The notes under the pieces were generated by a model, which made no database searches, was not told where the DNA came from, and saw nothing but the letters and a program-made list of their open reading frames with translations. From assembly GCA_038226905.1 (NCBI GenBank), contig JBBRQE010000001.1, positions 1,392 to 65,391 on the forward strand: DNA of 64,000 nt. Reading direction: 5' to 3'. The stretch is from Chthoniobacterales bacterium (lineage in GTDB: Bacteria; Verrucomicrobiota; Verrucomicrobiia; Chthoniobacterales; UBA10450). The position numbers were made by a program, and so were the translations under genes. Positions 1-64,000 of this stretch are shown here, in pieces. The stretch's first letter is position 1. Every line of letters begins with the position of its first letter.

Positions 1-2
1 TG

Positions 3-233
3 GAACGGCGCCGGCCCAAAGGCGAAACGGAACATGTCATCTTTTACTGCGATCGTTGCCAGGGTCTGGTCGAGGATATCGAGTTCGATTGCGCTGACAT
101 CGTCGAGCATTTCAGCCGGGCCATGCTCGAGTTCTGGAAGGACGACGTCCGGCGGATTTGCAAGCAGTGCGGAGCCAAAGTGGAAAAACCCGAGCCGGTC
201 AAGCCGTTTGCAGAAGTGACGAGTGGCCAGTGA
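3..233 (+). CDS. nbaC: 3-hydroxyanthranilate 3,4-dioxygenase, C-terminal fragment (5' end lies outside the window)
   Basis: Frame 3 is open from the window edge to TGA 231-233. It reads ...ETEHVIFYCDRCQGLVEDIEFDCADIVEHFSRAMLEFWKDDVRRICKQCGAKVEKPEP. The paired CxxC...CxxC rubredoxin-like tail is typical of bacterial HAO. It is absent from the ORF track because it has no in-window start. ACMSD follows 57 nt downstream. Confidence 0.7.
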   Translation, partial: ERRRPKGETEHVIFYCDRCQGLVEDIEFDCADIVEHFSRAMLEFWKDDVRRICKQCGAKVEKPEPVKPFAEVTSGQ

Positions 234-289
234 CGAGTTTCGTAGGGCAAGGCGTGGTTTCTTGTCACTAATCACTCGTCACGTCCTCT

Positions 290-1330
290 ATGAAGATCGA
301 TCTGCACACCCATATCCTTCCGCACGACTGGCCGGACCTGGACGCGCGCTACGGCTATTCCGGGTTCGTTAGGCTGGATCATTACAAGCCTTGTTGCGCC
401 CGCATGATGAAGGGCGGCGCTGTTTTTCGCGAGATCTCCGACAACGTCTGGGATCCCCGGCGTCGCATCGAGGAGTGCGACCAGAACGGCGTGGGCCTGC
501 AAGTTCTCTCCACCGTCCCGGTCATGTTTAGTTATTGGGCAAAACCGAAAGACACGCTCGATCTTTCGCGCCGTCTGAATGATCACATTGCCGAAGTGGT
601 GCGAACTTATCCCACCCGATTTACCGGGCTTGCCACCATTCCGCTACAGGACCCGGAGATGGCGGCGGGCGAGCTGGAACGTTGCGTGAAGGAACTTGGC
701 CTGCGCGGAGCGGAGATCGGGACACACGTCGATGCCAATACCCACCTGGGTCGGACGGAGTCCCTCAATCTGGACGACGTATCGTTAGACCCTGTCTGGG
801 GCGCAGCCGAGCAATTGGGCGCGGCCATTTTCGTCCATCCGTGGGACATGGCGGGGAAAGAGCGGATGCCGAAGTTCTGGCTTCCCTGGCTGGTGGGCAT
901 GCCGGCCGAAACTTCCCTGGCCATCTGTTCCATGATGTTCGGCGGCGTCTTTGAACGCTTTCCGAAGTTGCGCGTGGCCTTCGCCCACGGCGGCGGGTCT
1001 TTTCCCTTCACGGCCGGCCGGATCGAGCACGGATTCCAGGTGCGCCCGGACCTGTGCGCCACGGTGAACAAGGTTAGCCCGGCCGATTACCTGGCGGGCG
1101 GAGGAAAACCGGCTCGCTTCTATGTCGACTCGTTAGTCCACCATCCCGAGGCCTTGCGCCTGCTCCTCAAACTTTTCGGAGCGGAACGGATCGCGCTCGG
1201 CTCCGATTATCCGTTCCCTCTGGGGGAAGCGCGCCCTGGCCAATTGATCGAGTCGATGGCGGACCTGCCGGCGGAGGACAAGGATCGTCTTCTTTCCGGA
1301 ACGGCGCGGGAATTCCTCGGTCTAAGCTGA
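290..1330 (+). CDS. nbaD: 2-amino-3-carboxymuconate-6-semialdehyde decarboxylase (ACMSD, amidohydrolase_2 family)
   Basis: 346 aa. N-terminal metal motif [11 protein letters not shown], internal FVHPWD and AFAHGGG, C-terminal [10 protein letters not shown]. Length and motifs fit ACMSD, and it sits next to HAO. Confidence 0.8.
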
Positions 1331-2944
1331 AGCCACCGGCTCGATGGCCGGCTCGGCCGCGACCGATACGGGCTCCGGCGCAACGGCCGGTTGCGTCATG
1401 CCGTAGTTGTTTTGCCGCGAGGTCTCTTCGCGCGCGCCCCAGGACCGCCACCCTTCCGTCAGTTCAAGCCATGCCCACTTCAGTATCGGTCGAAACAGCT
1501 TTTTCATATCGCCGCGGTCGAGGGTGAACCCTGGAATGAGGCATCGGTTTCCACGGTTCGTTTTACCGAGCGCATGGTCCCGCCGACGGCGCCGCGCGAT
1601 GGCAGCAAAGCGGCGGTTGTAAAGGCGCATGCCCTGGAAAACCGGGCGCGACAACGGACTGTTAAACGGCGGCTCCAGCAGGGCGCGCGGTCCCAATTTG
1701 AAAGGCTGCGAAACAATCCCGAGATAATAAAATCCCAGATCAAGACGGAATGCCATGCTCATCAAATCCCATTCGCCGATGTAATCGTATTTGTTTTTAT
1801 AAACAGCGTTGAACCACGAATGATAACTCTGGCTGAACTCGCGATTGTGCCGCGCGATCGATTCCGTTAACGCTTCTCCGCGCTGTTGCCGGCTGATGAG
1901 ATCCACGCCCGCGCTCGCCGTGAAAGCAATCCAATCCATCCCGGGACTGTAAAACGGATCAAGAAATCCGGCGGCGTCGCCCACCAGAACAAAGCCATCG
2001 CCAGCCGTGGTCGTGCTGTAATAGGCAAGATTCCGCCGCCAATGCACATCGCCCTCATCGAACTCTGCGTCCGCAATCATTTCGCGGCCCACCGGATGTT
2101 GCATGAGAAAGCTCTTCAGGCGTTCGCCGATTTTCCCGCCTTCCTGCGGCCATGTTACCTGACGCTGATCGAAGACGACGCCCACGCTCACATCCCCGCC
2201 TTTCAACGGAATCCACCAACTCCACCAGCCATCGCCCATGACGTGGTTGGTGGCCGTGTTGCGCACGGAATGAATGGCGGCGTCCCACTCGGGAAATTTC
2301 TGAGCCAGCTCAAGACTGTCCCAGTCCTGCACGCCTTTCCAACGGGCCCACGCCGCCGCGGTGGGGTGCTCGCTGTTTTGGCGCCACCAGCCCTGCTTGT
2401 GCGCGAGCAGGGCGCCGACCCCGGAAGCGTCCACCACCCAACGCGCGTGAATCGTTTCGGTCACCTCGCCACTGCGAAGCGAGACAGTCTGGTCGCCTCC
2501 AGGGGAAAGATCCACACTCGTCACGCTGGCCGGACGCCGCAGCTCCGCGCCCGCCGCGCAGGCTCGGCGCAGCACTTCTTCATCGAGGGTGGCGCGGTCC
2601 AGTAGGTAAGAAGGCAGCCGCACCTGGTAGCGCCCGCCGAGTTCGCTCGCCTCGCCCATCGACTGCGTCTCGTCATTACTGAACCAAAAGCGCAGCCCCT
2701 GTTTGACCAGATGTTCTTCGTTAAGATACTTCGTTAGGCCAAGAATACGTCCGAGAAAAAAAGCGCTTACCTCCACGGTGGCTTCCCCCACCCGTCTCGA
2801 AAGTTTGGCGGACTTTTCAATAATGAGGAGACGGAGTCCGGGATTCTGCCGCAAAAGCAGAAGGGCGGTGGAGGCACCGTAGAGCGCGCCGCCAATGACA
2901 ACCACATCGTAGGAGGTCTCTAGCTCCGCAGTCATTGTGTCCAC
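1322..2944 (-). CDS. FAD-dependent oxidoreductase, flavin-dependent halogenase-like (copy 1)
   Basis: 540 aa. GxGxxG ([12 protein letters not shown]), Lys81 in HLVKQGLRF, WxWxIP (GWWSWWIPL) and FxxPxxSxG (FLDPFYSPG). Its 3' end overlaps the ACMSD 3' end by 9 nt (convergent). Confidence 0.7.
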
Positions 2945-3076
2945 TCCGGGAGAATATGCGGGGCGGGCGCGCTGGCAATTAAACTCACAGGCGGCCCCGG
3001 GTCACCGAACCGCCAGCTGATGGAACATTACAAAAATCTGAGGGAACGGGCGCTTGCCCAATTACACATTGGACGC

Positions 3077-3098
3077 GGGCGATTGGGGTCAATCGCCC
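3077..3098. repeat. Perfect 9-bp hairpin GGGCGATTG-GGGT-CAATCGCCC, member of a recurring post-stop hairpin family
   Basis: Read directly from the sequence. It lies 8 nt 3' of the antiporter stop codon (3107-3109, minus strand). Near-identical copy at 22621-22641. No T-run follows. Confidence 0.7.
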
Positions 3099-3106
3099 CT
3101 ACCTGA

Positions 3107-4384
3107 TTAATCTTGAGAGACATCCGCGGTAGAATGCGCGCCGCTGCCCACCAAGCGTTCAAAGAGCGGTGATGCCATAAGGGTGGTGATGACCGCCATG
3201 ACGACCAGCGCGGCAAAGAGCCCTTCTGAAATGACACCGCGCTGCAGGCCGATATTGATAATGATCAACTCCATCAGTCCGCGCGCGTTCATCAGGGTGC
3301 CGATCCCAAGGGCTTCGCGATTCGGGATGCCGGTGGCGCGCGCCGCCAGCCAACAGGCCACTCCCTTGCCCAGCACGGCGGCCAGCAGCACCGCGCCGCA
3401 CATGGCCCAGAGAAACGGCGTGTTGAGCAGCCCGATCCGGGTGTTCAACCCCGAGTAGGTAAAGAACAGCGGGAGAAGCAACGCCACGGTGAGCGGTTGT
3501 ATTCTCGCACACATATCCCGGCCGACGATGCCGCGCGGCATGGCCGCGCCCATGACAAATGCGCCGAAGACTGCGTGCAATCCGATCAGGTCAGTGAACC
3601 ACGCCCCCAGCGCCATGAAAGCGAGCCCCACCATTAACCCCGTCTCGCTCAGACTCCCATCTCTGACCAATCTAGCCTGGTACCGCCCAAAAAGGGGTCG
3701 CACCACACTCAAAACAAAAATCACGTAAGCCGCGCCGCCCCCAATGTTCAGCAGAGCGTGTCCCCAATTATTTTCGAAACTGGCCAGGACAACCGCGAGC
3801 AGGCACCAGGCTGTGGCATCGTTAATCGCACCCGCTCCCAGCGCCACCGTGCCCATGGTAGTCCCTGCCAGTTTTTTAAACTGGATAATCCGCGCCAACA
3901 TGGGAAACGCGGTGATGCACATGGAGGCACCGAGGAAAAGCGCCGCCTCGCCCAGCGTGGTTTTTTTTGGAAAGAGATCGGTGGAACAAAAAAGAATCCA
4001 AGCCAGACCGGCGCCCAGTAGGAAGGGAGCGACCATCCCTGCGACGGAAACAGCAATCGCACTTCGCAAGTTTTTCCGGATGACATCGACCCTGAATTCC
4101 ATCCCGACGACGAACATGTAAAGCGCGAGCCCGAGCTGGGAAGCGGGAAAGAGATAACTCTGCGTGTCGCGCGACTGCTGAGTGCCATCCCAGGGAAAGA
4201 GCCAGTGCTGCGCTTCCGGCCAGAGAACCCCGAAAAGGGAAGGCCCGAGCAACACGCCTGCCACCATTTCGGCAACCACTTGCGGCTGGCCAAACCGCAG
4301 GGCCACCGCGCCAACCAGCCGGCAAAAGAGCAGGATGACCGCGAGTTGCAGAAAGAATTGAACGGCAAGATGCAGGTTGTTCAT
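3107..4384 (-). CDS. Cation:proton antiporter (CPA2 / Kef-type Na+/H+ exchanger family)
   Basis: 425 aa, polytopic. N-terminus MNNLHLAVQFFLQLAVILLFCRLVGAVALRFGQPQVVAEMVAGVLLGPSLFG is the typical CPA2 start, with about 12 hydrophobic segments. Confidence 0.75.
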   Translation of the reverse strand: MNNLHLAVQFFLQLAVILLFCRLVGAVALRFGQPQVVAEMVAGVLLGPSLFGVLWPEAQHWLFPWDGTQQSRDTQSYLFPASQLGLALYMFVVGMEFRVDVIRKNLRSAIAVSVAGMVAPFLLGAGLAWILFCSTDLFPKKTTLGEAALFLGASMCITAFPMLARIIQFKKLAGTTMGTVALGAGAINDATAWCLLAVVLASFENNWGHALLNIGGGAAYVIFVLSVVRPLFGRYQARLVRDGSLSETGLMVGLAFMALGAWFTDLIGLHAVFGAFVMGAAMPRGIVGRDMCARIQPLTVALLLPLFFTYSGLNTRIGLLNTPFLWAMCGAVLLAAVLGKGVACWLAARATGIPNREALGIGTLMNARGLMELIIINIGLQRGVISEGLFAALVVMAVITTLMASPLFERLVGSGAHSTADVSQD

Positions 4385-4459
4385 GAAAGTGGCTGACGAG
4401 GTCTAGCGACTGGACTCAGTTCAATCCAGACGAAAGCCAGACCGGTTGAGCCCGGCGGG

Positions 4460-5764
4460 TCAGACCCCGGCTGAAATGGATTCCGGCACGGGTTCCTCAA
4501 CTCTCTGCGGAACAAGCGAAAGTCTGGGCGAAAGAGCCACAAAACGCTGCAGCCTGACGAACAAATAAAACAGCCACATGCGCCACCTGATGGCAAAGGT
4601 GGCGCCTTCGTTGCCGGCCAGCACGGAATTCACAGCCGGCGCGATTTGCAGCATATTTGTGGGGTTAAGAAACACCTCCATGAATTCTTTGCCGCTGTAC
4701 CAGGCGGTCACGAAGGTTAGGTAGGTGTCCATGACGCGATTCAAGGTGCGCGCATAGCGTTTAAAGAGGCGGGGCCCGAGCGATTCATCATCCAAAACCC
4801 GGTCGAGCGCATCGGCCGCTTTCTCGGCCGATCCGATGGCGAGAAAAACGCCGCTGCTAAAGACCGGGTCGATAAACCCCGCAGCGTCGCCCACCAGCAG
4901 CCAGCGCTCCCCATAAAGGGGGGCGTTCCGGTAGGAGTAATCACCCGCGGAATGAACCGGCGTAACCCTCTCTGCTCTCGTCATTTTCTCCAGCATCATC
5001 GGCTGCTCATTGATGCATTGATCAAGAGCGGCCTCGGGAGACAACTTCATGGTCCGAAACGTAGAGGTGTCCATGACCACCCCGACACTCATGCGCGTCG
5101 GCGAGAGCGGAATCATCCAGAACCAGCGGTCCAGCCCGCGCACCATCCGGATCAGGGTGCCATCGATGCCATCCGGGCGATCGACGTTTTCATAATGCGC
5201 GAAGAGGGAGAACTTTTGCAGATGCTCGTAAGATTTCTTCAACTGGAAGAAATTTCCGACCACTGTCTGCCGTCCGCTGCAATCGAGCAGGTAAAGGGCC
5301 CGCACGACGGAGGAGCCGCGCCCAGCCGTTTCCACGTTCAGCTCGACCCCATCTCGGCCAAACGAAATGCCGTTAACCGTTGTTTCCTCTCGCACTTCCG
5401 CGCCGTTCTCGCGCGAGTGATCGAGCAAAAGCTGATCGAATTCAGAGCGCGTCACCTGATAGGAGCGGTCGCGACGGGAGCGAAATCCGTCTTTGAAATA
5501 AAACTTAATGTCTTTCGATCCACAGGCCGCCACGATTTGGCCGCCATGTTTGGGCATAAAGGCACGGTCCAGTTTTTCGCGCACCCCGAGGCGATCAAAA
5601 GCCTGCAGGCTGAAAGGGAGAAGAGATTCACCAATATGAAAGCGAGGGAACTTTTCCCGCTCCAGAACTACGACCCGCCTCCCGACTCGGGCGAGCAGCG
5701 TGGCTGCCGTGCTGCCGCCAGGTCCGCCCCCGATAATGGCTACGTCGTAGATTTCCGAGGTCAT
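4460..5764 (-). CDS. FAD-dependent oxidoreductase, flavin-dependent halogenase-like (copy 2)
   Basis: The ORF is open to 5926, but the ATG at 5764 (MTSEIYDVAIIGGGPGGST) gives a normal N-terminus and removes the overlap with kynA. 434 aa. Lys72 in FMPKHGGQI, WxWxIP (RWFWMIPL), FxxPxxSxG (FIDPVFSSG). Starts 17 nt after the kynA stop. Confidence 0.7.
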   Translation of the reverse strand: MTSEIYDVAIIGGGPGGSTAATLLARVGRRVVVLEREKFPRFHIGESLLPFSLQAFDRLGVREKLDRAFMPKHGGQIVAACGSKDIKFYFKDGFRSRRDRSYQVTRSEFDQLLLDHSRENGAEVREETTVNGISFGRDGVELNVETAGRGSSVVRALYLLDCSGRQTVVGNFFQLKKSYEHLQKFSLFAHYENVDRPDGIDGTLIRMVRGLDRWFWMIPLSPTRMSVGVVMDTSTFRTMKLSPEAALDQCINEQPMMLEKMTRAERVTPVHSAGDYSYRNAPLYGERWLLVGDAAGFIDPVFSSGVFLAIGSAEKAADALDRVLDDESLGPRLFKRYARTLNRVMDTYLTFVTAWYSGKEFMEVFLNPTNMLQIAPAVNSVLAGNEGATFAIRWRMWLFYLFVRLQRFVALSPRLSLVPQRVEEPVPESISAGV

Positions 5765-5781
5765 CAACCTGCTCCTCGTCG

Positions 5782-6567
5782 TTACATCAGGCGGCGGATG
5801 GCCCATAAATCCGGGAAGATGGGATTGAAGAGCGATTGCTTGAGGAAAGGCACGCCCGGCGACCCGCCTGTGCCGGTCTTCGCACCGATCGTCCGTTCGA
5901 CCAGTTTGATATGGCGGTAACGCCATTCCTGGAGACCCTCGTCAAAATCGGTCATTAACTCCAAGAGGATGGAGACTTCCGGCGACTCTCGATAGAGCCG
6001 CATAATCTCGCTCTGGATCTGCTCGTTAGGCTGGTTCGGCTCGGTCAGGTCGCGCTTCCTTAGCTCGGGCGGAATCGAGGCCCCGCGGGTTTCCAGGAAA
6101 TCGTAAAAATGATCGATCACGCTACGCTCATCCCGCCGGCGCTCCAACCGGTCGTAGCCAAGCATGTCCGGCTTTAGATATTGAAAGGTGACGGCCCGTT
6201 TGTAGCCCAGCAGAAATTCCAGCTCGCGAAACTGAATCGACTGAAATCCCGAGGCCGTATCGAGCCGGTCGCGAAAACTGGAGAAGGAGGATGGGGTCAT
6301 GGTCTCAAGGATATCAATCTGACCGACCAGCGTCTTCATGATGGTGCGCGCACGCTTGAAAGAGTGAATGGCGTCGAACAGCTTGCCCGCGGAAAAGTCT
6401 TTTTTAATTCGGTCGAACTCGTGCAGCAACTGCTTGAACCAGAGCTCGTAGGTTTGATGGATGATGATGAAAAGCATCTCGTCGTGCTCGGCCGGCGTGG
6501 AGCGCGGGTTCTGCAGCGTGAGCAGTTTCTCCAGATCGAGATAGTTCGCGTAAGTCAGGGGCGGCAT
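5782..6567 (-). CDS. kynA: Tryptophan 2,3-dioxygenase
   Basis: 261 aa. LTYANYLDLEKLL, HQTYELWFKQ, SGFQSIQFRELEF, WRYRHIKLVERTIGAKTGTGGSPGVPFL. All are hallmark TDO blocks. Confidence 0.9.
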   Translation of the reverse strand: MPPLTYANYLDLEKLLTLQNPRSTPAEHDEMLFIIIHQTYELWFKQLLHEFDRIKKDFSAGKLFDAIHSFKRARTIMKTLVGQIDILETMTPSSFSSFRDRLDTASGFQSIQFRELEFLLGYKRAVTFQYLKPDMLGYDRLERRRDERSVIDHFYDFLETRGASIPPELRKRDLTEPNQPNEQIQSEIMRLYRESPEVSILLELMTDFDEGLQEWRYRHIKLVERTIGAKTGTGGSPGVPFLKQSLFNPIFPDLWAIRRLM

Positions 6568-6680
6568 GGATCACGATACTAGAAGCTGAATCACGCGCCC
6601 GAAAAGACTTCTCTCCGCAGCCCGACCCGAAGGGGGAGAGCCAGCTCATCGACCTTGAAGGAGAGTCCGCGGACTCCCCA

Positions 6681-7124
6681 TCACTCCGTGCGCAGCGCTT
6701 GCAATGGACTGACGAGGGTCGCCCGGCGCGCCGGGACGACACAGGCGACCAGAGCAGCCAGTGCCAGAATTATCGCGGTGGCCCCGAGCAGGAGCGGATT
6801 GTGCGGCGAAATTTGGTAAAGCTGCGCGGTAAGCAGGCGGCCAACGGCAATTGTCGCCCGCCACTCTGGGCACGAGTGCGACCGTCCAAAGCGCCAGACA
6901 AACGCCGGCGGCGCCACCTCGTTCTGATGTCCGACCAGCATCCATTGAGTCGCAAAGATGGTTTCCCGTTCCTTGGCAAAGACCTCCGGAGCGACAAAAT
7001 ATCGCTGCGGCAGAGCCTGCGCATCGCGCGGGGAACGCTTCGAGACCGTTGCGTGGTCGAGCTCCCGATGGTGTCTGTATTCGCGCCCGCGGAATTTGTT
7101 GACCTGCCAGCCGGAGTCCACCAT
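6681..7124 (-). pseudogene. Chimeric remnant: 5' fragment of a Rieske-type oxygenase alpha subunit fused to the 3' end of an FtsX/MacB-type ABC permease
   Basis: The N-terminal half (ALPQRYFVAPEVFAKERETIFATQWMLVGHQNEV) looks like a ring-hydroxylating oxygenase N-terminus, but it ends before any CxH...CxxH Rieske motif. The last ~50 aa (AVGRLLTAQLYQISPHNPLLLGATAIILALAALVACVVPARRATLVSPLQALRTE) look like the extreme C-terminus of an FtsX-family permease. Confidence 0.5.
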
Positions 7125-7144
7125 GGGCGGGCCGACGGTAATTT

Positions 7145-7588
7145 CTATTTCAGGACCGCCTGATGGAAGGCATGCCAGTCATCAAGATTGTTCAGGTTAA
7201 TCGCGTCTTGCGGAGCGGAGGCGACATCGTCCATTCCGTTGGCCCGCAGAATGGTCCGGCGAGTGGCGTCTTCATGAATGTAACCGCGCACGGAAGCGTT
7301 ATGCTTCTCAATGGCTTCGGGGGTTAGCGATCTGGCATTCTTCTTAATCCACGCTTCGAATTCGGGATAGGTCGGTTTGTCCTGCTTGATAAATCCGATT
7401 ACCGCCTGGTCCTCGAGCCCAAGCGCAGCGCATGTCATCGCATCGTAGCCACTGCCCAGACCGTGATAGCCGGGAGCAAGTTTCCCCGCCGCTTCCAAAG
7501 AGGTTTTTTGCCAGAGACGAGGAAGATGAAGAACGCCGAGTGGTCCGGCCGTGCCGGAACTGATTAGCGGGACGAAAGTATTAGTCAT
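7145..7588 (-). CDS. Conserved hypothetical protein, DUF5069-like
   Basis: 147 aa. GVLHLPRLWQKTSLEAAGKLAPGY...AALGLEDQAVIGFI resembles my recollection of the DUF5069 pattern (HLPR..DK..L...G.L..Y). The family assignment is from memory only. Confidence 0.5.
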   Translation of the reverse strand: MTNTFVPLISSGTAGPLGVLHLPRLWQKTSLEAAGKLAPGYHGLGSGYDAMTCAALGLEDQAVIGFIKQDKPTYPEFEAWIKKNARSLTPEAIEKHNASVRGYIHEDATRRTILRANGMDDVASAPQDAINLNNLDDWHAFHQAVLK

Positions 7589-7793
7589 GGTGTTGGTTTG
7601 AAGGTCTACATTCCCACGGGGAAGCGAAATACGGAAGTGAGATTGTTAAGGGTAATGAGCCGAAGCTATCAAAAGACAATTCAATTCACCAGGGATTGAT
7701 CGTCGCACAGCGCAGGGCCGGGCGTGGACCCGAAGCGGCCGCTCCCAGAAAGGCTCGCGTTGTATTCCAACGCAGGCAGGACGACGCTTCGGC

Positions 7794-8573
7794 ATGCGCA
7801 TCCGCGTCTTTTTCCTTCTCCTCGCGATTGGCCTAACCAGTTGGTGGACGGAAGCGATCGCCCAACCCACACGCATTTCAGCAGATTTCTTCAAATCCGG
7901 CGATCGCCGCATTGCGGTTGCTCATTTTACGCCGGCGGCGGGCGTGGCGGTTCGCCGCCACGCGGTGGTCTTGTACGGAGCGGGTGGAATTATTCTCGAC
8001 GGCCCCCGGATGCGTCGCGTCGCGCAGGCCCTGGTAGAGGACGGTTACGACGTTTCTCTCATTCATTATTTCAATCGGACCGGGACGTTGTTTGGACGCG
8101 ACAAAAACATGCAGCAGAACTTCGAGGCCTGGCTGGATACGGTGCGTCAGGGCATTGCCCGCATCCGATCGGGCGACGCGCGCCACCGATCGGTTTACGT
8201 CTACGGTTATTCGCTGGGCGCTTTTCTGGCGGTGGCCGCCGCTTCCGACAATGGCGGAGTTGCGGCGGTGGCCGAACACGCGGGTGGTATCTGGAACAAC
8301 CAAAAAAAACGCATCGGACGAATGCCGCCTGTTTTGATGATTCATGGCCAGATCGACCAGCGCGTTCCTCTGGCTCAATACGCGCGACCGTTACGGGCGG
8401 AGCTGCGCCGAAAAAAAGGAGGCGCGACGACCCACTTCTATGCGCACGAGGGTCACGTCTTTTCGAAGTCTGCGCTCGTTCAAGTTCAGCGCGAAGTCCC
8501 GCAGTTTTTCGATTCGATACCAAACCGCGGGCTCGGCGAACTTCCTTCAACGACCGGTCCAGCCAAGAAATAG
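7794..8573 (+). CDS. Secreted alpha/beta hydrolase (dienelactone-hydrolase-like)
   Basis: 259 aa. Signal peptide MRIRVFFLLLAIGLTSWWTEAIAQP, nucleophile elbow GYSLGA, C-terminal IHGQIDQRVP and HEGHVF. The 3' end overlaps the KMO 3' end by 27 nt (convergent). Confidence 0.65.
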   Translation: MRIRVFFLLLAIGLTSWWTEAIAQPTRISADFFKSGDRRIAVAHFTPAAGVAVRRHAVVLYGAGGIILDGPRMRRVAQALVEDGYDVSLIHYFNRTGTLFGRDKNMQQNFEAWLDTVRQGIARIRSGDARHRSVYVYGYSLGAFLAVAAASDNGGVAAVAEHAGGIWNNQKKRIGRMPPVLMIHGQIDQRVPLAQYARPLRAELRRKKGGATTHFYAHEGHVFSKSALVQVQREVPQFFDSIPNRGLGELPSTTGPAKK

Positions 8574-9887
8574 CAGAACCGATAGCGCAAGAAGCAGTGT
8601 GACGACGGCGCCTAGACTGGCGAAGACGATCCGATCCTGCCAGCGGGCGCGGCGCGCCGCTTCGGAATAGGGAATTTGGGTAAAAGAGATCATGGCGTAA
8701 AGCGGCAGGTAAAGACCTGGGAGGGCGCCCTCGAGGGCGTGATCCAGCTTCTTTTTCGCACGAAAGAGAGGCGAGGCCGTTTTGTCGCGCATCTCGATGA
8801 AGTTCGAGACGGCGAGTTCCGCCAGGGCATCGGCGTTTTCTTTCCGCCGACGATAGTATTCCGCAAAAGCGTGCTCCCGACTATCCGGGAACTCGGCCAG
8901 GCAGCGGTCGAGCACGACACAATCTTCGAAAGCCGCGTTCATCCCCTGGCCATAAAACGGAACCACGGCATGCGCGGCATCGCCTACGAGCGCAACTTTG
9001 TCCTTATAGTTCCAGGGAGAACAACGAATCGTCACAAGCGAACCAGTCGGATTTTCGTTATACTCCTCCAGCAGCGCAGGCATAAGAGGGACGGCGTCGG
9101 GAAATTCTTCGTCGAAAAATCTTCGCACATCGTCGTCGTTCCTAGTCGATTCGAAACTACGCGGTCCTTTGAACTCCCAGAAGAGCGTACAGGTAAAAGA
9201 GCCGTCGGGGTTGGGCAGCGCGATCATCATGAAACTTTTGCGCGGCCAGATGTGGAGGGCCTCTTTCTCCATGCGCCACCTGCCCTCGGCGGTGGGCGGA
9301 ATGGTTAGTTCCTTGTAGCCATGGGCGAGGTAATTCTCGTCCTCTTCGAAATTTTTCAGACGCCGCCGCATTGATTCCCTCACCGCGGAAAAGGCGCCAT
9401 CAACGCCGATCACGGCATCGCCCGAAGCGGTCATCGATTGAGACGTTGAGGTATTGAGAAGATGAGCCGCGGCCGACTCCAGATCGACGTCCGTGCAACG
9501 GTGATTAAAATGCACACGCACATTGGGGTAACGCTGCGCCGCCTCCAGCACGGCGGTGTTGAGAGCGGCCCGGCCGATCGAGCTGATATATTTGGCGGGA
9601 TCCCGATCGTAGGGAGCGAAATGCAGCTCTCCCGATTTGTGGTGGATCATACGGCCGCGCATGGGGATGGCTTCTTGCATGACGATGTCCGCTAGCCCCA
9701 GTTGCGCGAGCGCGTGAATTCCGCGCGCCGAGAGGGCAAGATTAATCGACCGACCGCCCACGAAGTTACCGGCCCGCGGATCCGCCCGTCGTTCGAACAA
9801 CTCTACCTGGTCGCCCCGCCGTCCCATGTAGGCGGCGAGCAATCCGCCGGCCAGCCCACTGCCGATAAGAGTGAATCGGGTCGACAT
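8547..9887 (-). CDS. kmo: Kynurenine 3-monooxygenase
   Basis: 446 aa. FTLIGSGLAGG dinucleotide fold, RSINLALSARG, GDAAHAVVPFYGQGMN, C-terminal membrane anchor. Typical KMO blocks and length. Confidence 0.85.
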   Translation of the reverse strand: MSTRFTLIGSGLAGGLLAAYMGRRGDQVELFERRADPRAGNFVGGRSINLALSARGIHALAQLGLADIVMQEAIPMRGRMIHHKSGELHFAPYDRDPAKYISSIGRAALNTAVLEAAQRYPNVRVHFNHRCTDVDLESAAAHLLNTSTSQSMTASGDAVIGVDGAFSAVRESMRRRLKNFEEDENYLAHGYKELTIPPTAEGRWRMEKEALHIWPRKSFMMIALPNPDGSFTCTLFWEFKGPRSFESTRNDDDVRRFFDEEFPDAVPLMPALLEEYNENPTGSLVTIRCSPWNYKDKVALVGDAAHAVVPFYGQGMNAAFEDCVVLDRCLAEFPDSREHAFAEYYRRRKENADALAELAVSNFIEMRDKTASPLFRAKKKLDHALEGALPGLYLPLYAMISFTQIPYSEAARRARWQDRIVFASLGAVVTLLLALSVLLFLGWTGR

Positions 9888-10026
9888 TGAGCAGAATAAC
9901 TAACCGCGGATCAGACGGAGATCACGGATATTCCGATGAGCGGCTCTGGCTGACGACCAAATAGGTCGGGCTGGTCGCGCATCGCCCGTTCTTGATGTAG
10001 CCTTCAATTTCCCTACCGAATTACCT

Positions 10027-10200
10027 ATGAAAAAACTTTCGCTTTTACTTGTCGGAACGACTTTCGCCATCGCTCTGGGAGCCTGCCGTTCACACCCAAG
10101 TTCCGAGCAGCCAACAAAAAAAGAGCCACGGCACGCGGGCAAACATAAAGATGATTTTTTCAACACCAGCCCACCACCCCTCGAAAAACCAGGGCAGTAG
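10027..10200 (+). CDS. Small lipoprotein (57 aa, below the ORF-track cut-off)
   Basis: ATG 10027. MKKLSLLLVGTTFAIALGAC-RSHPSSEQPTKKEPRHAGKHKDDFFNTSPPPLEKPGQ, stop 10198-10200. Canonical signal peptide plus lipobox LGAC. Confidence 0.45.
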   Translation: MKKLSLLLVGTTFAIALGACRSHPSSEQPTKKEPRHAGKHKDDFFNTSPPPLEKPGQ

Positions 10201-10213
10201 GCGTGCTCTTCAC

Positions 10214-11491
10214 TCATTCATGCGCCGCCAGAATCCGGGCGAAACGCCAGACCTCGTGGAACGTGTTGTAGAGTGGCGTGGGCGCCGCGCGGATCACGTT
10301 CGGTTCGCGGAAATCGCACTTCACGCCGGCGGCTTCGAGTTTGGCGAAGAGTTCCCGCGGATGTTGCCGGACAAGAATGGAGAGCTGGCAGCCTCGCTCG
10401 CTTGTCCCGCGCGGTGTGATGACGGTAAATAGCTTCGACGGCGCCTCATCCAAAAGAAATTGCAGGTAGCCGGTCAGCTGGACCGACTTGGCCCGCAACG
10501 CGTCGATGCCGCCCGCTTCGTCAAAAAGGGCGAGCGAGGCCCGCAGCGGTGCCATGGAAAGGATCGGCGGGTTGCTGATCTGCCAGGAATCGGCCGACGG
10601 TACGGGCACGAAATCCGGCTTGAGCTGCATACGGAATCTGGTCGCCGGATCGTTGCCCCACCAACCGGCCAGGCGCGGAAGTTCACGATTCGTCGCGTGT
10701 CGCTCATGCACGAATGCGCCCGCCACCGCGCCAGGTCCGGCGTTGAGGTACTTATAGGAACACCACACGGCGAAATCGACATTCCAATCATGCAAGGCCA
10801 GCGGAACATTGCCGGCCGCGTGCGCGAGATCTATGCCCACATGGCAGCCCTGTTTCTGCGCGACCGCGGTGATTCCCTCGATGTCGAACAGCTGACCGGT
10901 GAAAAAATTCACTCCGGCGAATAGGACCAGCGCAATCCCGGCCCCATCCTTTTCTATGAGGGCCTCAATATCCTCCGACCGGAGGGTCAACTCCCCTGCC
11001 CTCGGCCTGGCCAATACGAGTGCGTTGTCCGGATTGAACCCGTGATGGATGATCTGCGATTTGATCGCGTAGGTATCAGAAGGAAAAGCCGGCTCTTCCA
11101 TGAGGATGCGAAAGCGCGCCTGGGTGGGCCGATAAAAAGTGGCCATCATCAAATGCAGATTGACCGTCAGGCTGTTCATGCAGACGACTTCATTTGATTT
11201 GGCACCGACCAGGCGGGCAGTCGGCTCGCGCAATATCTCGTGATACGTGTACCACGGCGTGCGGGCTCCGAGATGCGCGTCTACCGCGAGATTCGCCCAC
11301 TCCTCCAACTCTTCTTCGACCATTAGTCTGGCCGCCTTCGGCATCAGACCGAGCGAATTTCCGCAGAAATAGATGAGCGGCTGGCCATCGGGACCCGGCG
11401 GAAGGTGAAAACGCGCTCTAAACTTCTGCAGCGGATCTTCCGCGTCGCGTTGCAACGCGAAATGTTCGTCGGCGGCGAAGTTGGCGGTCAT
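10214..11491 (-). CDS. kynU: Kynureninase
   Basis: Start set at ATG 11491 (MTANFAADEHFALQRD...). FCGNSLGLMPK, PLP-lysine block WCSYKYLNAGPG, C-terminal REPNVIRAAPTPLYN. Confidence 0.9.
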   Translation of the reverse strand: MTANFAADEHFALQRDAEDPLQKFRARFHLPPGPDGQPLIYFCGNSLGLMPKAARLMVEEELEEWANLAVDAHLGARTPWYTYHEILREPTARLVGAKSNEVVCMNSLTVNLHLMMATFYRPTQARFRILMEEPAFPSDTYAIKSQIIHHGFNPDNALVLARPRAGELTLRSEDIEALIEKDGAGIALVLFAGVNFFTGQLFDIEGITAVAQKQGCHVGIDLAHAAGNVPLALHDWNVDFAVWCSYKYLNAGPGAVAGAFVHERHATNRELPRLAGWWGNDPATRFRMQLKPDFVPVPSADSWQISNPPILSMAPLRASLALFDEAGGIDALRAKSVQLTGYLQFLLDEAPSKLFTVITPRGTSERGCQLSILVRQHPRELFAKLEAAGVKCDFREPNVIRAAPTPLYNTFHEVWRFARILAAHE

Positions 11492-11510
11492 GGAAGAGCT
11501 GCAAACTTTC

Positions 11511-11541
11511 AACGCCCAACGCTCAACGTCCAACGCTCAAT
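11511..11541. repeat. Tandem heptamer element (AACGYYC)x4+AAT, copy 1
   Basis: AACGCCC AACGCTC AACGTCC AACGCTC AAT. Ends 19 nt upstream of the kynU ATG and overlaps the VOC stop codon (11537-11539). 28/31 identical to 12021-12051. Confidence 0.7.
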
Positions 11542-12006
11542 TCGGAGGGAGCGGAGCTGGTTGCATGAACTCTATGGTCGTCCCATCGGGATCGCGGACA
11601 TAGACAACTCGCCTCCCGGCATTGGGGCCGCTCTTGAGAGTTTGCGGTTTGCCCGCCGCGCTCCAGCCGGCCCTGGTAATCGCGCCTAGCACGGCGTCTA
11701 GGTTGTCTACCATGAGAGCCCATGCACCGATCCGGCGTCGCAAGGTTTGAGGTCGGCACGCTTTCGTTCGGGAGGCGCGAGGTACTGCAGTAATTCAATC
11801 CGGTGACCGGGAGCCTTGAGAACGGCGATCAATATCTCAGCGCCGGGCACTCCGGTGACTTCGCTGGCCAGCTCGCCTTGGTGATGGGCGCGGTGAGACA
11901 GCTCGAAGCCAAGAACATCCCGCCAGAAGGCAAGGGACTCTTCGATGTTCGCGACCGTTATGCCGGTGTGGTCAGTTGCCAGGACGCGAAAGGGCTCAGT
12001 GAGCAT
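11537..12006 (-). pseudogene. VOC (glyoxalase/bleomycin-resistance/dioxygenase) family gene split by a frameshift
   Basis: ORF 11707-12006 (..TDHTGITVANIEESLAFWRDVLGFEL..KPCDAGSVH) and ORF 11537-11743 (..AWALMVDNLDAVLGAITRAGW..YVRDPDGTTIEFMQ) are the two halves of one VOC fold in different frames. The junction lies within 11707-11743. Confidence 0.6.
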
Positions 12007-12020
12007 GACTTCTTAGATCG

Positions 12021-12051
12021 AACGTCCAACGCCTAACGTCCAACGCTCAAT
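12021..12051. repeat. Tandem heptamer element (AACGYYC)x4+AAT, copy 2
   Basis: AACGTCC AACGCCT AACGTCC AACGCTC AAT. Ends 14 nt upstream of the VOC ATG (12006). Confidence 0.7.
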
Positions 12052-12121
12052 CAGAGGAAGAAACCGGAATAGCACGGCCTCCAGATCGGGGAGCGTTGGC
12101 TGGCAACCTGTCCTTCCCAGA

Positions 12122-12547
12122 TTAAGCAATTGCCGCGATGACTTTCAGCTCGATGGCGATGGGGGTAGGCAGAGCGCCAACCTCCACCGTGGTCCGCGTT
12201 GGATTCGGCTTGCCCGGTCCGGCGAAATATTCGGGATAGATCCGATTATAGATGGGGAAGTCCTTCTTCATATTGGTGAGGAAGACAGTTACGTCCACGA
12301 TGTCGTTCCAGGTCGCGCCCGCGTCTTCCAGGACGAGCCTGACGTTTTCAAACACGGCGTGGCACTGTTGCCCGATATCGTAGTCAACCATGGCGCCGGC
12401 GGCATCGAGCGTTACGCCGGGGATCTCTTCGCGGCCTCGCTCGCGCGGCCCGATCCCGGATAGAAAAAGAAGATTGCCCACGCGCCTCGCGTGCGGAAAA
12501 GCCCCAATGGGTTCGGGAGCTCGGGAGCTTTCGTAGGATTGACTCAT
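12122..12547 (-). CDS. RidA/YjgF family reactive-intermediate deaminase (candidate 2-aminomuconate deaminase by context)
   Basis: 141 aa. FPHARRVGNLLFLSGIGP, VDVTVFLTNMKDF, PTRTTVEVGALPTPIAIELKVIA. Classic RidA blocks. Confidence 0.8.
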   Translation of the reverse strand: MSQSYESSRAPEPIGAFPHARRVGNLLFLSGIGPRERGREEIPGVTLDAAGAMVDYDIGQQCHAVFENVRLVLEDAGATWNDIVDVTVFLTNMKKDFPIYNRIYPEYFAGPGKPNPTRTTVEVGALPTPIAIELKVIAAIA

Positions 12548-12571
12548 TTCTTAAAGTTCACTGTCGCGCGC

Positions 12572-12667
12572 CTCTTATTCGTATTCGCATTCTTACTCTT
12601 ATTCATATTCGAATAATATCTCGTTAGGCGCAAACATGAGTAAGAATAGGAATAAGAATACGATGAG
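12572..12667. repeat. AT-rich imperfect inverted repeat (27-bp arms, 22/27 complementary, 39-nt spacer) built from triplet-phased ANN units
   Basis: Left arm 12572-12598 is CTCTTATTCGTATTCGCATTCTTACTC. Right arm 12638-12667 is GAGTAAGAATAGGAATAAGAATACGATGAG. The spacer holds the perfect palindrome TATTCGAATA (12606-12615). Lies between the MoaD-like stop and the RidA start. Confidence 0.7.
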
Positions 12668-12672
12668 AAACG

Positions 12673-12969
12673 TCAGCCACCGGCGATGGCGCCCATGATA
12701 AAGAACGGCTCGGCCCCGCTTACGACCGCCTCGGGCAAAGGCGCATCAGGCGAATCGTGCGAGATGTCCTCCGAGCAGGCGAAGAACCGGACGAGCGGCC
12801 GGCGCTGCCGGGTAACGTGATCGCGGATGGTGCCGCGCAGCATCGGGTAGCGGCCCTCCAGAGCATCGAGAATCGATTGCCGCGTCGCCGGGCTTTTGAC
12901 TTCGAGCTGCACTTCATCGCTGACCCTCGCCAGCGTGCGCAAATGTTGGGGCAACACGACCCGGATCAT
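12673..12969 (-). CDS. MoaD/ThiS-like ubiquitin-fold protein with a free C-terminal Gly-Gly
   Basis: Start set at ATG 12969, 98 aa. [24 protein letters not shown]...[11 protein letters not shown]-stop. The ATG overlaps the upstream gene's stop as ATGA (12966-12969). Confidence 0.7.
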
Positions 12970-14153
12970 GGCAGGGTCTGCGCTTCGACGGACAACACAG
13001 CGGGAAGATCGCGCACGATCGGATTCCACGTATCGCCGGCATCGGCTGATCCATAGACCTGCCCGCCGGTCGTGCCGAAGTAGACCCCGCAGGCGTCCAG
13101 TGAGTCGACCGTCATGGCATCGCGCAGGACATTGACGTAGCAATCGCGCTGCGGGAGACCTTTAGTCAGCTCTTCCCACTCGTTACCGCCCGTCCGGCTG
13201 CGATAGACCCGCAGCTTTCCATCCGGCGGGAAGTGCTCGGAATCACTCTTGATCGGCACGACGTAAATGGTTTCCGGCTCGTGCGCGTGAATGTCGATCG
13301 GAAAACCGAAATCGCTCGGCAGATTCCCGCTGACTTCGCGCCACGAATCGCCCGCGTCGTCGCTCCGCATGATATCCCAATGTTTTTGCATGAAGAGGGT
13401 GTTAGGGCGCGATGGATGCATCGCAATATGGTGGACGCAGTGGCCCACCTCCGCGCTGGGGTCAGGCATGAACTCTGAGCGCAAACCGTTGTTAATAGGC
13501 CGCCATGTCCTGGCGCCGTCGTCCGTGCGAAATGCGCCTGCCGCCGAGATGGCGATGAACATTCGCTCCGAGTTTTTCGGATCGAGCAGAATCGAGTGCA
13601 AACACATCCCTCCGGCGCCGGGCTGCCATTTCGGTCCCGTTCCGTGGCCCCTCAGTCCGGCCAGTTCCTGCCACGTCTCGCCGCCGTCGCTCGAGCGGAA
13701 AAGAGCGGCATCCTCAACCCCCGCATAAACCGTACTGGGATCGTCTAACGACGGCTCGAGATGCCAGACGCGCTTGAATTCCCACGGATGTTGCGTGCCG
13801 TCGTACCACATATGGGTCGTGAACGGTTTGCCCGTGGCCGGAGAAATGTCATAAACAAATTTGTTACTATCGCCCTTGGGCGGACCGTCCGGCGGGGCAG
13901 TCGGCTCGCCCGGGACAGTACCCGGCTGCGCCCACGTTTTGCCCCCGTCATCGGAGCGCTGAATGATCTGCCCGAACCAGGCGCTCGTCTGCGACGCATA
14001 GAGCCGGTTCGGATCAACCGGCGAACCCTTGACGTGATAGATCTCCCAGCCGGCGAAATGCGGCCCGCTCACCTCCCATTGTTCGCGACGGCCGTCCGAC
14101 GTCAGGACGAACGCGCCTTTGCGCGTGCCAACCAGCAATCTCACTCCACTCAT
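12966..14153 (-). CDS. BNR/Asp-box repeat beta-propeller protein (sialidase-like fold, no signal peptide)
   Basis: 395 aa with six Asp-boxes: [48 protein letters not shown]. Confidence 0.75.
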
Positions 14154-14299
14154 GGCTTTCTCGTTTTGACCATGACCTTCTTTATCCGCAGGATACGCAA
14201 ACTTACATAGATTTTTTTCTGTCGAGGCTGCTCCGTCGCCTTGATGGCAGACCCGCGCGTCAGGTAGCGGAATGGTAGCAAGCAGGCTCGCGGTGAACC

Positions 14300-15757
14300 C
14301 TACTTTGCGATACAGATATTCTTGGCTTCGGTGAAAAAGCGCAGCGCTTCCAGACCACCTTCGCGACCGACGCCGCTCTGCTTCATCCCGCCAAAAGGAA
14401 CGCGCAAATCGCGCAAGAGCCAGCAGTTTACCCAGACGGTTCCGGTGTGGACCTGTTCCGCGACACGGTGTGCGCGATTCAGGTTTTGCGTCCAGATGCT
14501 GGAGGCCAGGCCGTATTCCGTGTCATTGGCATAACCGATCACCTCTTCTTCATGGTCGAAGGGCGTGATGGTCACGACCGGACCAAAAATTTCCTCGCGA
14601 TTGACTCTGCAACCGACCGGCAAGTCTGTGATGACGGTGGGGGGAAAGAAGTAGCCTTTGCGGCAACGCTCGTTAGGCGGTTTCGCCACTTTCCCGCCGA
14701 GGATGACGTTGCCCCCTTCCTGCCGCGCGAGCTCGACATAAAACTTCACTTTTTCCAGCTGCGTTTGCGAAACGATCGCGCCCTGCTCGGTGGCTGCTTC
14801 CAGCGGGTCGCCCTGTTTGAGCTGCCCAGCCCGGGCCACAAAGCGATCCACGAAGGCGCCATAGATCGAGCGCTCCACGAAAACGCGCGAACCGCAGAGG
14901 CAAATCTGCCCCTGATTGGCAAAGGACGAGCGGAGGCTGCCGGCCAGGGCAGCATCCAGATCGGCATCGGCAAAAACGATGTTGGGATTTTTTCCGCCCA
15001 GTTCGAGGGAGATTTTCTTAAAAAGCGGCGCACCCGCCTCCGCTACTTTCCGACCGGTGACTGTGCCGCCGGTAAAAGAGATCGTCCCAATCTTTTCATG
15101 CGCCGTGATGGAGGCGCCGACCGCGGGTCCGGTGCCCTGCACGACATTGAGGACGCCATCGGGCAAGCCGGCTTCCCGGCAGATCTGGCAAAGAAGGAAG
15201 GCCGTCATGGGCGTCAATTCGCTCGGCTTGGCCACGGCGGTGTTCCCGCAAGCCAGAGCCGGAGCAATTTTCCAGCTCAACAGGTAGAGAGGAAGATTCC
15301 ACGGCGAAATGAGACCGGCCACGCCGCGCGGTTGACGCAAGGTGTAGTTGAAGGCGACCTCGTCCGTGACGTGCGCTTCCGTTTCGGTGTGCAGGATGGC
15401 GGTCGCGAAAAATCGAAAATTGCTGGCCGCGCGGGGGATGTCGAGAGATCGAGCCAGGGCCAGTGGCTTGCCCGTATCGATCGATTCGGCCAAGGCCAGT
15501 TTCTCCAGGTCGCGTTCGATGAAATCAGCGATGCACAGGAGAAAGCGCGAGCGTTCCGAAGCGGATGTGCGCGACCATGTGGCGAATGCTTTCTCAGCCG
15601 CGCTTACGGCAAGGGCGACATCACGGGAATCGCTCTCCGCCACGACGGAATACGGCTTCCCCGTGGCGGGTTCGATGTTATCGATATATTTCCCGCCCAC
15701 TGGTTCGACGAAGCGGCCGTCGATGAAATTTTGAATCTTGACGGGTTCGTTATGCAC
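14300..15757 (-). CDS. NAD-dependent aldehyde dehydrogenase (2-aminomuconate/2-hydroxymuconate-semialdehyde dehydrogenase type by context)
   Basis: The ORF is open to 16099, but the first ~115 aa are Arg/Cys-rich junk. GTG 15757 ([19 protein letters not shown]) gives a canonical 485-aa ALDH. Motifs [16 protein letters not shown], catalytic Cys in GQICLCGSR. Confidence 0.8.
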
Positions 15758-16250
15758 GGGACGGGCAGAGTTTAAACGGCGTTTTCCGATTCGCCAAGGC
15801 GGGCGAAGGCCTTTTGCCGCCCTCCGCCATGCCCAAAGAAATCTCTGCCACTTTCTGATATTCCTACCGGCACCATTGCGATATATACTGGAAAAATGAG
15901 ATACCTTGAAGTCATTGGACTGATCGCTTGTGCCGCCGCGCTGGGTCAGCTGTGAAAGTACCGAGACGGCAGGCAACTCGAATCGCGCGGAAAAGCGTGC
16001 ACGCGCGGACCGCCTGGCCGCACAACAGGCGGGGGCGCGGCAGAGTCCACAGGATGAAGCGCAGCGAAATCTGCAAAATGCGCAAATGAACACCATCAAC
16101 CGCGATGGGAATCCAATGCTCCACGATTAAATAAGAGCCGGCCCTCGGTAGGCGCTTCTCGAAGAGAGGCTGGCCGCGCGACCCGGCTAAACCCGGGCGC
16201 CAACGATTCGGGTTGCACTCTGACGAAGGGACACTAGAATCCGCCGCTCA

Positions 16251-16841
16251 ATGAGGTTCGGACGGATAATTCAAATTATTGGCGGGGCCGCCGTCCTTCT
16301 CTTTTGCTGCAGCTGCGACGAACTCCAAACCGCGCAACAGACCGCGGCCAACGCGGTGCACGCAGTCATCGCGCCCACCCCGTCGCCCGGATATTGGAAG
16401 GGGGATGGGGTATCCGGCTCTCCCCGGATCGTGGTTCACCTGAGCGAGCAGAAGGCTTATTTTTACAAGGGCAAGCAGCTGGTCGGTGAGTCTACTGTTT
16501 CCACCGGTAAAAAGGGATTCGGGACGCCCGCCGGGCATTATCACGTGGTCTCGAAAGACAAGGATCACGTCTCGAGCGAGTTCGGGGACTATGTGGACGA
16601 CGACGGTAACGTGATGAAATCGAATATCGACGTCCGGAAGGATCACAAGCCAAGCGGATCTCATTTTGATGGCGCGCGCATGCCTTATTGCATGCACTTC
16701 AATGGCGGCTATGCCATGCACCAGGGGTATGTGCCGCCCTATGCGGCGTCCCACGGCTGCATCCGCGTGCCCCAGGGGATGGCTGAACATTTCTTCAACG
16801 CCGCGCACGAAGGCACACCCATCCTCGTTAAGCAGGATTAG
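16251..16841 (+). CDS. L,D-transpeptidase (YkuD domain) lipoprotein
   Basis: 196 aa. Signal peptide with LLFCCSC, catalytic block MHQGYVPPYAASHGCIRV. Confidence 0.8.
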   Translation: MRFGRIIQIIGGAAVLLFCCSCDELQTAQQTAANAVHAVIAPTPSPGYWKGDGVSGSPRIVVHLSEQKAYFYKGKQLVGESTVSTGKKGFGTPAGHYHVVSKDKDHVSSEFGDYVDDDGNVMKSNIDVRKDHKPSGSHFDGARMPYCMHFNGGYAMHQGYVPPYAASHGCIRVPQGMAEHFFNAAHEGTPILVKQD

Positions 16842-16899
16842 GTCGGCGGGTGCCTTTAGGGTTCAGCCGGCCCGGAGAGCACTCCCACTCTCGCTCTTC

Positions 16900-17235
16900 C
16901 TAACCTGGCGGCCAGTCCAGCGCGCGCGCTCCCAGGACGTGCACGTGCAGATGAGGAACAGTTTCGCCAGCGTCCGGGCCGTTATTAATGACCACCCGGT
17001 AGCCGTGGGCCAGTTGCAATTGCTTCGCCAGATCCCGCGCCGTCAGCAACAACTTGCCAAGCAAAGCGCGGTCGCCATCGGACGCCTCGGCCAGGCGCGG
17101 GATTCGTTTTTTCGGAACAATGAGAATGTGAACGGGCGCCTGTGGATCGACGTCCTCAAAGGCGATGATCTCGTCGTCCTCCCAGATAATCTTGGCTGGG
17201 ATTTCGCGGGATATGATCTTTTCGAAAATGGTCAT
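16900..17235 (-). CDS. HIT family protein (HinT-like)
   Basis: 111 aa. MTIFEKIISREIPAKIIWEDDEIIAFEDV, histidine triad HLHVHVL. Confidence 0.9.
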   Translation of the reverse strand: MTIFEKIISREIPAKIIWEDDEIIAFEDVDPQAPVHILIVPKKRIPRLAEASDGDRALLGKLLLTARDLAKQLQLAHGYRVVINNGPDAGETVPHLHVHVLGARALDWPPG

Positions 17236-17271
17236 CGTTTTCAGCCGGTCGGCTGGAGGGCGGTGCCCGAA

Positions 17272-17832
17272 TTAACGCAGGGAGCAATCCAGCCGCTGTC
17301 CCTCCCCTGAGACGCAGAGTTTGTCGCGCACGAAGCAGACCACTTCCTCCCGCAAAATATCGCAGGCACGCGTCCACACTTTCGATCCCTGCAAATGTTT
17401 GACGGCCGCCGGCAGCGAGCAGAGGTGAAGCGTGTCGGTTCCCGCACCAATCAGCGATTCAATGCGCTTTTCCAGCAAATCGAAGAAAGCCAGTTCGTAA
17501 CCGGTCCCCGCTTCACAGGCCAGATCCAGCAGTGAAATGGAAATGGGGGGCGGTCCGGGGGTAAAGTAAGGAACGATTTCTTTGTATCCGATGACCTTTA
17601 AAACGTAGCGGACGGTTTGTGACAACTGGCTGAAAGCCACGACCGATTCGTCCGTCCGCAAGCGAAGATAAAATGCGATGCTCTCGGTCACGTGATCAGT
17701 CAGCCACCAACTGGGGTAGCCCGCCTGGTCGGCCGCGCGCGTAATAGCGGCATGCAGCCAGTCCCGGGTAAACTCGAAAAGTTGACCCGATTCACAGCGG
17801 AGGTAGGGGAATTCTTCTTTAAACGCGACCAT
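17272..17832 (-). CDS. Hypothetical protein, Cys-rich C-terminus, overlaps the nrdR stop
   Basis: 186 aa with no motif I recognise. The start overlaps the nrdR 3' end by 14 nt. Coding-like composition, and no competing ORF explains the region. Confidence 0.5.
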   Translation of the reverse strand: MVAFKEEFPYLRCESGQLFEFTRDWLHAAITRAADQAGYPSWWLTDHVTESIAFYLRLRTDESVVAFSQLSQTVRYVLKVIGYKEIVPYFTPGPPPISISLLDLACEAGTGYELAFFDLLEKRIESLIGAGTDTLHLCSLPAAVKHLQGSKVWTRACDILREEVVCFVRDKLCVSGEGQRLDCSLR

Positions 17833-18334
17833 GGTTGGCAGGTTCGGCGGCGGGAAAGAGTTCGCGCTGCTGGGAGTTTGGCTTTACGCGGCGGCCCAAC
17901 GCGTGAATGGCGTCGGCAAATTCGTCCACATTTTCAAAACGCTTATGGACCGAGGCATAGCGGAGATAGGCGACCTCATCGATCCCGCGTAATTTCTCCA
18001 GCACCTTCGAACCGATGGCCGACGACTGCACCTCGCGACCGCTCGTCTCGAGTTCGTGCACAATTTCGTCCACGGAATGTTCGAGGGTCACCAGGCTGAT
18101 GGAACGCTTCTCGCACGCTTTGGCCATGCTGTTCACCAGTTTGCGGCGATCGAACGATTCGTGGCTGCGATCCCGCTTGATGACGCGAAGATCAGAACGC
18201 TCCACCTGTTCGTAGGTGGTGAAACGGTATGCGCAGCTGAGACATTCCCGGCGACGGCGGATACTTGAGTTATCGCGAGACTGGCGCGAATCGATGACTT
18301 TATCATCACGAGACCCGCACTTGGGACAACGCAT
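17819..18334 (-). CDS. nrdR: Transcriptional repressor NrdR
   Basis: 171 aa. Zinc ribbon MRCPKCGS...CLSCAYRFTTYE followed by an ATP-cone (VIKRDRSHESFDRRKL). Confidence 0.9.
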   Translation of the reverse strand: MRCPKCGSRDDKVIDSRQSRDNSSIRRRRECLSCAYRFTTYEQVERSDLRVIKRDRSHESFDRRKLVNSMAKACEKRSISLVTLEHSVDEIVHELETSGREVQSSAIGSKVLEKLRGIDEVAYLRYASVHKRFENVDEFADAIHALGRRVKPNSQQRELFPAAEPANHGRV

Positions 18335-18354
18335 AGTGTTGGACGTGAACTATC

Positions 18355-18370
18355 ACACCAGATGTTGTGG
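18355..18370. promoter_or_regulatory. Possible NrdR-box-like palindrome upstream of nrdR
   Basis: ACACCAGATGTTGTGG matches 12/16 positions of the acaCwAtATaTwGtgt consensus as I remember it. Lies 21 nt upstream of the nrdR ATG. Only one box was found. Confidence 0.2.
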
Positions 18371-18560
18371 AGTCAACGCATGATTGTCAAAAGGCTAATT
18401 GCTTTTTGCAGCCTCGCAGGAGCTCAGCCCTCCAAGCACGTTCCTACTCGCGAGTCCACCGTCGCCACGGCAGGCACGCCGCGCTACGCCGTCCGCTCCG
18501 CCGTTAATCCACTCGAACCGACGCTTCGGGCGCTGTTCCGGTTCGCCTTTGATCAAAAGC

Positions 18561-21347
18561 CTAACGAGGTGGGAATTCGAACTCCGCTTTGTCTTTCCTG
18601 GCCGACAAAACCAGGTGAGCGGCGAATTTGTTTCCGCGTTTGGATATAAAATCCTCAATCAGGTGGGACCTCCCGGCCGACAATAATTCCTTCACCTCAT
18701 CGACCGAGAACTCATGTTCACAGAGTTTCTTGGTCAGCTTGAAGACCGGTCGATTGTCCTGATCCGGCTTGCGCACATAATAGACATTGTCCACCTCCAC
18801 GATCTCGCCCCCGTGAACTTTGCTTTCCCCGACCGCTACAGCCTTGGAAAGATCAACCTTGGCCCGCGCTTTTCGTTCGATCGGCTTTCCATCCTTGTCT
18901 TTTTTCGGAGCGCGTGGCGGAAACTCCCAGCGAATCTTCGCCTCGGTACGCACGAGAAAGGCATCGAAGGGCCGTCCTTTTTTGGAGATGAAGCCTTGGA
19001 TCAGATCGCTCTTCCCTTTTTCGACCATGTTTATGGCCTGCTCCCGCGTCACTTCCTTTTTGCACATGAGACGCGGAACCCGAAACAACTGTTTCCATTC
19101 TCCGTTCTCCTGGGCACGCAGCACATAACTGGATCCCACTTCGCATAACTCCGCGCCCGTCGCGGCTTCCGTCCAGAAAGGTTCTGCCAAACCGAGATCC
19201 GCCTTATCGCCAAAGTCGTATTCGGCTTTCCATTTTTCCGTCTTCTCGTCTTTGGCCAGTTTGAGTTTGGCGGCGAAATTGGCGCGGGTCTTGGCGGAAA
19301 TAAACCCGTCGAGCGGACCGACCGAGCCTTTCTCGACCAGTTCCTGCACTTCCGATTCTTCCATCTTCCGGCCACCGATGACCTTGTAGATCATGAATTG
19401 ACCGTCCTCGGACTTGTAGCCGCGCAACGTCTCCCGCAAAGGCTTGCCATCGGTCGGCGAAAGAATCTCGGTCACGCGCGCCACGGAATCGTCTTCTTCA
19501 AAACCCTTGACGCGTTCGACGAGGCCTTTCGTCTCTTCGATAATGTCCGCCATGAATTTTTCGCGCGAAAACTTACCCTGCTCCATCAGTCGTAATTGAT
19601 AGGCCCATTCGCCCGTCATAGCCGGACTGGTCATGTCGGTGGCCTTGACCGCTCCGAGAAATTGGATCAACTGCTCGGCCTTGGTGGAGGGAACCAGTTC
19701 ACGCTGATTCCGATCCATATATTTTTGGCGAATCAAACCGTCGATGGTCTCGGCGCGAGTCGCGGGTGTCCCGAGACCGCGTTCCTTCATCGCTTCGGCC
19801 AGCTCCTCGTCGTCCACAAATTTTCCTGCCGTTTCCATGGCGGAGAGCAAGGTTGCTTCCGTGTAGCGCGGTGGCGGCTTGGTTGCTTCCGTGTGCAGGA
19901 TTGCTTCGATGGTTTTGGCGTGACTCTTGTCCTCCGCACTTAAGGCGGGCAGCGCCTTGCCCTTCTCCGAATCGTCCTCCACTGCCTGCTTGCCATAAAC
20001 CTCCAGCCAACCTGGCGAGGTCATTACTTTGCCTTCGGTCTTGAACTTGTGCTTGGCCACCTGGCTCAGCCGCGTCGTGTTATCAAATTCGGCCACCGGA
20101 TAGAACACTGAGACAAAGCGGCGCGCCACCATATCGAAAATTTTCGCCTCGGCATCGTCCAGGTTTTTCGCGACCGAGGTCGTCGGAATGATGGCATGGT
20201 GATCACTGATTTGCGCGTTGTTAAAGACGCGTTTGTTAGGCTTGACCCAATCCTTTTGGAGCGCCTTTTGCGCATGTGCTTGCAGAGGCCCGGCCAAGTT
20301 TCCCAGAGTCTCCTTGACGACGGGCAGATAATCTTCCGGCAAAGCCCGCGAATCGGTGCGCGGATAAGTGAGCATCTTATGTCGCTCGTAAAGCGCCTGG
20401 GCTATGTCCAGCGTACGCTTGGCCGAAAAACCAAAGCGGCCGTTCGCTTCCCGCTGCAGGGTGGTCAAATCGTAAAGGCGCGGCGCGATTTGCGAGCTGC
20501 TCTTCTTCTGTTCCGACACTGTGGCCACCGGTTGTCCCTGGCACTCGGCCACCACCTCCGCAGCGGCCGCCTCCTCCCAGATTCGATCGATGCGATCGTG
20601 CTCGTCCTCGCTCTTCTTGAAATCAGGCCGCTGGTAAACGCCTTCGTAAACGCCCTGCGCGATTTCGAACTTCGCGATAACGCGCCAGTAACCGCGCGGC
20701 TTGAAATTCCGGATCTCCAGCTCGCGCGTGTAAACCATCGCGAGGGTCGGTGTCTGCACCCGGCCCACCGAAGCGGCGTTCCCCGCGCGCGAGCCGAACA
20801 TTCGTTTTGTGATGGCGCGGGTGCCATTGATTCCGATCAACCAATCACTCTCGCTGCGCGAACGGGCGGCGTCGGCCAGACCCTGCATTTCCGAGCCGTC
20901 GCGTAAGTTTTTGAACCCATCGCGAATGGCTTGAGCGGTCATTGATTGGAGCCAAAGACGCTTGACCGGATGCTTGTTTTTGGCCAACTGACAAAGGTAG
21001 GTGAAGATGAGTTCGCCCTCGCGCCCAGCGTCACAGGCGTTGACGATTTCCTTGAAGTCCTTCCGCGCGATCAGTTTTTTGAGCTGGGCGAAACGCTCTT
21101 TGGATTGCTCACTCGGTTTCAGTTCGAATTTGGCCGGAATAATGGGCAGCGTTTCCAGCCGCCAGAATCCATATTTCTTTTTGTCGATGTCTTCCGGCAT
21201 GAGCAGTTCGGCCACATGACCGACCGCGTAAGAGATGACGAATTCGTCGTTCTCGTAATGGTCGCCTTTCTTGGGCACGTTCCCCAAGGCGCGCGCGATG
21301 TCGGCCGCAACGCTCGGCTTTTCGGCAATGACAAGAGACTTGGGCAT
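18561..21347 (-). CDS. topB: DNA topoisomerase III with C-terminal repeat domains
   Basis: 928 aa. Toprim start MPKSLVIAEKPSVAADIARALG. Type IA core, then three repeats of the type GFISKKGRPFDAFLV / DFISKRGNKFAAHLV / GFISAKTRANFAAKLKL. Confidence 0.85.
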   Translation of the reverse strand: MPKSLVIAEKPSVAADIARALGNVPKKGDHYENDEFVISYAVGHVAELLMPEDIDKKKYGFWRLETLPIIPAKFELKPSEQSKERFAQLKKLIARKDFKEIVNACDAGREGELIFTYLCQLAKNKHPVKRLWLQSMTAQAIRDGFKNLRDGSEMQGLADAARSRSESDWLIGINGTRAITKRMFGSRAGNAASVGRVQTPTLAMVYTRELEIRNFKPRGYWRVIAKFEIAQGVYEGVYQRPDFKKSEDEHDRIDRIWEEAAAAEVVAECQGQPVATVSEQKKSSSQIAPRLYDLTTLQREANGRFGFSAKRTLDIAQALYERHKMLTYPRTDSRALPEDYLPVVKETLGNLAGPLQAHAQKALQKDWVKPNKRVFNNAQISDHHAIIPTTSVAKNLDDAEAKIFDMVARRFVSVFYPVAEFDNTTRLSQVAKHKFKTEGKVMTSPGWLEVYGKQAVEDDSEKGKALPALSAEDKSHAKTIEAILHTEATKPPPRYTEATLLSAMETAGKFVDDEELAEAMKERGLGTPATRAETIDGLIRQKYMDRNQRELVPSTKAEQLIQFLGAVKATDMTSPAMTGEWAYQLRLMEQGKFSREKFMADIIEETKGLVERVKGFEEDDSVARVTEILSPTDGKPLRETLRGYKSEDGQFMIYKVIGGRKMEESEVQELVEKGSVGPLDGFISAKTRANFAAKLKLAKDEKTEKWKAEYDFGDKADLGLAEPFWTEAATGAELCEVGSSYVLRAQENGEWKQLFRVPRLMCKKEVTREQAINMVEKGKSDLIQGFISKKGRPFDAFLVRTEAKIRWEFPPRAPKKDKDGKPIERKARAKVDLSKAVAVGESKVHGGEIVEVDNVYYVRKPDQDNRPVFKLTKKLCEHEFSVDEVKELLSAGRSHLIEDFISKRGNKFAAHLVLSARKDKAEFEFPPR

Positions 21348-21482
21348 GGGCAGGTTCGGGTTTAACCCAGCATGTTACGGACGAGCAACAGCAATCCGTC
21401 TCCGTGCCGCGTGCAGCTGAATAAAAGCGGGAAGCTTAGACCGGACGGGGCGATTGGCAAATCGGGCTCCGGGCGGGGGTTG

Positions 21483-22583
21483 TTAGCCGAGTTTTACGAA
21501 GTATTTGCCGGGCAACTGCTTAACGAGCCGCTTCAGTTCCAGGCGCAGAAGGGTGGAAGAGACTGTCCCGCTGGGCAAACCGCAGGTGGCGGCGATCTGA
21601 TCGATGGGAGTCTCGGAGGGGTTGATCGCGTCGTAAACCTGCCGTTCTTCGTCGGTCAGGGGGGGAAGAGATCGAGCCGCCGCTTCCGGCGACGGTTTTG
21701 TATCCGGCAACAAGATCTGGAGATCGTCCAAAATGTCGTTGGCGCTCATGACCAGCTTGGCTCCCTGTTGAATGAGCCGGTTCGAACCCATCGCGCTCGG
21801 GGCGTTGATATGTCCGGGCACGGCATAGACAGACCGCCCCTGCTCAATCGCCTGCGATGCTGTAATGAGCGCGCCGCTGTTCAGGCCCGCTTCCACGACC
21901 AGAATCCCGTGGCTCCAACCGCTGATAATCCGGTTGCGCATCGGGAAAGTCTGGCGGTCCGGTTCCACTTCCATGGAAAACTCCGATAGGATCGCGCCGT
22001 TTCCGTCGGCAATTTTCTCGGCCAGCGCCTGGTTTTCGGGGGGATACAGACGCGATAACCCGGAGCCGATGACGGCAATGGTGCGACCTTTGGCAGCCAG
22101 GGCGCCCTGATGCGCGGCGGTGTCGATTCCGCGGGCCAGGCCACTAATAACGGTGAGCCCGGCATAGGCAATCTGGTAGGACAGCTTCTTAGCGCACTCC
22201 CCGCCGTAATGCGTCGTCTTGCGCGAGCCGATCACCGCAATGGCGTGCCGGTCGCGCTCCTGAATCTCACCCCAGACATAAAGCACGATGGGAGGCGCGT
22301 GAATTTCCCGGAGCGCTCGCGAATAGAGCGGAGATTCCTGCGTCAACACGGCGGCGCCAAAATCTTTTACTCTCTGAAGCTCGGCGGCCAGATCGATGAT
22401 CGATTCCCAACCGGAGATTTGCTCCGCCACTTCATTCCCAATGCCGTCAACCGTCCGCAGCTCGCTGCGTGTCGCGGTAAGGATACGCTCGGGCATTTCG
22501 AAAACCTCAAGGAGCTTCCGCAACCGCACCGGCCCCACCGTGGGGAGCATGTTCAGCGCGATACAGGCTTCAGTGGAATTCAT
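21483..22583 (-). CDS. dprA: DNA-processing protein DprA (Smf)
   Basis: 366 aa. SGLARGIDTAAHQGAL, TIAVIGSGLSRLYPPEN, C-terminal winged-helix-like tail. Confidence 0.85.
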   Translation of the reverse strand: MNSTEACIALNMLPTVGPVRLRKLLEVFEMPERILTATRSELRTVDGIGNEVAEQISGWESIIDLAAELQRVKDFGAAVLTQESPLYSRALREIHAPPIVLYVWGEIQERDRHAIAVIGSRKTTHYGGECAKKLSYQIAYAGLTVISGLARGIDTAAHQGALAAKGRTIAVIGSGLSRLYPPENQALAEKIADGNGAILSEFSMEVEPDRQTFPMRNRIISGWSHGILVVEAGLNSGALITASQAIEQGRSVYAVPGHINAPSAMGSNRLIQQGAKLVMSANDILDDLQILLPDTKPSPEAAARSLPPLTDEERQVYDAINPSETPIDQIAATCGLPSGTVSSTLLRLELKRLVKQLPGKYFVKLG

Positions 22584-22597
22584 CGTGATCCAGGTAG

Positions 22598-22641
22598 GGG
22601 CGGTGCACCGAACCGCCCGCGGGCGATTGGGTCAATCGGCC
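22598..22641. repeat. Double-hairpin REP-like element (GGGCGGT-GCACCGA-ACCGCCC followed by GGGCGATTG-GGT-CAATCGGCC)
   Basis: Read directly from the sequence. It lies 30 nt 3' of the ssb stop and 15 nt 5' of the dprA ATG. The second hairpin is the same as 3077-3098. The CACCGAACCGCC motif is also at 3003-3014. Confidence 0.6.
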
Positions 22642-22671
22642 CTAGCTGACGGCTCTTGTCCCCAGACCAAA

Positions 22672-23136
22672 CTAAAACGGAATTTCGTCGTCGTCGGGAT
22701 CGGCCGCCGCGCTGGGCTTCGGCGGGGCCGCCGGCTTGGCACTGGCTCGCGCAGGACGCTCTTCCTCACCCGATTCCCCACCCCCACCACTCCCCGCCGC
22801 CGGGCGGCTGCCCAAAAGCTGCATGGTTTCACCGATAACGCGCAATTTCGAGCGTTTCTGTCCACTCTGTTTGTCATCCCAGGTATCGAGCTGAAGACGG
22901 CCTTCGATGAAAACAGGGCGTCCCTTTTTTAGATATTCGCCGGCTATCTCGGCCAGGCGCGCCCACAAGACCACGTCGACAAACGTAACCTCTTCGCGCT
23001 TCTCACCGTTATCCAGGGTGTAGGCACGATTGACGGCAAGACCGATGTCACAGACCGCGCTCCCCTTGGGAGTGTAGCGAACTTCCGGGTCGCGCGTCAG
23101 ATTTCCGAGGAGAATAACTTTATTAAAGCTGGCCAT
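22672..23136 (-). CDS. ssb: Single-stranded DNA-binding protein
   Basis: 154 aa. MASFNKVILLGNLTRDPEVRYTPKG, Gly/Pro-rich linker, acidic tip DDDEIPF. Confidence 0.9.
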   Translation of the reverse strand: MASFNKVILLGNLTRDPEVRYTPKGSAVCDIGLAVNRAYTLDNGEKREEVTFVDVVLWARLAEIAGEYLKKGRPVFIEGRLQLDTWDDKQSGQKRSKLRVIGETMQLLGSRPAAGSGGGGESGEEERPARASAKPAAPPKPSAAADPDDDEIPF

Positions 23137-23154
23137 CCGCCAGTCTTAAACAAG

Positions 23155-23493
23155 TTACGCCTCTGGCGCCAACTTTTTCGGAGTGCGCTCTTTCTTGTCG
23201 GTCTTACTGCGCAAACGCTGGAAGGTTTGACGATAGACCTCGGGGTCAAGCTTGAACTTGGAACGCAGTTTGGTGATGAGCTGCGGGTCCGCATGAAAGA
23301 CAAAGTTCACATAAAAGCCCGCATCGAGGGGCCCCGCCACATAGGCAAACGGCCGTTTGTCCATCTTTTGGACCTGTTCGATGTCGGCGCCTTCTTTTTG
23401 AAATTCTGACTCCAGTCGATCGACGATTTCTTTAACGCTATCTTCCTTGCCCTGCGTATTCAGCACGATCAACGCTTCGTAACGATTCTTCAT
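23155..23493 (-). CDS. rpsF: 30S ribosomal protein S6
   Basis: 112 aa. MKNRYEALIVLNTQGKEDSVKEIVDRL..., RPFAYV. The start overlaps the pth stop by 4 nt. Confidence 0.9.
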   Translation of the reverse strand: MKNRYEALIVLNTQGKEDSVKEIVDRLESEFQKEGADIEQVQKMDKRPFAYVAGPLDAGFYVNFVFHADPQLITKLRSKFKLDPEVYRQTFQRLRSKTDKKERTPKKLAPEA

Positions 23494-24071
23494 AATTCTT
23501 CTACCTTGTTGAAAGTGTTCATCGCGGAAACGACGCCATTGTCAATCGCCCATTTCGCGGCCGTGGCGGCTCGCTCGATGCCGGCTGCGACCGCTGGCTT
23601 TTCTTCGTCGAGGAATCGTCCCAGCACGTAATCGACCGTTCCCTCCCTCGGCGCCGCCCCAATTCCGACGCGTACCCGGGGAATTTGGTCCGTCCCAAAT
23701 TGCAGGATAATGGACTCCAAACCATTGTGCCCCCCCGTCCCGCCGTCCGGGCGAATGCGGACCCGTCCGAGCGGGAGGGCCAAATCATCCATTACCACCA
23801 AAATTTGTCCCGGTTCCACCTTGTAAAATTGCGCGACCGCCCCCAGCGGCTGCCCGCTTCGGTTCATATAGGTCATGGGCTTGACTAGCCACAGGTCGCT
23901 GGCCTTGGCCACGGAGGCCCCCCATTTGGTCGAATTCTCCCAAGTGGCAGCCAGTTGCGAGGCTAAGCGGTCAACCACCAGAAACCCGATATTATGCCGG
24001 GTAGATTGATATTCCGGCCCGGGATTTCCCAGGCCTGCGATTATACGAATGCGAGGAGAAGTTTCTTCCAC
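23490..24071 (-). CDS. pth: Peptidyl-tRNA hydrolase
   Basis: 193 aa. IIAGLGNPGPEYQSTRHNIGF, GGHNGL. Confidence 0.9.
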   Translation of the reverse strand: MEETSPRIRIIAGLGNPGPEYQSTRHNIGFLVVDRLASQLAATWENSTKWGASVAKASDLWLVKPMTYMNRSGQPLGAVAQFYKVEPGQILVVMDDLALPLGRVRIRPDGGTGGHNGLESIILQFGTDQIPRVRVGIGAAPREGTVDYVLGRFLDEEKPAVAAGIERAATAAKWAIDNGVVSAMNTFNKVEEL

Positions 24072-24108
24072 ATCCCGTCGCTTCGATGCCGAGGTCTAAA
24101 TTCGCCGA

Positions 24109-24792
24109 TTACTTCTTGGAGTCTTTGCCTGAAGCAGGGGCGGCCGAAGTTTCGCCTTCCGCCGGCTTCTTCTCCGTAATGACCTCTGGACCGGTCGGAG
24201 CACCCTCGATCGGAGCGACTGCCACTTCCTCGACGGCTGGCGCGACCACCGAAAAGGCGGTCAAGTCGGGCTGGACCCTGGCCGTTACCCCATTCGGCAT
24301 CTGTATATCTCGCACGTGCACGGCATCCCCGATGTTCAAAGCGGAAATATCCACGGTAATGCGATCGGGCAGATCCCGCGGCAAACACTCGATGGCCAAC
24401 GAACGCAGACTCTGTTCGAGCAAACCCCCGAAGTTTTTCACGCCGTTGGCGGTGCCGACCGGCTCCAGCGGAACGTCGGCGTGAATCTTCTCATCCATGG
24501 AGACGGCATGGAAATCGATATGCAAAACTTTGCCGCCCAGAGGGGCGTGCTGAATCTCCTGCACGAGAGCCAGACGATTGCCTCCCGCGATTTCCAATTC
24601 GACCAAAATGTTTTCACCGGACGCGTGGCTCAATATCTTGTTCACCTCGCGGGCCGAAACCTGCAGGGGTTGCGGCTTTTCCTTGCCCCCATAGACGACG
24701 GCCGGGATGGATCCCACCGCCTTAAGTTTCCGCGCGGCTGACCGCCCGGTGGCGGTCCGCTCTTCTGCTTTGAGTTTAACCTGTTTTGCCAT
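24109..24792 (-). CDS. rplY: 50S ribosomal protein L25 / general stress protein Ctc
   Basis: 227 aa. MAKQVKLKAEERTATGRSAARKLKAVGSIPAVVYG, with a long C-terminal Ctc-type extension. Confidence 0.85.
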   Translation of the reverse strand: MAKQVKLKAEERTATGRSAARKLKAVGSIPAVVYGGKEKPQPLQVSAREVNKILSHASGENILVELEIAGGNRLALVQEIQHAPLGGKVLHIDFHAVSMDEKIHADVPLEPVGTANGVKNFGGLLEQSLRSLAIECLPRDLPDRITVDISALNIGDAVHVRDIQMPNGVTARVQPDLTAFSVVAPAVEEVAVAPIEGAPTGPEVITEKKPAEGETSAAPASGKDSKK

Positions 24793-25747
24793 TTTCGTTC
24801 TCGATGTTAAACAGCGACGACACAGACTCGTCGTTATGAATCCGTTTCATGCCCTCTCCGAGCAACTCGGAGACGCATTGCACATTGATCGAAAATCCCT
24901 CGACCATGCGCACCGGCGTGCTGTTGGTCGTTACTAATTCTTTAATTTTCGACTTTTGCAATCGCGGAATTGCCAGATCGACCAAAACAGCGTGGGACAC
25001 GGCCGCATAGATATCGAGGGCTCCCTTGGTTTTGAGCGTCTCGGCAGCGGACACGAGCGTGCCGCCGGTTTCGGTTAGATCGTCAACCAGCAGGACATCA
25101 CAACCCTCCACATCCCCAATGACATAGAGCGCCTTCGTCTCGGTGGCGCTCTTCCGCTGTTTGGCCACGATGGCCAGATTGGCACCCAGAGCTTGCGCGT
25201 AGGCAGAGGCCATCTTAAGTCCCCCCACATCGGGCGATACCACCACCGTCTTCCGGGTCAGTCGATGACGCAGGTACTTAATAAGAACCGGCATCGAGTA
25301 AAGATGGTCGACCGGAATATCGAAGAAGCCCTGCACCTGTTGGGCGTGTAAATCCATCGTGAGAACGCGACTCACCCCGGCTGCGCAGAGAAGATTCGCC
25401 ACCAGTTTGGCCGTGATCGGCACGCGCGGTTGATCCTTCCTGTCCTGACGGGCGTAGCCAAAAAACGGAATCACCGCTGTGATCCGATCGGCGCTGGCCC
25501 GCCGCGCTGCGTCCACCATGATGAGCAGCTCCATGAGGTGCTGGTTAGTCGGCGGGGAAGTCGGTTGAATAAGGTATACATCCCGGCCCCGAACATTTTC
25601 GTCGATCTTGACGTAGGTTTCGCCGTCCGGAAAAGAGCTGATGGTGGCCTGACCGAGAGGAACCCCTATAAACTGGCAGATTTTCTCGGCCAACTCGCGA
25701 TTGGCGGAGCCGCTGAAGATTTTCATTTCTGGTTGGCGAGCGAACAT
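24776..25747 (-). CDS. prs: Ribose-phosphate pyrophosphokinase
   Basis: 323 aa (alternative start MKIFSG at 25726). SSFPDGETYVKI, YARQDRK, DLHAQQVQGFFDIPVD, VVSPDVGG, LVDDLTETGGT. Confidence 0.9.
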   Translation of the reverse strand: MFARQPEMKIFSGSANRELAEKICQFIGVPLGQATISSFPDGETYVKIDENVRGRDVYLIQPTSPPTNQHLMELLIMVDAARRASADRITAVIPFFGYARQDRKDQPRVPITAKLVANLLCAAGVSRVLTMDLHAQQVQGFFDIPVDHLYSMPVLIKYLRHRLTRKTVVVSPDVGGLKMASAYAQALGANLAIVAKQRKSATETKALYVIGDVEGCDVLLVDDLTETGGTLVSAAETLKTKGALDIYAAVSHAVLVDLAIPRLQKSKIKELVTTNSTPVRMVEGFSINVQCVSELLGEGMKRIHNDESVSSLFNIENENGKTG

Positions 25748-25891
25748 GGACGCGGGCCGCTAAGGTAGGCGCTTGGGCGACAGGTTTGCAAACTTAGAAT
25801 ATCCATCGTAAAAGATCGCCGCCCGCGCTTGCAAATTCTGTCGGTTTCCGGCACACCTATTAAGCTCCTCTCTCACGACTTTCCGTCCCCC

Positions 25892-26842
25892 ATGACTACA
25901 GTTGATCCTCTTCGGGTAGAACGCCCAACCACCCGTTCACGAGTATTCGCCCATACTCGCTGGGATATCGTTCCCACCCTGGCCGCCCTCTTCCATTTGG
26001 CCTACTTTTTCGCGCTCTTTCTCCTTTATCCGCATGCGCCCCTCTGGCTCATGCTTCTGCTCGGTTTCGTTTATTCCCTCATGGTCAACGCCAACATCAA
26101 CGGCGTCGGACACAACTTCATTCACAATCCATTTTTCCGTTCCGATTTGCTTAACCGCCTCTTCAGCGTGGCCAATTCGGTAGCCTGCTGCTTTTCCCAG
26201 ACCTACTACGACGTGGTCCACATGCAGCACCACAAGGGGAACTCCGATCGACCGGGCGAAAATGGCGAGACCATTGACTGGCTTTCCATTTACCGGCATG
26301 GCCACGAAGGCGAAGCGGAAAATCCATGGTCCTATGTTTTCCTGAGCTTCTTCCGCGACAACCCGGCGGCCATCCGAAGGGAATTGAGCAAGCGTGGGCG
26401 AGCCGATTTGATTTGGGGAAACATCGAATTGGCGGCCTTTGCCCTAACGGCCCTCGTTATGTTCCTGCTCAACTGGCGTTACGTGATCTTCTATCTCCTC
26501 CCCTTCTTTTACCTCGGCCATTGCTTCAGCTATTTGAATGGCTACTTCCGGCACTACGGGGCGGACCCGGACAAGCCGATCGCCTGGGGCGTGAGCAGTT
26601 ACGGCCGCATTTATAACTGGCTCTTTTTCTACAACGGTTACCACGCCGAACATCATTTCCGGCCCAAAGTGCATTGGACGAAAATGGAAGGCTTCCATCG
26701 TCAAATCGCCGATCTGCAAAAGCAGGAAAACGTGCGCGTGATCAACCACGCCCACATGCTCGGGTTCCTCGATCCGAATCTTCCCGGGCGACGAGAGCGA
26801 AGTGATCATCCGATCAAGACGGCCGCGCCTTCCGCTCCGTAA
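25892..26842 (+). CDS. Membrane fatty-acid desaturase family protein
   Basis: ATG 25892 is preferred over the TTG at 25829. Three histidine boxes: HNFIHN, HMQHHKGNS, YHAEHHFRPKVHW. Four hydrophobic segments. Confidence 0.75.
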   Translation: MTTVDPLRVERPTTRSRVFAHTRWDIVPTLAALFHLAYFFALFLLYPHAPLWLMLLLGFVYSLMVNANINGVGHNFIHNPFFRSDLLNRLFSVANSVACCFSQTYYDVVHMQHHKGNSDRPGENGETIDWLSIYRHGHEGEAENPWSYVFLSFFRDNPAAIRRELSKRGRADLIWGNIELAAFALTALVMFLLNWRYVIFYLLPFFYLGHCFSYLNGYFRHYGADPDKPIAWGVSSYGRIYNWLFFYNGYHAEHHFRPKVHWTKMEGFHRQIADLQKQENVRVINHAHMLGFLDPNLPGRRERSDHPIKTAAPSAP

Positions 26843-26936
26843 GCGAACCTTTCTCCCCGCGGGTCCCCCATTCGTCCGCTGCGCCGCCGCACCTTCATAT
26901 CATGCTTAATCGCGCGGAAAAAGCCGGCGGGCGCTC

Positions 26937-28688
26937 GTGACTAGTGTGAACAGGGAAGCGGAGTGTCGCCCCCCACAGCTAGGACGAGCTCAAAGGTTGG
27001 TCGACCATCTTGGGCTGAGCGGGCCGGCCGAACTCATTCTCGCCTTCGCTCTTCTCGTCCTCCTGATCGCCTTCAAGCTAACGAACACCGCCCGTTATAA
27101 ATTCGATACGGATGAGTCGCAACATCTTCACGTCATCTGGGGTTGGGCCCGGGGCTTTGTCCAATACCGCGACCTTTGCGACAATCACATGCCGCTCTTT
27201 CAGATTCTCTTCGCACCGGTTTACGGACTCATCGGAGATCGGCCAGGCGTCCTCCTCTGCATGCGTTTCGTCCTCCTCCCACTTTACGGAGTGGTCGCCT
27301 GGTCTACCTATCGCATCGGTGCTCTCGCCTTTTCCAAACGGGTCGGCCTCTGGGCTGTGATCATGGCGGGATTTTATCCCGGTTATCACTTTTGTTCGCT
27401 GGAGTTTCGGACCGATAACCTCTGGGCTCCCCTCTGGTTGTTGTCGGTCGTCATCCTCTTGCAAAATGGGTTGAACCGGCGTTCCGCCTGCTCGGCCGGA
27501 ATTCTGATGGGCTTATGTTTCGGCGTTTCGATGAAGACCACGCTCCTCCTCATTTCGGTTGTGGTCGGTGGCACGCTCTCGACCTGGCTGGTGAATCGGG
27601 GAAAGCTGCGCCTCCTTCCCTGGCGCGAGCTCGCCTTTTCAGCCGCCCTCTATCTCGCAACCGCCCTGCTCGTTCCCGCAATCATCATTCTGGCTTTTGC
27701 CTCCGCCGGCCTTTGGCCGGCCTTTTGCTATTGGGTGTTCGAGAACAATGTCCTGCCCGGACTGCGCAATCATCCAGCCTGGTGGATCTTTATCCTGCCG
27801 GTTTCCTTCCCTCTGGTCGTCGCGGCCGCCGCCTGGCTGGTCCGACGGGCGCCAACTGGGCCGGCCACTTCTCGCCGGACCTTCCTTTTCCTTGTCTGGG
27901 GTTTTTATGTTCCCGCCCTGTGGAGCTTCTGGCCGCTTGTCACGCGGCAGGATTATCTTCCCTACCAGCCCCTCGCCTTTGTTTTGTACTCGGCCCTCCT
28001 TCTCTTCATTTCAAACCGTTTGGTTCGAAAAGAGGCTGGAACAACGATTCGCCTTCTCATTGGACCCGCCCCCGTGGCCGTTTCCTTCTTCCTCATTGCC
28101 TTGCTCGCGCACCCGTTTTGGGTGGATGGAGCAAAACCCGAAACCGACTTGCTTCGAAGTACCCTGCAACTGACCTCGCCAGGCGATTTTGTCCTCGATC
28201 AAAAGGGTGAGACGGTCTTCCGGCAGCGCGCTTTCGCACCGATTTGGGAGCCGCTCGTCATGGAACGCATCCGGCGGGGCCTCATGCCCGATAATGCCGC
28301 CCAGCGCTGCCTGGAAACGCGCACCTGCGTTGCCACAAAAGAGAGGGACATGTCCGAACAGGCGACCCGCTTCGTCGAGCGATACTATTTGTCGGTCGGA
28401 ACACAGTTATACGTCGCCGGCTCTTTCCTGGAGGGATCGGCGTCCGGCGATGGAACGATCGGTTTTGAAATCGCCATTCCTGCGGCCTACAGAATCGTGG
28501 CGAAAAATTCCGGCCCGGTGCAGGGATCGCTCGACGGAACGCCATATGCCGGGGAAGCCCGCGCGCTCGCGCCGGGATGGCACTCGCTATCGCAAAGTGC
28601 GAACGCCAGTCCCCTCGCCGTTGTCTGGGCCCAAGCCATCGATCGAGGATTCAGCCCCTTCCCGCGTAATACCCCGCCTCACAGCTAG
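26937..28688 (+). CDS. Polytopic membrane protein, GT-C (ArnT/PMT-like) glycosyltransferase fold suspected
   Basis: 583 aa, GTG start. About 11 TM segments, then a ~190-aa soluble C-terminal domain. An acidic FDTDESQH motif follows TM1, as in GT-C enzymes. Assignment is by architecture only. Confidence 0.45.
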   Translation: MTSVNREAECRPPQLGRAQRLVDHLGLSGPAELILAFALLVLLIAFKLTNTARYKFDTDESQHLHVIWGWARGFVQYRDLCDNHMPLFQILFAPVYGLIGDRPGVLLCMRFVLLPLYGVVAWSTYRIGALAFSKRVGLWAVIMAGFYPGYHFCSLEFRTDNLWAPLWLLSVVILLQNGLNRRSACSAGILMGLCFGVSMKTTLLLISVVVGGTLSTWLVNRGKLRLLPWRELAFSAALYLATALLVPAIIILAFASAGLWPAFCYWVFENNVLPGLRNHPAWWIFILPVSFPLVVAAAAWLVRRAPTGPATSRRTFLFLVWGFYVPALWSFWPLVTRQDYLPYQPLAFVLYSALLLFISNRLVRKEAGTTIRLLIGPAPVAVSFFLIALLAHPFWVDGAKPETDLLRSTLQLTSPGDFVLDQKGETVFRQRAFAPIWEPLVMERIRRGLMPDNAAQRCLETRTCVATKERDMSEQATRFVERYYLSVGTQLYVAGSFLEGSASGDGTIGFEIAIPAAYRIVAKNSGPVQGSLDGTPYAGEARALAPGWHSLSQSANASPLAVVWAQAIDRGFSPFPRNTPPHS

Positions 28689-28728
28689 TGTAGGTTGCGC
28701 CCCTTGAGCTGTAGGGCTACCGCGAAAG

Positions 28729-29865
28729 GTGTCGCCGCTCCCCTCTCTTCGACCTAATTCCAACTCCCGGTTGATGCTGATTGCGCCGCATCCCAACGAT
28801 GAAGCGCTGGCGGCTGGCGTCATCCTGCATCGCGCCCTCCAGGCCGGTTCGGCCGTGCGCGTGGTTTACGTGACCGATGGCGACAACAATCCGTGGCCGC
28901 AGAGAATTATGGAAAGAAAATGGCGGCTGGACGCGGTCGATCGCCAGCGTTGGGGCCGGCTGCGTCGCGGTGAAGCCATCGCGGCCTTGCGCATACTGGG
29001 ACTGGATAGAAAGCACGCCGATTTTCTTGGACTGCAGGACCAAGGCCTAACGACGCTGTTATTGGGCGAAACCCTGCCAACGACCGCTTATATTTCCGAT
29101 ATTATAAGGAAGTGGCGGCCCACCGAACTCCTTCTGCCGGTCGCCTGCGACAGACATCCGGATCACAGTGCCGTGGCCGTCCTGACCCGCCTCGCACTCT
29201 CCCATCTGGGCGCTGTTTTGCCCGAAATCCAGCCGTGGAGCTACCTCGTCCACGGCCGCAGCGACTCTTTCTCCGGCTTGGCCGAGCCTCTTGTCCAGAC
29301 GGCAGCCGAGACCATCCGCAAAAGATGCGCTATTCGTTGCCACAAATCCCAGATCAAGCTGTCGCGGCGGCGCTTTCTGGAATACGCCATGCGTCCGGAA
29401 TGCTTCGTCCCAGTGGCTACAAACGCGGCGGCGGGGTCCATTCGTTCGGCCAGTCGCGCGGAGCAAATGATCCGCCTCGATTTCGACATGCAGTCCAAGC
29501 TCTGGTTTGCGGCAGGGGACGCGGATATCCTCATGCTCGGTCAGGATCCATCCGGCGCGCCCAAATCCCTGCGTATTTCCATGCCATCGCGTTCCGGCGT
29601 GATCACGGTGGAAGATTGGAAAACGCGGAGACCTCTCTCGACGGCGCGTTTCCAGAAGGCGGGCTTCACCGGAAGCATGTTCATACCGGAGAATCTCTTC
29701 TCCACCAAGGCGAGCCTCTTTGTAAAATATAATCGCCCCTCCTGGTTCTTCGATGAAGCCGGGTGGTTCGAATTGTCGCCGCCCCAAGCGAAGCATCACC
29801 CCAACACTGCGGGGGCCACCGACGAAAAAGAATTACCCCTCTCCTACTCAGCTAGTGCGCTGTAA
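28729..29865 (+). CDS. PIG-L / LmbE family de-N-acetylase with a ~150-aa C-terminal extension
   Basis: MLIAPHPNDEALAAG (PHPDDE-type motif), YVTDGDNN, DRHPDHSAV (HPDH motif). Start is GTG 28729 or ATG 28774. Confidence 0.75.
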   Translation: MSPLPSLRPNSNSRLMLIAPHPNDEALAAGVILHRALQAGSAVRVVYVTDGDNNPWPQRIMERKWRLDAVDRQRWGRLRRGEAIAALRILGLDRKHADFLGLQDQGLTTLLLGETLPTTAYISDIIRKWRPTELLLPVACDRHPDHSAVAVLTRLALSHLGAVLPEIQPWSYLVHGRSDSFSGLAEPLVQTAAETIRKRCAIRCHKSQIKLSRRRFLEYAMRPECFVPVATNAAAGSIRSASRAEQMIRLDFDMQSKLWFAAGDADILMLGQDPSGAPKSLRISMPSRSGVITVEDWKTRRPLSTARFQKAGFTGSMFIPENLFSTKASLFVKYNRPSWFFDEAGWFELSPPQAKHHPNTAGATDEKELPLSYSASAL

Positions 29866-30145
29866 TCTGGAAAGTCGCCCGCAGCTTTTCCTTCTTCTCC
29901 TCACAGTCCACCTGCAGCCGGCGCACTTCTGAAACGAGCTGTTTTTCCAGTTGCTCGAGATCTTCGGCCTTGCCCGCGCTCCGGGCTTTTTCAATCTGGT
30001 CTTTGAGGAAAACTTCGCGTTCGGCGATTTTCGCCCGGAAATTGGAATCGATTTCCGCGATCTGCTTTTTCTGGCTGACGTTCAAAGAGAGAGAGGGCGT
30101 CGCCTTTTCCAGTCGCTCCATGGCCAGTTCGTATGCCGATTTCAT
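29852..30145 (-). CDS. Small coiled-coil protein, hypothetical
   Basis: 97 aa with heptad-rich Lys/Glu sequence (QIAEIDSNFRAKIAEREVFLKDQIEKARSAGKAEDLEQLEKQL). Overlaps the PIG-L 3' end by 14 nt (convergent). Confidence 0.4.
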   Translation of the reverse strand: MKSAYELAMERLEKATPSLSLNVSQKKQIAEIDSNFRAKIAEREVFLKDQIEKARSAGKAEDLEQLEKQLVSEVRRLQVDCEEKKEKLRATFQITAH

Positions 30146-30270
30146 CTGTCTATCGTTACTGTTGAGTCGTTCGAACCGGCACGCAAGGCGTCAGTAGGGC
30201 GGGCCGGCTCGATCTCTCTGCCTCCCGGCCGATTGCGTTAGCCCGATCAATTCCTAAGTTAACCGCTCGA

Positions 30271-31056
30271 ATGGCCGCGAAAATCCAGCTCCTAAGCACC
30301 GACTTCGACGGGACGATTGTTTCGCGCGTGAGCGATCCCCCTCTCGATCAGGGCTGCCTCGAATTCATCCGTAAGCTACAAGGGGAAGGCGCGCTCTGGG
30401 CCATCAACACGGGTCGCTCCGTCGATCTCCTTGAGTCGGGTCTGGCCGATTTTTCGTTTCCCTTCCGGCCCGATTTTATCCTAACGAGTGAGCGCGATGT
30501 CTTCCGGCCGGCTGCTCGAGGCCAAAGGTGGGAGGCTTTTGGCGATTGGAACGAGCGCTGCGCCCGGGCCCACGCCGAGCTTTATACCTCGGCCACCTCT
30601 GTCCTCGAAGAGGTTATTGATTTCGTGAATCAAAAAACCAAAGCGCGCATGATCTACGAGGCGGACGGCGTCTCCGGTTTGATCACGACCAACGAGGAGG
30701 AGATGGAGCGCGTCACTCAGTTCATCGAACAAGCGCGATCCAGGCAGCCGAAATTTCATTATCAGCGCAATACGGTCTACCTGCGCTTCTGCCACTCCGA
30801 CTACCACAAAGGGGCGGCTCTGGCGGAACTGGCGCGCCTCCTGCAGGTTGGACGCGAAAATATCTTCGCGGCTGGCGACCATCACAACGATTTGTCGATG
30901 CTCGATGGCGTATTTGCCGCCATGCCGGCCTGTCCGGCCAATGCCATTCCGGAAGTGAAAGCGACCGTGCGCCGAGCGGGCGGCTACGTGGCCCAAGGCG
31001 AGCATGGCGCCGGAATTCACGAAGCGCTCCTGCACTTCACCGAGTCTAACCGTTAA
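30271..31056 (+). CDS. HAD-IIB (Cof-type) phosphatase
   Basis: 261 aa. LLSTDFDGTIV (DxD motif I), INTGRS (motif II), AAGDHHNDLSML (motif IV). Confidence 0.7.
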   Translation: MAAKIQLLSTDFDGTIVSRVSDPPLDQGCLEFIRKLQGEGALWAINTGRSVDLLESGLADFSFPFRPDFILTSERDVFRPAARGQRWEAFGDWNERCARAHAELYTSATSVLEEVIDFVNQKTKARMIYEADGVSGLITTNEEEMERVTQFIEQARSRQPKFHYQRNTVYLRFCHSDYHKGAALAELARLLQVGRENIFAAGDHHNDLSMLDGVFAAMPACPANAIPEVKATVRRAGGYVAQGEHGAGIHEALLHFTESNR

Positions 31057-31101
31057 AAAACCAAGCGAGCGAAGTCCTTCAAACAAAGAATCTCGAGGGC
31101 A

Positions 31102-31854
31102 TTAGGGTTCTGTAATCTGTGGAGAGTCTTGAGTTGCGACAGAGAGCGCGAGGGGTGCGTCCGCCTCGATTTTTCCAGCGAACCGATTTGTCATGTAAGT
31201 CAGAAGCAGGACCCAAAATACCAGCGCCAGACTGAAGAGAGGAAACTGCACTGGATAGGGTAACGAATAAATGATGGCCATGAGCGGCCCCCACACCACC
31301 CATGTCGCCAGGAGCGTTGGGATAATCTTGTCCCGGTAGTGCGCCCAACTGAAGCTCCGTCGAACCGACTGCCCGGAAAATCCTTCGTTCTTCCATTCAT
31401 AAACGAGCACTTCGGCCGGTGCCGCAAAAAAAGGGTTATAGCCAAATTGGTCGACACAGATCTTGGCTAGAACCACCGGAATGGTGACGACGTCGCCAAA
31501 CCATCTCGCGTTTTGCCGATACATGAGATCGACCAGGATGGCATCGATGGCCCAGGTAGGAACGGTAAAGGCCAGGTTCCGCAGGTTCTGCCGGCGCCCT
31601 TTTCCTTTTTGAAAAAAGAAAATGACGAAGAGTTCGGGTAGCACGGCGCCCGCGATGATGCCGGTAACGACGACGAAAAGAAGACTGTGCTGTTCCTTGT
31701 AACGGGCGAGTTGATCGAGGAGCCCGGCAAATCTTGCACTGGCATAGTAGGCGACGAGAATCGCCAGCATGGCCCCCTGCAGGATAAAGCCGGGGAGCGC
31801 GTTGGCCTTGGCCGCCTGCCATCCAATCGTGAGCGGCGTGCGCGGTTTCGCCAT
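31102..31854 (-). CDS. Integral membrane protein (possibly Mpv17/PMP22-like)
   Basis: Start set at MAKPRTPL (31854). About six hydrophobic segments. The C-terminal WVVWGPLMAIIYSLPYPVQFPLFSLALVFWVLLLTYM resembles the Mpv17/PMP22 signature; weak. Confidence 0.35.
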   Translation of the reverse strand: MAKPRTPLTIGWQAAKANALPGFILQGAMLAILVAYYASARFAGLLDQLARYKEQHSLLFVVVTGIIAGAVLPELFVIFFFQKGKGRRQNLRNLAFTVPTWAIDAILVDLMYRQNARWFGDVVTIPVVLAKICVDQFGYNPFFAAPAEVLVYEWKNEGFSGQSVRRSFSWAHYRDKIIPTLLATWVVWGPLMAIIYSLPYPVQFPLFSLALVFWVLLLTYMTNRFAGKIEADAPLALSVATQDSPQITEP

Positions 31855-31946
31855 GGTGGCAGACACTTCTCCGACAACCTGCAGGAGCAAGCGGAATTTG
31901 TGCTCGACTCAGCCTGTCGGCTGGCCGCCTGCAACCTAATCAATCG

Positions 31947-32147
31947 CTAAAAGTGCACGTTGGCACCCGCCCCACCGGCACCGGCCGAAGGAGTTAACGC
32001 GCCCCCGCCTCCAATGTCTTCGCCCGGCACGGATCTCTTAGGCGCGGTGCTGGATTGCTGCGACGACTCTCCCTCCGGGGAGGCGCACCCGCTCAGCCAT
32101 AAAGCCGTCACGCACAGAAATATTGCAAGCCATCCAAACCGTTTCAT
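31947..32147 (-). CDS. Small Gly-rich lipoprotein
   Basis: ATG 32147. MKRFGWLAIFLCVTALWLSGC-ASPEGESSQQ... 66 aa, lipobox LSGC. The longer track ORF (to 32249) lacks a signal peptide. Confidence 0.5.
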   Translation of the reverse strand: MKRFGWLAIFLCVTALWLSGCASPEGESSQQSSTAPKRSVPGEDIGGGGALTPSAGAGGAGANVHF

Positions 32148-32237
32148 CACGTCCAGAGTAACCACTAACAGCCGGCACTCAAGGCGCCTCACCGGAAAAA
32201 TGACACATGGACCCTTGGATTCCACCACGTTTGATGA

Positions 32238-33347
32238 TTGACCCGCCATCCTTTAACTTCGTTCGTGGCCGACCCCGACAAGGCAGACATCCGATCTCTC
32301 CGGCTAACCGACCTGCAAAGCGCGGTGGCAGCCGCCGGCCAGCCGGCCTATCGAGCTACTCAAATCGCGGAATGGCTCTACCACAAACGCGTCGAATCAT
32401 GGGACTCCATGACCGATCTGCCGCGACTCCTCCGCGGAAAACTGGCCGGCGAGTTCGTTCTGCAACCCCCGGTGACGGTCCGGGTCCTCGGCTCGGCCGA
32501 TACCACCCAAAAATTTCTTTTCCGATTGGCGGACGGAAGTTTGATTGAATCGGTCCTCATCCCGGCTTCCCCTGCCCTTTACGGCGAACGGTCGGATCGA
32601 CGCACCCTCTGCCTGTCCACGCAGGTGGGCTGCGCCTACGGCTGCAAGTTCTGCGCGAGCGGCCTGGACGGTTTTTCGCGCAACCTTCAGCCTAACGAGA
32701 TAGTCGATCAAATCATGGCAGTGGAACGAGCCAGCGCCCAGAAGGTTGATAATCTCGTCTTCATGGGCATGGGCGAACCCCTCGCCAATTTCGAAAACCT
32801 GATGAAAGCCATCCAGATAATCAACGCTCCGTGGGGTCTGGGCATTGGCGCACGCCACATCACGCTCTCCACCAGCGGCCTCCCTCCGCAGATTGAAAAA
32901 CTGGCCGACCAGCCCCTCCAGATTCGACTAGCCGTCTCGCTGCATGGCGCCAGCGACGAAGTGCGCAATCAAATCATGCCGGTCAATCGGCGCTACAATC
33001 TGGAAACGCTCCTGGCGGCCTGCGATTACTATATTGCGCGCAAGAAGCAGCGCCTGACCTTCGAATATATCCTGATCGAAGGAATCAACGACACGGACGA
33101 TCAGGCGCACCTGTTGGCCCGGCATGCCCGGCGCGTCTCGGCCAGGATCAACCTCATACCGTATAATACAGTGGAAGGCCTGGAGTGGTCGCGGCCCTCG
33201 CGCAATCGCCAGGAAACGTTTCTCTCGATCCTCCGCGGGCACGGTGTGGGGGCTACTTTGCGACGCGAAAAAGGACACGACATCGCGGCGGCCTGCGGGC
33301 AGTTACGCCTTCAAACGAAGCGGGCTGAAGTGGCTTTATCTTCCTAG
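32238..33347 (+). CDS. rlmN: 23S rRNA/tRNA (adenine-C2)-methyltransferase RlmN (radical SAM)
   Basis: 369 aa (TTG 32238 or GTG 32262 start). YRATQIAEWLY, radical-SAM CAYGCKFCASG, MGMGEPLAN, C-terminal DIAAACGQL. Confidence 0.85.
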   Translation: MTRHPLTSFVADPDKADIRSLRLTDLQSAVAAAGQPAYRATQIAEWLYHKRVESWDSMTDLPRLLRGKLAGEFVLQPPVTVRVLGSADTTQKFLFRLADGSLIESVLIPASPALYGERSDRRTLCLSTQVGCAYGCKFCASGLDGFSRNLQPNEIVDQIMAVERASAQKVDNLVFMGMGEPLANFENLMKAIQIINAPWGLGIGARHITLSTSGLPPQIEKLADQPLQIRLAVSLHGASDEVRNQIMPVNRRYNLETLLAACDYYIARKKQRLTFEYILIEGINDTDDQAHLLARHARRVSARINLIPYNTVEGLEWSRPSRNRQETFLSILRGHGVGATLRREKGHDIAAACGQLRLQTKRAEVALSS

Positions 33348-33465
33348 TGTTACGAAAGCCCGTTTGAGGGAGGAGCGTCTGCGACACCGCCCGGGCGCGC
33401 CCCCACCGTATTTACCATCTCCACTCGCCCCCGTCGCGCGAACGCCCGGATAGGGTACCCGCGCG

Positions 33466-33487
33466 TCACGCAAAAACTTTTGCGTGA
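33466..33487. promoter_or_regulatory. Perfect 10+10 palindrome TCACGCAAAA-AC-TTTTGCGTGA
   Basis: Read directly from the sequence. Lies 118 nt after the rlmN stop and 27 nt upstream of ATG 33515. Could be an operator or a terminator; function unknown. Confidence 0.3.
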
Positions 33488-33607
33488 GCCATAAAGCGGC
33501 ATTAAGTCTTATTCATGTCTGGCTTCGATCACGAGCCCGAGCGCGCTTGGGACGAATATGATTGGGAGCGTTTTCTGCAGCAGCAGGATCACAAGACCTA
33601 AAAATAC

Positions 33608-34186
33608 ATGGAGCTGCTCGAGAAATATCTGGACGATCCGCAGCGTGATCAAATCATCGCTCGCGAAATGGGATGGACCCAGTTGATCGACTCGAAAGAC
33701 TGGAGCTCGGAGGTGGATGCTTTCCTCGATGAGGAGGGTATCCCGGACGAGGAAGATCTGGAGGAAGACGAAGTGACGGACGCACCCGACACTTTTGAGG
33801 ATCATAGTTTGTACCGGGCGGCCTTTGCCCTAACCATCTGGATTGACCGCTTGTTCGATCAAAGTCCGGCCCTCCAAAACGAGCCGGGCGCGGTCAAACT
33901 GGCCACTCACTCCGCTCTGGCCAGTGCCAAGCTGGCCGCCGCCTTGAGCGACGATGGGGTCGATGAAATTGGCATGACCATTGCCTACTTGAAGCGTGCT
34001 TTGAAGGCCATCACCACGTCCATGGATGCCGCTTCGCAGCTTCTTTCGGAAAGGCTGATCACGGGCGAGCAGCACGGGGTGCTCTTGCAGCGCCTCTTCC
34101 AGGTGCGGGACGGAATTATCACCCTGATGGGTGAATATCGCGGCGAATGGCGACGCCGTTTCGGCTCCGAAGGCTTTCGGGGTTGA
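33608..34186 (+). CDS. Acidic hypothetical protein (upstream of an ECF sigma); an in-frame 28-codon leader is cut off by TAA 33599
   Basis: 192 aa with no recognisable domain. The same frame is open from ATG 33515 (MSGFDHEPERAWDEYDWERFLQQQDHKT) to a single TAA, then KY-M(33608). Confidence 0.5.
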   Translation: MELLEKYLDDPQRDQIIAREMGWTQLIDSKDWSSEVDAFLDEEGIPDEEDLEEDEVTDAPDTFEDHSLYRAAFALTIWIDRLFDQSPALQNEPGAVKLATHSALASAKLAAALSDDGVDEIGMTIAYLKRALKAITTSMDAASQLLSERLITGEQHGVLLQRLFQVRDGIITLMGEYRGEWRRRFGSEGFRG

Positions 34187-34213
34187 ATGAATTAACGGCC
34201 TTTCCGTCCAACT

Positions 34214-34825
34214 ATGCATACGGAAGCGACTCCGGCTCAGCCCGATGTGTCGGACCTGGAACTGGTGACCAAGTGCCAGTCCGGTGATTCCCAGGCATTC
34301 GATGAGCTGGTAACCCGCTACAGAACCCGTGTATTTGGAATGATTTATAACATGGTTCATAACGAGCAGGATGCCTGGGATCTTGCTCAAGACAGCTTCG
34401 TCAAGGCGTGGAAATCCATTCAGCGCTTTCGCGGGCAATCCTCCTTTTACACTTGGATTTACCGCATCGTCATGAATGTAACCATCGACTTTGTCCGGAA
34501 AAAACAGGTCAAGGGCACAGGCGCGGAATTCGACGACGCCATTCAGCTAAAAGAGATTAACCCTGCGGCGAAAACCATGCCGAAGCCGGATGCGCTGCCC
34601 TACGAGCAGTTGCAACAGGGAGAAATAAAGTCGCGGATTGACCAGGCCATCACACAGCTTTCACCCGAGCATCGCGCCGTCATTTTGATGAAGGAGATAG
34701 AAGACATGCAGTATCACGAAATTGCCGAGACGCTCGGATGCTCGATTGGGACCGTCATGTCGCGCCTGTTTTACGCGCGCAAGAAGTTGCAGAATCTGTT
34801 GAAGGACGTTTATGAAAACATTTGA
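34214..34825 (+). CDS. ECF-type RNA polymerase sigma-70 family factor
   Basis: 203 aa. Region 2 FDELVTRYRTRVFGMIYNMVHNEQDAWDLAQDSFVKAW, region 4 YHEIAETLGCSIGTVMSRLFYARKKL. Confidence 0.85.
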   Translation: MHTEATPAQPDVSDLELVTKCQSGDSQAFDELVTRYRTRVFGMIYNMVHNEQDAWDLAQDSFVKAWKSIQRFRGQSSFYTWIYRIVMNVTIDFVRKKQVKGTGAEFDDAIQLKEINPAAKTMPKPDALPYEQLQQGEIKSRIDQAITQLSPEHRAVILMKEIEDMQYHEIAETLGCSIGTVMSRLFYARKKLQNLLKDVYENI

Positions 34826-35330
34826 GGAAAAGTGGACCGCCTGGCTCGACGACCAGATCAGCGGTCAGGAGCTGGCCGATTTTGAAGCTTCCTTACCCGA
34901 CAAGGCCGTGGCCGCGGCGGAGAAGAAAGGCGCGCATCAGCTCGGTCTTCTCTTGAAGCGGGAAATCATCGCACCCGCCTTTACCAACGAAGAATTTTTC
35001 AGTCACCAGCTGCGCGAACGAATCGCGCGCGAAGAGGCGCTTCCCTCGTCAGAGCGCGGTTCGGGTTTTTCCACCTGGTGGACGATTCGCCGCCTTTTTT
35101 GGACTGGCGCCACTTCCATGGCGTTGTTCCTCATCTGCGCGGTCTTCGTCATGCGTGATAAGGATCCGACTGAACCGTCGCCCTATCTCTCACAAATTCT
35201 GACCGCTCGAATCGATCCAACGGTCAGCCCTAATGCCACCGTCACGATGTTTGATTCGAAAGAGGACCGGGTAACGGTGCTCTGGACGGAAGGATTGAAA
35301 TCGTTGCCATCAGATTACGCAGCGAAGTAA
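34812..35330 (+). CDS. Putative single-pass anti-sigma factor
   Basis: 172 aa. Overlaps the sigma gene by 14 nt. N-terminal WTAWLDDQISGQELADFEASL, one TM (LFWTGATSMALFLICAVFVM), no zinc motif. Confidence 0.55.
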   Translation: MKTFEEKWTAWLDDQISGQELADFEASLPDKAVAAAEKKGAHQLGLLLKREIIAPAFTNEEFFSHQLRERIAREEALPSSERGSGFSTWWTIRRLFWTGATSMALFLICAVFVMRDKDPTEPSPYLSQILTARIDPTVSPNATVTMFDSKEDRVTVLWTEGLKSLPSDYAAK

Positions 35331-35338
35331 GGTCGCGC

Positions 35339-35884
35339 ATGCAACGTCGGCTCATCGTTGTTACCGCGATTCTGGCGCTGGTGGCAACCGTCTCGCCGGT
35401 GTGCGGCCGGGGATTCCTCGACGATCTGCTTCATCCGTTCGTTCCCGCTCATAAGAAGGCTTCTGCCAAATCCTCGTCACCCCATGCAGCGGGAGAGATC
35501 GTGTGGAGCGGCTTGGTCATGGCAGATAACGAGCAAAATCCACGACCGGTCGCCTCAGAACTGGCTGGTCTCGAGCCAACCTTAAAAGAACTGTTCGGGT
35601 ATAACCATTTCGAAGTCATCGGCCAATCGCGCAAGACCCTCGTCAACGGCGAGGAAGATTGGCTGGCTTCGAGCAAACACTTCGCCCTGATGGTCGATGC
35701 GCAGGGTCCCAGTGATGGCGGTTATCTCGTGAATTTGAAACTGGTCCAGCGGGACAACAGCAATCCGCCGGCCGATCAACTCGTTCTCGAGACCGCCACT
35801 AAGCTCAGCAAGCGCAGCCCTCTCGTCATCAAGGGTCCTCAGATCGGAAACGGTCAGCTCCTCCTCGTCCTCGTCGTGCAATAA
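35339..35884 (+). CDS. Secreted hypothetical protein
   Basis: 181 aa. Signal peptide MQRRLIVVTAILALVATVSPVCG. Starts 8 nt after the anti-sigma gene. Confidence 0.45.
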   Translation: MQRRLIVVTAILALVATVSPVCGRGFLDDLLHPFVPAHKKASAKSSSPHAAGEIVWSGLVMADNEQNPRPVASELAGLEPTLKELFGYNHFEVIGQSRKTLVNGEEDWLASSKHFALMVDAQGPSDGGYLVNLKLVQRDNSNPPADQLVLETATKLSKRSPLVIKGPQIGNGQLLLVLVVQ

Positions 35885-35931
35885 CGGCGGCCGCACCGGA
35901 CAAGAACGGCAGATGCAATCAGCCTCATCCG

Positions 35932-38604
35932 TTGTTTAGTGGCGGAATGCGATTTTCGCCCCGCGCTCTTCTCGCGCTCGTCTTCTTCAACCTCCTTGCG
36001 GCCATGCATGCAGAAAAACCGTTCGATTTCGAATCCACCCCGGGGAAACTGCCCAAACAAGTTGTCCCGACGGACTACGACATCCGTATCGTTCCGAGGC
36101 TCGACAAATTTTCCTTTACTGGCACGGAGACGGTAAAGCTCGAGGTGAAGGCGCCCGTCCACGAGGTCGTGTTAAATGTCCTCGAGCTGGAGGTCAGTGC
36201 AGCCTCCATCGATGGTAAAGCGCTGCCTAAAACCGCTATCCGGATCGATCGGCCTAACGAGCTTCTCACTCTGACTCTGACGGAGAACCTCCCGCCGGGA
36301 GAACACACTGTGACCCTCGCGTTCTCCGGTAAGATTAACGAACAAGGCCAGGGCTTGTTCTATGCCCCCTACCAGGAACAGGGGACCGGCGCAAAGAAGG
36401 TCATGCTCGGAACACAGTTCGAAGCCACGGACGCGCGGCGTCTCTTTCCCTGCTGGGACGAACCCAGCTTCCGCGCGCGCTTTCAGCTGACCGCCGTGGT
36501 CCCGGAAAATTGGCTGGCCGTTTCCAACATGCCGATCGAGAGCGAAACGAAGGTCAAGAATGGGAAGGAAGTTCGCTTCGGCCGAACGCCATCCATGTCG
36601 AGCTATCTCAATGTCTTCGTGGCGGGAGAACTCGACCTCATTGAAACGAAGAGCCAGGGAGTGCAAATCCGCGTCATCACCACCAAAGGAAAAGCGGAAT
36701 CAGGCCGCTACGCTTTGGAGAGCTCGGTCAAGTTGCTTGGCTATTACAATGACTACTTCGGCGTGCCCTATCCCCTGCCCAAACTCGATCAGATCGCCGT
36801 GCCCGGAGGCTTCGGAGGCGCCATGGAAAACTGGGGAGGCATTATCTACTACGAGAGCACGCTTCTCTTCGACCCCACCACCACTTCGGATGGCGCCAAA
36901 CAGGATATTTTCGCTGTCCTGGCCCATGAAATGGCCCACATGTGGTTCGGGGATCTCGTCACCATGGGATGGTGGGATAATCTTTGGCTGAACGAAGGAT
37001 TCGCCTCCTGGATGGGAACCAAATCCACCGCCTCGTTCAATCCGCAGTGGGAGGTATGGCTTCACAAAAATGTCCCACGCAATCCCACCCGGCGCAGCGG
37101 CATTGCCAAGGAGCAGGCCATGGAAGGAGACATGCGCTCTACCACTCATTCGATCCAGCAGCCCGTGGCCACCGAGGCCGAAGCCAACAGCGCTTTTGAC
37201 GATATCACCTACCAAAAAGGTCAGTCTTTCATTCGCATGCTTGAGAGTTTTCTCGGTGAAGATCCATTTCGCGACGGGATTCGCCGTTACATGGCCGCCC
37301 ACAAGTATTCAAACACGACCACGACGGATCTTTGGCAAGCGTTGAGCGAAGCATCGGGCAAACCGGTCAGCGCGCTCGCCTCCGGCTGGGTGCAACAACC
37401 GGGCTTCCCCTTCATCGAGGTTAAGCGCGAAGACGACCGCACCTTGCTCCGGCAGGAACGCCTGACCGTAAATTACAAAAATGCCCCCGCCCTTCTCTGG
37501 CAGATACCCCTCACCTATGGCGTGGTCGGGGTCGATCAGCCGCAATCTCGTTTGATGACCGGGGCCACCGAGGTAATCGAGCGGCATCCACCCGAGGCCA
37601 TTTTGAAACTGAACGTGCACGGCGCGGGCAACTATCGCGTGCAGTACGACGACAAGTCGTGGGACCTGCTCCTCAATTCGCTGCCGCAATTGAAGGTAGA
37701 GGACCGGGTCAACCTCTTGAGCGACGAATGGGCCCTCGTTCAAGCCGATCGTTCCCCCCTTTCCCGTTATCTGCACCTGGTCGAAGCCCTCCCCTCCGCC
37801 ACCGAGCTGGCCGAACGCGATCAGGTCATCAATGCCTTCGATTTTACCAATCGACTGCTGGTGGGAGCAGCCGGCCGGGAGAAATTCCAACGCTACGCGC
37901 GCTCCATTCTGCGCCCCAGTTTCGATGCTCTCGGTTGGGATCCCAAGCCTAACGAACCGGCCAGGCTATCCAGTCTGCGGGCCAGCCTGATCGCGGCGCT
38001 CGGCTACCTGAACGATCCCGGCATCATGGCCGGTTGCCATGATCGTTTTGAAAAATCTCTGGATGATCCGACCCTCATCCTGCCCGACCTGCGTCCTTCC
38101 ATTCTCCTCGTGGTGGGTCGTTACGCCGACGAGGCGACTTGGGACAAGATTCACCAGCTGGGCCTGGCCACCACCAATATCGGGGAAAAACAAAACTACT
38201 TCGACGCGCTGGCCTGCGCGACCGAGCCGGCTTTGATTAAGAAGACTCTGCAGATTGCGCTGACCCGTGAACTGCCCACCAGTCGCGCCGTCTTCCTCGT
38301 CGGAAAAGTTGCCCGGCAAAGCGATCACCCCGAGATGGCCTGGCAGTTCGCCCGGGAAAATATGAAGGCTCTCTTGCAAAAGACCGACGCCCTCGAGGCC
38401 CAAAGCTACGCGCCCAGTCTGTTCACCTTTTTCACCGACCGCGCGCGAATCGACGAGCTCAAGGCTTATGCCGTAGCCCATCTCCCGAAAGCCAGCGCCA
38501 AAGAGGTGGCCAAGGCGGTTGACGAAATTGAAATACGCGCGGAGTTGAAGAGTCGGTTAGAGCGACAGTTCGCCGCCTGGACTGAGAACCGCAAGAAGAC
38601 TTAG
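35932..38604 (+). CDS. pepN: M1-family aminopeptidase N with signal peptide
   Basis: GAMENWG exopeptidase motif, HEMAHMWFGDLVTMGWWDNLWLNEGFA (HExxH-x18-E), ERAP1-like C-terminal domain. The likely true start is ATG 35947 (MRFSPRALLALVFFNLLAAMHA). Confidence 0.9.
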   Translation: MFSGGMRFSPRALLALVFFNLLAAMHAEKPFDFESTPGKLPKQVVPTDYDIRIVPRLDKFSFTGTETVKLEVKAPVHEVVLNVLELEVSAASIDGKALPKTAIRIDRPNELLTLTLTENLPPGEHTVTLAFSGKINEQGQGLFYAPYQEQGTGAKKVMLGTQFEATDARRLFPCWDEPSFRARFQLTAVVPENWLAVSNMPIESETKVKNGKEVRFGRTPSMSSYLNVFVAGELDLIETKSQGVQIRVITTKGKAESGRYALESSVKLLGYYNDYFGVPYPLPKLDQIAVPGGFGGAMENWGGIIYYESTLLFDPTTTSDGAKQDIFAVLAHEMAHMWFGDLVTMGWWDNLWLNEGFASWMGTKSTASFNPQWEVWLHKNVPRNPTRRSGIAKEQAMEGDMRSTTHSIQQPVATEAEANSAFDDITYQKGQSFIRMLESFLGEDPFRDGIRRYMAAHKYSNTTTTDLWQALSEASGKPVSALASGWVQQPGFPFIEVKREDDRTLLRQERLTVNYKNAPALLWQIPLTYGVVGVDQPQSRLMTGATEVIERHPPEAILKLNVHGAGNYRVQYDDKSWDLLLNSLPQLKVEDRVNLLSDEWALVQADRSPLSRYLHLVEALPSATELAERDQVINAFDFTNRLLVGAAGREKFQRYARSILRPSFDALGWDPKPNEPARLSSLRASLIAALGYLNDPGIMAGCHDRFEKSLDDPTLILPDLRPSILLVVGRYADEATWDKIHQLGLATTNIGEKQNYFDALACATEPALIKKTLQIALTRELPTSRAVFLVGKVARQSDHPEMAWQFARENMKALLQKTDALEAQSYAPSLFTFFTDRARIDELKAYAVAHLPKASAKEVAKAVDEIEIRAELKSRLERQFAAWTENRKKT

Positions 38605-38610
38605 CGCCGC

Positions 38611-39099
38611 TTAAAGCGTGGTCTCGGCTTCCCCGCTCGATGTCGTTATAAACAGGCGCATCGGCATCATGGACGATTCCACGAATCCATGGCGTCGGAA
38701 GAAATTCTGCGAACGAAGCTCCGGCCGATCGGTCAGCAGGGTGATCCGCAAAAAATGCTTCTGTTTAGCAAAGTTGATCGCGTACTCCAGCAAATCCGAT
38801 CCATAACCATGGTCCCGATAGTCTTTGTGCACCACCAGGTCCTCCAGCAGAATGACGAAACCACCCTCAGCCGTGCTAATCGTAAAGAGGAGATTGATCG
38901 TCCCGACGATGACGTTATCTCGCCGCAGCACAAACACACGGCCTCGATTCGGCTGCTCAAAGATAAGGCGGAGACCGCGCAACTGCTTGTCCTTGTTCGG
39001 CCGGAAATCGCTCTCCTCGCTGAAGAGTTCGGCCAGCAAATCGGACAGTTCGTCCAAATCTGCCTCCGTGGCCGGCTCAATGATCACTTTCTCGCTCAC
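38611..39099 (-). CDS. GNAT family N-acetyltransferase
   Basis: 162 aa. VVHKDYRDHGYGSDLLEYAINFAK (Q/RxxGxG/A-type acetyl-CoA loop), C-terminal FFRRHGF. Confidence 0.75.
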   Translation of the reverse strand: MSEKVIIEPATEADLDELSDLLAELFSEESDFRPNKDKQLRGLRLIFEQPNRGRVFVLRRDNVIVGTINLLFTISTAEGGFVILLEDLVVHKDYRDHGYGSDLLEYAINFAKQKHFLRITLLTDRPELRSQNFFRRHGFVESSMMPMRLFITTSSGEAETTL

Positions 39100-39236
39100 C
39101 CGAGCCTTTTATTTCAGAAACGGAAGACGCTGGCAATCGGCGTTTCGCGGCGGAACAATTTGACCCCGCGCCGAATTGACAACGCGCTCAAGCTCCCTAA
39201 CCTACGAACTCCCTTCCGTCTGACGCGGAGACTAAT

Positions 39237-39410
39237 ATGAAACGCACATTCCAGCCCTCCAAACGCACACGCAAGCAGCAGCACGGATTTCGTGCCCGCA
39301 TGAGCACAAAAGGTGGACGTGCAACCCTGGCTCGCCGCCGTCAACGCGGCCGTAAACGCCTCCTGCCCAAGGGCGTCGAGAAACATTTCGCCCGGCACAC
39401 CCAAGCCTAG
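39237..39410 (+). CDS. rpmH: 50S ribosomal protein L34 (with a ~12-aa C-terminal extension)
   Basis: 57 aa, below the track cut-off. [57 protein letters not shown]. Confidence 0.85.
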
Positions 39411-39579
39411 GCCGGAACCCCTCGCCGCAGCCGACTTGCTGCGCTCCGGCCAAGGAAAACCATTGGTCGGGTGGCTCCCCTGCGCATTTTTCCGCCTTGC
39501 AGATAATGTTTGCCGGATAAGATTGGGAACCCGGCGGGAGCAGACTTCTGGGCAACGCCGTCATTCTAAATCTTAAAAC

Positions 39580-39652
39580 GCACCGCTAGCTCAATTGGCA
39601 GAGCAAGTGACTCTTAATCACTGGGTTGTTGGTTCGATTCCAACGCGGTGCA
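39580..39652 (+). tRNA. tRNA-Lys (anticodon CTT)
   Basis: Acceptor stem GCACCGC/GCGGTGC, D-arm AGCTCAATTGGCAGAGC, anticodon stem AGTGA/TCACT with loop CTCTTAA, T-arm GTTGG-TTCGATT-CCAAC, discriminator A. CCA is not encoded. Confidence 0.85.
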
Positions 39653-39692
39653 CTTCATCTTGAACTCGACGCCGTCAGTTTCCGCTAAACAG

Positions 39693-40628
39693 GTGGTACT
39701 GTTCTATCGCGATTTTCGAGGTTTCAGCGGCGGACATCTCAAGGTTTGGGATTACTTTGGGCATACCGCTTCCTCTCCACTCTGCGACGCCCGTGTTGCT
39801 TTTTCCGCCGAGTCCCGATGGGACGCCTCCAATCCGTGGCTAACATCGCGTGAGGCCGTCGTTCCGTGGGATCCGGCCGGGGCGGACATTCTGTTTTTGG
39901 CGGGGACAGATTGGCGCGCCCTTCCCGGCGAGTTCCGATCAAATTCGAGAGTTCCTATCATCAATTTGATTCAGCATCCGCGACATGCCGAACAGGGCAC
40001 TGAACTGAGAGACTTCCTGAAGCGGCGCGCCATTCGCATCTGTGTGAGCGAAGAAGTTGCGCAGGCTATCAAGGCGACGGGCGACGTGAACGGACCGGTC
40101 TTCACCATTCCCAATGCGGTAACTCCCCCGTCCTCTCCGGTGGTCGCATCGTTCGCAGAGCGCGCGACCGATCTTTTGATCTGCGGATTGAAAGCACCCG
40201 AACTGGCACACAAGGCTTATCAACAATTCGCCGGCAACACGGAGAAGGTCCGCCGGCTGATAGGCTGGATTCCGCGCGAGGAATATCTGGCGCAACTGGC
40301 CAATGCCAAAGTGGCCCTGTTCCTCCCGCGCCCCAGCGAGGGTTTTTACCTGCCCGCCCTGGAAGGGATGGCCTGCGGGGCAATCGTGGTCTGCCCCGAT
40401 TGCGTAGGCAATCGCAGCTTTTGCCTCGATGGGGTGAACTGTTTTCGCCCTTCCTACGACGCGGATTCGATCATCAGCGCAGCCCGCACCGCGTTGCAGC
40501 AAAAAGAGACGGAACGGGAGGGCATGCTGGCGAGAGCGCAAGAGACTTTCCGTTCGCATTCGATGGAAAACGAACGGGCGAGCTTCCTGGGAATTCTGGA
40601 TCGCATCGACGAGCTCTGGTCGAACTGA
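39693..40628 (+). CDS. Glycosyltransferase family 4 (GT-B, retaining type)
   Basis: The ORF is open from GTG 39648, inside the tRNA. GTG 39693 (VVLFYRDF) avoids the overlap. Has the E-x7-E motif EGFYLPALEGMACGAIVVCPD. Confidence 0.65.
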   Translation: MVLFYRDFRGFSGGHLKVWDYFGHTASSPLCDARVAFSAESRWDASNPWLTSREAVVPWDPAGADILFLAGTDWRALPGEFRSNSRVPIINLIQHPRHAEQGTELRDFLKRRAIRICVSEEVAQAIKATGDVNGPVFTIPNAVTPPSSPVVASFAERATDLLICGLKAPELAHKAYQQFAGNTEKVRRLIGWIPREEYLAQLANAKVALFLPRPSEGFYLPALEGMACGAIVVCPDCVGNRSFCLDGVNCFRPSYDADSIISAARTALQQKETEREGMLARAQETFRSHSMENERASFLGILDRIDELWSN

Positions 40629-40636
40629 CGGCCGCG

Positions 40637-41563
40637 ATGGATTTCTACGCGCGCGCGGAGCTATCTTGCGCGGCTGGAAGCCTCATGGTAGTCAGCGCCA
40701 TGCGTAACGTGCTCATCACTGGCACGCCTCGATCGGGCACCACTCTCTTCTGTTCGCTCCTGAACAAGGTGCCGGACGTGGTGGCGTTGCACGAGCCGAT
40801 GAATGTCTGGGAATTCCCGGAATGCAAAAGCGCGGAGGCCGCGGCCGATGTGATTGAGCGGTTCTGCGGAGAAACGCGGACCTCCTTGCACGAGCACGGT
40901 TACGCCATGTCCAAACATGTCGCCGGCAAGGTGCCGGACAACGTGGCGGCCGATCAAGTCAACCAGAAGGGAACAAGATTGCGGCACACGGAACATGGCA
41001 AGGTCCTAGTGGAGAAGCCGCTTTCGCCGAATTTCGATCTGGCCATCAAACATCCGGTGGCCTTTACCGCTTTGCTCGAAACGCTGTCGAAACGCTTCGA
41101 GTGTTACGCCATTATTCGCAACCCTTTGGCCACCCTTGCCTCCTGGAACAGCCTCGCCTGGCTCAATGTCAAAAATGGTCACGCTCCCATCGGCGAAAAA
41201 TTGGACGCCGATTTGCGCCGCGAACTCGCCGCCCAGCCGGACGCGATTGAGCGTCAACTGCATATTCTGGAATGGTTTTATAGACGGTTCCGAACCTTCC
41301 TGCCTGACCGTTCCATGGTAAAATACGAGGACCTGATCGCTTCGCGCGGAAAAGAGCTGGCCCGCTTTTTCCCGGGAGCCTCCGCGCTCGATGAAAATCT
41401 GAGTTCCAAAAACGTCAACAAGTTTTACGACCGGCCTCTCATGCTGAACTTGGGCGAACGACTGCTGGCCCGGTCGGGCATCGTTTGGGATTATTACCAA
41501 AAGAGCGATGTCGAAAAACTGATGGCAGAAGTAGAGTCAGCTTCCACTGCCGAAACTTTGTAG
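40637..41563 (+). CDS. Sulfotransferase family protein
   Basis: PAPS 5'-phosphosulfate loop ITGTPRSGTTL and 3'-phosphate motif IIRNPLATLASW. Alternative ATGs at 40685 and 40700. Starts 8 nt after the GT4 stop. Confidence 0.7.
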   Translation: MDFYARAELSCAAGSLMVVSAMRNVLITGTPRSGTTLFCSLLNKVPDVVALHEPMNVWEFPECKSAEAAADVIERFCGETRTSLHEHGYAMSKHVAGKVPDNVAADQVNQKGTRLRHTEHGKVLVEKPLSPNFDLAIKHPVAFTALLETLSKRFECYAIIRNPLATLASWNSLAWLNVKNGHAPIGEKLDADLRRELAAQPDAIERQLHILEWFYRRFRTFLPDRSMVKYEDLIASRGKELARFFPGASALDENLSSKNVNKFYDRPLMLNLGERLLARSGIVWDYYQKSDVEKLMAEVESASTAETL

Positions 41564-41698
41564 CGCCAGGCTTCCACAAACCTGGGCGAGGGTGAGGAAA
41601 TCGATCAGGAGTAGTAGCATGATCAAGAGCAGGATTCTTAATCCAGTAAATCCCGTTAATCCTGTCTGCCTTTCAGCCCCGTCACTCGCACAAGTGAA

Positions 41699-42388
41699 AT
41701 GAAAGTGTCAATCGTCATTCCCTGCTATAACGAGTGCGCTACGATCGGACAGATTATACGAAGCGTTCGCGCGGCTCCTTTTGATAATTTAGAGATAATC
41801 GTGGTCGACGATTGCTCGACCGACGGGACCGTGGCCCTTTTGCAAACGGAAGTCGGCACCCTGATCGACCGTGTGATTTTTCAGACGCAAAATTCCGGGA
41901 AAGGGGGTGCTCTACGCGCGGGGTTCACGGCTGCTACCGGCGACATCATTCTCGTGCAGGACGCGGATCTGGAGTATGACCCGAAGGACTACGCTTCGCT
42001 GCTCGATCCCATCTTGTCGGGTGCCGCGGACGCCGTCTACGGCTCGCGCTTTATGGGAGGGCGGCCCCATCGCGTCCTCTACTTCTGGCACATGGTGGGC
42101 AACAAGTTTCTTACCCTCCTCTCCAATATGTTTACGAATCTGAACCTGACCGACGTGGAAACCGGATACAAAGCTTTCCGCGCTTCCGTGGTAAAGAATC
42201 TGGATCTGCGGGAGAACGGCTTTGGCTTCGAACCGGAAATCACGGCCAAGCTGGCCCGGACACATTGCCGCATCTACGAGGTGGGCGTTTCCTACAATGG
42301 ACGAACCTATCTGGAAGGGAAAAAAGTGAATTGGAAAGACGGGTTTCGCGCCATCTACGCGATCGTGCGCTACAACCTGTTTCCTTAA
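41699..42388 (+). CDS. Glycosyltransferase family 2 (polyprenol-phosphate glycosyltransferase-like)
   Basis: 229 aa. VSIVIPCYNE, IVVDDCSTDGT, QDADLEYDP (DxD). Confidence 0.85.
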   Translation: MKVSIVIPCYNECATIGQIIRSVRAAPFDNLEIIVVDDCSTDGTVALLQTEVGTLIDRVIFQTQNSGKGGALRAGFTAATGDIILVQDADLEYDPKDYASLLDPILSGAADAVYGSRFMGGRPHRVLYFWHMVGNKFLTLLSNMFTNLNLTDVETGYKAFRASVVKNLDLRENGFGFEPEITAKLARTHCRIYEVGVSYNGRTYLEGKKVNWKDGFRAIYAIVRYNLFP

Positions 42389-42500
42389 GAGGATGCAACC
42401 GTTGCAGTGGCATACGACGCGCATCTTTATTCCGCTGTAGCCACGGCACTCGGTTGCCGTGTCGGGGGAACGCCTCAACGGAGTGAGGGCGGCTATGTTT

Positions 42501-44141
42501 TTATTGATCGAGATATTTTTGCGCGATGGGCATCCTTCGCCCCACCCCGAACGCCCGCGTCGTCACTCTCAGTCCGGGCGGGGCCTGTTGTCGCTTGTAT
42601 TCGTTTAGATCCACCCGGCGCTGCACCCAGCGAACCGTTTCTTCATCGAATCCGCGGCTCATAATGTCGCGCGCACTCAGATTTTCCTCGACATAAAATC
42701 GCAGAATCTCATCGAGTATTTCATAGGGCGGCAGGGCATCCTGGTCTTTCTGGTCCGGTTTTAATTCTGCGCTGGGAGCTTTTTCGAGGGTGGCTTGCGG
42801 AATGATTTCCCGTTCGCGGTTAATCCAGTGCGCGAGTTGATAGACCATCGTTTTCGGGACGTCGCTAATGACAGCCAGTCCGCCCGCCATATCGCCGTAG
42901 ATCGTGCAGTAACCGACCGCCAGTTCGCTTTTGTTTCCGGTCGTCAAAAGGAGATGACCAAACTTGTTAGAAAGCGCCATCAGGATGACGGCGCGAAGTC
43001 GGGACTGCATGTTCTCCTCCGTCGTGTCCTCGGGCAATCCCTTGAACACCTGCCCGAGCCCGGCTTTGACCGCCGAAAAAGCCTCAGTGATCGGGATTTG
43101 GCTGTATCTAATCCCGAGGTTGCGCGCCAGGGCCTCAGCGTCATCCTTGCTCCCTTGGGAAGAGAAGGAACTCGGCATGGAAACGCCGAGCACATTCTCC
43201 ACGCCCAAAGCTGCGGCGGCGATGGCCGCGACAACGGCGGAATCGATTCCACCACTCAAACCCAGGACAGCTGATTGGAAGCCGCATTTCCTGAGATAAT
43301 CGCGCGTGCCGAGCGTCAGGGCCGCCAGCAGATCCTGGGCGGGCGCATTGGATGGGACGGCCGTCACATTTCCTTCGTCCGTATCGACAATCTGTTCCTG
43401 TTCGGTGAAAGACTGAAACTGAGCGATCGGTTCGCCCGACGCATTCACAGCGATGGAATTACCGTCGAAAATCAATTGATCGTTGCCGCCCACCGCGTTG
43501 CAGTAGCAAATCGGACAACGATAAGCCCGGGCCAGGGCTCCCACCATTTCCCGGCGAATCGCCGGTTTGTTCACGCTAAAAGGCGAAGCGCTCAGATTGA
43601 CCAGGATCTCCGCACCTTGTTCGATCAGGCTGCGCACCGGTTCCACATCGTACAAGGGCCGCGGCAGATAATGCTCCGTCCAGATATCTTCGCAGAGAGT
43701 GACGCCGATCTTGCGGCCCTGCACATCGAAAGGCTCGACCTTTGAGGCGGGCTGAAAGTAACGGTCTTCGTCAAAAACGTCGTAGGTCGGCAGGAGTGAC
43801 TTGTAGGCTTTGCGGAGCGGTTTACCGCGCTCGAGCAGAGCGGCCGCGTTGTAGAAAGGCTTACCTAAGCCGTCATTCCGATCAACAAACCCGACGAGCA
43901 ACGCGGCCCGACCCACGCGCTCGTGCAATCGCCGCACGGTTTCAATATTCTCCGGAACGAAGCGCGATTTAAAGAGCAGGTCCTGCGGCGGATATCCCGG
44001 AACGCAAAGCTCCGGGGTCAGAACCAAATCGGCGCCGGCGGCAGCCAACCGCTCGTAGGCGTGGATGATTTTTTCGAAATTACCCGCCAGATCCCCTACG
44101 GTGGGGTTGAGTTGAGCGAAACCTATCTTCATGCCGGCCAA
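42501..44141 (-). CDS. nadE: Glutamine-dependent NAD+ synthetase
   Basis: 546 aa. N-terminal CN-hydrolase (glutaminase) domain plus C-terminal synthetase with the PP-loop GLSGGIDSAV. Confidence 0.9.
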   Translation of the reverse strand: MAGMKIGFAQLNPTVGDLAGNFEKIIHAYERLAAAGADLVLTPELCVPGYPPQDLLFKSRFVPENIETVRRLHERVGRAALLVGFVDRNDGLGKPFYNAAALLERGKPLRKAYKSLLPTYDVFDEDRYFQPASKVEPFDVQGRKIGVTLCEDIWTEHYLPRPLYDVEPVRSLIEQGAEILVNLSASPFSVNKPAIRREMVGALARAYRCPICYCNAVGGNDQLIFDGNSIAVNASGEPIAQFQSFTEQEQIVDTDEGNVTAVPSNAPAQDLLAALTLGTRDYLRKCGFQSAVLGLSGGIDSAVVAAIAAAALGVENVLGVSMPSSFSSQGSKDDAEALARNLGIRYSQIPITEAFSAVKAGLGQVFKGLPEDTTEENMQSRLRAVILMALSNKFGHLLLTTGNKSELAVGYCTIYGDMAGGLAVISDVPKTMVYQLAHWINREREIIPQATLEKAPSAELKPDQKDQDALPPYEILDEILRFYVEENLSARDIMSRGFDEETVRWVQRRVDLNEYKRQQAPPGLRVTTRAFGVGRRMPIAQKYLDQ

Positions 44142-44188
44142 GGCAGGTTATGCGCTGGCTCAAATGCGGCAACGGGTTTCCGAGCACT

Positions 44189-44350
44189 CTAATGCTTAGA
44201 TGTCATCTGAAGAGGGGCATGATGCTCATACCCCTTGTTCAAAGCGTCGTCCGCTCCTTCGATGAACAATTTTCCCCACTCAAAGAGACCAGCGGAGAGA
44301 AAGGCCGCGATCATGCAAAGGATGACTTTTTGCGCGAACGTGGAATGCAT
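44189..44350 (-). CDS. Possible small membrane protein (53 aa)
   Basis: MHSTFAQKVILCMIAAFLSAGLFEWGKLFIEGADDALNKGYEHHAPLQMTSKH. Below the track cut-off, one hydrophobic helix. Fills the gap between the CPBP gene and nadE. Confidence 0.25.
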   Translation of the reverse strand: MHSTFAQKVILCMIAAFLSAGLFEWGKLFIEGADDALNKGYEHHAPLQMTSKH

Positions 44351-44393
44351 AGTCCTGTCCCTAGAGCACGCCTGATGCCAGTGGGGCCCCTCC

Positions 44394-45068
44394 TCACCAG
44401 AATCCCCACTGCCCGGTTTTCATGATCCACACTCCGAGGAGGAGATTGGTAATTGCATGGGTAACAACGCAGGTCGACAGGCTTTTCGTCCGGTAGATAA
44501 CGACGTTAAAAAGCATTCCCGTAAGCAATGCCGCAAGCCAATCGGGTTGGTTGTGAGATAAACCAAAGGCGAGCGCTACCAGAGTGAACGATAGCCAGCT
44601 AAAGGTGCCCAGCGGAACGCGCTTAAAATCTTCATCGATCAGAAAGCGGAGGAGAAACCCGCGCCAGAAAATCTCTTCCACGAGTGGCACCACCACGACC
44701 AGCCGGAGAAAGCGAAACAGGACCGTCCCCCCATAAAGGATGGGCTGCCCGGCAAATTGATCTGGATTGAAGCCGGAGAAGCGTGCGGGAAATCCCAGAA
44801 AAACTTGAGGGGCGATCCACAGCACAAACACAACAATCCCGACCAGCAGTCCCACGCCCAGGTGAGCGGGCCGCGCCAGGTGGTAATGCGGCCAGAAGGC
44901 GAGGAGAAGGAGACCACAGGCAATTGTCTGCACCGGATAAATCCAGTATTCCGAGGCGCTCAGCCAGGAATTGCCGCCCACCCATTTGAGGGTGCTGCCG
45001 AGCGCGAGGAGAGCCAGGAACAGCGCCATGGGCAGAACGTAGGTCCACAATGTTCTTCCGTTACTCAC
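44394..45068 (-). CDS. CPBP family intramembrane glutamic endopeptidase (CAAX protease-like)
   Basis: 224 aa. Motif 1 EEIFWR, motif 2 FGLSH, motif 3 HAITN. Polytopic. Confidence 0.8.
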   Translation of the reverse strand: MSNGRTLWTYVLPMALFLALLALGSTLKWVGGNSWLSASEYWIYPVQTIACGLLLLAFWPHYHLARPAHLGVGLLVGIVVFVLWIAPQVFLGFPARFSGFNPDQFAGQPILYGGTVLFRFLRLVVVVPLVEEIFWRGFLLRFLIDEDFKRVPLGTFSWLSFTLVALAFGLSHNQPDWLAALLTGMLFNVVIYRTKSLSTCVVTHAITNLLLGVWIMKTGQWGFW

Positions 45069-45121
45069 GCTCGCGAAATCGATTCCATTTTTTGCGGCTA
45101 TCCGCTAGCGTTCTTTTCTCG

Positions 45122-45385
45122 ATGATTCCAGATGCCGAGGGCAAGCCTGAATCCTGTCAGACCGATCCCGAGCAGCTGGTGCGCCTGTTGGACATCGAGT
45201 TGGCCATGAAACGGGCGGCCTGGGCGGAAGCGACCTCACGGCATCGGAAGATTCGCACAATCAGCTTCCTCTTTCTCGCACTGGTGTTGATGGGCGCAAT
45301 GCTGGGTTTCTTCCTCATATTCACTTCCCTCACCCAGGATCGTGTAAAGACGGGGGCGCGTCCCGTCGCCTCGCCCCGGCCCTAA
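45122..45385 (+). CDS. Small membrane protein, hypothetical
   Basis: ATG 45122. MIPDAEGKPES...IRTISFLFLALVLMGAMLGFFLIF... with one TM. Confidence 0.35.
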   Translation: MIPDAEGKPESCQTDPEQLVRLLDIELAMKRAAWAEATSRHRKIRTISFLFLALVLMGAMLGFFLIFTSLTQDRVKTGARPVASPRP

Positions 45386-46236
45386 CGAGCCACGGCCGCC
45401 TTGGTCGTTTCCACCAGAACTTTGCTGGAGCGCCGAGCGTTCTGCACAAAGGTGTTGTTGTCCCCATGTTGAGCCCACGGCCCTTGTGGCACTTCGCTAA
45501 ATTCAACGAATTTCCAGTCGGTCACGTCGGTCGTCTGCAGTCCTAAATAATCGCGGACGGCGGGCGATACGTCCAACCCGGCGCCCTTGTTCAAGTTCGG
45601 CTTGGGGCGTTCATTCCCGAAAACGTATTGCCAATGATCCGTCCGAAAAGGACCGGCATCCTCCCACTGCGCGTAAACCGTGCGGTCGCCCTTATGAATG
45701 GCGATCCACCGCCCTTTACAGACCGAAACGCCCGGACCTTTGTAGGCCTGCTTGAACCAAGGGACGACTTGCGCTGCTTCCGGCCGATGACCGTTGGTCG
45801 CCTTATCGTTGTAGGGAAGCGCACAGTAGAAAGGATTTTGCCTGGGCGTGAACGTGGCCGGCAGGTAGTTGCTGCGATGGGCCGGCCGCGGGTCGTCGAA
45901 CCCGCCATAACTTCCCGTCCAATTCTTATCCCACGAGCTCGATCGATTCGGGACCGGATTGTTTCCGCTTGGTTCTTCCCCGATCCAGAAGACGGTGGTC
46001 ACAATATCTCTTTTCCACGGGAACGGCGCACCCGGGAGGGACGAAGGCCTGTCCAAGTGGCGAGGCGCGAAGGCCACCGAATCGACATTGAGCAGGAGAT
46101 CTTCCGAAAGTCTGTCCGATTTCTTGCTCACCTTCGCCTTGTTCGCGGGCGCCTTGACGGGCGCGGACTGCGCAAACATGGATGAGACCGACGACAGGAT
46201 GACGGCAACCGTGTGGATGATAGTTCCTGGTTTCAT
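45382..46236 (-). CDS. Secreted protein with a possible RlpA/expansin-like double-psi beta-barrel domain
   Basis: 284 aa. Signal peptide MKPGTIIHTVAVILSSVSSMFAQS. The C-terminal CKGRWIAIHKGDRTVYAQWEDAGPF...GAGLDVSPAVRDYLGL fits the DPBB pattern (C.G..v.v....r.v.v.v.D.GPf...glDlS.aa...Lg). Confidence 0.4.
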   Translation of the reverse strand: MKPGTIIHTVAVILSSVSSMFAQSAPVKAPANKAKVSKKSDRLSEDLLLNVDSVAFAPRHLDRPSSLPGAPFPWKRDIVTTVFWIGEEPSGNNPVPNRSSSWDKNWTGSYGGFDDPRPAHRSNYLPATFTPRQNPFYCALPYNDKATNGHRPEAAQVVPWFKQAYKGPGVSVCKGRWIAIHKGDRTVYAQWEDAGPFRTDHWQYVFGNERPKPNLNKGAGLDVSPAVRDYLGLQTTDVTDWKFVEFSEVPQGPWAQHGDNNTFVQNARRSSKVLVETTKAAVAR

Positions 46237-46396
46237 GGCAATGGAGCGCTCGGCGCCGAACGGGGAACGCGAGTCCCCATTATTAATTCGTTCGCCACCA
46301 CACAGATGGGCGTAGGTGGCAGTTACTTGAAGTGCCGTAATATCCTACCAAACCAGCCCGGGTCAACCGCCCCGTGGAAGGCCAAGAGCGACTGAG

Positions 46397-47773
46397 TTAA
46401 TCGAGGAACTTACCGGGATTGAGAATGCGACCGGGATCGAGCGCATTCTTGAGTTCCTGGTGGAGGCGGCGCGTGACGTCGCTGGTGGCTTCCGGCCACC
46501 ACCGTTTCTTCGCCAAGCCGACTCCATGTTCGCCCGTGATCACGCCACCCCACGCCAACACTTGCGCAAATAATGCATCGAGCGCCTCCTCCACGCGGTC
46601 CTGCACATCCGGGTCCTCGTATTGAGCCGCCATGATATTGACGTGAATATTGCCGTCCCCCGCATGGCCGAAACAGGCAATCGGAAAGCCGGATTTCTTC
46701 TGCAAACCTGCGGCAAAATCGATCAGGTCCACAATATGGCTGCGCGGCACCACCACGTCCTGATTCAGTTTCGTTAGGCCAGTGGCGCGCAACGAGTTGC
46801 TGAACTCGCGCCGCAGGGCCCACATCTTCTCCGATTCCGTCTCGCCCGTAGCCATGGTCAGGCTATTTGGATTCTTGCGGGCAAGAAGTTCGCGAAGAGC
46901 CGCCGCTTCCCCGGCCACGCTTTGTTCCTGGCCATCCAGGTCGACGAGCAGGTGAGCATGGCCGGCCGGGACCAGCGCCTCGCCCAATTCGTGGCGCGCC
47001 GCCTCCAGCGTGAAACTATCCGCGATCTCGAGCGACGAAGGCAAAAACCCGGCTGCGAATATTTCCTGTACGGCCGCGGCCGCTTCCGACATGGTGGCAA
47101 ACGCCGCGGACAAAGTGGCACGGCCCGGAGGCAGCGGGAGTAAACGAAGCGTGATTTCTGTGACGACTCCCAGCATTCCCTCCGAGCCGACAAAGAGTCC
47201 GATCAAATCGAACCCCGTCTTATTCTTGTGCACGCGGCCGCCCGTTCGCAGGACCTCGCCGTCGGCCAAGACAACCTCAAGGCCCAGGACATAATTACGG
47301 GTTACTCCATACTTGAGACAACGGGGGCCACCCGCGTTGGTGGCCACGTTCCCGCCAATGCTGCAGTCCTTCTGACTGGCCGGATCAGGCGGATAAAACA
47401 GTTTTTGCGCACGCGCCGCCGCCTTCAAATCAGAGGTAATCACCCCCGGCTCGACCACCGCCACGGCATCCGCAAAATGTATTTCCTTGATGCGATTCAT
47501 CCTGATCAGGGAAAGCGCAATACCCCGGTGGGCCGGGACGCAACCGCCCACATAGCCATAGCCGGCGCCGCGCGCGGTCACGGGAATTTTATTACCCGAG
47601 GCAAATCGGAGCAACGCGGCGACATCATTGGTCGACCGAGCGAAAACGACGACCTCTGGTTCTTCCGCGGCAAACCATTTATCACCGCTATGTATTTTCA
47701 GCACGGACGGCTCGTCGCTGACGATCGATTCGTCGGCTGACAGCTTACGCCGCAATGTCTCGGCCAGGCTCAT
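46397..47773 (-). CDS. FAD-linked oxidase (GlcD / D-lactate dehydrogenase family)
   Basis: 458 aa. ARGAGYGYVGG, SIGGNVATNAGG, GSEGMLGVVTEITLRL, GEHGVGLAK. Confidence 0.8.
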   Translation of the reverse strand: MSLAETLRRKLSADESIVSDEPSVLKIHSGDKWFAAEEPEVVVFARSTNDVAALLRFASGNKIPVTARGAGYGYVGGCVPAHRGIALSLIRMNRIKEIHFADAVAVVEPGVITSDLKAAARAQKLFYPPDPASQKDCSIGGNVATNAGGPRCLKYGVTRNYVLGLEVVLADGEVLRTGGRVHKNKTGFDLIGLFVGSEGMLGVVTEITLRLLPLPPGRATLSAAFATMSEAAAAVQEIFAAGFLPSSLEIADSFTLEAARHELGEALVPAGHAHLLVDLDGQEQSVAGEAAALRELLARKNPNSLTMATGETESEKMWALRREFSNSLRATGLTKLNQDVVVPRSHIVDLIDFAAGLQKKSGFPIACFGHAGDGNIHVNIMAAQYEDPDVQDRVEEALDALFAQVLAWGGVITGEHGVGLAKKRWWPEATSDVTRRLHQELKNALDPGRILNPGKFLD

Positions 47774-47868
47774 CCTTCAGCAACTATCGCGGCAAGTCAT
47801 CGTGGCAGCGGATCGAAACGAGCCCGGAGTCGAGCAATCATGCAGCATCGACATCGGCAGGCCCCAAT

Positions 47869-48645
47869 CTACATGCCCATTATCTGATAACCGCCGTCCA
47901 CATAAAGCACCTGCCCGGTAATGGCGGCGGCGCCATCGCTGGCCAGAAATACGCCCGTCTCACCCAGCTCGGAGGCTTCGCAACTGCGCTTGAGGGGAGC
48001 GCGTTCCTGATAGTGCTTTAACATCGACATAAATCCGCTGATCCCGCGGGCGGCCAGCGTGTTCATGGGTCCGGCCGAAATGCAGTTCACTCGAATTTTC
48101 TTCGCTCCCAAATCGTAAGCCAAGTACCGCGTACTGGCTTCCAGGCTGGCTTTGGCCACTCCCATGACGTTGTAATGCGGCACAACTTTTTCCGCGCCGT
48201 AGTAGGTCATTGCTACGATGCTGCCACCATTCGTCATCATGGGCGCGGCTTCCCGAGCCAGAGCCACCAACGAGTAGGCGCTGATGTCATGCGCTACACG
48301 AAACGCCTCGCGCGTCGTGCTGACAAAATCACCTTCCAAGGCCTCCTTGGGAGCAAAGGCGACGGAATGAAGCAGTAAATCAACCCGGTCTGTTTGCTTT
48401 CTCACCTGCTCGAAAAACGATTTGATGGCATCGTCACTCGAGACATCGCAGGGAAACAAGGGCGTTTGCTCGCCAAACTCGGCCACCAGTTCTTCGACAT
48501 TCTCTTTCAGCCGCTCGCCCTGATAGTTAAAAATTAAGCGCGCTCCCGCCGCCGCCCAGGCCCGGGCAATGGCCCACGCGATGCTGCGTTTGTTCGCTAC
48601 TCCGAAAACGACGCCGGTTTTTCCCGCCAAAGGTTGTGCAGTCAT
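47869..48645 (-). CDS. fabI: Enoyl-[acyl-carrier-protein] reductase (NADH)
   Basis: 258 aa. GVANKRSIAWAIA, HSVAFAP, Y-x6-K block YNVMGVAKASLE, SAGPMNTLAA. Confidence 0.9.
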   Translation of the reverse strand: MTAQPLAGKTGVVFGVANKRSIAWAIARAWAAAGARLIFNYQGERLKENVEELVAEFGEQTPLFPCDVSSDDAIKSFFEQVRKQTDRVDLLLHSVAFAPKEALEGDFVSTTREAFRVAHDISAYSLVALAREAAPMMTNGGSIVAMTYYGAEKVVPHYNVMGVAKASLEASTRYLAYDLGAKKIRVNCISAGPMNTLAARGISGFMSMLKHYQERAPLKRSCEASELGETGVFLASDGAAAITGQVLYVDGGYQIMGM

Positions 48646-48717
48646 GACCCGATCACGATACGCACATTTCGCCTATGGCAAGAATCGCCGGACCCCGCCC
48701 CCCGACGAAAAGGTGAC

Positions 48718-49389
48718 TTAACAGGCGATGGCGTGGCGACGGCAGACGCCCGAGAGCATCTCCCAAAGTGCGTCGAGCGCACGCTGAACAGAAGCGCCGA
48801 CCTTCGCGAAATTGACCGGGTCGATGTACTGCATCAGCATTTTTCGCTCGGAAGCGGAGTGCTCGCGGTCGGCCTCAATGTGCACACTGAAATAACGGTA
48901 ATGCTCCGGCTGGGTCACGCCGTAATGCTTCTTGAGACCGTCGATTTTCGATTCACAAATATCCGGGATCTGACTTTCGTAGGCGTAAAGTGCGGCCAAA
49001 CCTTCCGCGGTCGAACCATCGCGGCAAACGGAACGAAAGGTACTGATCAGGTTTCGCGTTTCCGCGCTTTGTTCGGACGCGCGGGCCGTGGCTTCGTCTA
49101 CGCCGAAAGCCTGCGCGAACTGAAGCCACAGTTCCGGGTGATTGGGCCAGCCCGCTTCTTCGTCCGTCAGATTCTCCAATAGCTGCCGCCTGGTCGACTG
49201 ATCGTCACAGTTTGAATGCACGGCCGACAAATAAGTCGGAAAAGCGGCCACGTGGTGATAGTACTGCGCTGCGTAATCCGCCAGGGCTTCCCGGCTGAGT
49301 TCGCCGCGGGTCCAGGCCAGATAAAACGGATGTTTCAGGAGATGCTTGTCGGCGATGGAGAGGTCGATCGTCTGGAGATATTGGTTCAT
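48718..49389 (-). CDS. CADD-like di-metal oxygenase (Chlamydia CT610-type, candidate self-sacrificing pABA synthase)
   Basis: 223 aa. KHLLKHPFYLAWTRGELSREALADYAAQYYHHVAAFPTYLSAVHSNCDD, LTDEEAGWPNHPELW, YAYESQIPDICESKIDGL, HIEADREH. Closely parallels the CT610 sequence as I remember it. Confidence 0.75.
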   Translation of the reverse strand: MNQYLQTIDLSIADKHLLKHPFYLAWTRGELSREALADYAAQYYHHVAAFPTYLSAVHSNCDDQSTRRQLLENLTDEEAGWPNHPELWLQFAQAFGVDEATARASEQSAETRNLISTFRSVCRDGSTAEGLAALYAYESQIPDICESKIDGLKKHYGVTQPEHYRYFSVHIEADREHSASERKMLMQYIDPVNFAKVGASVQRALDALWEMLSGVCRRHAIAC

Positions 49390-49481
49390 ACAATTATTTC
49401 GGTCTGTCTGTTTATAAAGCAGCGACGCTTAGTCGCCAACCACATTGTTTGATCCGTAATTCTCTGTCGGCATGGCCGCGG

Positions 49482-52400
49482 CTAGCTCGCCTGCAGGATG
49501 TGTTTAATTCCACGGATCGGGATGACGACCCAGTCCGGGCGGCTGTTTAATTCGTAACCAATCTCGTAGACCGCCTTATCCAGCAGATAGGCCTCGAGAA
49601 AGACCTGCAGGTCGTGCTCGTTCGAAGGGATAAAAACCGCCTTCTCGGTGGTGCTCAGATAGCTCTGTAAAAAGACATTGCTCATCTCGCGGTACCAAAC
49701 GTCGGCCCATCGTTCCAGGAAAGGTCCGTCCTCGGCGCGCATGGCCGGCTGCCACAAGGCACTGTAAGCCGCGTACTGGAAGGACCGCATCATACCCGCC
49801 ACATCGCGCAGGGGCGATCTCTTCAATTTGCGCTCGCTTAAAGGGCGCGCCGGTTCCCCTTCGAAATCGAGGATGAAAAAATCCTTCCCCGTATAAAGCA
49901 CCTGGCCGAGATGGTAGTCTCCGTGAATTCGGATTTTGGCAGCGCCGTCGCGACGATCGAGCAGCCGTTTTTCCCGTAATAGAATCTCGGATTCCATGCC
50001 CAGCACTTCCTCCGCTTCGGCCCGAAACTCGGCGGGCAATTCACCCAGGCTCTTGTGCAGGATGGCAAAAGTCCGACGCAGCAAAGCACGCATGGACTGA
50101 TAAGTAGAGCGCTGGGCCATGGCATTGAATGGCTCCGGCGCGAAAGCCGCCGCCTCCGTATCGCGCGCGAGCGCCGCATGCATTTCACCGGTGCGCTGGC
50201 CCAACATCTTGGCCTTCTCCGCATAAACCCCGCCGATCAATTCATCGAGCAGCGGACGCGGGAGCGTGGCTTGATTTTGTAAGTCCGCTTTCCGTCCGAG
50301 AACCCGTTCGTAGTAGCGTCCGACGGAATCGAGCGTAAGCGTCCACGCGTCGCCTTCATTGGCCACTGCGCCTTGCAGCAGACATACCACGGTGGGCTCA
50401 GCCGTGCCCCGCCGGTACTCGAGGGCCCCGCCGAAGGCCGGGACGTTCGGGAACTTGGCCTGGTCCGTGAGAAAGCGTGTAATTTCCACATCCGGATTCA
50501 CGCCGTCCTCCAGTTTCCGGTAGAGCTTGAGGAAGAATTTGTTGTCGAACAACATCGACGAATTGCTCTGCTGCCCGGCCACTACCTGGGAGGCAGCGGG
50601 CGGCGACGAGGCGTGGTCGGCCAGCCAGCGGCCAGCCATGCCGATGAGATCTCCGTTGGATCCCTTGGCCCTCTTCTCCCCGCTAATTGCATCAAACAGT
50701 TGAGCGCGGAACGCACCATCCCAAAGGGCGTCGTGCAGAATGGCCTCCTCCGGGCCGCCCAAACGCGCGATCACGGCGTGCGGTGCGGCTTGGGTGATCT
50801 CGCGGGCCGCCTCGCCGGCCGATATTTTGACGGGCAAGGCATAGGTTTCGTTAGGCCCATCCAGGTAGCTCACCTCCAGGAACCAGAAGCGCCCAGCCTC
50901 CACTTTATCTGAGAGACCGGGTTGCTCCAGAATTCGGACATCGCGGATAGTTCGAGTCTTGGAACTAAACCAGCGGCAGGTCTTGATGTAATCTGGGAGA
51001 ATCTCGCGCTCGAAGAGGGCCCGCCGGTTATTCTCCAGCAGTGTTTGAAGAGAGGCCGGCGCCTCGACGGTCGGAACGACACGCTGCTTGCTCAAGCGCC
51101 GGCTGTCAGATTGCGGCCGCAGCACAAACCAATAGTGCGAATGCGGGGAGAGCGTGATGACGTAAGGCGCTTTTCTGATGGAGGGAAATGGATTACGACT
51201 GAAGACTTCCACGGGGCGGCATCCGGAGAAGCGCGCCAGATCGAGCTCGGCCGATTGAGAAAAGCGCGAAAGATTGACGACCACCAGAATGGTTTCGCCT
51301 TCGTGCTGCCGGATAAAAGCTAAAACCTTGGCGTTATCGGGATAAAGGAATTCGAGGGAGCCGCGCGAGAAAGCCTTGAAGTTCTTGCGCATGGCAATGA
51401 CCCGGCGCATCCACCAGAGAAGCGAAGAAAGATTCTTCTGCTGATTTTCCACGTTGACCGCTTCGTAGTGATACTCGGGGTCGATCGTGATCGGGAGATA
51501 AAGCTGCTGCGGGTTCGCCTTGGAAAAACCGGCGTTGCGATCGGGACTCCATTGCATGGGGGTGCGGCATCCATTGCGATCGCCCAGGTAAAAATTATCC
51601 CCCATTCCTATTTCATCGCCGTAGTAGATAATGGGAGTGCCCCGCATGGAAAAGAGAAGCGTGTTGAGCAGCTCGATCTTGCGGCGGCTGTTGGCCAGGA
51701 GCGGGGCCAGACGGCGGCGAATCCCCAGATTGATACGCGCGTGCGGATCGTTCGCATAAACGCGCCACATGTAGTCGCGTTCTTCATCCGTCACCATTTC
51801 GAGGGTCAATTCATCGTGATTGCGCAGGAACATGGCCCACTGGCAATTATCGGGAATGGCGGGCGTTTGATCGAGGATATCGATAATGGGAAACCGATCT
51901 TCCATTTGCAGAGCCATGAACATCCGGGGCATGAGCGGGAAATGAAAATTCATGTGCGACTCATCGCCGTCGCCGAAGTACGCGACCGCGTCTTCCGGCC
52001 ATTGATTCGCTTCGGCCAGAAGCATGCGCCCGGGAAATTTCCGATCGAGATGAGCGCGCAGTTTCTTCAGGTAGGTATGCGTCTCGGGAAGGTTTTCGCA
52101 GTTGGTGCCTTCACGCTCGTATAAATAGGGAATGGCATCGAGACGCACTCCGTCCACGCCCATGGCCAGCCAGTAATCACACACTTTTTCGACGGCCTCG
52201 TGCACGGCCGGATTATCGAAATTCAGATCGGGCTGGTGCGAATAAAACCGGTGCCAGTAGTAGGCTTTTGCCACCGGATCCCATGCCCAGTTGGACGTTT
52301 CAAAATCCTTAAAGATGATGCGCGCTTCCTGAAATTTGTCGGGTGTATCGCTCCAGACATAGAAATCCTTGTAATCCGTTTGGTCCATCGCATCCGGCAC

Positions 52401-52796
52401 GCGATCGGGCAGTCCCCCCACGGCCCGCCGTGACTTCTGGAACCAGGGATTCTGGTCGGAGGTGTGATTGATCACCAACTCGGTGATGACGCGCAGGCCC
52501 CGGTCATGCGCTGCCGCTAGAAAGGCGCGGAAATCGGCGAGCGTGCCGTAGTTAGGATTGACGTCGAAATAATTGGCAATGTCGTAACCATCATCTCGCA
52601 GGGGTGACGGATAAAAAGGGAGGATCCAGATGGCCGTTACGCCTAATTCCTGCAAGTAATCGAGCTTCTCGATCAGGCCGCGGAAATCTCCAATTCCGTC
52701 GCCATCGCTGTCGTGAAAAGTTTTAACGTGGAGCTCGTAGATGATCGCGTCTTTGTACCAAAGGGGATCTCCAAGTTGTTCCTGCGTTTGAGCCAT
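49482..52796 (-). CDS. treS: Trehalose synthase (maltose alpha-D-glucosyltransferase) fused to maltokinase
   Basis: Start set at ATG 52796 (MAQTQEQLGDPLWYKDAIIYELHV). GH13 blocks DGDGIGDF, GVDGVRLDAIPY, FLRNHDELT. The ~450-aa C-terminal kinase-like domain has HGDYHLGQVL and ILDFEGEP. Confidence 0.85.
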   Translation of the reverse strand: MAQTQEQLGDPLWYKDAIIYELHVKTFHDSDGDGIGDFRGLIEKLDYLQELGVTAIWILPFYPSPLRDDGYDIANYFDVNPNYGTLADFRAFLAAAHDRGLRVITELVINHTSDQNPWFQKSRRAVGGLPDRVPDAMDQTDYKDFYVWSDTPDKFQEARIIFKDFETSNWAWDPVAKAYYWHRFYSHQPDLNFDNPAVHEAVEKVCDYWLAMGVDGVRLDAIPYLYEREGTNCENLPETHTYLKKLRAHLDRKFPGRMLLAEANQWPEDAVAYFGDGDESHMNFHFPLMPRMFMALQMEDRFPIIDILDQTPAIPDNCQWAMFLRNHDELTLEMVTDEERDYMWRVYANDPHARINLGIRRRLAPLLANSRRKIELLNTLLFSMRGTPIIYYGDEIGMGDNFYLGDRNGCRTPMQWSPDRNAGFSKANPQQLYLPITIDPEYHYEAVNVENQQKNLSSLLWWMRRVIAMRKNFKAFSRGSLEFLYPDNAKVLAFIRQHEGETILVVVNLSRFSQSAELDLARFSGCRPVEVFSRNPFPSIRKAPYVITLSPHSHYWFVLRPQSDSRRLSKQRVVPTVEAPASLQTLLENNRRALFEREILPDYIKTCRWFSSKTRTIRDVRILEQPGLSDKVEAGRFWFLEVSYLDGPNETYALPVKISAGEAAREITQAAPHAVIARLGGPEEAILHDALWDGAFRAQLFDAISGEKRAKGSNGDLIGMAGRWLADHASSPPAASQVVAGQQSNSSMLFDNKFFLKLYRKLEDGVNPDVEITRFLTDQAKFPNVPAFGGALEYRRGTAEPTVVCLLQGAVANEGDAWTLTLDSVGRYYERVLGRKADLQNQATLPRPLLDELIGGVYAEKAKMLGQRTGEMHAALARDTEAAAFAPEPFNAMAQRSTYQSMRALLRRTFAILHKSLGELPAEFRAEAEEVLGMESEILLREKRLLDRRDGAAKIRIHGDYHLGQVLYTGKDFFILDFEGEPARPLSERKLKRSPLRDVAGMMRSFQYAAYSALWQPAMRAEDGPFLERWADVWYREMSNVFLQSYLSTTEKAVFIPSNEHDLQVFLEAYLLDKAVYEIGYELNSRPDWVVIPIRGIKHILQAS

Positions 52797-52917
52797 GGGC
52801 CTAACTCTTGGCGCACAATGGCTGCGCGGCAAGTCATCGATCAACGCGCGCCGCGAACCGGACGTAAAATACTTCGTCCCGCCACCCGGAAAAGGCGCCG
52901 CTTCGTAACCGCCTTAA

Positions 52918-53580
52918 CTACTTCTCGCGGGCCAGCGCATTCTGACTGGCCACGCAATGCCACGTGCCATTTCGCTCCACCCACGTGTCCGTGTAACGAT
53001 AGCTGCGGTCGAACGCGTAGCCCGCCGTCGTGATACCTTTGGCCCGCGCACTCCCCGTCACCACTGCGACGGTCGGCCCATAGATATGAACGTTCAGCTT
53101 TTCGTTCTTAGCCGACTTATAACTATCCTTGTCCGACTTCACTGCGGCGATGAGGGCCGATTTGTTAACAAACTTGCCTTTGGAATCGACACCGGAAAAG
53201 TCAGACGCCACCAAGGCATCCACCACACTCGCGTCGTGCGCGACAATGGCGGATTCCCAACGGTTCTCCATCTCTTTCAGAGTGGCTTCCAAACTTCTTT
53301 TGGATGGAGGCCGGGTTGTGTCCGGTTCGGCCTTCGGCACCGGCTTGGCGGCCGGTTTTTGCGAAGAGGTGGCGACGGGTGCCACGGTAGTTGTGGGAAG
53401 ACTCGCGGATTTAACGGCAGGCCGCTCCTCCGCGGCCGGAGCAGGTTTCGCTTCGGGCGTCGCTTCGGAAGAGGGCGTTGGGCTCCCGGAAATCGGCGCT
53501 GGAGTGGAAACCATTTGCTGGCCCAACGCTGAAGTGACGAGTGCCAGGACAACAAGGAGAAAGGGAAGACGGGATTTCAT
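52918..53580 (-). CDS. Secreted protein with Pro/Ala-rich linker and an NTF2-like (DUF4440/SnoaL-like) domain
   Basis: Start set at MKSRLPFLLVVLALVTSALGQQ (53580). C-terminal LKEMENRWESAIVAHDASVVDALVASDFSGVD...YRYTDTWVERNGTWHCVASQ. Confidence 0.55.
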   Translation of the reverse strand: MKSRLPFLLVVLALVTSALGQQMVSTPAPISGSPTPSSEATPEAKPAPAAEERPAVKSASLPTTTVAPVATSSQKPAAKPVPKAEPDTTRPPSKRSLEATLKEMENRWESAIVAHDASVVDALVASDFSGVDSKGKFVNKSALIAAVKSDKDSYKSAKNEKLNVHIYGPTVAVVTGSARAKGITTAGYAFDRSYRYTDTWVERNGTWHCVASQNALAREK

Positions 53581-53845
53581 GGGTGATATTGGCATTGTCT
53601 TTGTTGGAGCTTTCGTTCGTGCCGCCGATGCCACGATAGCCAACACCTAGAGACGCATCGTATTGGGCCGGATTGCAGCGGGTCAAGAGCGAAGGGATGC
53701 AGCCGGGCTCTGTCCCAGTGTTCGTTCTTCAAACAAAAAAAATTTCGGCAGATTCGCTCGCCAGGCGAGGAGGACGAAGATAATCTCGGAACGGATGAGG
53801 ATGTCGCGCGTCATGTTTAATTAGGCTGCCAAAAGAGGGTTTTGT

Positions 53846-54502
53846 ATGCCGGGACAAATCGATAACACCACCCCCTTGGATACGGACGAGGAGGCACCAA
53901 AAGTCGCCCCTGCGCCGCCCCCGCTTCCGCCCGGCGCGCCCAGCGATTTGGATTTGATGCTCGCCATTCAACGACAGGATCCCGACGCGCTTTCCGTTTT
54001 GTATGATCGCTACAATGGCATCTTAAAGGCGCTAATCCTGCGCGTGATTCACAACGACGCCGAGGCCGATGATTTGCTCCAGGAAATTTTCATGGAGATC
54101 TGGAAGCAGGCTAAAAACTTCTCCGCCCAGAAGGGGAAACCGCTCGGTTGGATGGTGACACTGGCCAGACGGCGAGCCATCGACGGCCTTCGTAAGAAGC
54201 AAGCTTATGCCCGCGCCGGAGAGCGCCTGCAACACGAGACGGAACAGCAGCCAGACGCCTGGGTCCACAATACGACGGAGACCGACATCGCCATGGGAGA
54301 TACGCGGCAGCTGATCCGCCAAGTCATCGATTCCCTTCCCGTGGCGCAGCAGCAGGCGGTCGAATTGGCATTTTTTCGCGGTATGAGCCAGCGCGAAATC
54401 GCCGCAAATACGAATACACCATTAGGGACGGTCAAGACACGGCTCGAGCTTGGCCTCAAGAAAATCTACGACGGGTTGAAAGAGCTTAAAGATGAGCTTT
54501 GA
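53846..54502 (+). CDS. ECF-type sigma-70 family factor
   Basis: 218 aa. LYDRYNGILKALILRVIHNDAEADDLLQEIFMEIW (region 2), SQREIAANTNTPLGTVKTRL (region 4). Confidence 0.8.
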   Translation: MPGQIDNTTPLDTDEEAPKVAPAPPPLPPGAPSDLDLMLAIQRQDPDALSVLYDRYNGILKALILRVIHNDAEADDLLQEIFMEIWKQAKNFSAQKGKPLGWMVTLARRRAIDGLRKKQAYARAGERLQHETEQQPDAWVHNTTETDIAMGDTRQLIRQVIDSLPVAQQQAVELAFFRGMSQREIAANTNTPLGTVKTRLELGLKKIYDGLKELKDEL

Positions 54503-54728
54503 AGAATTCCAAAATCGCTCGCGCCTTTACGTCATTGGCGCGTTGGAAGGCGATGAACTCGAGGCATTTGAGGAGGCCCGGAAAGAATTCGGCCAGAAGG
54601 CTGAGGACTTTATCGGCGAGTGCTACGCCTTGCATGAAGCGTTCGCTCTGAGTCTGAAGCCAGCCAAGTCGTCCAGTGCACTGAAAGAGCGTTTAATGGC
54701 CATGGTCCGCGAAAAAGAAAAGCGCTAG
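54492..54728 (+). CDS. Short RskA-N-terminal-like putative anti-sigma protein without a transmembrane segment
   Basis: 78 aa. Overlaps the sigma gene by 11 nt. RLYVIGALEGDELEAFEEA resembles the anti-sigma-K N-terminal pattern. No hydrophobic helix. Confidence 0.4.
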   Translation: MSFEEFQNRSRLYVIGALEGDELEAFEEARKEFGQKAEDFIGECYALHEAFALSLKPAKSSSALKERLMAMVREKEKR

Positions 54729-55237
54729 CTCGTGGAACCCTCCGGGCAACCGTTCAATTCGCGCAGGATAAACTCCTGCAGGAACCCGTAAAAATTCACC
54801 TGAAACAGGCTTAGGTCGCGACGCGATCCGATGGGCGAGCGGTAGTGATCGGAGAGTTCCTCCTCGGAAAAGTCATTCTTCGCCGCGATGACGAGGCGGG
54901 CTTGGTTCAATGCATTCAACCAGGCGTCGGCATGGCAAATGGGAATGCGCAAAGTTCGATTGGCGAAGGGCTTCTCGTTTCCGTCGAGTTGATTCAGGTC
55001 GGATTCGACTGTGCCGGTGGCCGTTTGAAAAAGCCGGCGCAACTCGGGCTCGACATAAATCTTCCACTCCGCACAGGATTCTGTTTCCGCCGGGGCGGCT
55101 GGCCGGCTGAACAGACGCTCCTCCGCGGCGACCGCTCCTTCCGGGTTGGCGCTCCCGGGAATCTGACGAAGTAGCTCGGCCAGAAAAGGGTCGAGCTCCG
55201 TTACTTCGAGATCGTCCTCTCTCCGGCAAATCTCCAT
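54725..55237 (-). CDS. DUF2017-like protein (ClpS-associated)
   Basis: 170 aa, starting 1 nt after the clpS stop. HADAWLNALNQARLVI and FQVNFYGFLQEFILREL resemble the blocks I recall in the actinobacterial ClpS-neighbour family DUF2017. Confidence 0.5.
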   Translation of the reverse strand: MEICRREDDLEVTELDPFLAELLRQIPGSANPEGAVAAEERLFSRPAAPAETESCAEWKIYVEPELRRLFQTATGTVESDLNQLDGNEKPFANRTLRIPICHADAWLNALNQARLVIAAKNDFSEEELSDHYRSPIGSRRDLSLFQVNFYGFLQEFILRELNGCPEGSTS

Positions 55238-55238
55238 G

Positions 55239-55613
55239 TCAGCTCACTTTCTCCAACGTGGCCAGGAGGAGATGTCCGTGCAGCTGCTGCACGTGCAATT
55301 CCGCTCGTTCGCGCACGCCGCTCCACAGGATGGACCGGCCTTTCTGATGCACCTCCAGCATGTGTTCCTCGGCTTTCTCCCGTGGATAACCAAAAACGCG
55401 TTGAAAGACCATGGTCACATACGTCATCAGATTAACCGGGTCGTTATGCACGACCACTTGCCAGGGGCGATCGAAATCTTCTTTCGCTCGTACATCCTGC
55501 TCGATCGTGGGCTCCTGCACAGCGCCCTCAGACAGGACCAACGGGAGGGTGCCTGTTCCCGCCCCTTTACATGGCGCCGCCCCTGCCCCGTCCCGCTCTG
55601 GCCGCCCGCTCAT
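55239..55613 (-). CDS. clpS: ATP-dependent Clp protease adaptor ClpS
   Basis: 124 aa. WQVVVHNDPVNLMTYVTMVFQRVFGYPREKAEEHMLEVHQKGRS. Confidence 0.85.
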   Translation of the reverse strand: MSGRPERDGAGAAPCKGAGTGTLPLVLSEGAVQEPTIEQDVRAKEDFDRPWQVVVHNDPVNLMTYVTMVFQRVFGYPREKAEEHMLEVHQKGRSILWSGVRERAELHVQQLHGHLLLATLEKVS

Positions 55614-55657
55614 GACATCACGCTAACATACGCTCCTCTCAGTTCAAACGCTTGCCG

Positions 55658-56095
55658 TCAGCGCGCAGTACCGGCGATTTTTCGCAGGATCTTTTCCTGC
55701 AGACTCGACATTCGCCGTGCGTCGGCCCGTTCCGCATCATCGAACCCTCGGAGATGGAGAAGCCCGTGCACGATGTATAATTGCAACTCCCGCATCAGGG
55801 AATTCTGGTAGAGGCGCGCGTTCCGCTGCGCCATTTGAACGCTGATGAATATCTCGCCGTGTTCGAAGGTAAGGACGTCGGTCGGACCAGACACGTTCAT
55901 GAACTTCCGATGTAACTGGGCGATGCGCCGGTCGGACACAAGCAGCACGGCCAATTCGCTGGACGGGAACTTTTGCTGACCCGGAATGGCCGCGCACGCG
56001 TTCACGGCACGTCCTCCAAATTTCCCTAGCGCCGCGACGTTCAAGCGAACCGTGCGTTGAAGATTGCGCACGCTGATATTGGGCGGAGTTGTCAC
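55658..56095 (-). CDS. ybeY: rRNA maturation RNase YbeY
   Basis: 145 aa. GPTDVLTFEH and the zinc motif HGLLHLRGFDD. The start overlaps the panE stop by 4 nt. Confidence 0.9.
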   Translation of the reverse strand: MTTPPNISVRNLQRTVRLNVAALGKFGGRAVNACAAIPGQQKFPSSELAVLLVSDRRIAQLHRKFMNVSGPTDVLTFEHGEIFISVQMAQRNARLYQNSLMRELQLYIVHGLLHLRGFDDAERADARRMSSLQEKILRKIAGTAR

Positions 56096-57045
56096 AGAGC
56101 TGCCCCTTTACGCGCGGCCCTCGCCGTTTTGTCGGCTCCATCCAGAGATATCAGAAGCGAATACAACATCTGGAGACGAGGGGTGGGCGCGCCGGCCGCA
56201 TGCGCTCGGCGCAACGGTTCGCCCCAGATCGCTTCGATTTCCAGAGGACGTCCCGCTTCGAAGTCGAGCAGAGTGGACGGTTTGTAAGCACCCAGGCCCG
56301 CGGTTCGCGTCATTTGTTCGCCGGCGGCCGACATCTCCAACGGGTAACCACAAGTTCGCGCCGCCTGGATGACTTCTTGCATCACCGCCAGGGCGGTCGC
56401 AGACAACTCTTTGTCCCGCAGAATCGCGGCCGTGTCGATTTGGCCGCCGAGAATAGAAAGGCCGTTGAACGGAATGTTCCAGACCAGCTTGCGCCACCGC
56501 TCCAGGGCAAGGCTTTCAACTACCCCGCAGTGGATCCCGGCCGCCTGGAATAGACCAGCGATGTCCCGCGTGCGGGGTAGCGGCGCCCGATCGAACTCGC
56601 CGAGGGAAAGATGGCCGCGATCCGAGCACACGACGGTAGTCCGCGAAGTTCGAGCCACGCAAATGAAACAAAGGCCGCCCAGCACACGGCCCGGACCGAA
56701 TTGATCGGCCAGGAGTTCTTCGTTTCCCAGTCCGTTCTGCAAGGTCAAAAGCAGGGTGCGCTCATGCACGAGTGGCGGCAGGAGTTTAGCCAAAGCTGCG
56801 TTCGAAACGGTCTTAAGAGCAATCAACACCAGATCGCACGGGCCGATTTCCTCGGTCGAATTCCAGCAGCTGACCGGCGCGACGCGAAGGTCTTTCTCGG
56901 GCTCGATGAGGTGCAACCCAATTTGACGGAGTTCACTGAGATCGCCTCGAACCAGAAAATGAACGTCGTGCCCCGCCGCCGCCAGTTTTCCACCGTAGTA
57001 CGATCCGATGGCGCCAGTGCCAACAACTGCGATCCGGTAATCCAT
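56092..57045 (-). CDS. panE: 2-dehydropantoate 2-reductase
   Basis: 317 aa. IAVVGTGAIGSYYGGKLA, LQNGLGNEE, KPSTLLDFEAGRPLEIE. Confidence 0.8.
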   Translation of the reverse strand: MDYRIAVVGTGAIGSYYGGKLAAAGHDVHFLVRGDLSELRQIGLHLIEPEKDLRVAPVSCWNSTEEIGPCDLVLIALKTVSNAALAKLLPPLVHERTLLLTLQNGLGNEELLADQFGPGRVLGGLCFICVARTSRTTVVCSDRGHLSLGEFDRAPLPRTRDIAGLFQAAGIHCGVVESLALERWRKLVWNIPFNGLSILGGQIDTAAILRDKELSATALAVMQEVIQAARTCGYPLEMSAAGEQMTRTAGLGAYKPSTLLDFEAGRPLEIEAIWGEPLRRAHAAGAPTPRLQMLYSLLISLDGADKTARAARKGAAL

Positions 57046-57087
57046 GAATAATCGGAGACCAGCCGGTTAACCTTCGAGCAAGGCTTC

Positions 57088-58368
57088 TCAAGCCGGCGGG
57101 CGGGTTTCCGACTGAAAGTTTCGCGTGATCAGTCGCGCGCCTTTGTTGAAGGAAAAATAGGCCCAGGCCCACTGCAATAATACGATCGCCCGATTGCGAA
57201 ACCCGACCAGAAACAGCACATGGATAAACAGCCAGACAATCCAGGCTGGCAGACCGCTAAAGTGCACAATGTTGAGATCCGCCACTGCCTTGTTCCGGCC
57301 GATGGTGGCCATGTTCCCCTTATCCCAATACCAGAATTTCTGCGGCTTCCGACCGTCGATCACGCCCAGAATATTCTGCGCCGCGTGACGGCCTTGCTGC
57401 ATGGCGACAGGTGAAACGCCCGGCAACGGTTTTCCGGTTTGGGAGGCGAGGTTTGCCAGATCGCCGATGACCTGAATCTCGGGGTGCCCCGGAATGCTCA
57501 GATCGTCATTGATGATGACACGCCCCGCGCGATCCACTGGGACTCCAAGCATCTTGCCCACGAAGGAAGCCGTATTCCCCGCCGCCCAAATTTTGACGCG
57601 ACACGGAATAAACTCTTCCCCTATCTGCAGCCCGGCCTCGGAAAGATTGGAGGCGTGCACGCCGGTGCGGACCTCCACTCCCAGTTCGGCCAACTGTTTG
57701 GTGGCGCTGATCCGGAGATCATCCGGAAAAGAAGCGAGCACGCGGGACTCGCCTTCTATCAGGATGATGCGCGCGAGCGACGGGTCGATGTGCCGAAAAT
57801 CCCTGGCCAGAGTAAAGCGCGCGATCTCCGCGATCGCCCCGGCCATTTCCACTCCGGTAGGACCGCCGCCGATGATCGCGAAAGTCATCGCGGCGTTACG
57901 GGCCGCCTCATCATGGGTCCTCTCGGCAAATTCGAAGGCCATGAAAATGCGCCGGCGAATTTCGACCGCGTCTTCCAGGCTTTTCAAGCCAGGCGCGAAT
58001 TTTTCCCATTCGGGGTGGCCAAAATAAGAATGCCGCGCGCCCGTCGCGAGAATCAGAAAGTCATAGCTGATTTCTCCATCCTGCGTCCGAACTTTCTTCC
58101 TTTCGAGATCGACCCCCTGCACCTCCCCCAGGAGCACTTCCACGTTTTTACACCTGCTCAGGATGGAGCGGATGGGCGCGGCGATATCGGCGGGAGAAAG
58201 AGAAGCGGTCGCCACCTGATAAAGCAGGGGCTGAAACAAATGGTAGTTAGTCCGGTCGATTACGGTGACGCTCACATCTCGACAGGCGAGCTTTTTAGCT
58301 GCCTGCAATCCACCGAATCCGGCGCCCACAATCACCACATTCGGCCTCTGTCTCGTTGTCTCCGCCAT
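57088..58368 (-). CDS. ndh: Type II NADH:quinone oxidoreductase (NDH-2)
   Basis: 426 aa. Two dinucleotide folds, VVIVGAGFGGL and AIIGGGPTGVE. Also IWAAGN and a C-terminal membrane-association helix. Confidence 0.8.
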   Translation of the reverse strand: MAETTRQRPNVVIVGAGFGGLQAAKKLACRDVSVTVIDRTNYHLFQPLLYQVATASLSPADIAAPIRSILSRCKNVEVLLGEVQGVDLERKKVRTQDGEISYDFLILATGARHSYFGHPEWEKFAPGLKSLEDAVEIRRRIFMAFEFAERTHDEAARNAAMTFAIIGGGPTGVEMAGAIAEIARFTLARDFRHIDPSLARIILIEGESRVLASFPDDLRISATKQLAELGVEVRTGVHASNLSEAGLQIGEEFIPCRVKIWAAGNTASFVGKMLGVPVDRAGRVIINDDLSIPGHPEIQVIGDLANLASQTGKPLPGVSPVAMQQGRHAAQNILGVIDGRKPQKFWYWDKGNMATIGRNKAVADLNIVHFSGLPAWIVWLFIHVLFLVGFRNRAIVLLQWAWAYFSFNKGARLITRNFQSETRPPA

Positions 58369-58470
58369 CTCTCACAATGTTATGCGAACAAAAAAGGACG
58401 CGAGGCTTTTCTCCGCGCCGCCGGGCAAAGGAGTTGTCATCCGGGCGATCCCGCGTATCTTCCGCGCCTT

Positions 58471-58680
58471 ATGCCGAAGTCCATCGCCCGCAGTAAAACG
58501 CGGAAAGCTGTAGCTAAACGATTCAAAATCACGGGAACCGGCAAGGTCCTGCGCTCGCAGGCGGGCAAGCGTCACCTCCTTTCGTCGAAGAGCGCCAAGC
58601 GCAAACGGCAGGCCAGCAAGACGCTCAACGTCGACAAGACGGACATCGCGCGGATCAAGGCGAACCTGCCCTTCGGTTAG
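58471..58680 (+). CDS. rpmI: 50S ribosomal protein L35
   Basis: 69 aa. MPKSIARSKTRKAVAKRFKITGTGKVLRSQAGKRHLLSSKSAKRKRQ. It is the 3' tail of an otherwise spurious 413-aa track ORF. Confidence 0.9.
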   Translation: MPKSIARSKTRKAVAKRFKITGTGKVLRSQAGKRHLLSSKSAKRKRQASKTLNVDKTDIARIKANLPFG

Positions 58681-58722
58681 GTTCTTGGGCTGCCAGACCG
58701 GCACCGCCCGGAACTGGAGCGG

Positions 58723-58899
58723 TTAGCGGAAGTTGGGCGATGGCAAGCCCGGCTCTACCTGCGTGGTAGTGGCCGTCGTGGTCGTCGACGTCCGGGTTGG
58801 CAGAGGCTCCTGGTGCGGGCTATAAAGGTCCCGCCGGTTGACTAAAGTTGTGCAGGAACACTGCAGGACGACGATTGCGCTTAAAACCAGCCATTTCAC
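58723..58899 (-). CDS. Possible small Thr-rich lipoprotein (58 aa, GTG start)
   Basis: V/MKWLVLSAIVVLQCSC-TTLVNRRDLYSPHQEPLPTRTSTTTTATTTQVEPGLPSPNFR. Below the track cut-off. Confidence 0.3.
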   Translation of the reverse strand: MKWLVLSAIVVLQCSCTTLVNRRDLYSPHQEPLPTRTSTTTTATTTQVEPGLPSPNFR

Positions 58900-59110
58900 G
58901 TGCCGATGGAATCAGAACTCGTTCGCCCTGTCAATGGTCGGAAATCGTCCCCTCAAAATGCCATTGCGCGATCTGAAACTTGCGCGACTTTTGGAGTCCG
59001 TCAGGGGCTATGGACTGCGGACTTACGAAACCCGCCAGGGCAGGAATGCAGCAACGGTAGTTTGATCCTCTTTGCCGTAGTTCTCTGGCGGACTTTTTTT
59101 CGCCGGAATC

Positions 59111-59398
59111 GTGAAACTGTTAAAGGCCAGGACAACGCGCCTGACGGCGGTCATCGAGCAGGCTGGCCCCCCTGAGGTCTACACACTTTGGCAAAAACCG
59201 GCGGGTGATCGCATTTTGCAACGCCTGATCAAAAATCGGCGTATCATGACGATCTTGAAGAGTGAAACGGGAACTGAGTTCGGGCAGGCGGAATTTGTGG
59301 AGCGTAAAGGCGCCGTGTATCTCTCGTTCCCCAAGTCTTTGAAACGCTTCGCCGATCATCGAATCGTGGGCATCAAATGGGACGCGGTCGGACGTTAG
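59111..59398 (+). CDS. Hypothetical protein
   Basis: 95 aa, GTG start, ends 7 nt before moeZ. No recognisable motif. Confidence 0.35.
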   Translation: MKLLKARTTRLTAVIEQAGPPEVYTLWQKPAGDRILQRLIKNRRIMTILKSETGTEFGQAEFVERKGAVYLSFPKSLKRFADHRIVGIKWDAVGR

Positions 59399-59405
59399 GC
59401 GGAGA

Positions 59406-60566
59406 ATGAACGAGTCGTACGAGGAAGTGGACTTGAGCGCGGACGAGCGACAGCGCTATTCGCGTCACTTGCTCATGCCAGAGGTGACGTTGGTGGGACA
59501 GCAGCGCCTGAAGGCAGCGCGGGTCCTTTGCATTGGAGCGGGCGGTCTCGGATCTCCTGCCCTGCTCTACCTGGCGGCGGCCGGGGTTGGCACGCTGGGC
59601 CTGGTTGACTTCGATACGGTTGATATCTCGAATCTCCAACGCCAAATCGTGCACGGCACGAGCGATGTCGGCCGGAAAAAAACCGAATCGGCCCGCGCCC
59701 GTTTGCAGGAGATAAACCCCCACGTGGCGCTGGAGGTGCATGATTGCCGCCTTTCCAGTGCGAACGCGGAGGCGCTGGTGGCGGGCTACGACATCGTGGT
59801 TGACGGCTCGGACAATTTTGCGACCCGCTATTTATCCAATGACGTCTGCGTCTGGGCGCGCAAACCAAATGTCTACGGCTCGGTTTTTCGTTTCGACGGA
59901 CATTCCAGCGTCTTCGCGCCGCACCTGGGAGGACCGTGCTACCGCTGTCTCTTCCCTGAACCGCCCGAGCCAGGCAGCGTGCCAAATTGCGCCGAAGCCG
60001 GCGTGCTCGGAGTGGTGCCCGGGATCATCGGAATGATTCAAGCCATCGAGACGATCAAATTGATCATCCAAATGGGGGAATCCCTGGTGGGGCGACTGCT
60101 CAGTTTCGACGCGCTAAAAATGAAGTTCCGCGATTTTAATTTGCGGCGCGACCCGAAGTGTCCGGTCTGTGGTGACGATCCGACCATTCTGAAGCCGATT
60201 GATTACGAAGAGTTTTGTAGTCCGGCGGCGGCCCCGGGCGCAACCTCCATCCCGACGATTTCGGTGTCCGAACTAAAACAGAAGATGACGAATCAAAGCG
60301 CCGTGCTGATTCTCGACGTGCGCGAGCCTTTTGAATTCGAGATCGCCAGGATCGACGGGGCCCGATTGATTCCTCTCGATCAACTGGCCGATCGCCTGGG
60401 AGAGCTGGGGCCGGAGCAGGAAATTATTGCCGTGTGCAAGAGCGGCGTGCGCAGTGCCTACGCGGTGCAGGTGCTGCAACGGAGCGGCTTCACCAACGCT
60501 TTCAATCTGGAGGGCGGCGTCGATGCCTGGGCCGATCAGATTGATCCGACCATGCAGAAGTACTGA
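59406..60566 (+). CDS. moeZ: ThiF/MoeB-family adenylyltransferase fused to a rhodanese domain (MoeZ type)
   Basis: 386 aa. RYSRHLLMPEV, CIGAGGLGSP, DFDTVDISNLQRQ, CYRC...CPVC zinc site. Rhodanese tail with active-site Cys in AVCKSGVRS. Confidence 0.85.
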   Translation: MNESYEEVDLSADERQRYSRHLLMPEVTLVGQQRLKAARVLCIGAGGLGSPALLYLAAAGVGTLGLVDFDTVDISNLQRQIVHGTSDVGRKKTESARARLQEINPHVALEVHDCRLSSANAEALVAGYDIVVDGSDNFATRYLSNDVCVWARKPNVYGSVFRFDGHSSVFAPHLGGPCYRCLFPEPPEPGSVPNCAEAGVLGVVPGIIGMIQAIETIKLIIQMGESLVGRLLSFDALKMKFRDFNLRRDPKCPVCGDDPTILKPIDYEEFCSPAAAPGATSIPTISVSELKQKMTNQSAVLILDVREPFEFEIARIDGARLIPLDQLADRLGELGPEQEIIAVCKSGVRSAYAVQVLQRSGFTNAFNLEGGVDAWADQIDPTMQKY

Positions 60567-60574
60567 TTCGCCGT

Positions 60575-61120
60575 CTACTCAAGAAACGCAGCCAGTTCTG
60601 GGGCGGAGGGAACGTCGTTCCAACGCGCCAGCAACTCGCCCGAGTGTCCAAAGACGAGCACTTGGAAGCCGAGGGATGGTGCGACGTCCATCCGGGCTGA
60701 AATCGATCTGTCAAAGTCGAGCACGGCAAACACATCCTTGCGCGGATCGCGGCTCAATTTTCTGGCATTGTAGCGCAGCTGCAGCCGTTTCGCTTCGCCA
60801 TCCAGACGATGGCGGGCCATTGCTTTGACGACCATCCGGGCGGGTGCGGCATGCTGAGTCTCGAACGTAAGCAAAGTGATAAAGCGCTTGGACGGGTCCC
60901 CCAGGCAGGAGTCGGGAATGCGATCTCCCACCAGGCGCACTTTATCCAGGGCGCTCGACCGGCTTAGCACAACAACTGTGATATGTCCGTCGGCGGTCGA
61001 CAGCGTCTGCCCATCCACATCGGTCATTTCCACACGGAAAATGGCGGCGGCCGGGAGCGAGCCGGGCCAGACCAGGAGAGAGATGACCAAGAAAACAATT
61101 TGAAGTTGTCTCAACCTCAT
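60575..61120 (-). CDS. Secreted hypothetical protein
   Basis: Start set at MRLRQLQIVFLVISLLVWPGSLPAAA (61120), 181 aa. No catalytic motif recognised. Confidence 0.45.
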   Translation of the reverse strand: MRLRQLQIVFLVISLLVWPGSLPAAAIFRVEMTDVDGQTLSTADGHITVVVLSRSSALDKVRLVGDRIPDSCLGDPSKRFITLLTFETQHAAPARMVVKAMARHRLDGEAKRLQLRYNARKLSRDPRKDVFAVLDFDRSISARMDVAPSLGFQVLVFGHSGELLARWNDVPSAPELAAFLE

Positions 61121-61847
61121 GAGTAAGGAGCTTGCAATGCTGCACGCCGCTGACAAGCTTCGCCTGAAAAAGTTTCCATCATGGTCGGGCGCCTCTGCCG
61201 CCGTTTGCCTCTTCTTTTGCACGGCCGCCGGATGCGACCGGATGATCACTCCACGCACTGCGCAAATGGTCAAGGATGCAGACGCCAAATCCACCCAGGG
61301 CGAATATCTGGAAGCCATCGGCCTCTACGAAAGCGCTCTCGACGGTTCGCCCCAATCGGCCGACATCCACTTCAAGCTGGCTCTGCTTTACGACGACAAG
61401 ATGAATGATGCGGTCAACGCCTTGCATCATTTTAAACGTTACCTGGTGCTCAATCCCTCGGGCGGCCACGCCACCGAGGTAAAGGAATTCATCAAGCGCG
61501 ACGAGACCGCCTTCCTCATCAGCCTGTCCGGTGATTCGCTGGTGACACGAGGGGAAGCGGCTCGTCTGAGAAATGAAAACCTCAATCTGCGCAAGCAAAT
61601 CGAGGAACGGGTGCTGAAGAACCGCCTAACGGATGAGAAACCGACCGCGCGAAAAGCTGCGCCGGAGAAAGCAGCAGGCAAGGCGGGCGGGCGAAGCTAT
61701 GTCGTGGAAAGCGGAGATACCCTGTTTTCCATATCGCGGAAGTTTTACAAATCACCTTCCCATTGGAAAGAAATCCGGGACGCCAACAAGAACAGGGTTG
61801 AAAGCCCGTCCAAGCTAAAGCCCGGAACAACCCTTACCATCCCTTAA
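61119..61847 (+). CDS. TPR + LysM domain lipoprotein
   Basis: 242 aa. Lipobox TAAGC, TPR-like GEYLEAIGLYESALDGSPQSADIHFKLALLY, C-terminal LysM YVVESGDTLFSISRKFY...LKPGTTLTIP. Confidence 0.75.
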   Translation: MSKELAMLHAADKLRLKKFPSWSGASAAVCLFFCTAAGCDRMITPRTAQMVKDADAKSTQGEYLEAIGLYESALDGSPQSADIHFKLALLYDDKMNDAVNALHHFKRYLVLNPSGGHATEVKEFIKRDETAFLISLSGDSLVTRGEAARLRNENLNLRKQIEERVLKNRLTDEKPTARKAAPEKAAGKAGGRSYVVESGDTLFSISRKFYKSPSHWKEIRDANKNRVESPSKLKPGTTLTIP

Positions 61848-61895
61848 CGGAAGGTTGGAGCGGCGCGGCCGAGCGAACTTCTGTCAACCGCTCTA

Positions 61896-62699
61896 CTAAC
61901 CTGGAGGCCGATGGCCCGGAGGGGGCGGAATCTTTGTAGGGGGTTGGGTGGAAGCCGCTTCCTTCTGGTCAATGTCTCCCAAGCCTGTTGGATCTTTTCC
62001 ACCCCCGCCGCCCGGTCCCTTCCCGCCGCTCTGCCCGTCGATCGCGGTTTGGATATCATCCAAGGCCCACTTTGGTAGTTTGCCAAAATCTGTCACTAAA
62101 AGAGCGCTCTCCAACGTCTTCTTAATATCAAAGGTTTCGACCACGCCGCGCATGCCTGGCTGAATGATGAGCATGTCCCCTGCGTGCAAGTTCACACACG
62201 GGTCAATCGGCACTCCTTTGACCAATCTCTTTACGCAGGCGTCTCCCTCCAGGATCATGAATTTACTGGTCGACTTGGCGTGCGATTCGACCAGGGCGGT
62301 GAAGCCCGTGACGGCAGCCGTGGCTGCCGCGGTATTGATCTTCACCCGGCCGACTTCTTTCGGGACAACAATCAAGGCCGCACCGCTGGAGAGATCGAAT
62401 TCCTTGGCGCCTTGTCCGTAGGCAAAAACGGTATTAGCCCCGAGACGAGTGATCGTTTGATCGGTAAAAGTCAGCTCGGCGCGTGAATCGCCACCCGTCC
62501 TGACCGCCTGACCCTCCCGGACGGCATCGTTAACAGCCGCCGGCCGGGCCGCGGACTTCGCCAGGAGACGAACGTCATGAATGACTTGGGTGACGTGAGC
62601 GTCTTTTTTATCGACCGCCACCGCGAGTCTGACCGCGCTTAGCGTTATTAAGACCACCGCAAAACGTTTCACCAACGCTGATCCAGGTAATTTCTTCAT
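61896..62699 (-). CDS. FecR-domain protein with a Pro-rich tail
   Basis: 267 aa. Signal/anchor MKKLPGSALVKRFAVVLITLSAV. FecR-like VREGQAVRTGGDSRAELTFTDQTITRLGANTVF. Confidence 0.7.
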   Translation of the reverse strand: MKKLPGSALVKRFAVVLITLSAVRLAVAVDKKDAHVTQVIHDVRLLAKSAARPAAVNDAVREGQAVRTGGDSRAELTFTDQTITRLGANTVFAYGQGAKEFDLSSGAALIVVPKEVGRVKINTAAATAAVTGFTALVESHAKSTSKFMILEGDACVKRLVKGVPIDPCVNLHAGDMLIIQPGMRGVVETFDIKKTLESALLVTDFGKLPKWALDDIQTAIDGQSGGKGPGGGGGKDPTGLGDIDQKEAASTQPPTKIPPPPGHRPPG

Positions 62700-62775
62700 A
62701 TGTTAAGGGGAGTTAGGCCAACAGAAACTATCACTTGTTTGGCCGATATGAAGCGGAAATCTCCACCTCATCCGG

Positions 62776-64000
62776 CTAAGGGCCACCCCTCGCCCCCAAA
62801 GGAGGCGCATTAATGAGAGGCTGAGGGACCTTGGCTCCCGACCCGGAGAATGAACCCGTGGTGTTGCCATTCCCACCGGAACCAGCTGCGTAATTGGCTT
62901 TGGGCACCGGGCCGTTGAAGTTAACGAATATGTCCGCCGCCGGTCCGCTCACGTTGACCACCTTTCCATTATCTATGGTGACGGTGTCCGCCGCGATTGT
63001 TTTCACGCTCGCCCCGCTCAGGGTCACGTTATCGGTGAACTCGATCAGCCCGGCGCTGCCGTTTGCGTAAAGTTTTAAGATTGTATCGGCCGAGATGACA
63101 CTCTTGCCGATAAAGAGAGAACCATTGGCCCCGAGGGCGGCTACCTTGATGATGTCGCCTCGCAGGGTGGCCCCATTCAGGACGACTGACCCGCTGTTTG
63201 TTTGGCGGACATCGACCGCGCCGCGATCCGCCTGGAGAGTTCCCTGGACGTTAATCCCGCTGGTCGAACCCGTGGCGGTCACAATGACCTTGCCGCCCGG
63301 CCCCGGCGCCGTCGCATCGAGGAGGGCGAGCAACTGCGCACTACTCGAAATATTGATCGCGGTAATGGCGGAGGCGGCACTGCTGATATTGATGTTTCCC
63401 CCGCGCGAGCTGGATCGCCGATTAACCTGACCGACAGGGTCGCTTGAAGAAACTGTGATCGCGGTGGAGGGGGCCACGCTGACCTGGGCATTATTGGAAG
63501 TCAAATTCACCGTGCCACCCGCCCCGCTGGGCTCAGCATTTGATCCGATAAGGCCGGATGTTGCGCTTATGTTTGAATTCACGGATAAGGCGTTCAACGT
63601 GTTCACCGTGAATGTGCCGCCGTCACCCGCCGGGCTATTCGAATTGGGAGCGGCGGCCCCATTGAAATTGGCTCCGTTGATCCCGGCCGCGTCGAACGAC
63701 TGCGTTTGAGCATTGAGCGTAAGCTGACCCCCGGCCGAGGAAGGCGCGGAGAAGTTCGAGCCGCTGAAATCAATCCCGTTAGGCGATTTAACGGTCGAGA
63801 CATTGAAAACCGGCGGGAAGGACGAATTGGTCAATCCCAGGAAGGGGGTGATTCCTCCGGCCCCGGCCGTGAGGGTCGTGTTGCTGGAAAGCACGCCCGG
63901 ATTGATCGTCTGCACCTGGACCTGCCCCGCCGTGACGTCTCCTCCCGCCATAACGATATGGGCGTTCAGGAGATTCGTCACGTTGATGGCACCAAGCTCG
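62776..64000 (-). CDS. Large secreted beta-helical repeat protein (filamentous-haemagglutinin/adhesin-like), C-terminal part; 5' end outside the window
   Basis: The frame stays open to the window edge (..ELGAINVTNLLNAHIV..). Gly/Asn/Ser/Thr/Val-rich ~20-aa pseudo-repeats (GGTVNLTSNNAQVSV, GGNINISSAASAITAINISS, GKVIVTATGSTSGINVQG). Confidence 0.6.
   Translation of the reverse strand, partial: ELGAINVTNLLNAHIVMAGGDVTAGQVQVQTINPGVLSSNTTLTAGAGGITPFLGLTNSSFPPVFNVSTVKSPNGIDFSGSNFSAPSSAGGQLTLNAQTQSFDAAGINGANFNGAAAPNSNSPAGDGGTFTVNTLNALSVNSNISATSGLIGSNAEPSGAGGTVNLTSNNAQVSVAPSTAITVSSSDPVGQVNRRSSSRGGNINISSAASAITAINISSSAQLLALLDATAPGPGGKVIVTATGSTSGINVQGTLQADRGAVDVRQTNSGSVVLNGATLRGDIIKVAALGANGSLFIGKSVISADTILKLYANGSAGLIEFTDNVTLSGASVKTIAADTVTIDNGKVVNVSGPAADIFVNFNGPVPKANYAAGSGGNGNTTGSFSGSGAKVPQPLINAPPLGARGGP

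Follow-up and report, generated by a model that had tools for sequence, protein, structure and literature searches.

Two putative flavin-dependent halogenases and a CPA2-type antiporter between kynA and ACMSD in a Chthoniobacterales bacterium: a possible aryl-polyene-type halogenation module

The 64-kb stretch of Chthoniobacterales DNA analysed here (the window) raises the question of why two halogenase-like flavoenzyme genes (FDH1 and FDH2) and a cation/proton antiporter gene (CPA2) stand directly behind tryptophan 2,3-dioxygenase (kynA), and whether their products act on metabolites of the kynurenine pathway. On the minus strand, kynA is followed after 17 nt by FDH1, after a further 75 nt by CPA2 and after another 162 nt by FDH2. 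The ORF list reproduces every coordinate of this arrangement, which was described in a first-pass annotation of the DNA. The features of the locus are as follows.

3–209, plus strand: HAAO (3-hydroxyanthranilate 3,4-dioxygenase), C-terminal 69 codons, outside the module
290–1330, plus strand: ACMSD (2-amino-3-carboxymuconate-6-semialdehyde decarboxylase), Amidohydro_2 7.2e-43
1322–2944, minus strand: FDH2, flavin-dependent-halogenase-like, 540 aa from a GTG start
2945–3106, minus strand: CPA2-FDH2 spacer, 162 nt
3107–4384, minus strand: CPA2-type cation/proton antiporter, 425 aa
4460–5764, minus strand: FDH1, predicted flavin-dependent halogenase of the phenol/pyrrole (variant B) type, 434 aa
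5765–5781, minus strand: kynA-FDH1 spacer, 17 nt, with a GGAG ribosome-binding site
5782–6567, minus strand: kynA, tryptophan 2,3-dioxygenase, 261 aa, Trp_dioxygenase 1.8e-58 and TIGR03036 245 bits
6684–7025, minus strand: fused gene remnants, MacB/FtsX permease and Rieske oxygenase pieces
7145–16099, minus strand except for the hydrolase: remaining kynurenine cluster, from Pfam and NCBIfam matches, comprising
7145–7588, minus strand: DUF5069
7794–8573, plus strand: DLH-type hydrolase
8547–9887, minus strand: KMO
10214–11533, minus strand: kynureninase
12122–12547, minus strand: RidA
12966–14153, minus strand: BNR-repeat protein
14300–16099, minus strand: aldehyde dehydrogenase

The module is flanked by ACMSD on one side and by kynA on the other. 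The HAAO-ACMSD pair is convergent with FDH2, and the 3′ ends of ACMSD and FDH2 overlap by 9 nt. ACMSD matches human ACMSD (4igm/2wm1) with an E-value of 4e-131. The HAAO gene is truncated by the window start, and the frame-3 translation of the remaining fragment corresponds to HAAO residues 106–174 of the metagenomic locus L063 (80% identity). The fused remnants upstream of kynA consist of the last 58 codons of the MacB/FtsX permease gene (6684–6857) and codons 19–55 of the Rieske oxygenase gene (6915–7025), with tblastn identities of 71% and 65%, respectively. L063 keeps the intact order DUF5069-Rieske-SnoaL-MacB-kynA, and judging from the sequences, the remnants mark a deletion of ~4 kb relative to L063.

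The start codons of both FDH genes require comment. A longer alternative ORF of FDH1, which extends to position 5926, overlaps kynA. The ATG at 5764 is preferred to it because GGAG is located 8 nt upstream and most of the listed homologues contain 430–442 residues. FDH2 is given in the public record with an ATG at 2935 and 537 residues, and this ATG, rather than the GTG, is likely to be the true start.

FDH1 is most similar to structurally characterized halogenases. It matches the Trp_halogenase profile at 4.4e-28, and its PDB sequence matches include FasV (8zop; 5e-55), ChlB4, CndH, Mpy16, PltA, the uncharacterised protein 3nix, CmlS and Bmp2. The E-values against solved halogenases range from 5e-55 to 7e-42, compared with 5e-6 against PrnA. 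The predicted fold of FDH1 superimposes on those of the same proteins with TM scores of 0.72–0.76, and the top 36 Foldseek matches are all halogenases or 3nix. FDH1 contains the GGGPGG, WFWMIP and FIDPVFSSG motifs together with K72.

FDH2 is a more divergent member of the same family, with a Trp_halogenase match at 1.5e-14. All 19 of its PDB sequence matches, as well as the top 40 Foldseek matches of its model, are halogenases or 3nix, and its functionally characterised matches are solely halogenases. FDH2 contains WSWWIP, FLDPFYSPG and K81. The GxGxxG Rossmann motif that the first-pass annotation assigned to both enzymes is present in FDH1 only; FDH2 has GGALYG, a GxAxxG form that is conserved as GGALSG in the FDH2 family. 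FDH2 also carries a C-terminal helical extension of ~160 residues, for which model confidence is mixed and lowest in the last ~35 residues. The FDH2 family is conserved in Chthoniobacterales at 68–81% identity.

The other halogenase signatures proposed for the two proteins hold in both. FDH1 K72 and FDH2 K81, suggested to be chloramine-forming lysines, align with K76 of CndH. K72, E46, W214/W216/I218/P219 and F297/D299/P300/S303/G305 are invariant in the FDH1 and FDH2 families, and the catalytic lysine and the WxWxIP motif are present also in a third paralogue (FDH3). The WxWxIP motif is believed to keep the substrate away from the flavin. By sequence and predicted fold, FDH1 and FDH2 belong with the FADH2-dependent halogenases of the PltA/CndH/CmlS/FasV (phenol/pyrrole) type, in agreement with the first-pass preference for PltA/CmlS over PrnA/RebH. 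A tryptophan-type (PrnA/RebH) identity is ruled out by the PDB sequence and Foldseek matches.

FDH1 and FDH2 nevertheless differ from the characterised variant-B halogenases. FDH1 shares their fold and size class (~410–450 aa), and structural-alignment identities are ~26–32% for FDH1 and ~16–20% for FDH2. Both enzymes share the catalytic lysine, the glutamate of the GES motif, WxWxIP and FxDPxxSxG (FxDPxFSSG in FDH1) with this group, but the GxAxxG motif and C-terminal extension of FDH2 are unlike it, as are the pairing with CPA2 and the lack of an adjacent carrier protein, PKS or NRPS in the window. Scores against the CmlS equivalog model are 209 bits for FDH1 and 96 bits for FDH2, relative to a cut-off of 900 bits, and neither protein is orthologous to any characterised member.

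A halogenase fold could also support other chemistry, with FDH1 and FDH2 acting as hydroxylases or reductases like the QhpG/LodB tryptophan hydroxylases or the geranylgeranyl reductases. FDH1 does score against the NCBIfam models of QhpG (146 bits), the geranylgeranyl reductase family (124 bits) and LodB (119 bits), and the Rossmann motif of FDH2 is degenerate. Moreover, Daro_4197 of Dechloromonas is annotated as 'halogenase/reductase' (PMC3949708), and the pigment of Azoarcus is reported to lack halogen despite the halogenase annotation of arcA. However, the E-values of FDH1 against solved halogenases are better than those against monooxygenases and reductases by 30–40 orders of magnitude, the best PDB and Foldseek matches of both proteins are halogenases or 3nix rather than non-halogenating FAD enzymes, and the halogenase-specific lysine and WxWxIP are invariant in both families. 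Non-halogenating activity is improbable on this evidence.

The relationship between kynA and the module was examined in 80 metagenomic loci with the closest kynA relatives. None of the 80 carries FDH or CPA2 genes, and kynA in relatives lacking the module is flanked by the same kynurenine-cluster genes as in the window. In 32 of the loci, kynA identity is 77% or higher and the downstream sequence is 1.5 kb or longer; kynA directly faces a convergent ACMSD-HAAO pair in 30 of these 32, with gaps of 28–1332 nt. The kynurenine cluster commonly lacks the halogenase module. Only six loci (the window, L001, L061, L062, L063 and L068) show the order kynA-FDH1-CPA2-FDH2, and FDH1-FDH2 abut ACMSD-HAAO in four others (L021, L024, L025 and L026). 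The placement of FDH genes at kynA or ACMSD persists over substantial divergence, which counts against the explanation favoured below.

These positions bear on the proposal that the halogenases chlorinate or brominate tryptophan, kynurenine, 3-hydroxykynurenine or 3-hydroxyanthranilate, yielding, for example, an HAAO inhibitor or a compound from which a secondary product is made. The kynA-FDH1 gap is short in four of the six module loci (17 nt in the window and 32–42 nt in L061, L062 and L068), which makes co-transcription plausible, and the pathway intermediates are electron-rich anilines and phenols that are chemically suitable. The gap widens to ~300 nt in L063 and L001, however, and the cluster (KMO, kynureninase, HAAO, ACMSD, aldehyde dehydrogenase and RidA) resembles ordinary primary catabolism and NAD metabolism, the setting recognized in the first-pass annotation. 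The taromycin precedent cited there is real. According to PMC12615548, which cites Luhavaya et al. 2019 for the route, the Tar14 halogenase chlorinates free tryptophan, which is then converted to 4-chlorokynurenine, with Tar13 as the TDO and Tar16 as the formamidase. The likeness lies in the physical proximity of a flavin-dependent halogenase gene to a tryptophan 2,3-dioxygenase gene. As described there, Tar14 is a Trp 6-halogenase acting before ring opening, whereas FDH1 and FDH2 are not of the Trp type; the window also lacks an NRPS, a dedicated flavin reductase and a kynurenine formamidase beside the FDH genes, and its kynA-FDH adjacency is absent in most close relatives. Because the module is self-contained and was inserted, as it appears, in one small lineage, kynurenine metabolites are probably not what it halogenates. 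The first-pass proposal of action on tryptophan, kynurenine or 3-hydroxyanthranilate is disfavoured by the genomic distribution, and we regard such activity as very unlikely.

More than 50 loci hold the same FDH orthologues outside any kynurenine context. FDH1 and FDH2 are neighbours in 20 loci, in 11 of which CPA2 lies alongside (the window, L001, L002, L004, L008, L036, L061, L062, L063, L068 and L069). CPA2 is a recurrent partner of these halogenases, so its position, left unexplained by the first-pass annotation, is no longer puzzling. The antiporter matches Na_H_Exchanger (2.1e-55) and TIGR00932 (130 bits), lacks a regulatory KTN domain and has Thermus NapA as its closest solved relative (3e-16). 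The FDH/antiporter module relocates as a whole from one genomic context to another; it is a self-contained module of soil Verrucomicrobia, conserved across Chthoniobacterales.

The module often stands alone (L014, L019, L036, L039, L066 and L069). In a Chthoniobacter MAG (L069), FDH3-CPA2-FDH2-FDH1 form a tight operon in which successive genes are 9, 28 and 20 nt apart; neither kynurenine genes nor biosynthetic neighbours are found nearby. FDH1-FDH2 pairs are alone in L014, L019 and L039, as is FDH2 in L066. Such loci are consistent with a free-standing system unrelated to aryl polyenes, in which two or three halogenases and an antiporter act on another free phenolic or pyrrolic compound, such as a small metabolite, the head group of a quinone or lipid, or exogenous aromatics from soil. 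Of the close solved relatives, FasV, RadH and PltM act on free phenolics, and the family is very common in soil metagenomes, where at least 8000 proteins match at E≤1e-20 and 863 clusters of 50% identity match at E≤1e-30. Against a free-standing system, the genes recur beside acyltransferase, dehydratase, MMPL and LolA-like genes and, in L067, beside KS, ACP and AMP-ligase genes, and a halogenase and an antiporter co-occur inside xanthomonadin-like clusters (PMC3949708). We consider a free-standing system possible but rather doubtful.

Other loci suggest a link to aryl-polyene biosynthesis. In L067, FDH2 and a third FDH adjoin ACP, KS, KS-like, AMP-ligase and GT2 genes, the KS, ACP and AMP-ligase genes being of aryl-polyene type, with two acyltransferases, a radical-SAM enzyme, a methyltransferase, a polysaccharide deacetylase, MMPL and a LolA-like gene as further neighbours. 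In L004, L065 and L070, FDH1-FDH2 lie beside a hot-dog/methyltransferase protein, a small hot-dog protein and a lipid A-type acyltransferase, with a ketoreductase in addition in L004 and L065. In L059 (Phycisphaerae), a 36%-identical FDH is located between an XanB2-like chorismatase and an AMP-ligase, in a cluster that also holds KS, ACP, FabA-type dehydratase, acyltransferase and GT2 genes. Two assignments that a precomputed table listed unflagged are doubtful: 'ApeI-like' scores E 0.004, below the curated cut-off of the Pfam scan, and 'ApeP-like' has no match in that scan. In 38 loci, the genes that come after FDH1 encode a small lipoprotein, an MMPL protein and a LolA-like protein. The last two score best with hopanoid-transporter models and the housekeeping LolA model, respectively, and this context could reflect general envelope biogenesis.

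Close parallels are found in xanthomonadin-like aryl-polyene clusters. To our knowledge, the halogenases of these clusters have no biochemical characterisation. A halogenase gene (XCC4001) is a recognised member of the Xanthomonas clusters (PMC3691225). Azoarcus sp. BH72 combines arcA (halogenase) with arcG (Na+/H+ antiporter), and Dechloromonas aromatica combines Daro_4197 with Daro_4191 (sodium/hydrogen exchanger), so that, by annotation, a halogenase-like FAD enzyme and an exchanger share one cluster as in the window (PMC3949708). The gene inventory of the arc loci (ketoreductase, dehydratase-like protein, acyltransferases, GT2, MMPL, LolA-like protein, ACP, KS and AMP-ligase; PMC3949708) corresponds to the FDH neighbours in related Chthoniobacterales, and the L067 gene set matches it. 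Unlike these clusters, which have one halogenase, the window has two FDH paralogues (three elsewhere), no polyketide genes and a module set within a primary-metabolism cluster.

We give about an even chance to the best explanation: FDH1, CPA2 and FDH2 would be a module for halogenating an aryl-polyene-type pigment or lipid, and in one small lineage this module came to lie between kynA and the convergent HAAO-ACMSD pair by insertion. Since the ~40 ORFs scanned in the window include no KS, ACP, AMP-ligase or chorismatase gene, the suggested substrate pathway is drawn entirely from other genomes; PKS, NRPS, carrier protein and flavin reductase genes are likewise absent from these ORFs, as the first-pass annotation had noted. 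FDH1 and FDH2 would draw their FADH2 from a flavin reductase of general cellular function and consume O2 together with chloride or bromide. The reactive halogen species would be hypohalous acid bound to the enzyme or a lysine chloramine, and an electron-rich aryl ring would be halogenated at two positions. The most likely substrate would be the hydroxyphenyl head of a xanthomonadin- or flexirubin-like aryl polyene, a polyketide-lipid anchored in the membrane. This substrate could be carrier-protein-bound or already lipid-linked and would be made by genes elsewhere in the genome. CPA2 would serve as an accessory of the halogenation system with a role in ion homeostasis.

The module in the window is probably expressed in part by read-through from kynA. 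No terminator-like site was found in the 17-nt kynA-FDH1 spacer, and read-through transcription into FDH1 is therefore likely from the sequence. For an inserted aryl-polyene-type module, this read-through would be an outcome of the landing site and not a sign of shared chemistry. In the CPA2-FDH2 spacer, a consensus scan yields one weak sigma-70-like match (TTGCCA-16-TATTCT, 2978–2951, 9 of 12 positions).

The halogenase-antiporter module lies on the minus strand directly behind kynA, the tryptophan 2,3-dioxygenase (TDO) gene. It consists of two flavin-dependent-halogenase-like FAD enzymes, FDH1 and FDH2, and a cation/proton antiporter gene, CPA2, placed between them. The kynA and CPA2 assignments were made with both Pfam and NCBIfam models, and the ORF list reproduces exactly the order, strand, lengths and spacers of the four genes given by the first-pass annotation.

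Features of the module and its surroundings (window coordinates)
3-209: 3' end of HAAO, cut by the window start
290-1330, plus strand: ACMSD, E 4e-131 to the human enzyme
1322-2944, minus strand: FDH2, second FAD enzyme, 162 nt after CPA2
3107-4384, minus strand: CPA2, a 425-aa Na_H_Exchanger/CPA2 protein, 75 nt after FDH1
4460-5764, minus strand: FDH1, 434-aa FAD enzyme, 17 nt after kynA
5782-6567, minus strand: kynA, tryptophan 2,3-dioxygenase
6684-7025, minus strand: fused remnants of a MacB/FtsX permease (last 58 codons) and a Rieske oxygenase (codons 19-55), between DUF5069 and kynA
7794-8573, plus strand: dienelactone-hydrolase (DLH)-type alpha/beta hydrolase with a signal-peptide-like N-terminus
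42501-44141, minus strand: glutamine-dependent NAD synthetase (CN_hydrolase and NAD_synthase), 36 kb from the kynurenine cluster

A GGAG sequence is located 8 nt upstream of the FDH1 start at 5764, and most FDH1 homologues contain 430-442 residues, in agreement with the 434-aa length. The public record places the FDH2 start three codons downstream, which yields a 537-aa protein. ACMSD and FDH2 are convergent and overlap by 9 nt. Positions 1-8000 contain 5 promoter-like and 12 terminator-like sites, near the 2.2 and 9.4 expected from shuffled sequences.

The window holds a complete kynurenine degradation/NAD-precursor cluster, in which kynA, KMO, kynureninase (448.8 against a cut-off of 246 for TIGR01814), HAAO and ACMSD are present together. 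Upstream of kynA are genes for a DUF5069 protein, the DLH-type hydrolase, KMO, kynureninase, RidA, a BNR-repeat protein and an aldehyde dehydrogenase. The NAD synthetase fits with de novo synthesis of NAD from tryptophan in this organism. Elsewhere, the scanned part of the window encodes housekeeping functions, and the scanned ORFs include no PKS, NRPS, carrier protein or flavin reductase.

Apart from the degenerate FAD-binding motif of FDH2, the sequence criteria tested all assign FDH1 and FDH2 to the halogenase family and to its PltA/CmlS/CndH type. Both match the Pfam Trp_halogenase family (E-values of 4.4e-28 for FDH1 and 1.5e-14 for FDH2), and the best NCBIfam match of each is the CmlS model, at 209 and 96 bits, respectively, with the equivalog cut-off of 900 lying far above. 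Among PDB sequence matches, halogenases overall align with FDH1 at E 5e-55 to 4e-32, whereas geranylgeranyl reductase reaches 3e-14 and monooxygenases about 1e-8. The solved phenol/pyrrole-type set occupies the upper part of this range (5e-55 to 7e-42) and comprises FasV (8zop, identified as such by Foldseek), ChlB4, CndH, Mpy16, PltA, 3nix (an uncharacterised Cytophaga protein), CmlS and Bmp2. FDH2 is more divergent than FDH1, and its 19 PDB sequence matches comprise only halogenases and 3nix. The AlphaFold models of FDH1 and FDH2 are of moderate confidence (pLDDT 67 and 63.5) and were used for fold-level conclusions only; halogenases or 3nix occupy every one of the top Foldseek ranks of these models (36 for FDH1, 40 for FDH2).

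The halogenase motifs are conserved at the residue level. FDH1 K72 and FDH2 K81 are aligned by phmmer with the catalytic lysine of CndH (K76, corresponding to PltA K73 and PrnA K79) and are invariant in both families. The WxWxIP motif reads WFWMIP in FDH1 and WSWWIP in FDH2, and its W214, W216, I218 and P219 residues are invariant across 54 sequences from both families. The FxxPxxSxG motif reads FIDPVFSSG in FDH1 (the FxDPxFSSG form) and FLDPFYSPG in FDH2, with F297, D299, P300, S303 and G305 invariant in both families. A joint alignment of the FDH1 and FDH2 families, which are 27% identical to each other, also contains an invariant glutamate in the GES motif. The first-pass annotation had credited both enzymes with all of the listed signatures; these are present with one correction, in that the FAD-binding GxGxxG motif is found in FDH1 (GGGPGG) and the corresponding FDH2 segment is actually GGALYG (GxAxxG). 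The degenerate GxAxxG motif probably still binds FAD. Across the FDH2 family, GGAL(S/Y)G replaces GxGxxG, and GGALSG is the conserved form. The C-terminal helical extension of FDH2, of ∼160 residues, is without a detectable counterpart among solved halogenase domains.

An assignment of FDH1 and FDH2 as tryptophan halogenases of the PrnA/RebH/Tar14 type was rejected for lack of full-length similarity. FDH1 matches PrnA over residues 3-81 only (E 5e-6), leaving the C-terminal Trp-binding module unmatched, and neither PrnA nor RebH nor Thal matches FDH2 at E≤1e-3. The PltA/CmlS-type affiliation guessed at first sight agrees with the solved-halogenase matches, the invariant motifs and the fold matches.

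The location of these genes was initially attractive because it raised the possibility that halogenated kynurenines are made outside an antibiotic cluster. Conservation of the kynA-FDH adjacency across relatives was checked from both sides, and the adjacency was found in six loci only, the window included. On the FDH1 side, a survey of one genome per species yielded 60 loci, nearly all from Chthoniobacterales, and kynA is beside FDH1 only in the closest of them (L001). Individual homologue look-ups added four loci (L061, L062, L063 and L068), all of which exhibit a KMO ... kynA-FDH1-CPA2-FDH2 order convergent with ACMSD-HAAO. In four more distant loci (L021, L024, L025 and L026), FDH1-FDH2 abut ACMSD-HAAO without kynA or the antiporter. 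On the kynA side, a metagenome scan provided the 80 closest kynA loci (64-84% identity), none of which contains FDH1, FDH2 or the antiporter; the sole three weak FDH1 matches in these loci are KMO genes. In a subset of 32 loci with kynA identity of at least 77% and at least 1.5 kb of downstream sequence, kynA leads straight into a convergent ACMSD(-HAAO) in 30 cases, with gaps of 28-1332 nt. The usual form of the cluster is thus ...DUF5069-Rieske-kynA facing ACMSD-HAAO. As judged by this comparison of gene orders, FDH1, CPA2 and FDH2 are an insertion at the convergence point of the kynurenine cluster in a small lineage.

A function in tryptophan catabolism, as had been proposed from the gene order, is not supported, the adjacency being absent in 80 of 80 kynA-relative loci. 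Because comparative genomics identifies the three genes as inserted into a standard kynurenine cluster, the halogenated-kynurenine reading is largely removed. The taromycin precedent uses a Trp-type halogenase acting ahead of ring opening (PMC12615548). Unlike in that system, the window halogenases are not Trp-type, so the taromycin route does not apply; moreover, the scanned ORFs contain neither a formamidase nor an NRPS, and the kynA coupling is unconserved. FDH1 was also considered as a missing formamidase or hydroxylase of the kynurenine pathway and was rejected, given that KMO is present and that the module is absent from most kynurenine clusters.

Several features nevertheless keep a pathway connection in view. 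The halogenases would then act on a kynurenine-pathway aromatic (for example 3-hydroxyanthranilate or 3-hydroxykynurenine), or a kynurenine-derived aryl acid would replace the chorismate-derived hydroxybenzoate in a module-halogenated aryl-polyene-like pigment; we consider this improbable. The kynA-FDH1 gap is operon-like in four of the six loci (17-42 nt), with no terminator-like site detected, and kynA and FDH1 are therefore predicted as likely to be co-transcribed. Module genes persist beside ACMSD-HAAO in ten loci. The ACMSD-adjacent FDH1 copies form basal branches of one clade and no single tip cluster in a neighbour-joining tree, and the placement is therefore old. Kynurenine-pathway intermediates are also chemically reasonable substrates. 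If true, this would constitute a new link from tryptophan catabolism to the synthesis of halogenated metabolites, in bacteria that rank among the most abundant in soil.

Two of the six loci, L061 (1989-3808, fragmented) and L062 (1812-3572), encode a CBS-domain CLC chloride channel between KMO and kynA. Its candidacy as the halide supplier of the module was rejected, as the window, L063 and L068 lack it. The channel is probably outside the module and is still suggestive for halide supply.

FDH1, CPA2 and FDH2 very probably represent an autonomous halogenase/antiporter module that has been inserted into the kynurenine cluster. FDH1 and FDH2 are both highly conserved, the best 120 matches of each being 68-81% identical. 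FDH1 has at least 8000 relatives at E≤1e-20, and 19,904 were obtained in an exhaustive representative search. Look-up of ten FDH1 relatives (38-50% identical) revealed no link to a characterised cluster, and those attributed belong to uncultured Verrucomicrobia. FDH1 and FDH2 are adjacent in 20 loci, and their stop and start codons overlap in some, such as L019. A Chthoniobacter sp. MAG (L069, 7228-12906) contains a tight FDH3-CPA2-FDH2-FDH1 operon, in which 9, 28 and 20 nt separate the successive genes and which has no kynurenine genes in its vicinity. This operon indicates three distinct halogenase paralogues in Chthoniobacterales, and FDH1, FDH2 and FDH3 all retain the lysine, WxWxIP and FxDPxxSxG at a mutual identity of about 25-35%. 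A conserved, uncharacterised operon of two to three phenol-type halogenases and a cation/proton antiporter is present in Chthoniobacterales ('Spartobacteria'/Candidatus Udaeobacter relatives). The FDH1 family includes thousands of near-identical metagenome copies, many from soil; if active, these halogenases could noticeably feed natural organohalogen formation in soil.

The antiporter contains a full-length Na_H_Exchanger transmembrane domain (PF00999, 188.6 bits, residues 17-407) and matches NapA (4bwz/5bz2) at E 3e-16. Its TIGR00932 score of 130 is under the cut-off of 238. It accompanies FDH1/FDH2 in 11 loci, a recurrence indicating that it belongs with the halogenases and is more than a chance interposition. 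The same pairing is listed in the gene tables of PMC3949708, which place a halogenase and a Na+/H+ antiporter in Azoarcus sp. BH72 (arcA, arcG) and Dechloromonas aromatica (Daro_4197, Daro_4191). The FDH1-CPA2-FDH2 arrangement resembles these clusters in the co-occurrence of the genes. The halogenase-antiporter pairing is recurrent; for the proteobacterial xanthomonadin-like clusters it is listed and never discussed. The module is of a known kind, phenol-type flavin-dependent halogenases with an accessory antiporter, and its uncharacterised operon extends across an order of very abundant soil bacteria.

Several related loci suggest a role for the module, namely tailoring of an aryl-polyene-type (xanthomonadin/flexirubin-like) lipid pigment. 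In one of them (L067), FDH2 and an FDH3-type gene are beside genes for an ACP, a ketosynthase, a KS-like protein, an AMP-ligase, a GT2 and two acyltransferases, together with a radical-SAM enzyme, a methyltransferase, a polysaccharide deacetylase, an MMPL exporter and a LolA-like protein. In L004, L065 and L070, FDH1-FDH2 are beside a hot-dog/methyltransferase fusion, a small hot-dog protein and a lipid A-type acyltransferase, and L004 and L065 also contain a ketoreductase. In 38 loci, genes for a small lipoprotein, an MMPL exporter and a LolA-like protein come after FDH1. A Phycisphaerae locus (L059) contains a 36%-identical FDH between a XanB2-like chorismatase and an AMP-ligase, in a cluster that also holds a KS, an ACP, a FabA-type dehydratase, an acyltransferase and a GT2. 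The xanthomonadin-like cluster gene tables (PMC3949708) display the same gene inventory as these related loci. In the Xanthomonas xanthomonadin clusters, the halogenase gene is a recognised component and the products carry 0-2 bromines (PMC3691225). Literature searches on halogenases together with LolA and MMPL, with aryl polyenes and flexirubin, or with kynurenine and TDO yielded nothing useful.

Other observations weigh on the opposite side, and the aryl-polyene role is accordingly held at even chances. No KS/chain-length factor, ACP or aryl-AMP ligase was found among the scanned ORFs of the window, and acyltransferase, MMPL exporter and LolA-like genes are absent beside the module there. 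In many loci the module stands alone. An 'ApeI-like' gene reaches only E 0.004 in a Pfam re-scan, under the curated threshold, and an 'ApeP-like' gene has no Pfam match, so the two are taken only as hot-dog or dehydratase-like. For the FDH1-adjacent LolA-like and MMPL genes, NCBIfam ranks the housekeeping LolA and HpnN-like (hopanoid-transporter) models first, and the L067 copies differ from them (28-32% identity). The Azoarcus pigment characterised in PMC3949708 is not reported as halogenated. Whatever its product, the site of the module in the kynurenine cluster is unusual and probably incidental.

The kynurenine cluster itself has further distinctive features. No KynB-type formamidase was found in it, and the DLH-type hydrolase (7794-8573) could therefore be the missing kynurenine formamidase; this hydrolase is beside the KMO and kynureninase genes, as in L063 (65% identity). 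Relative to the DUF5069-Rieske-SnoaL-MacB-kynA order of L063, ∼4 kb has been lost at 6684-7025. A DUF5069 protein (7145-7588 in the window) and a Rieske ring-hydroxylating oxygenase are near-constant kynA neighbours in these bacteria (kynA-relative loci L077-L118). ACMSD is far nearer to the human enzyme than to the Pseudomonas enzyme (E 5e-65), and this eukaryote-like form of the bacterial enzyme is conserved throughout these Verrucomicrobia.
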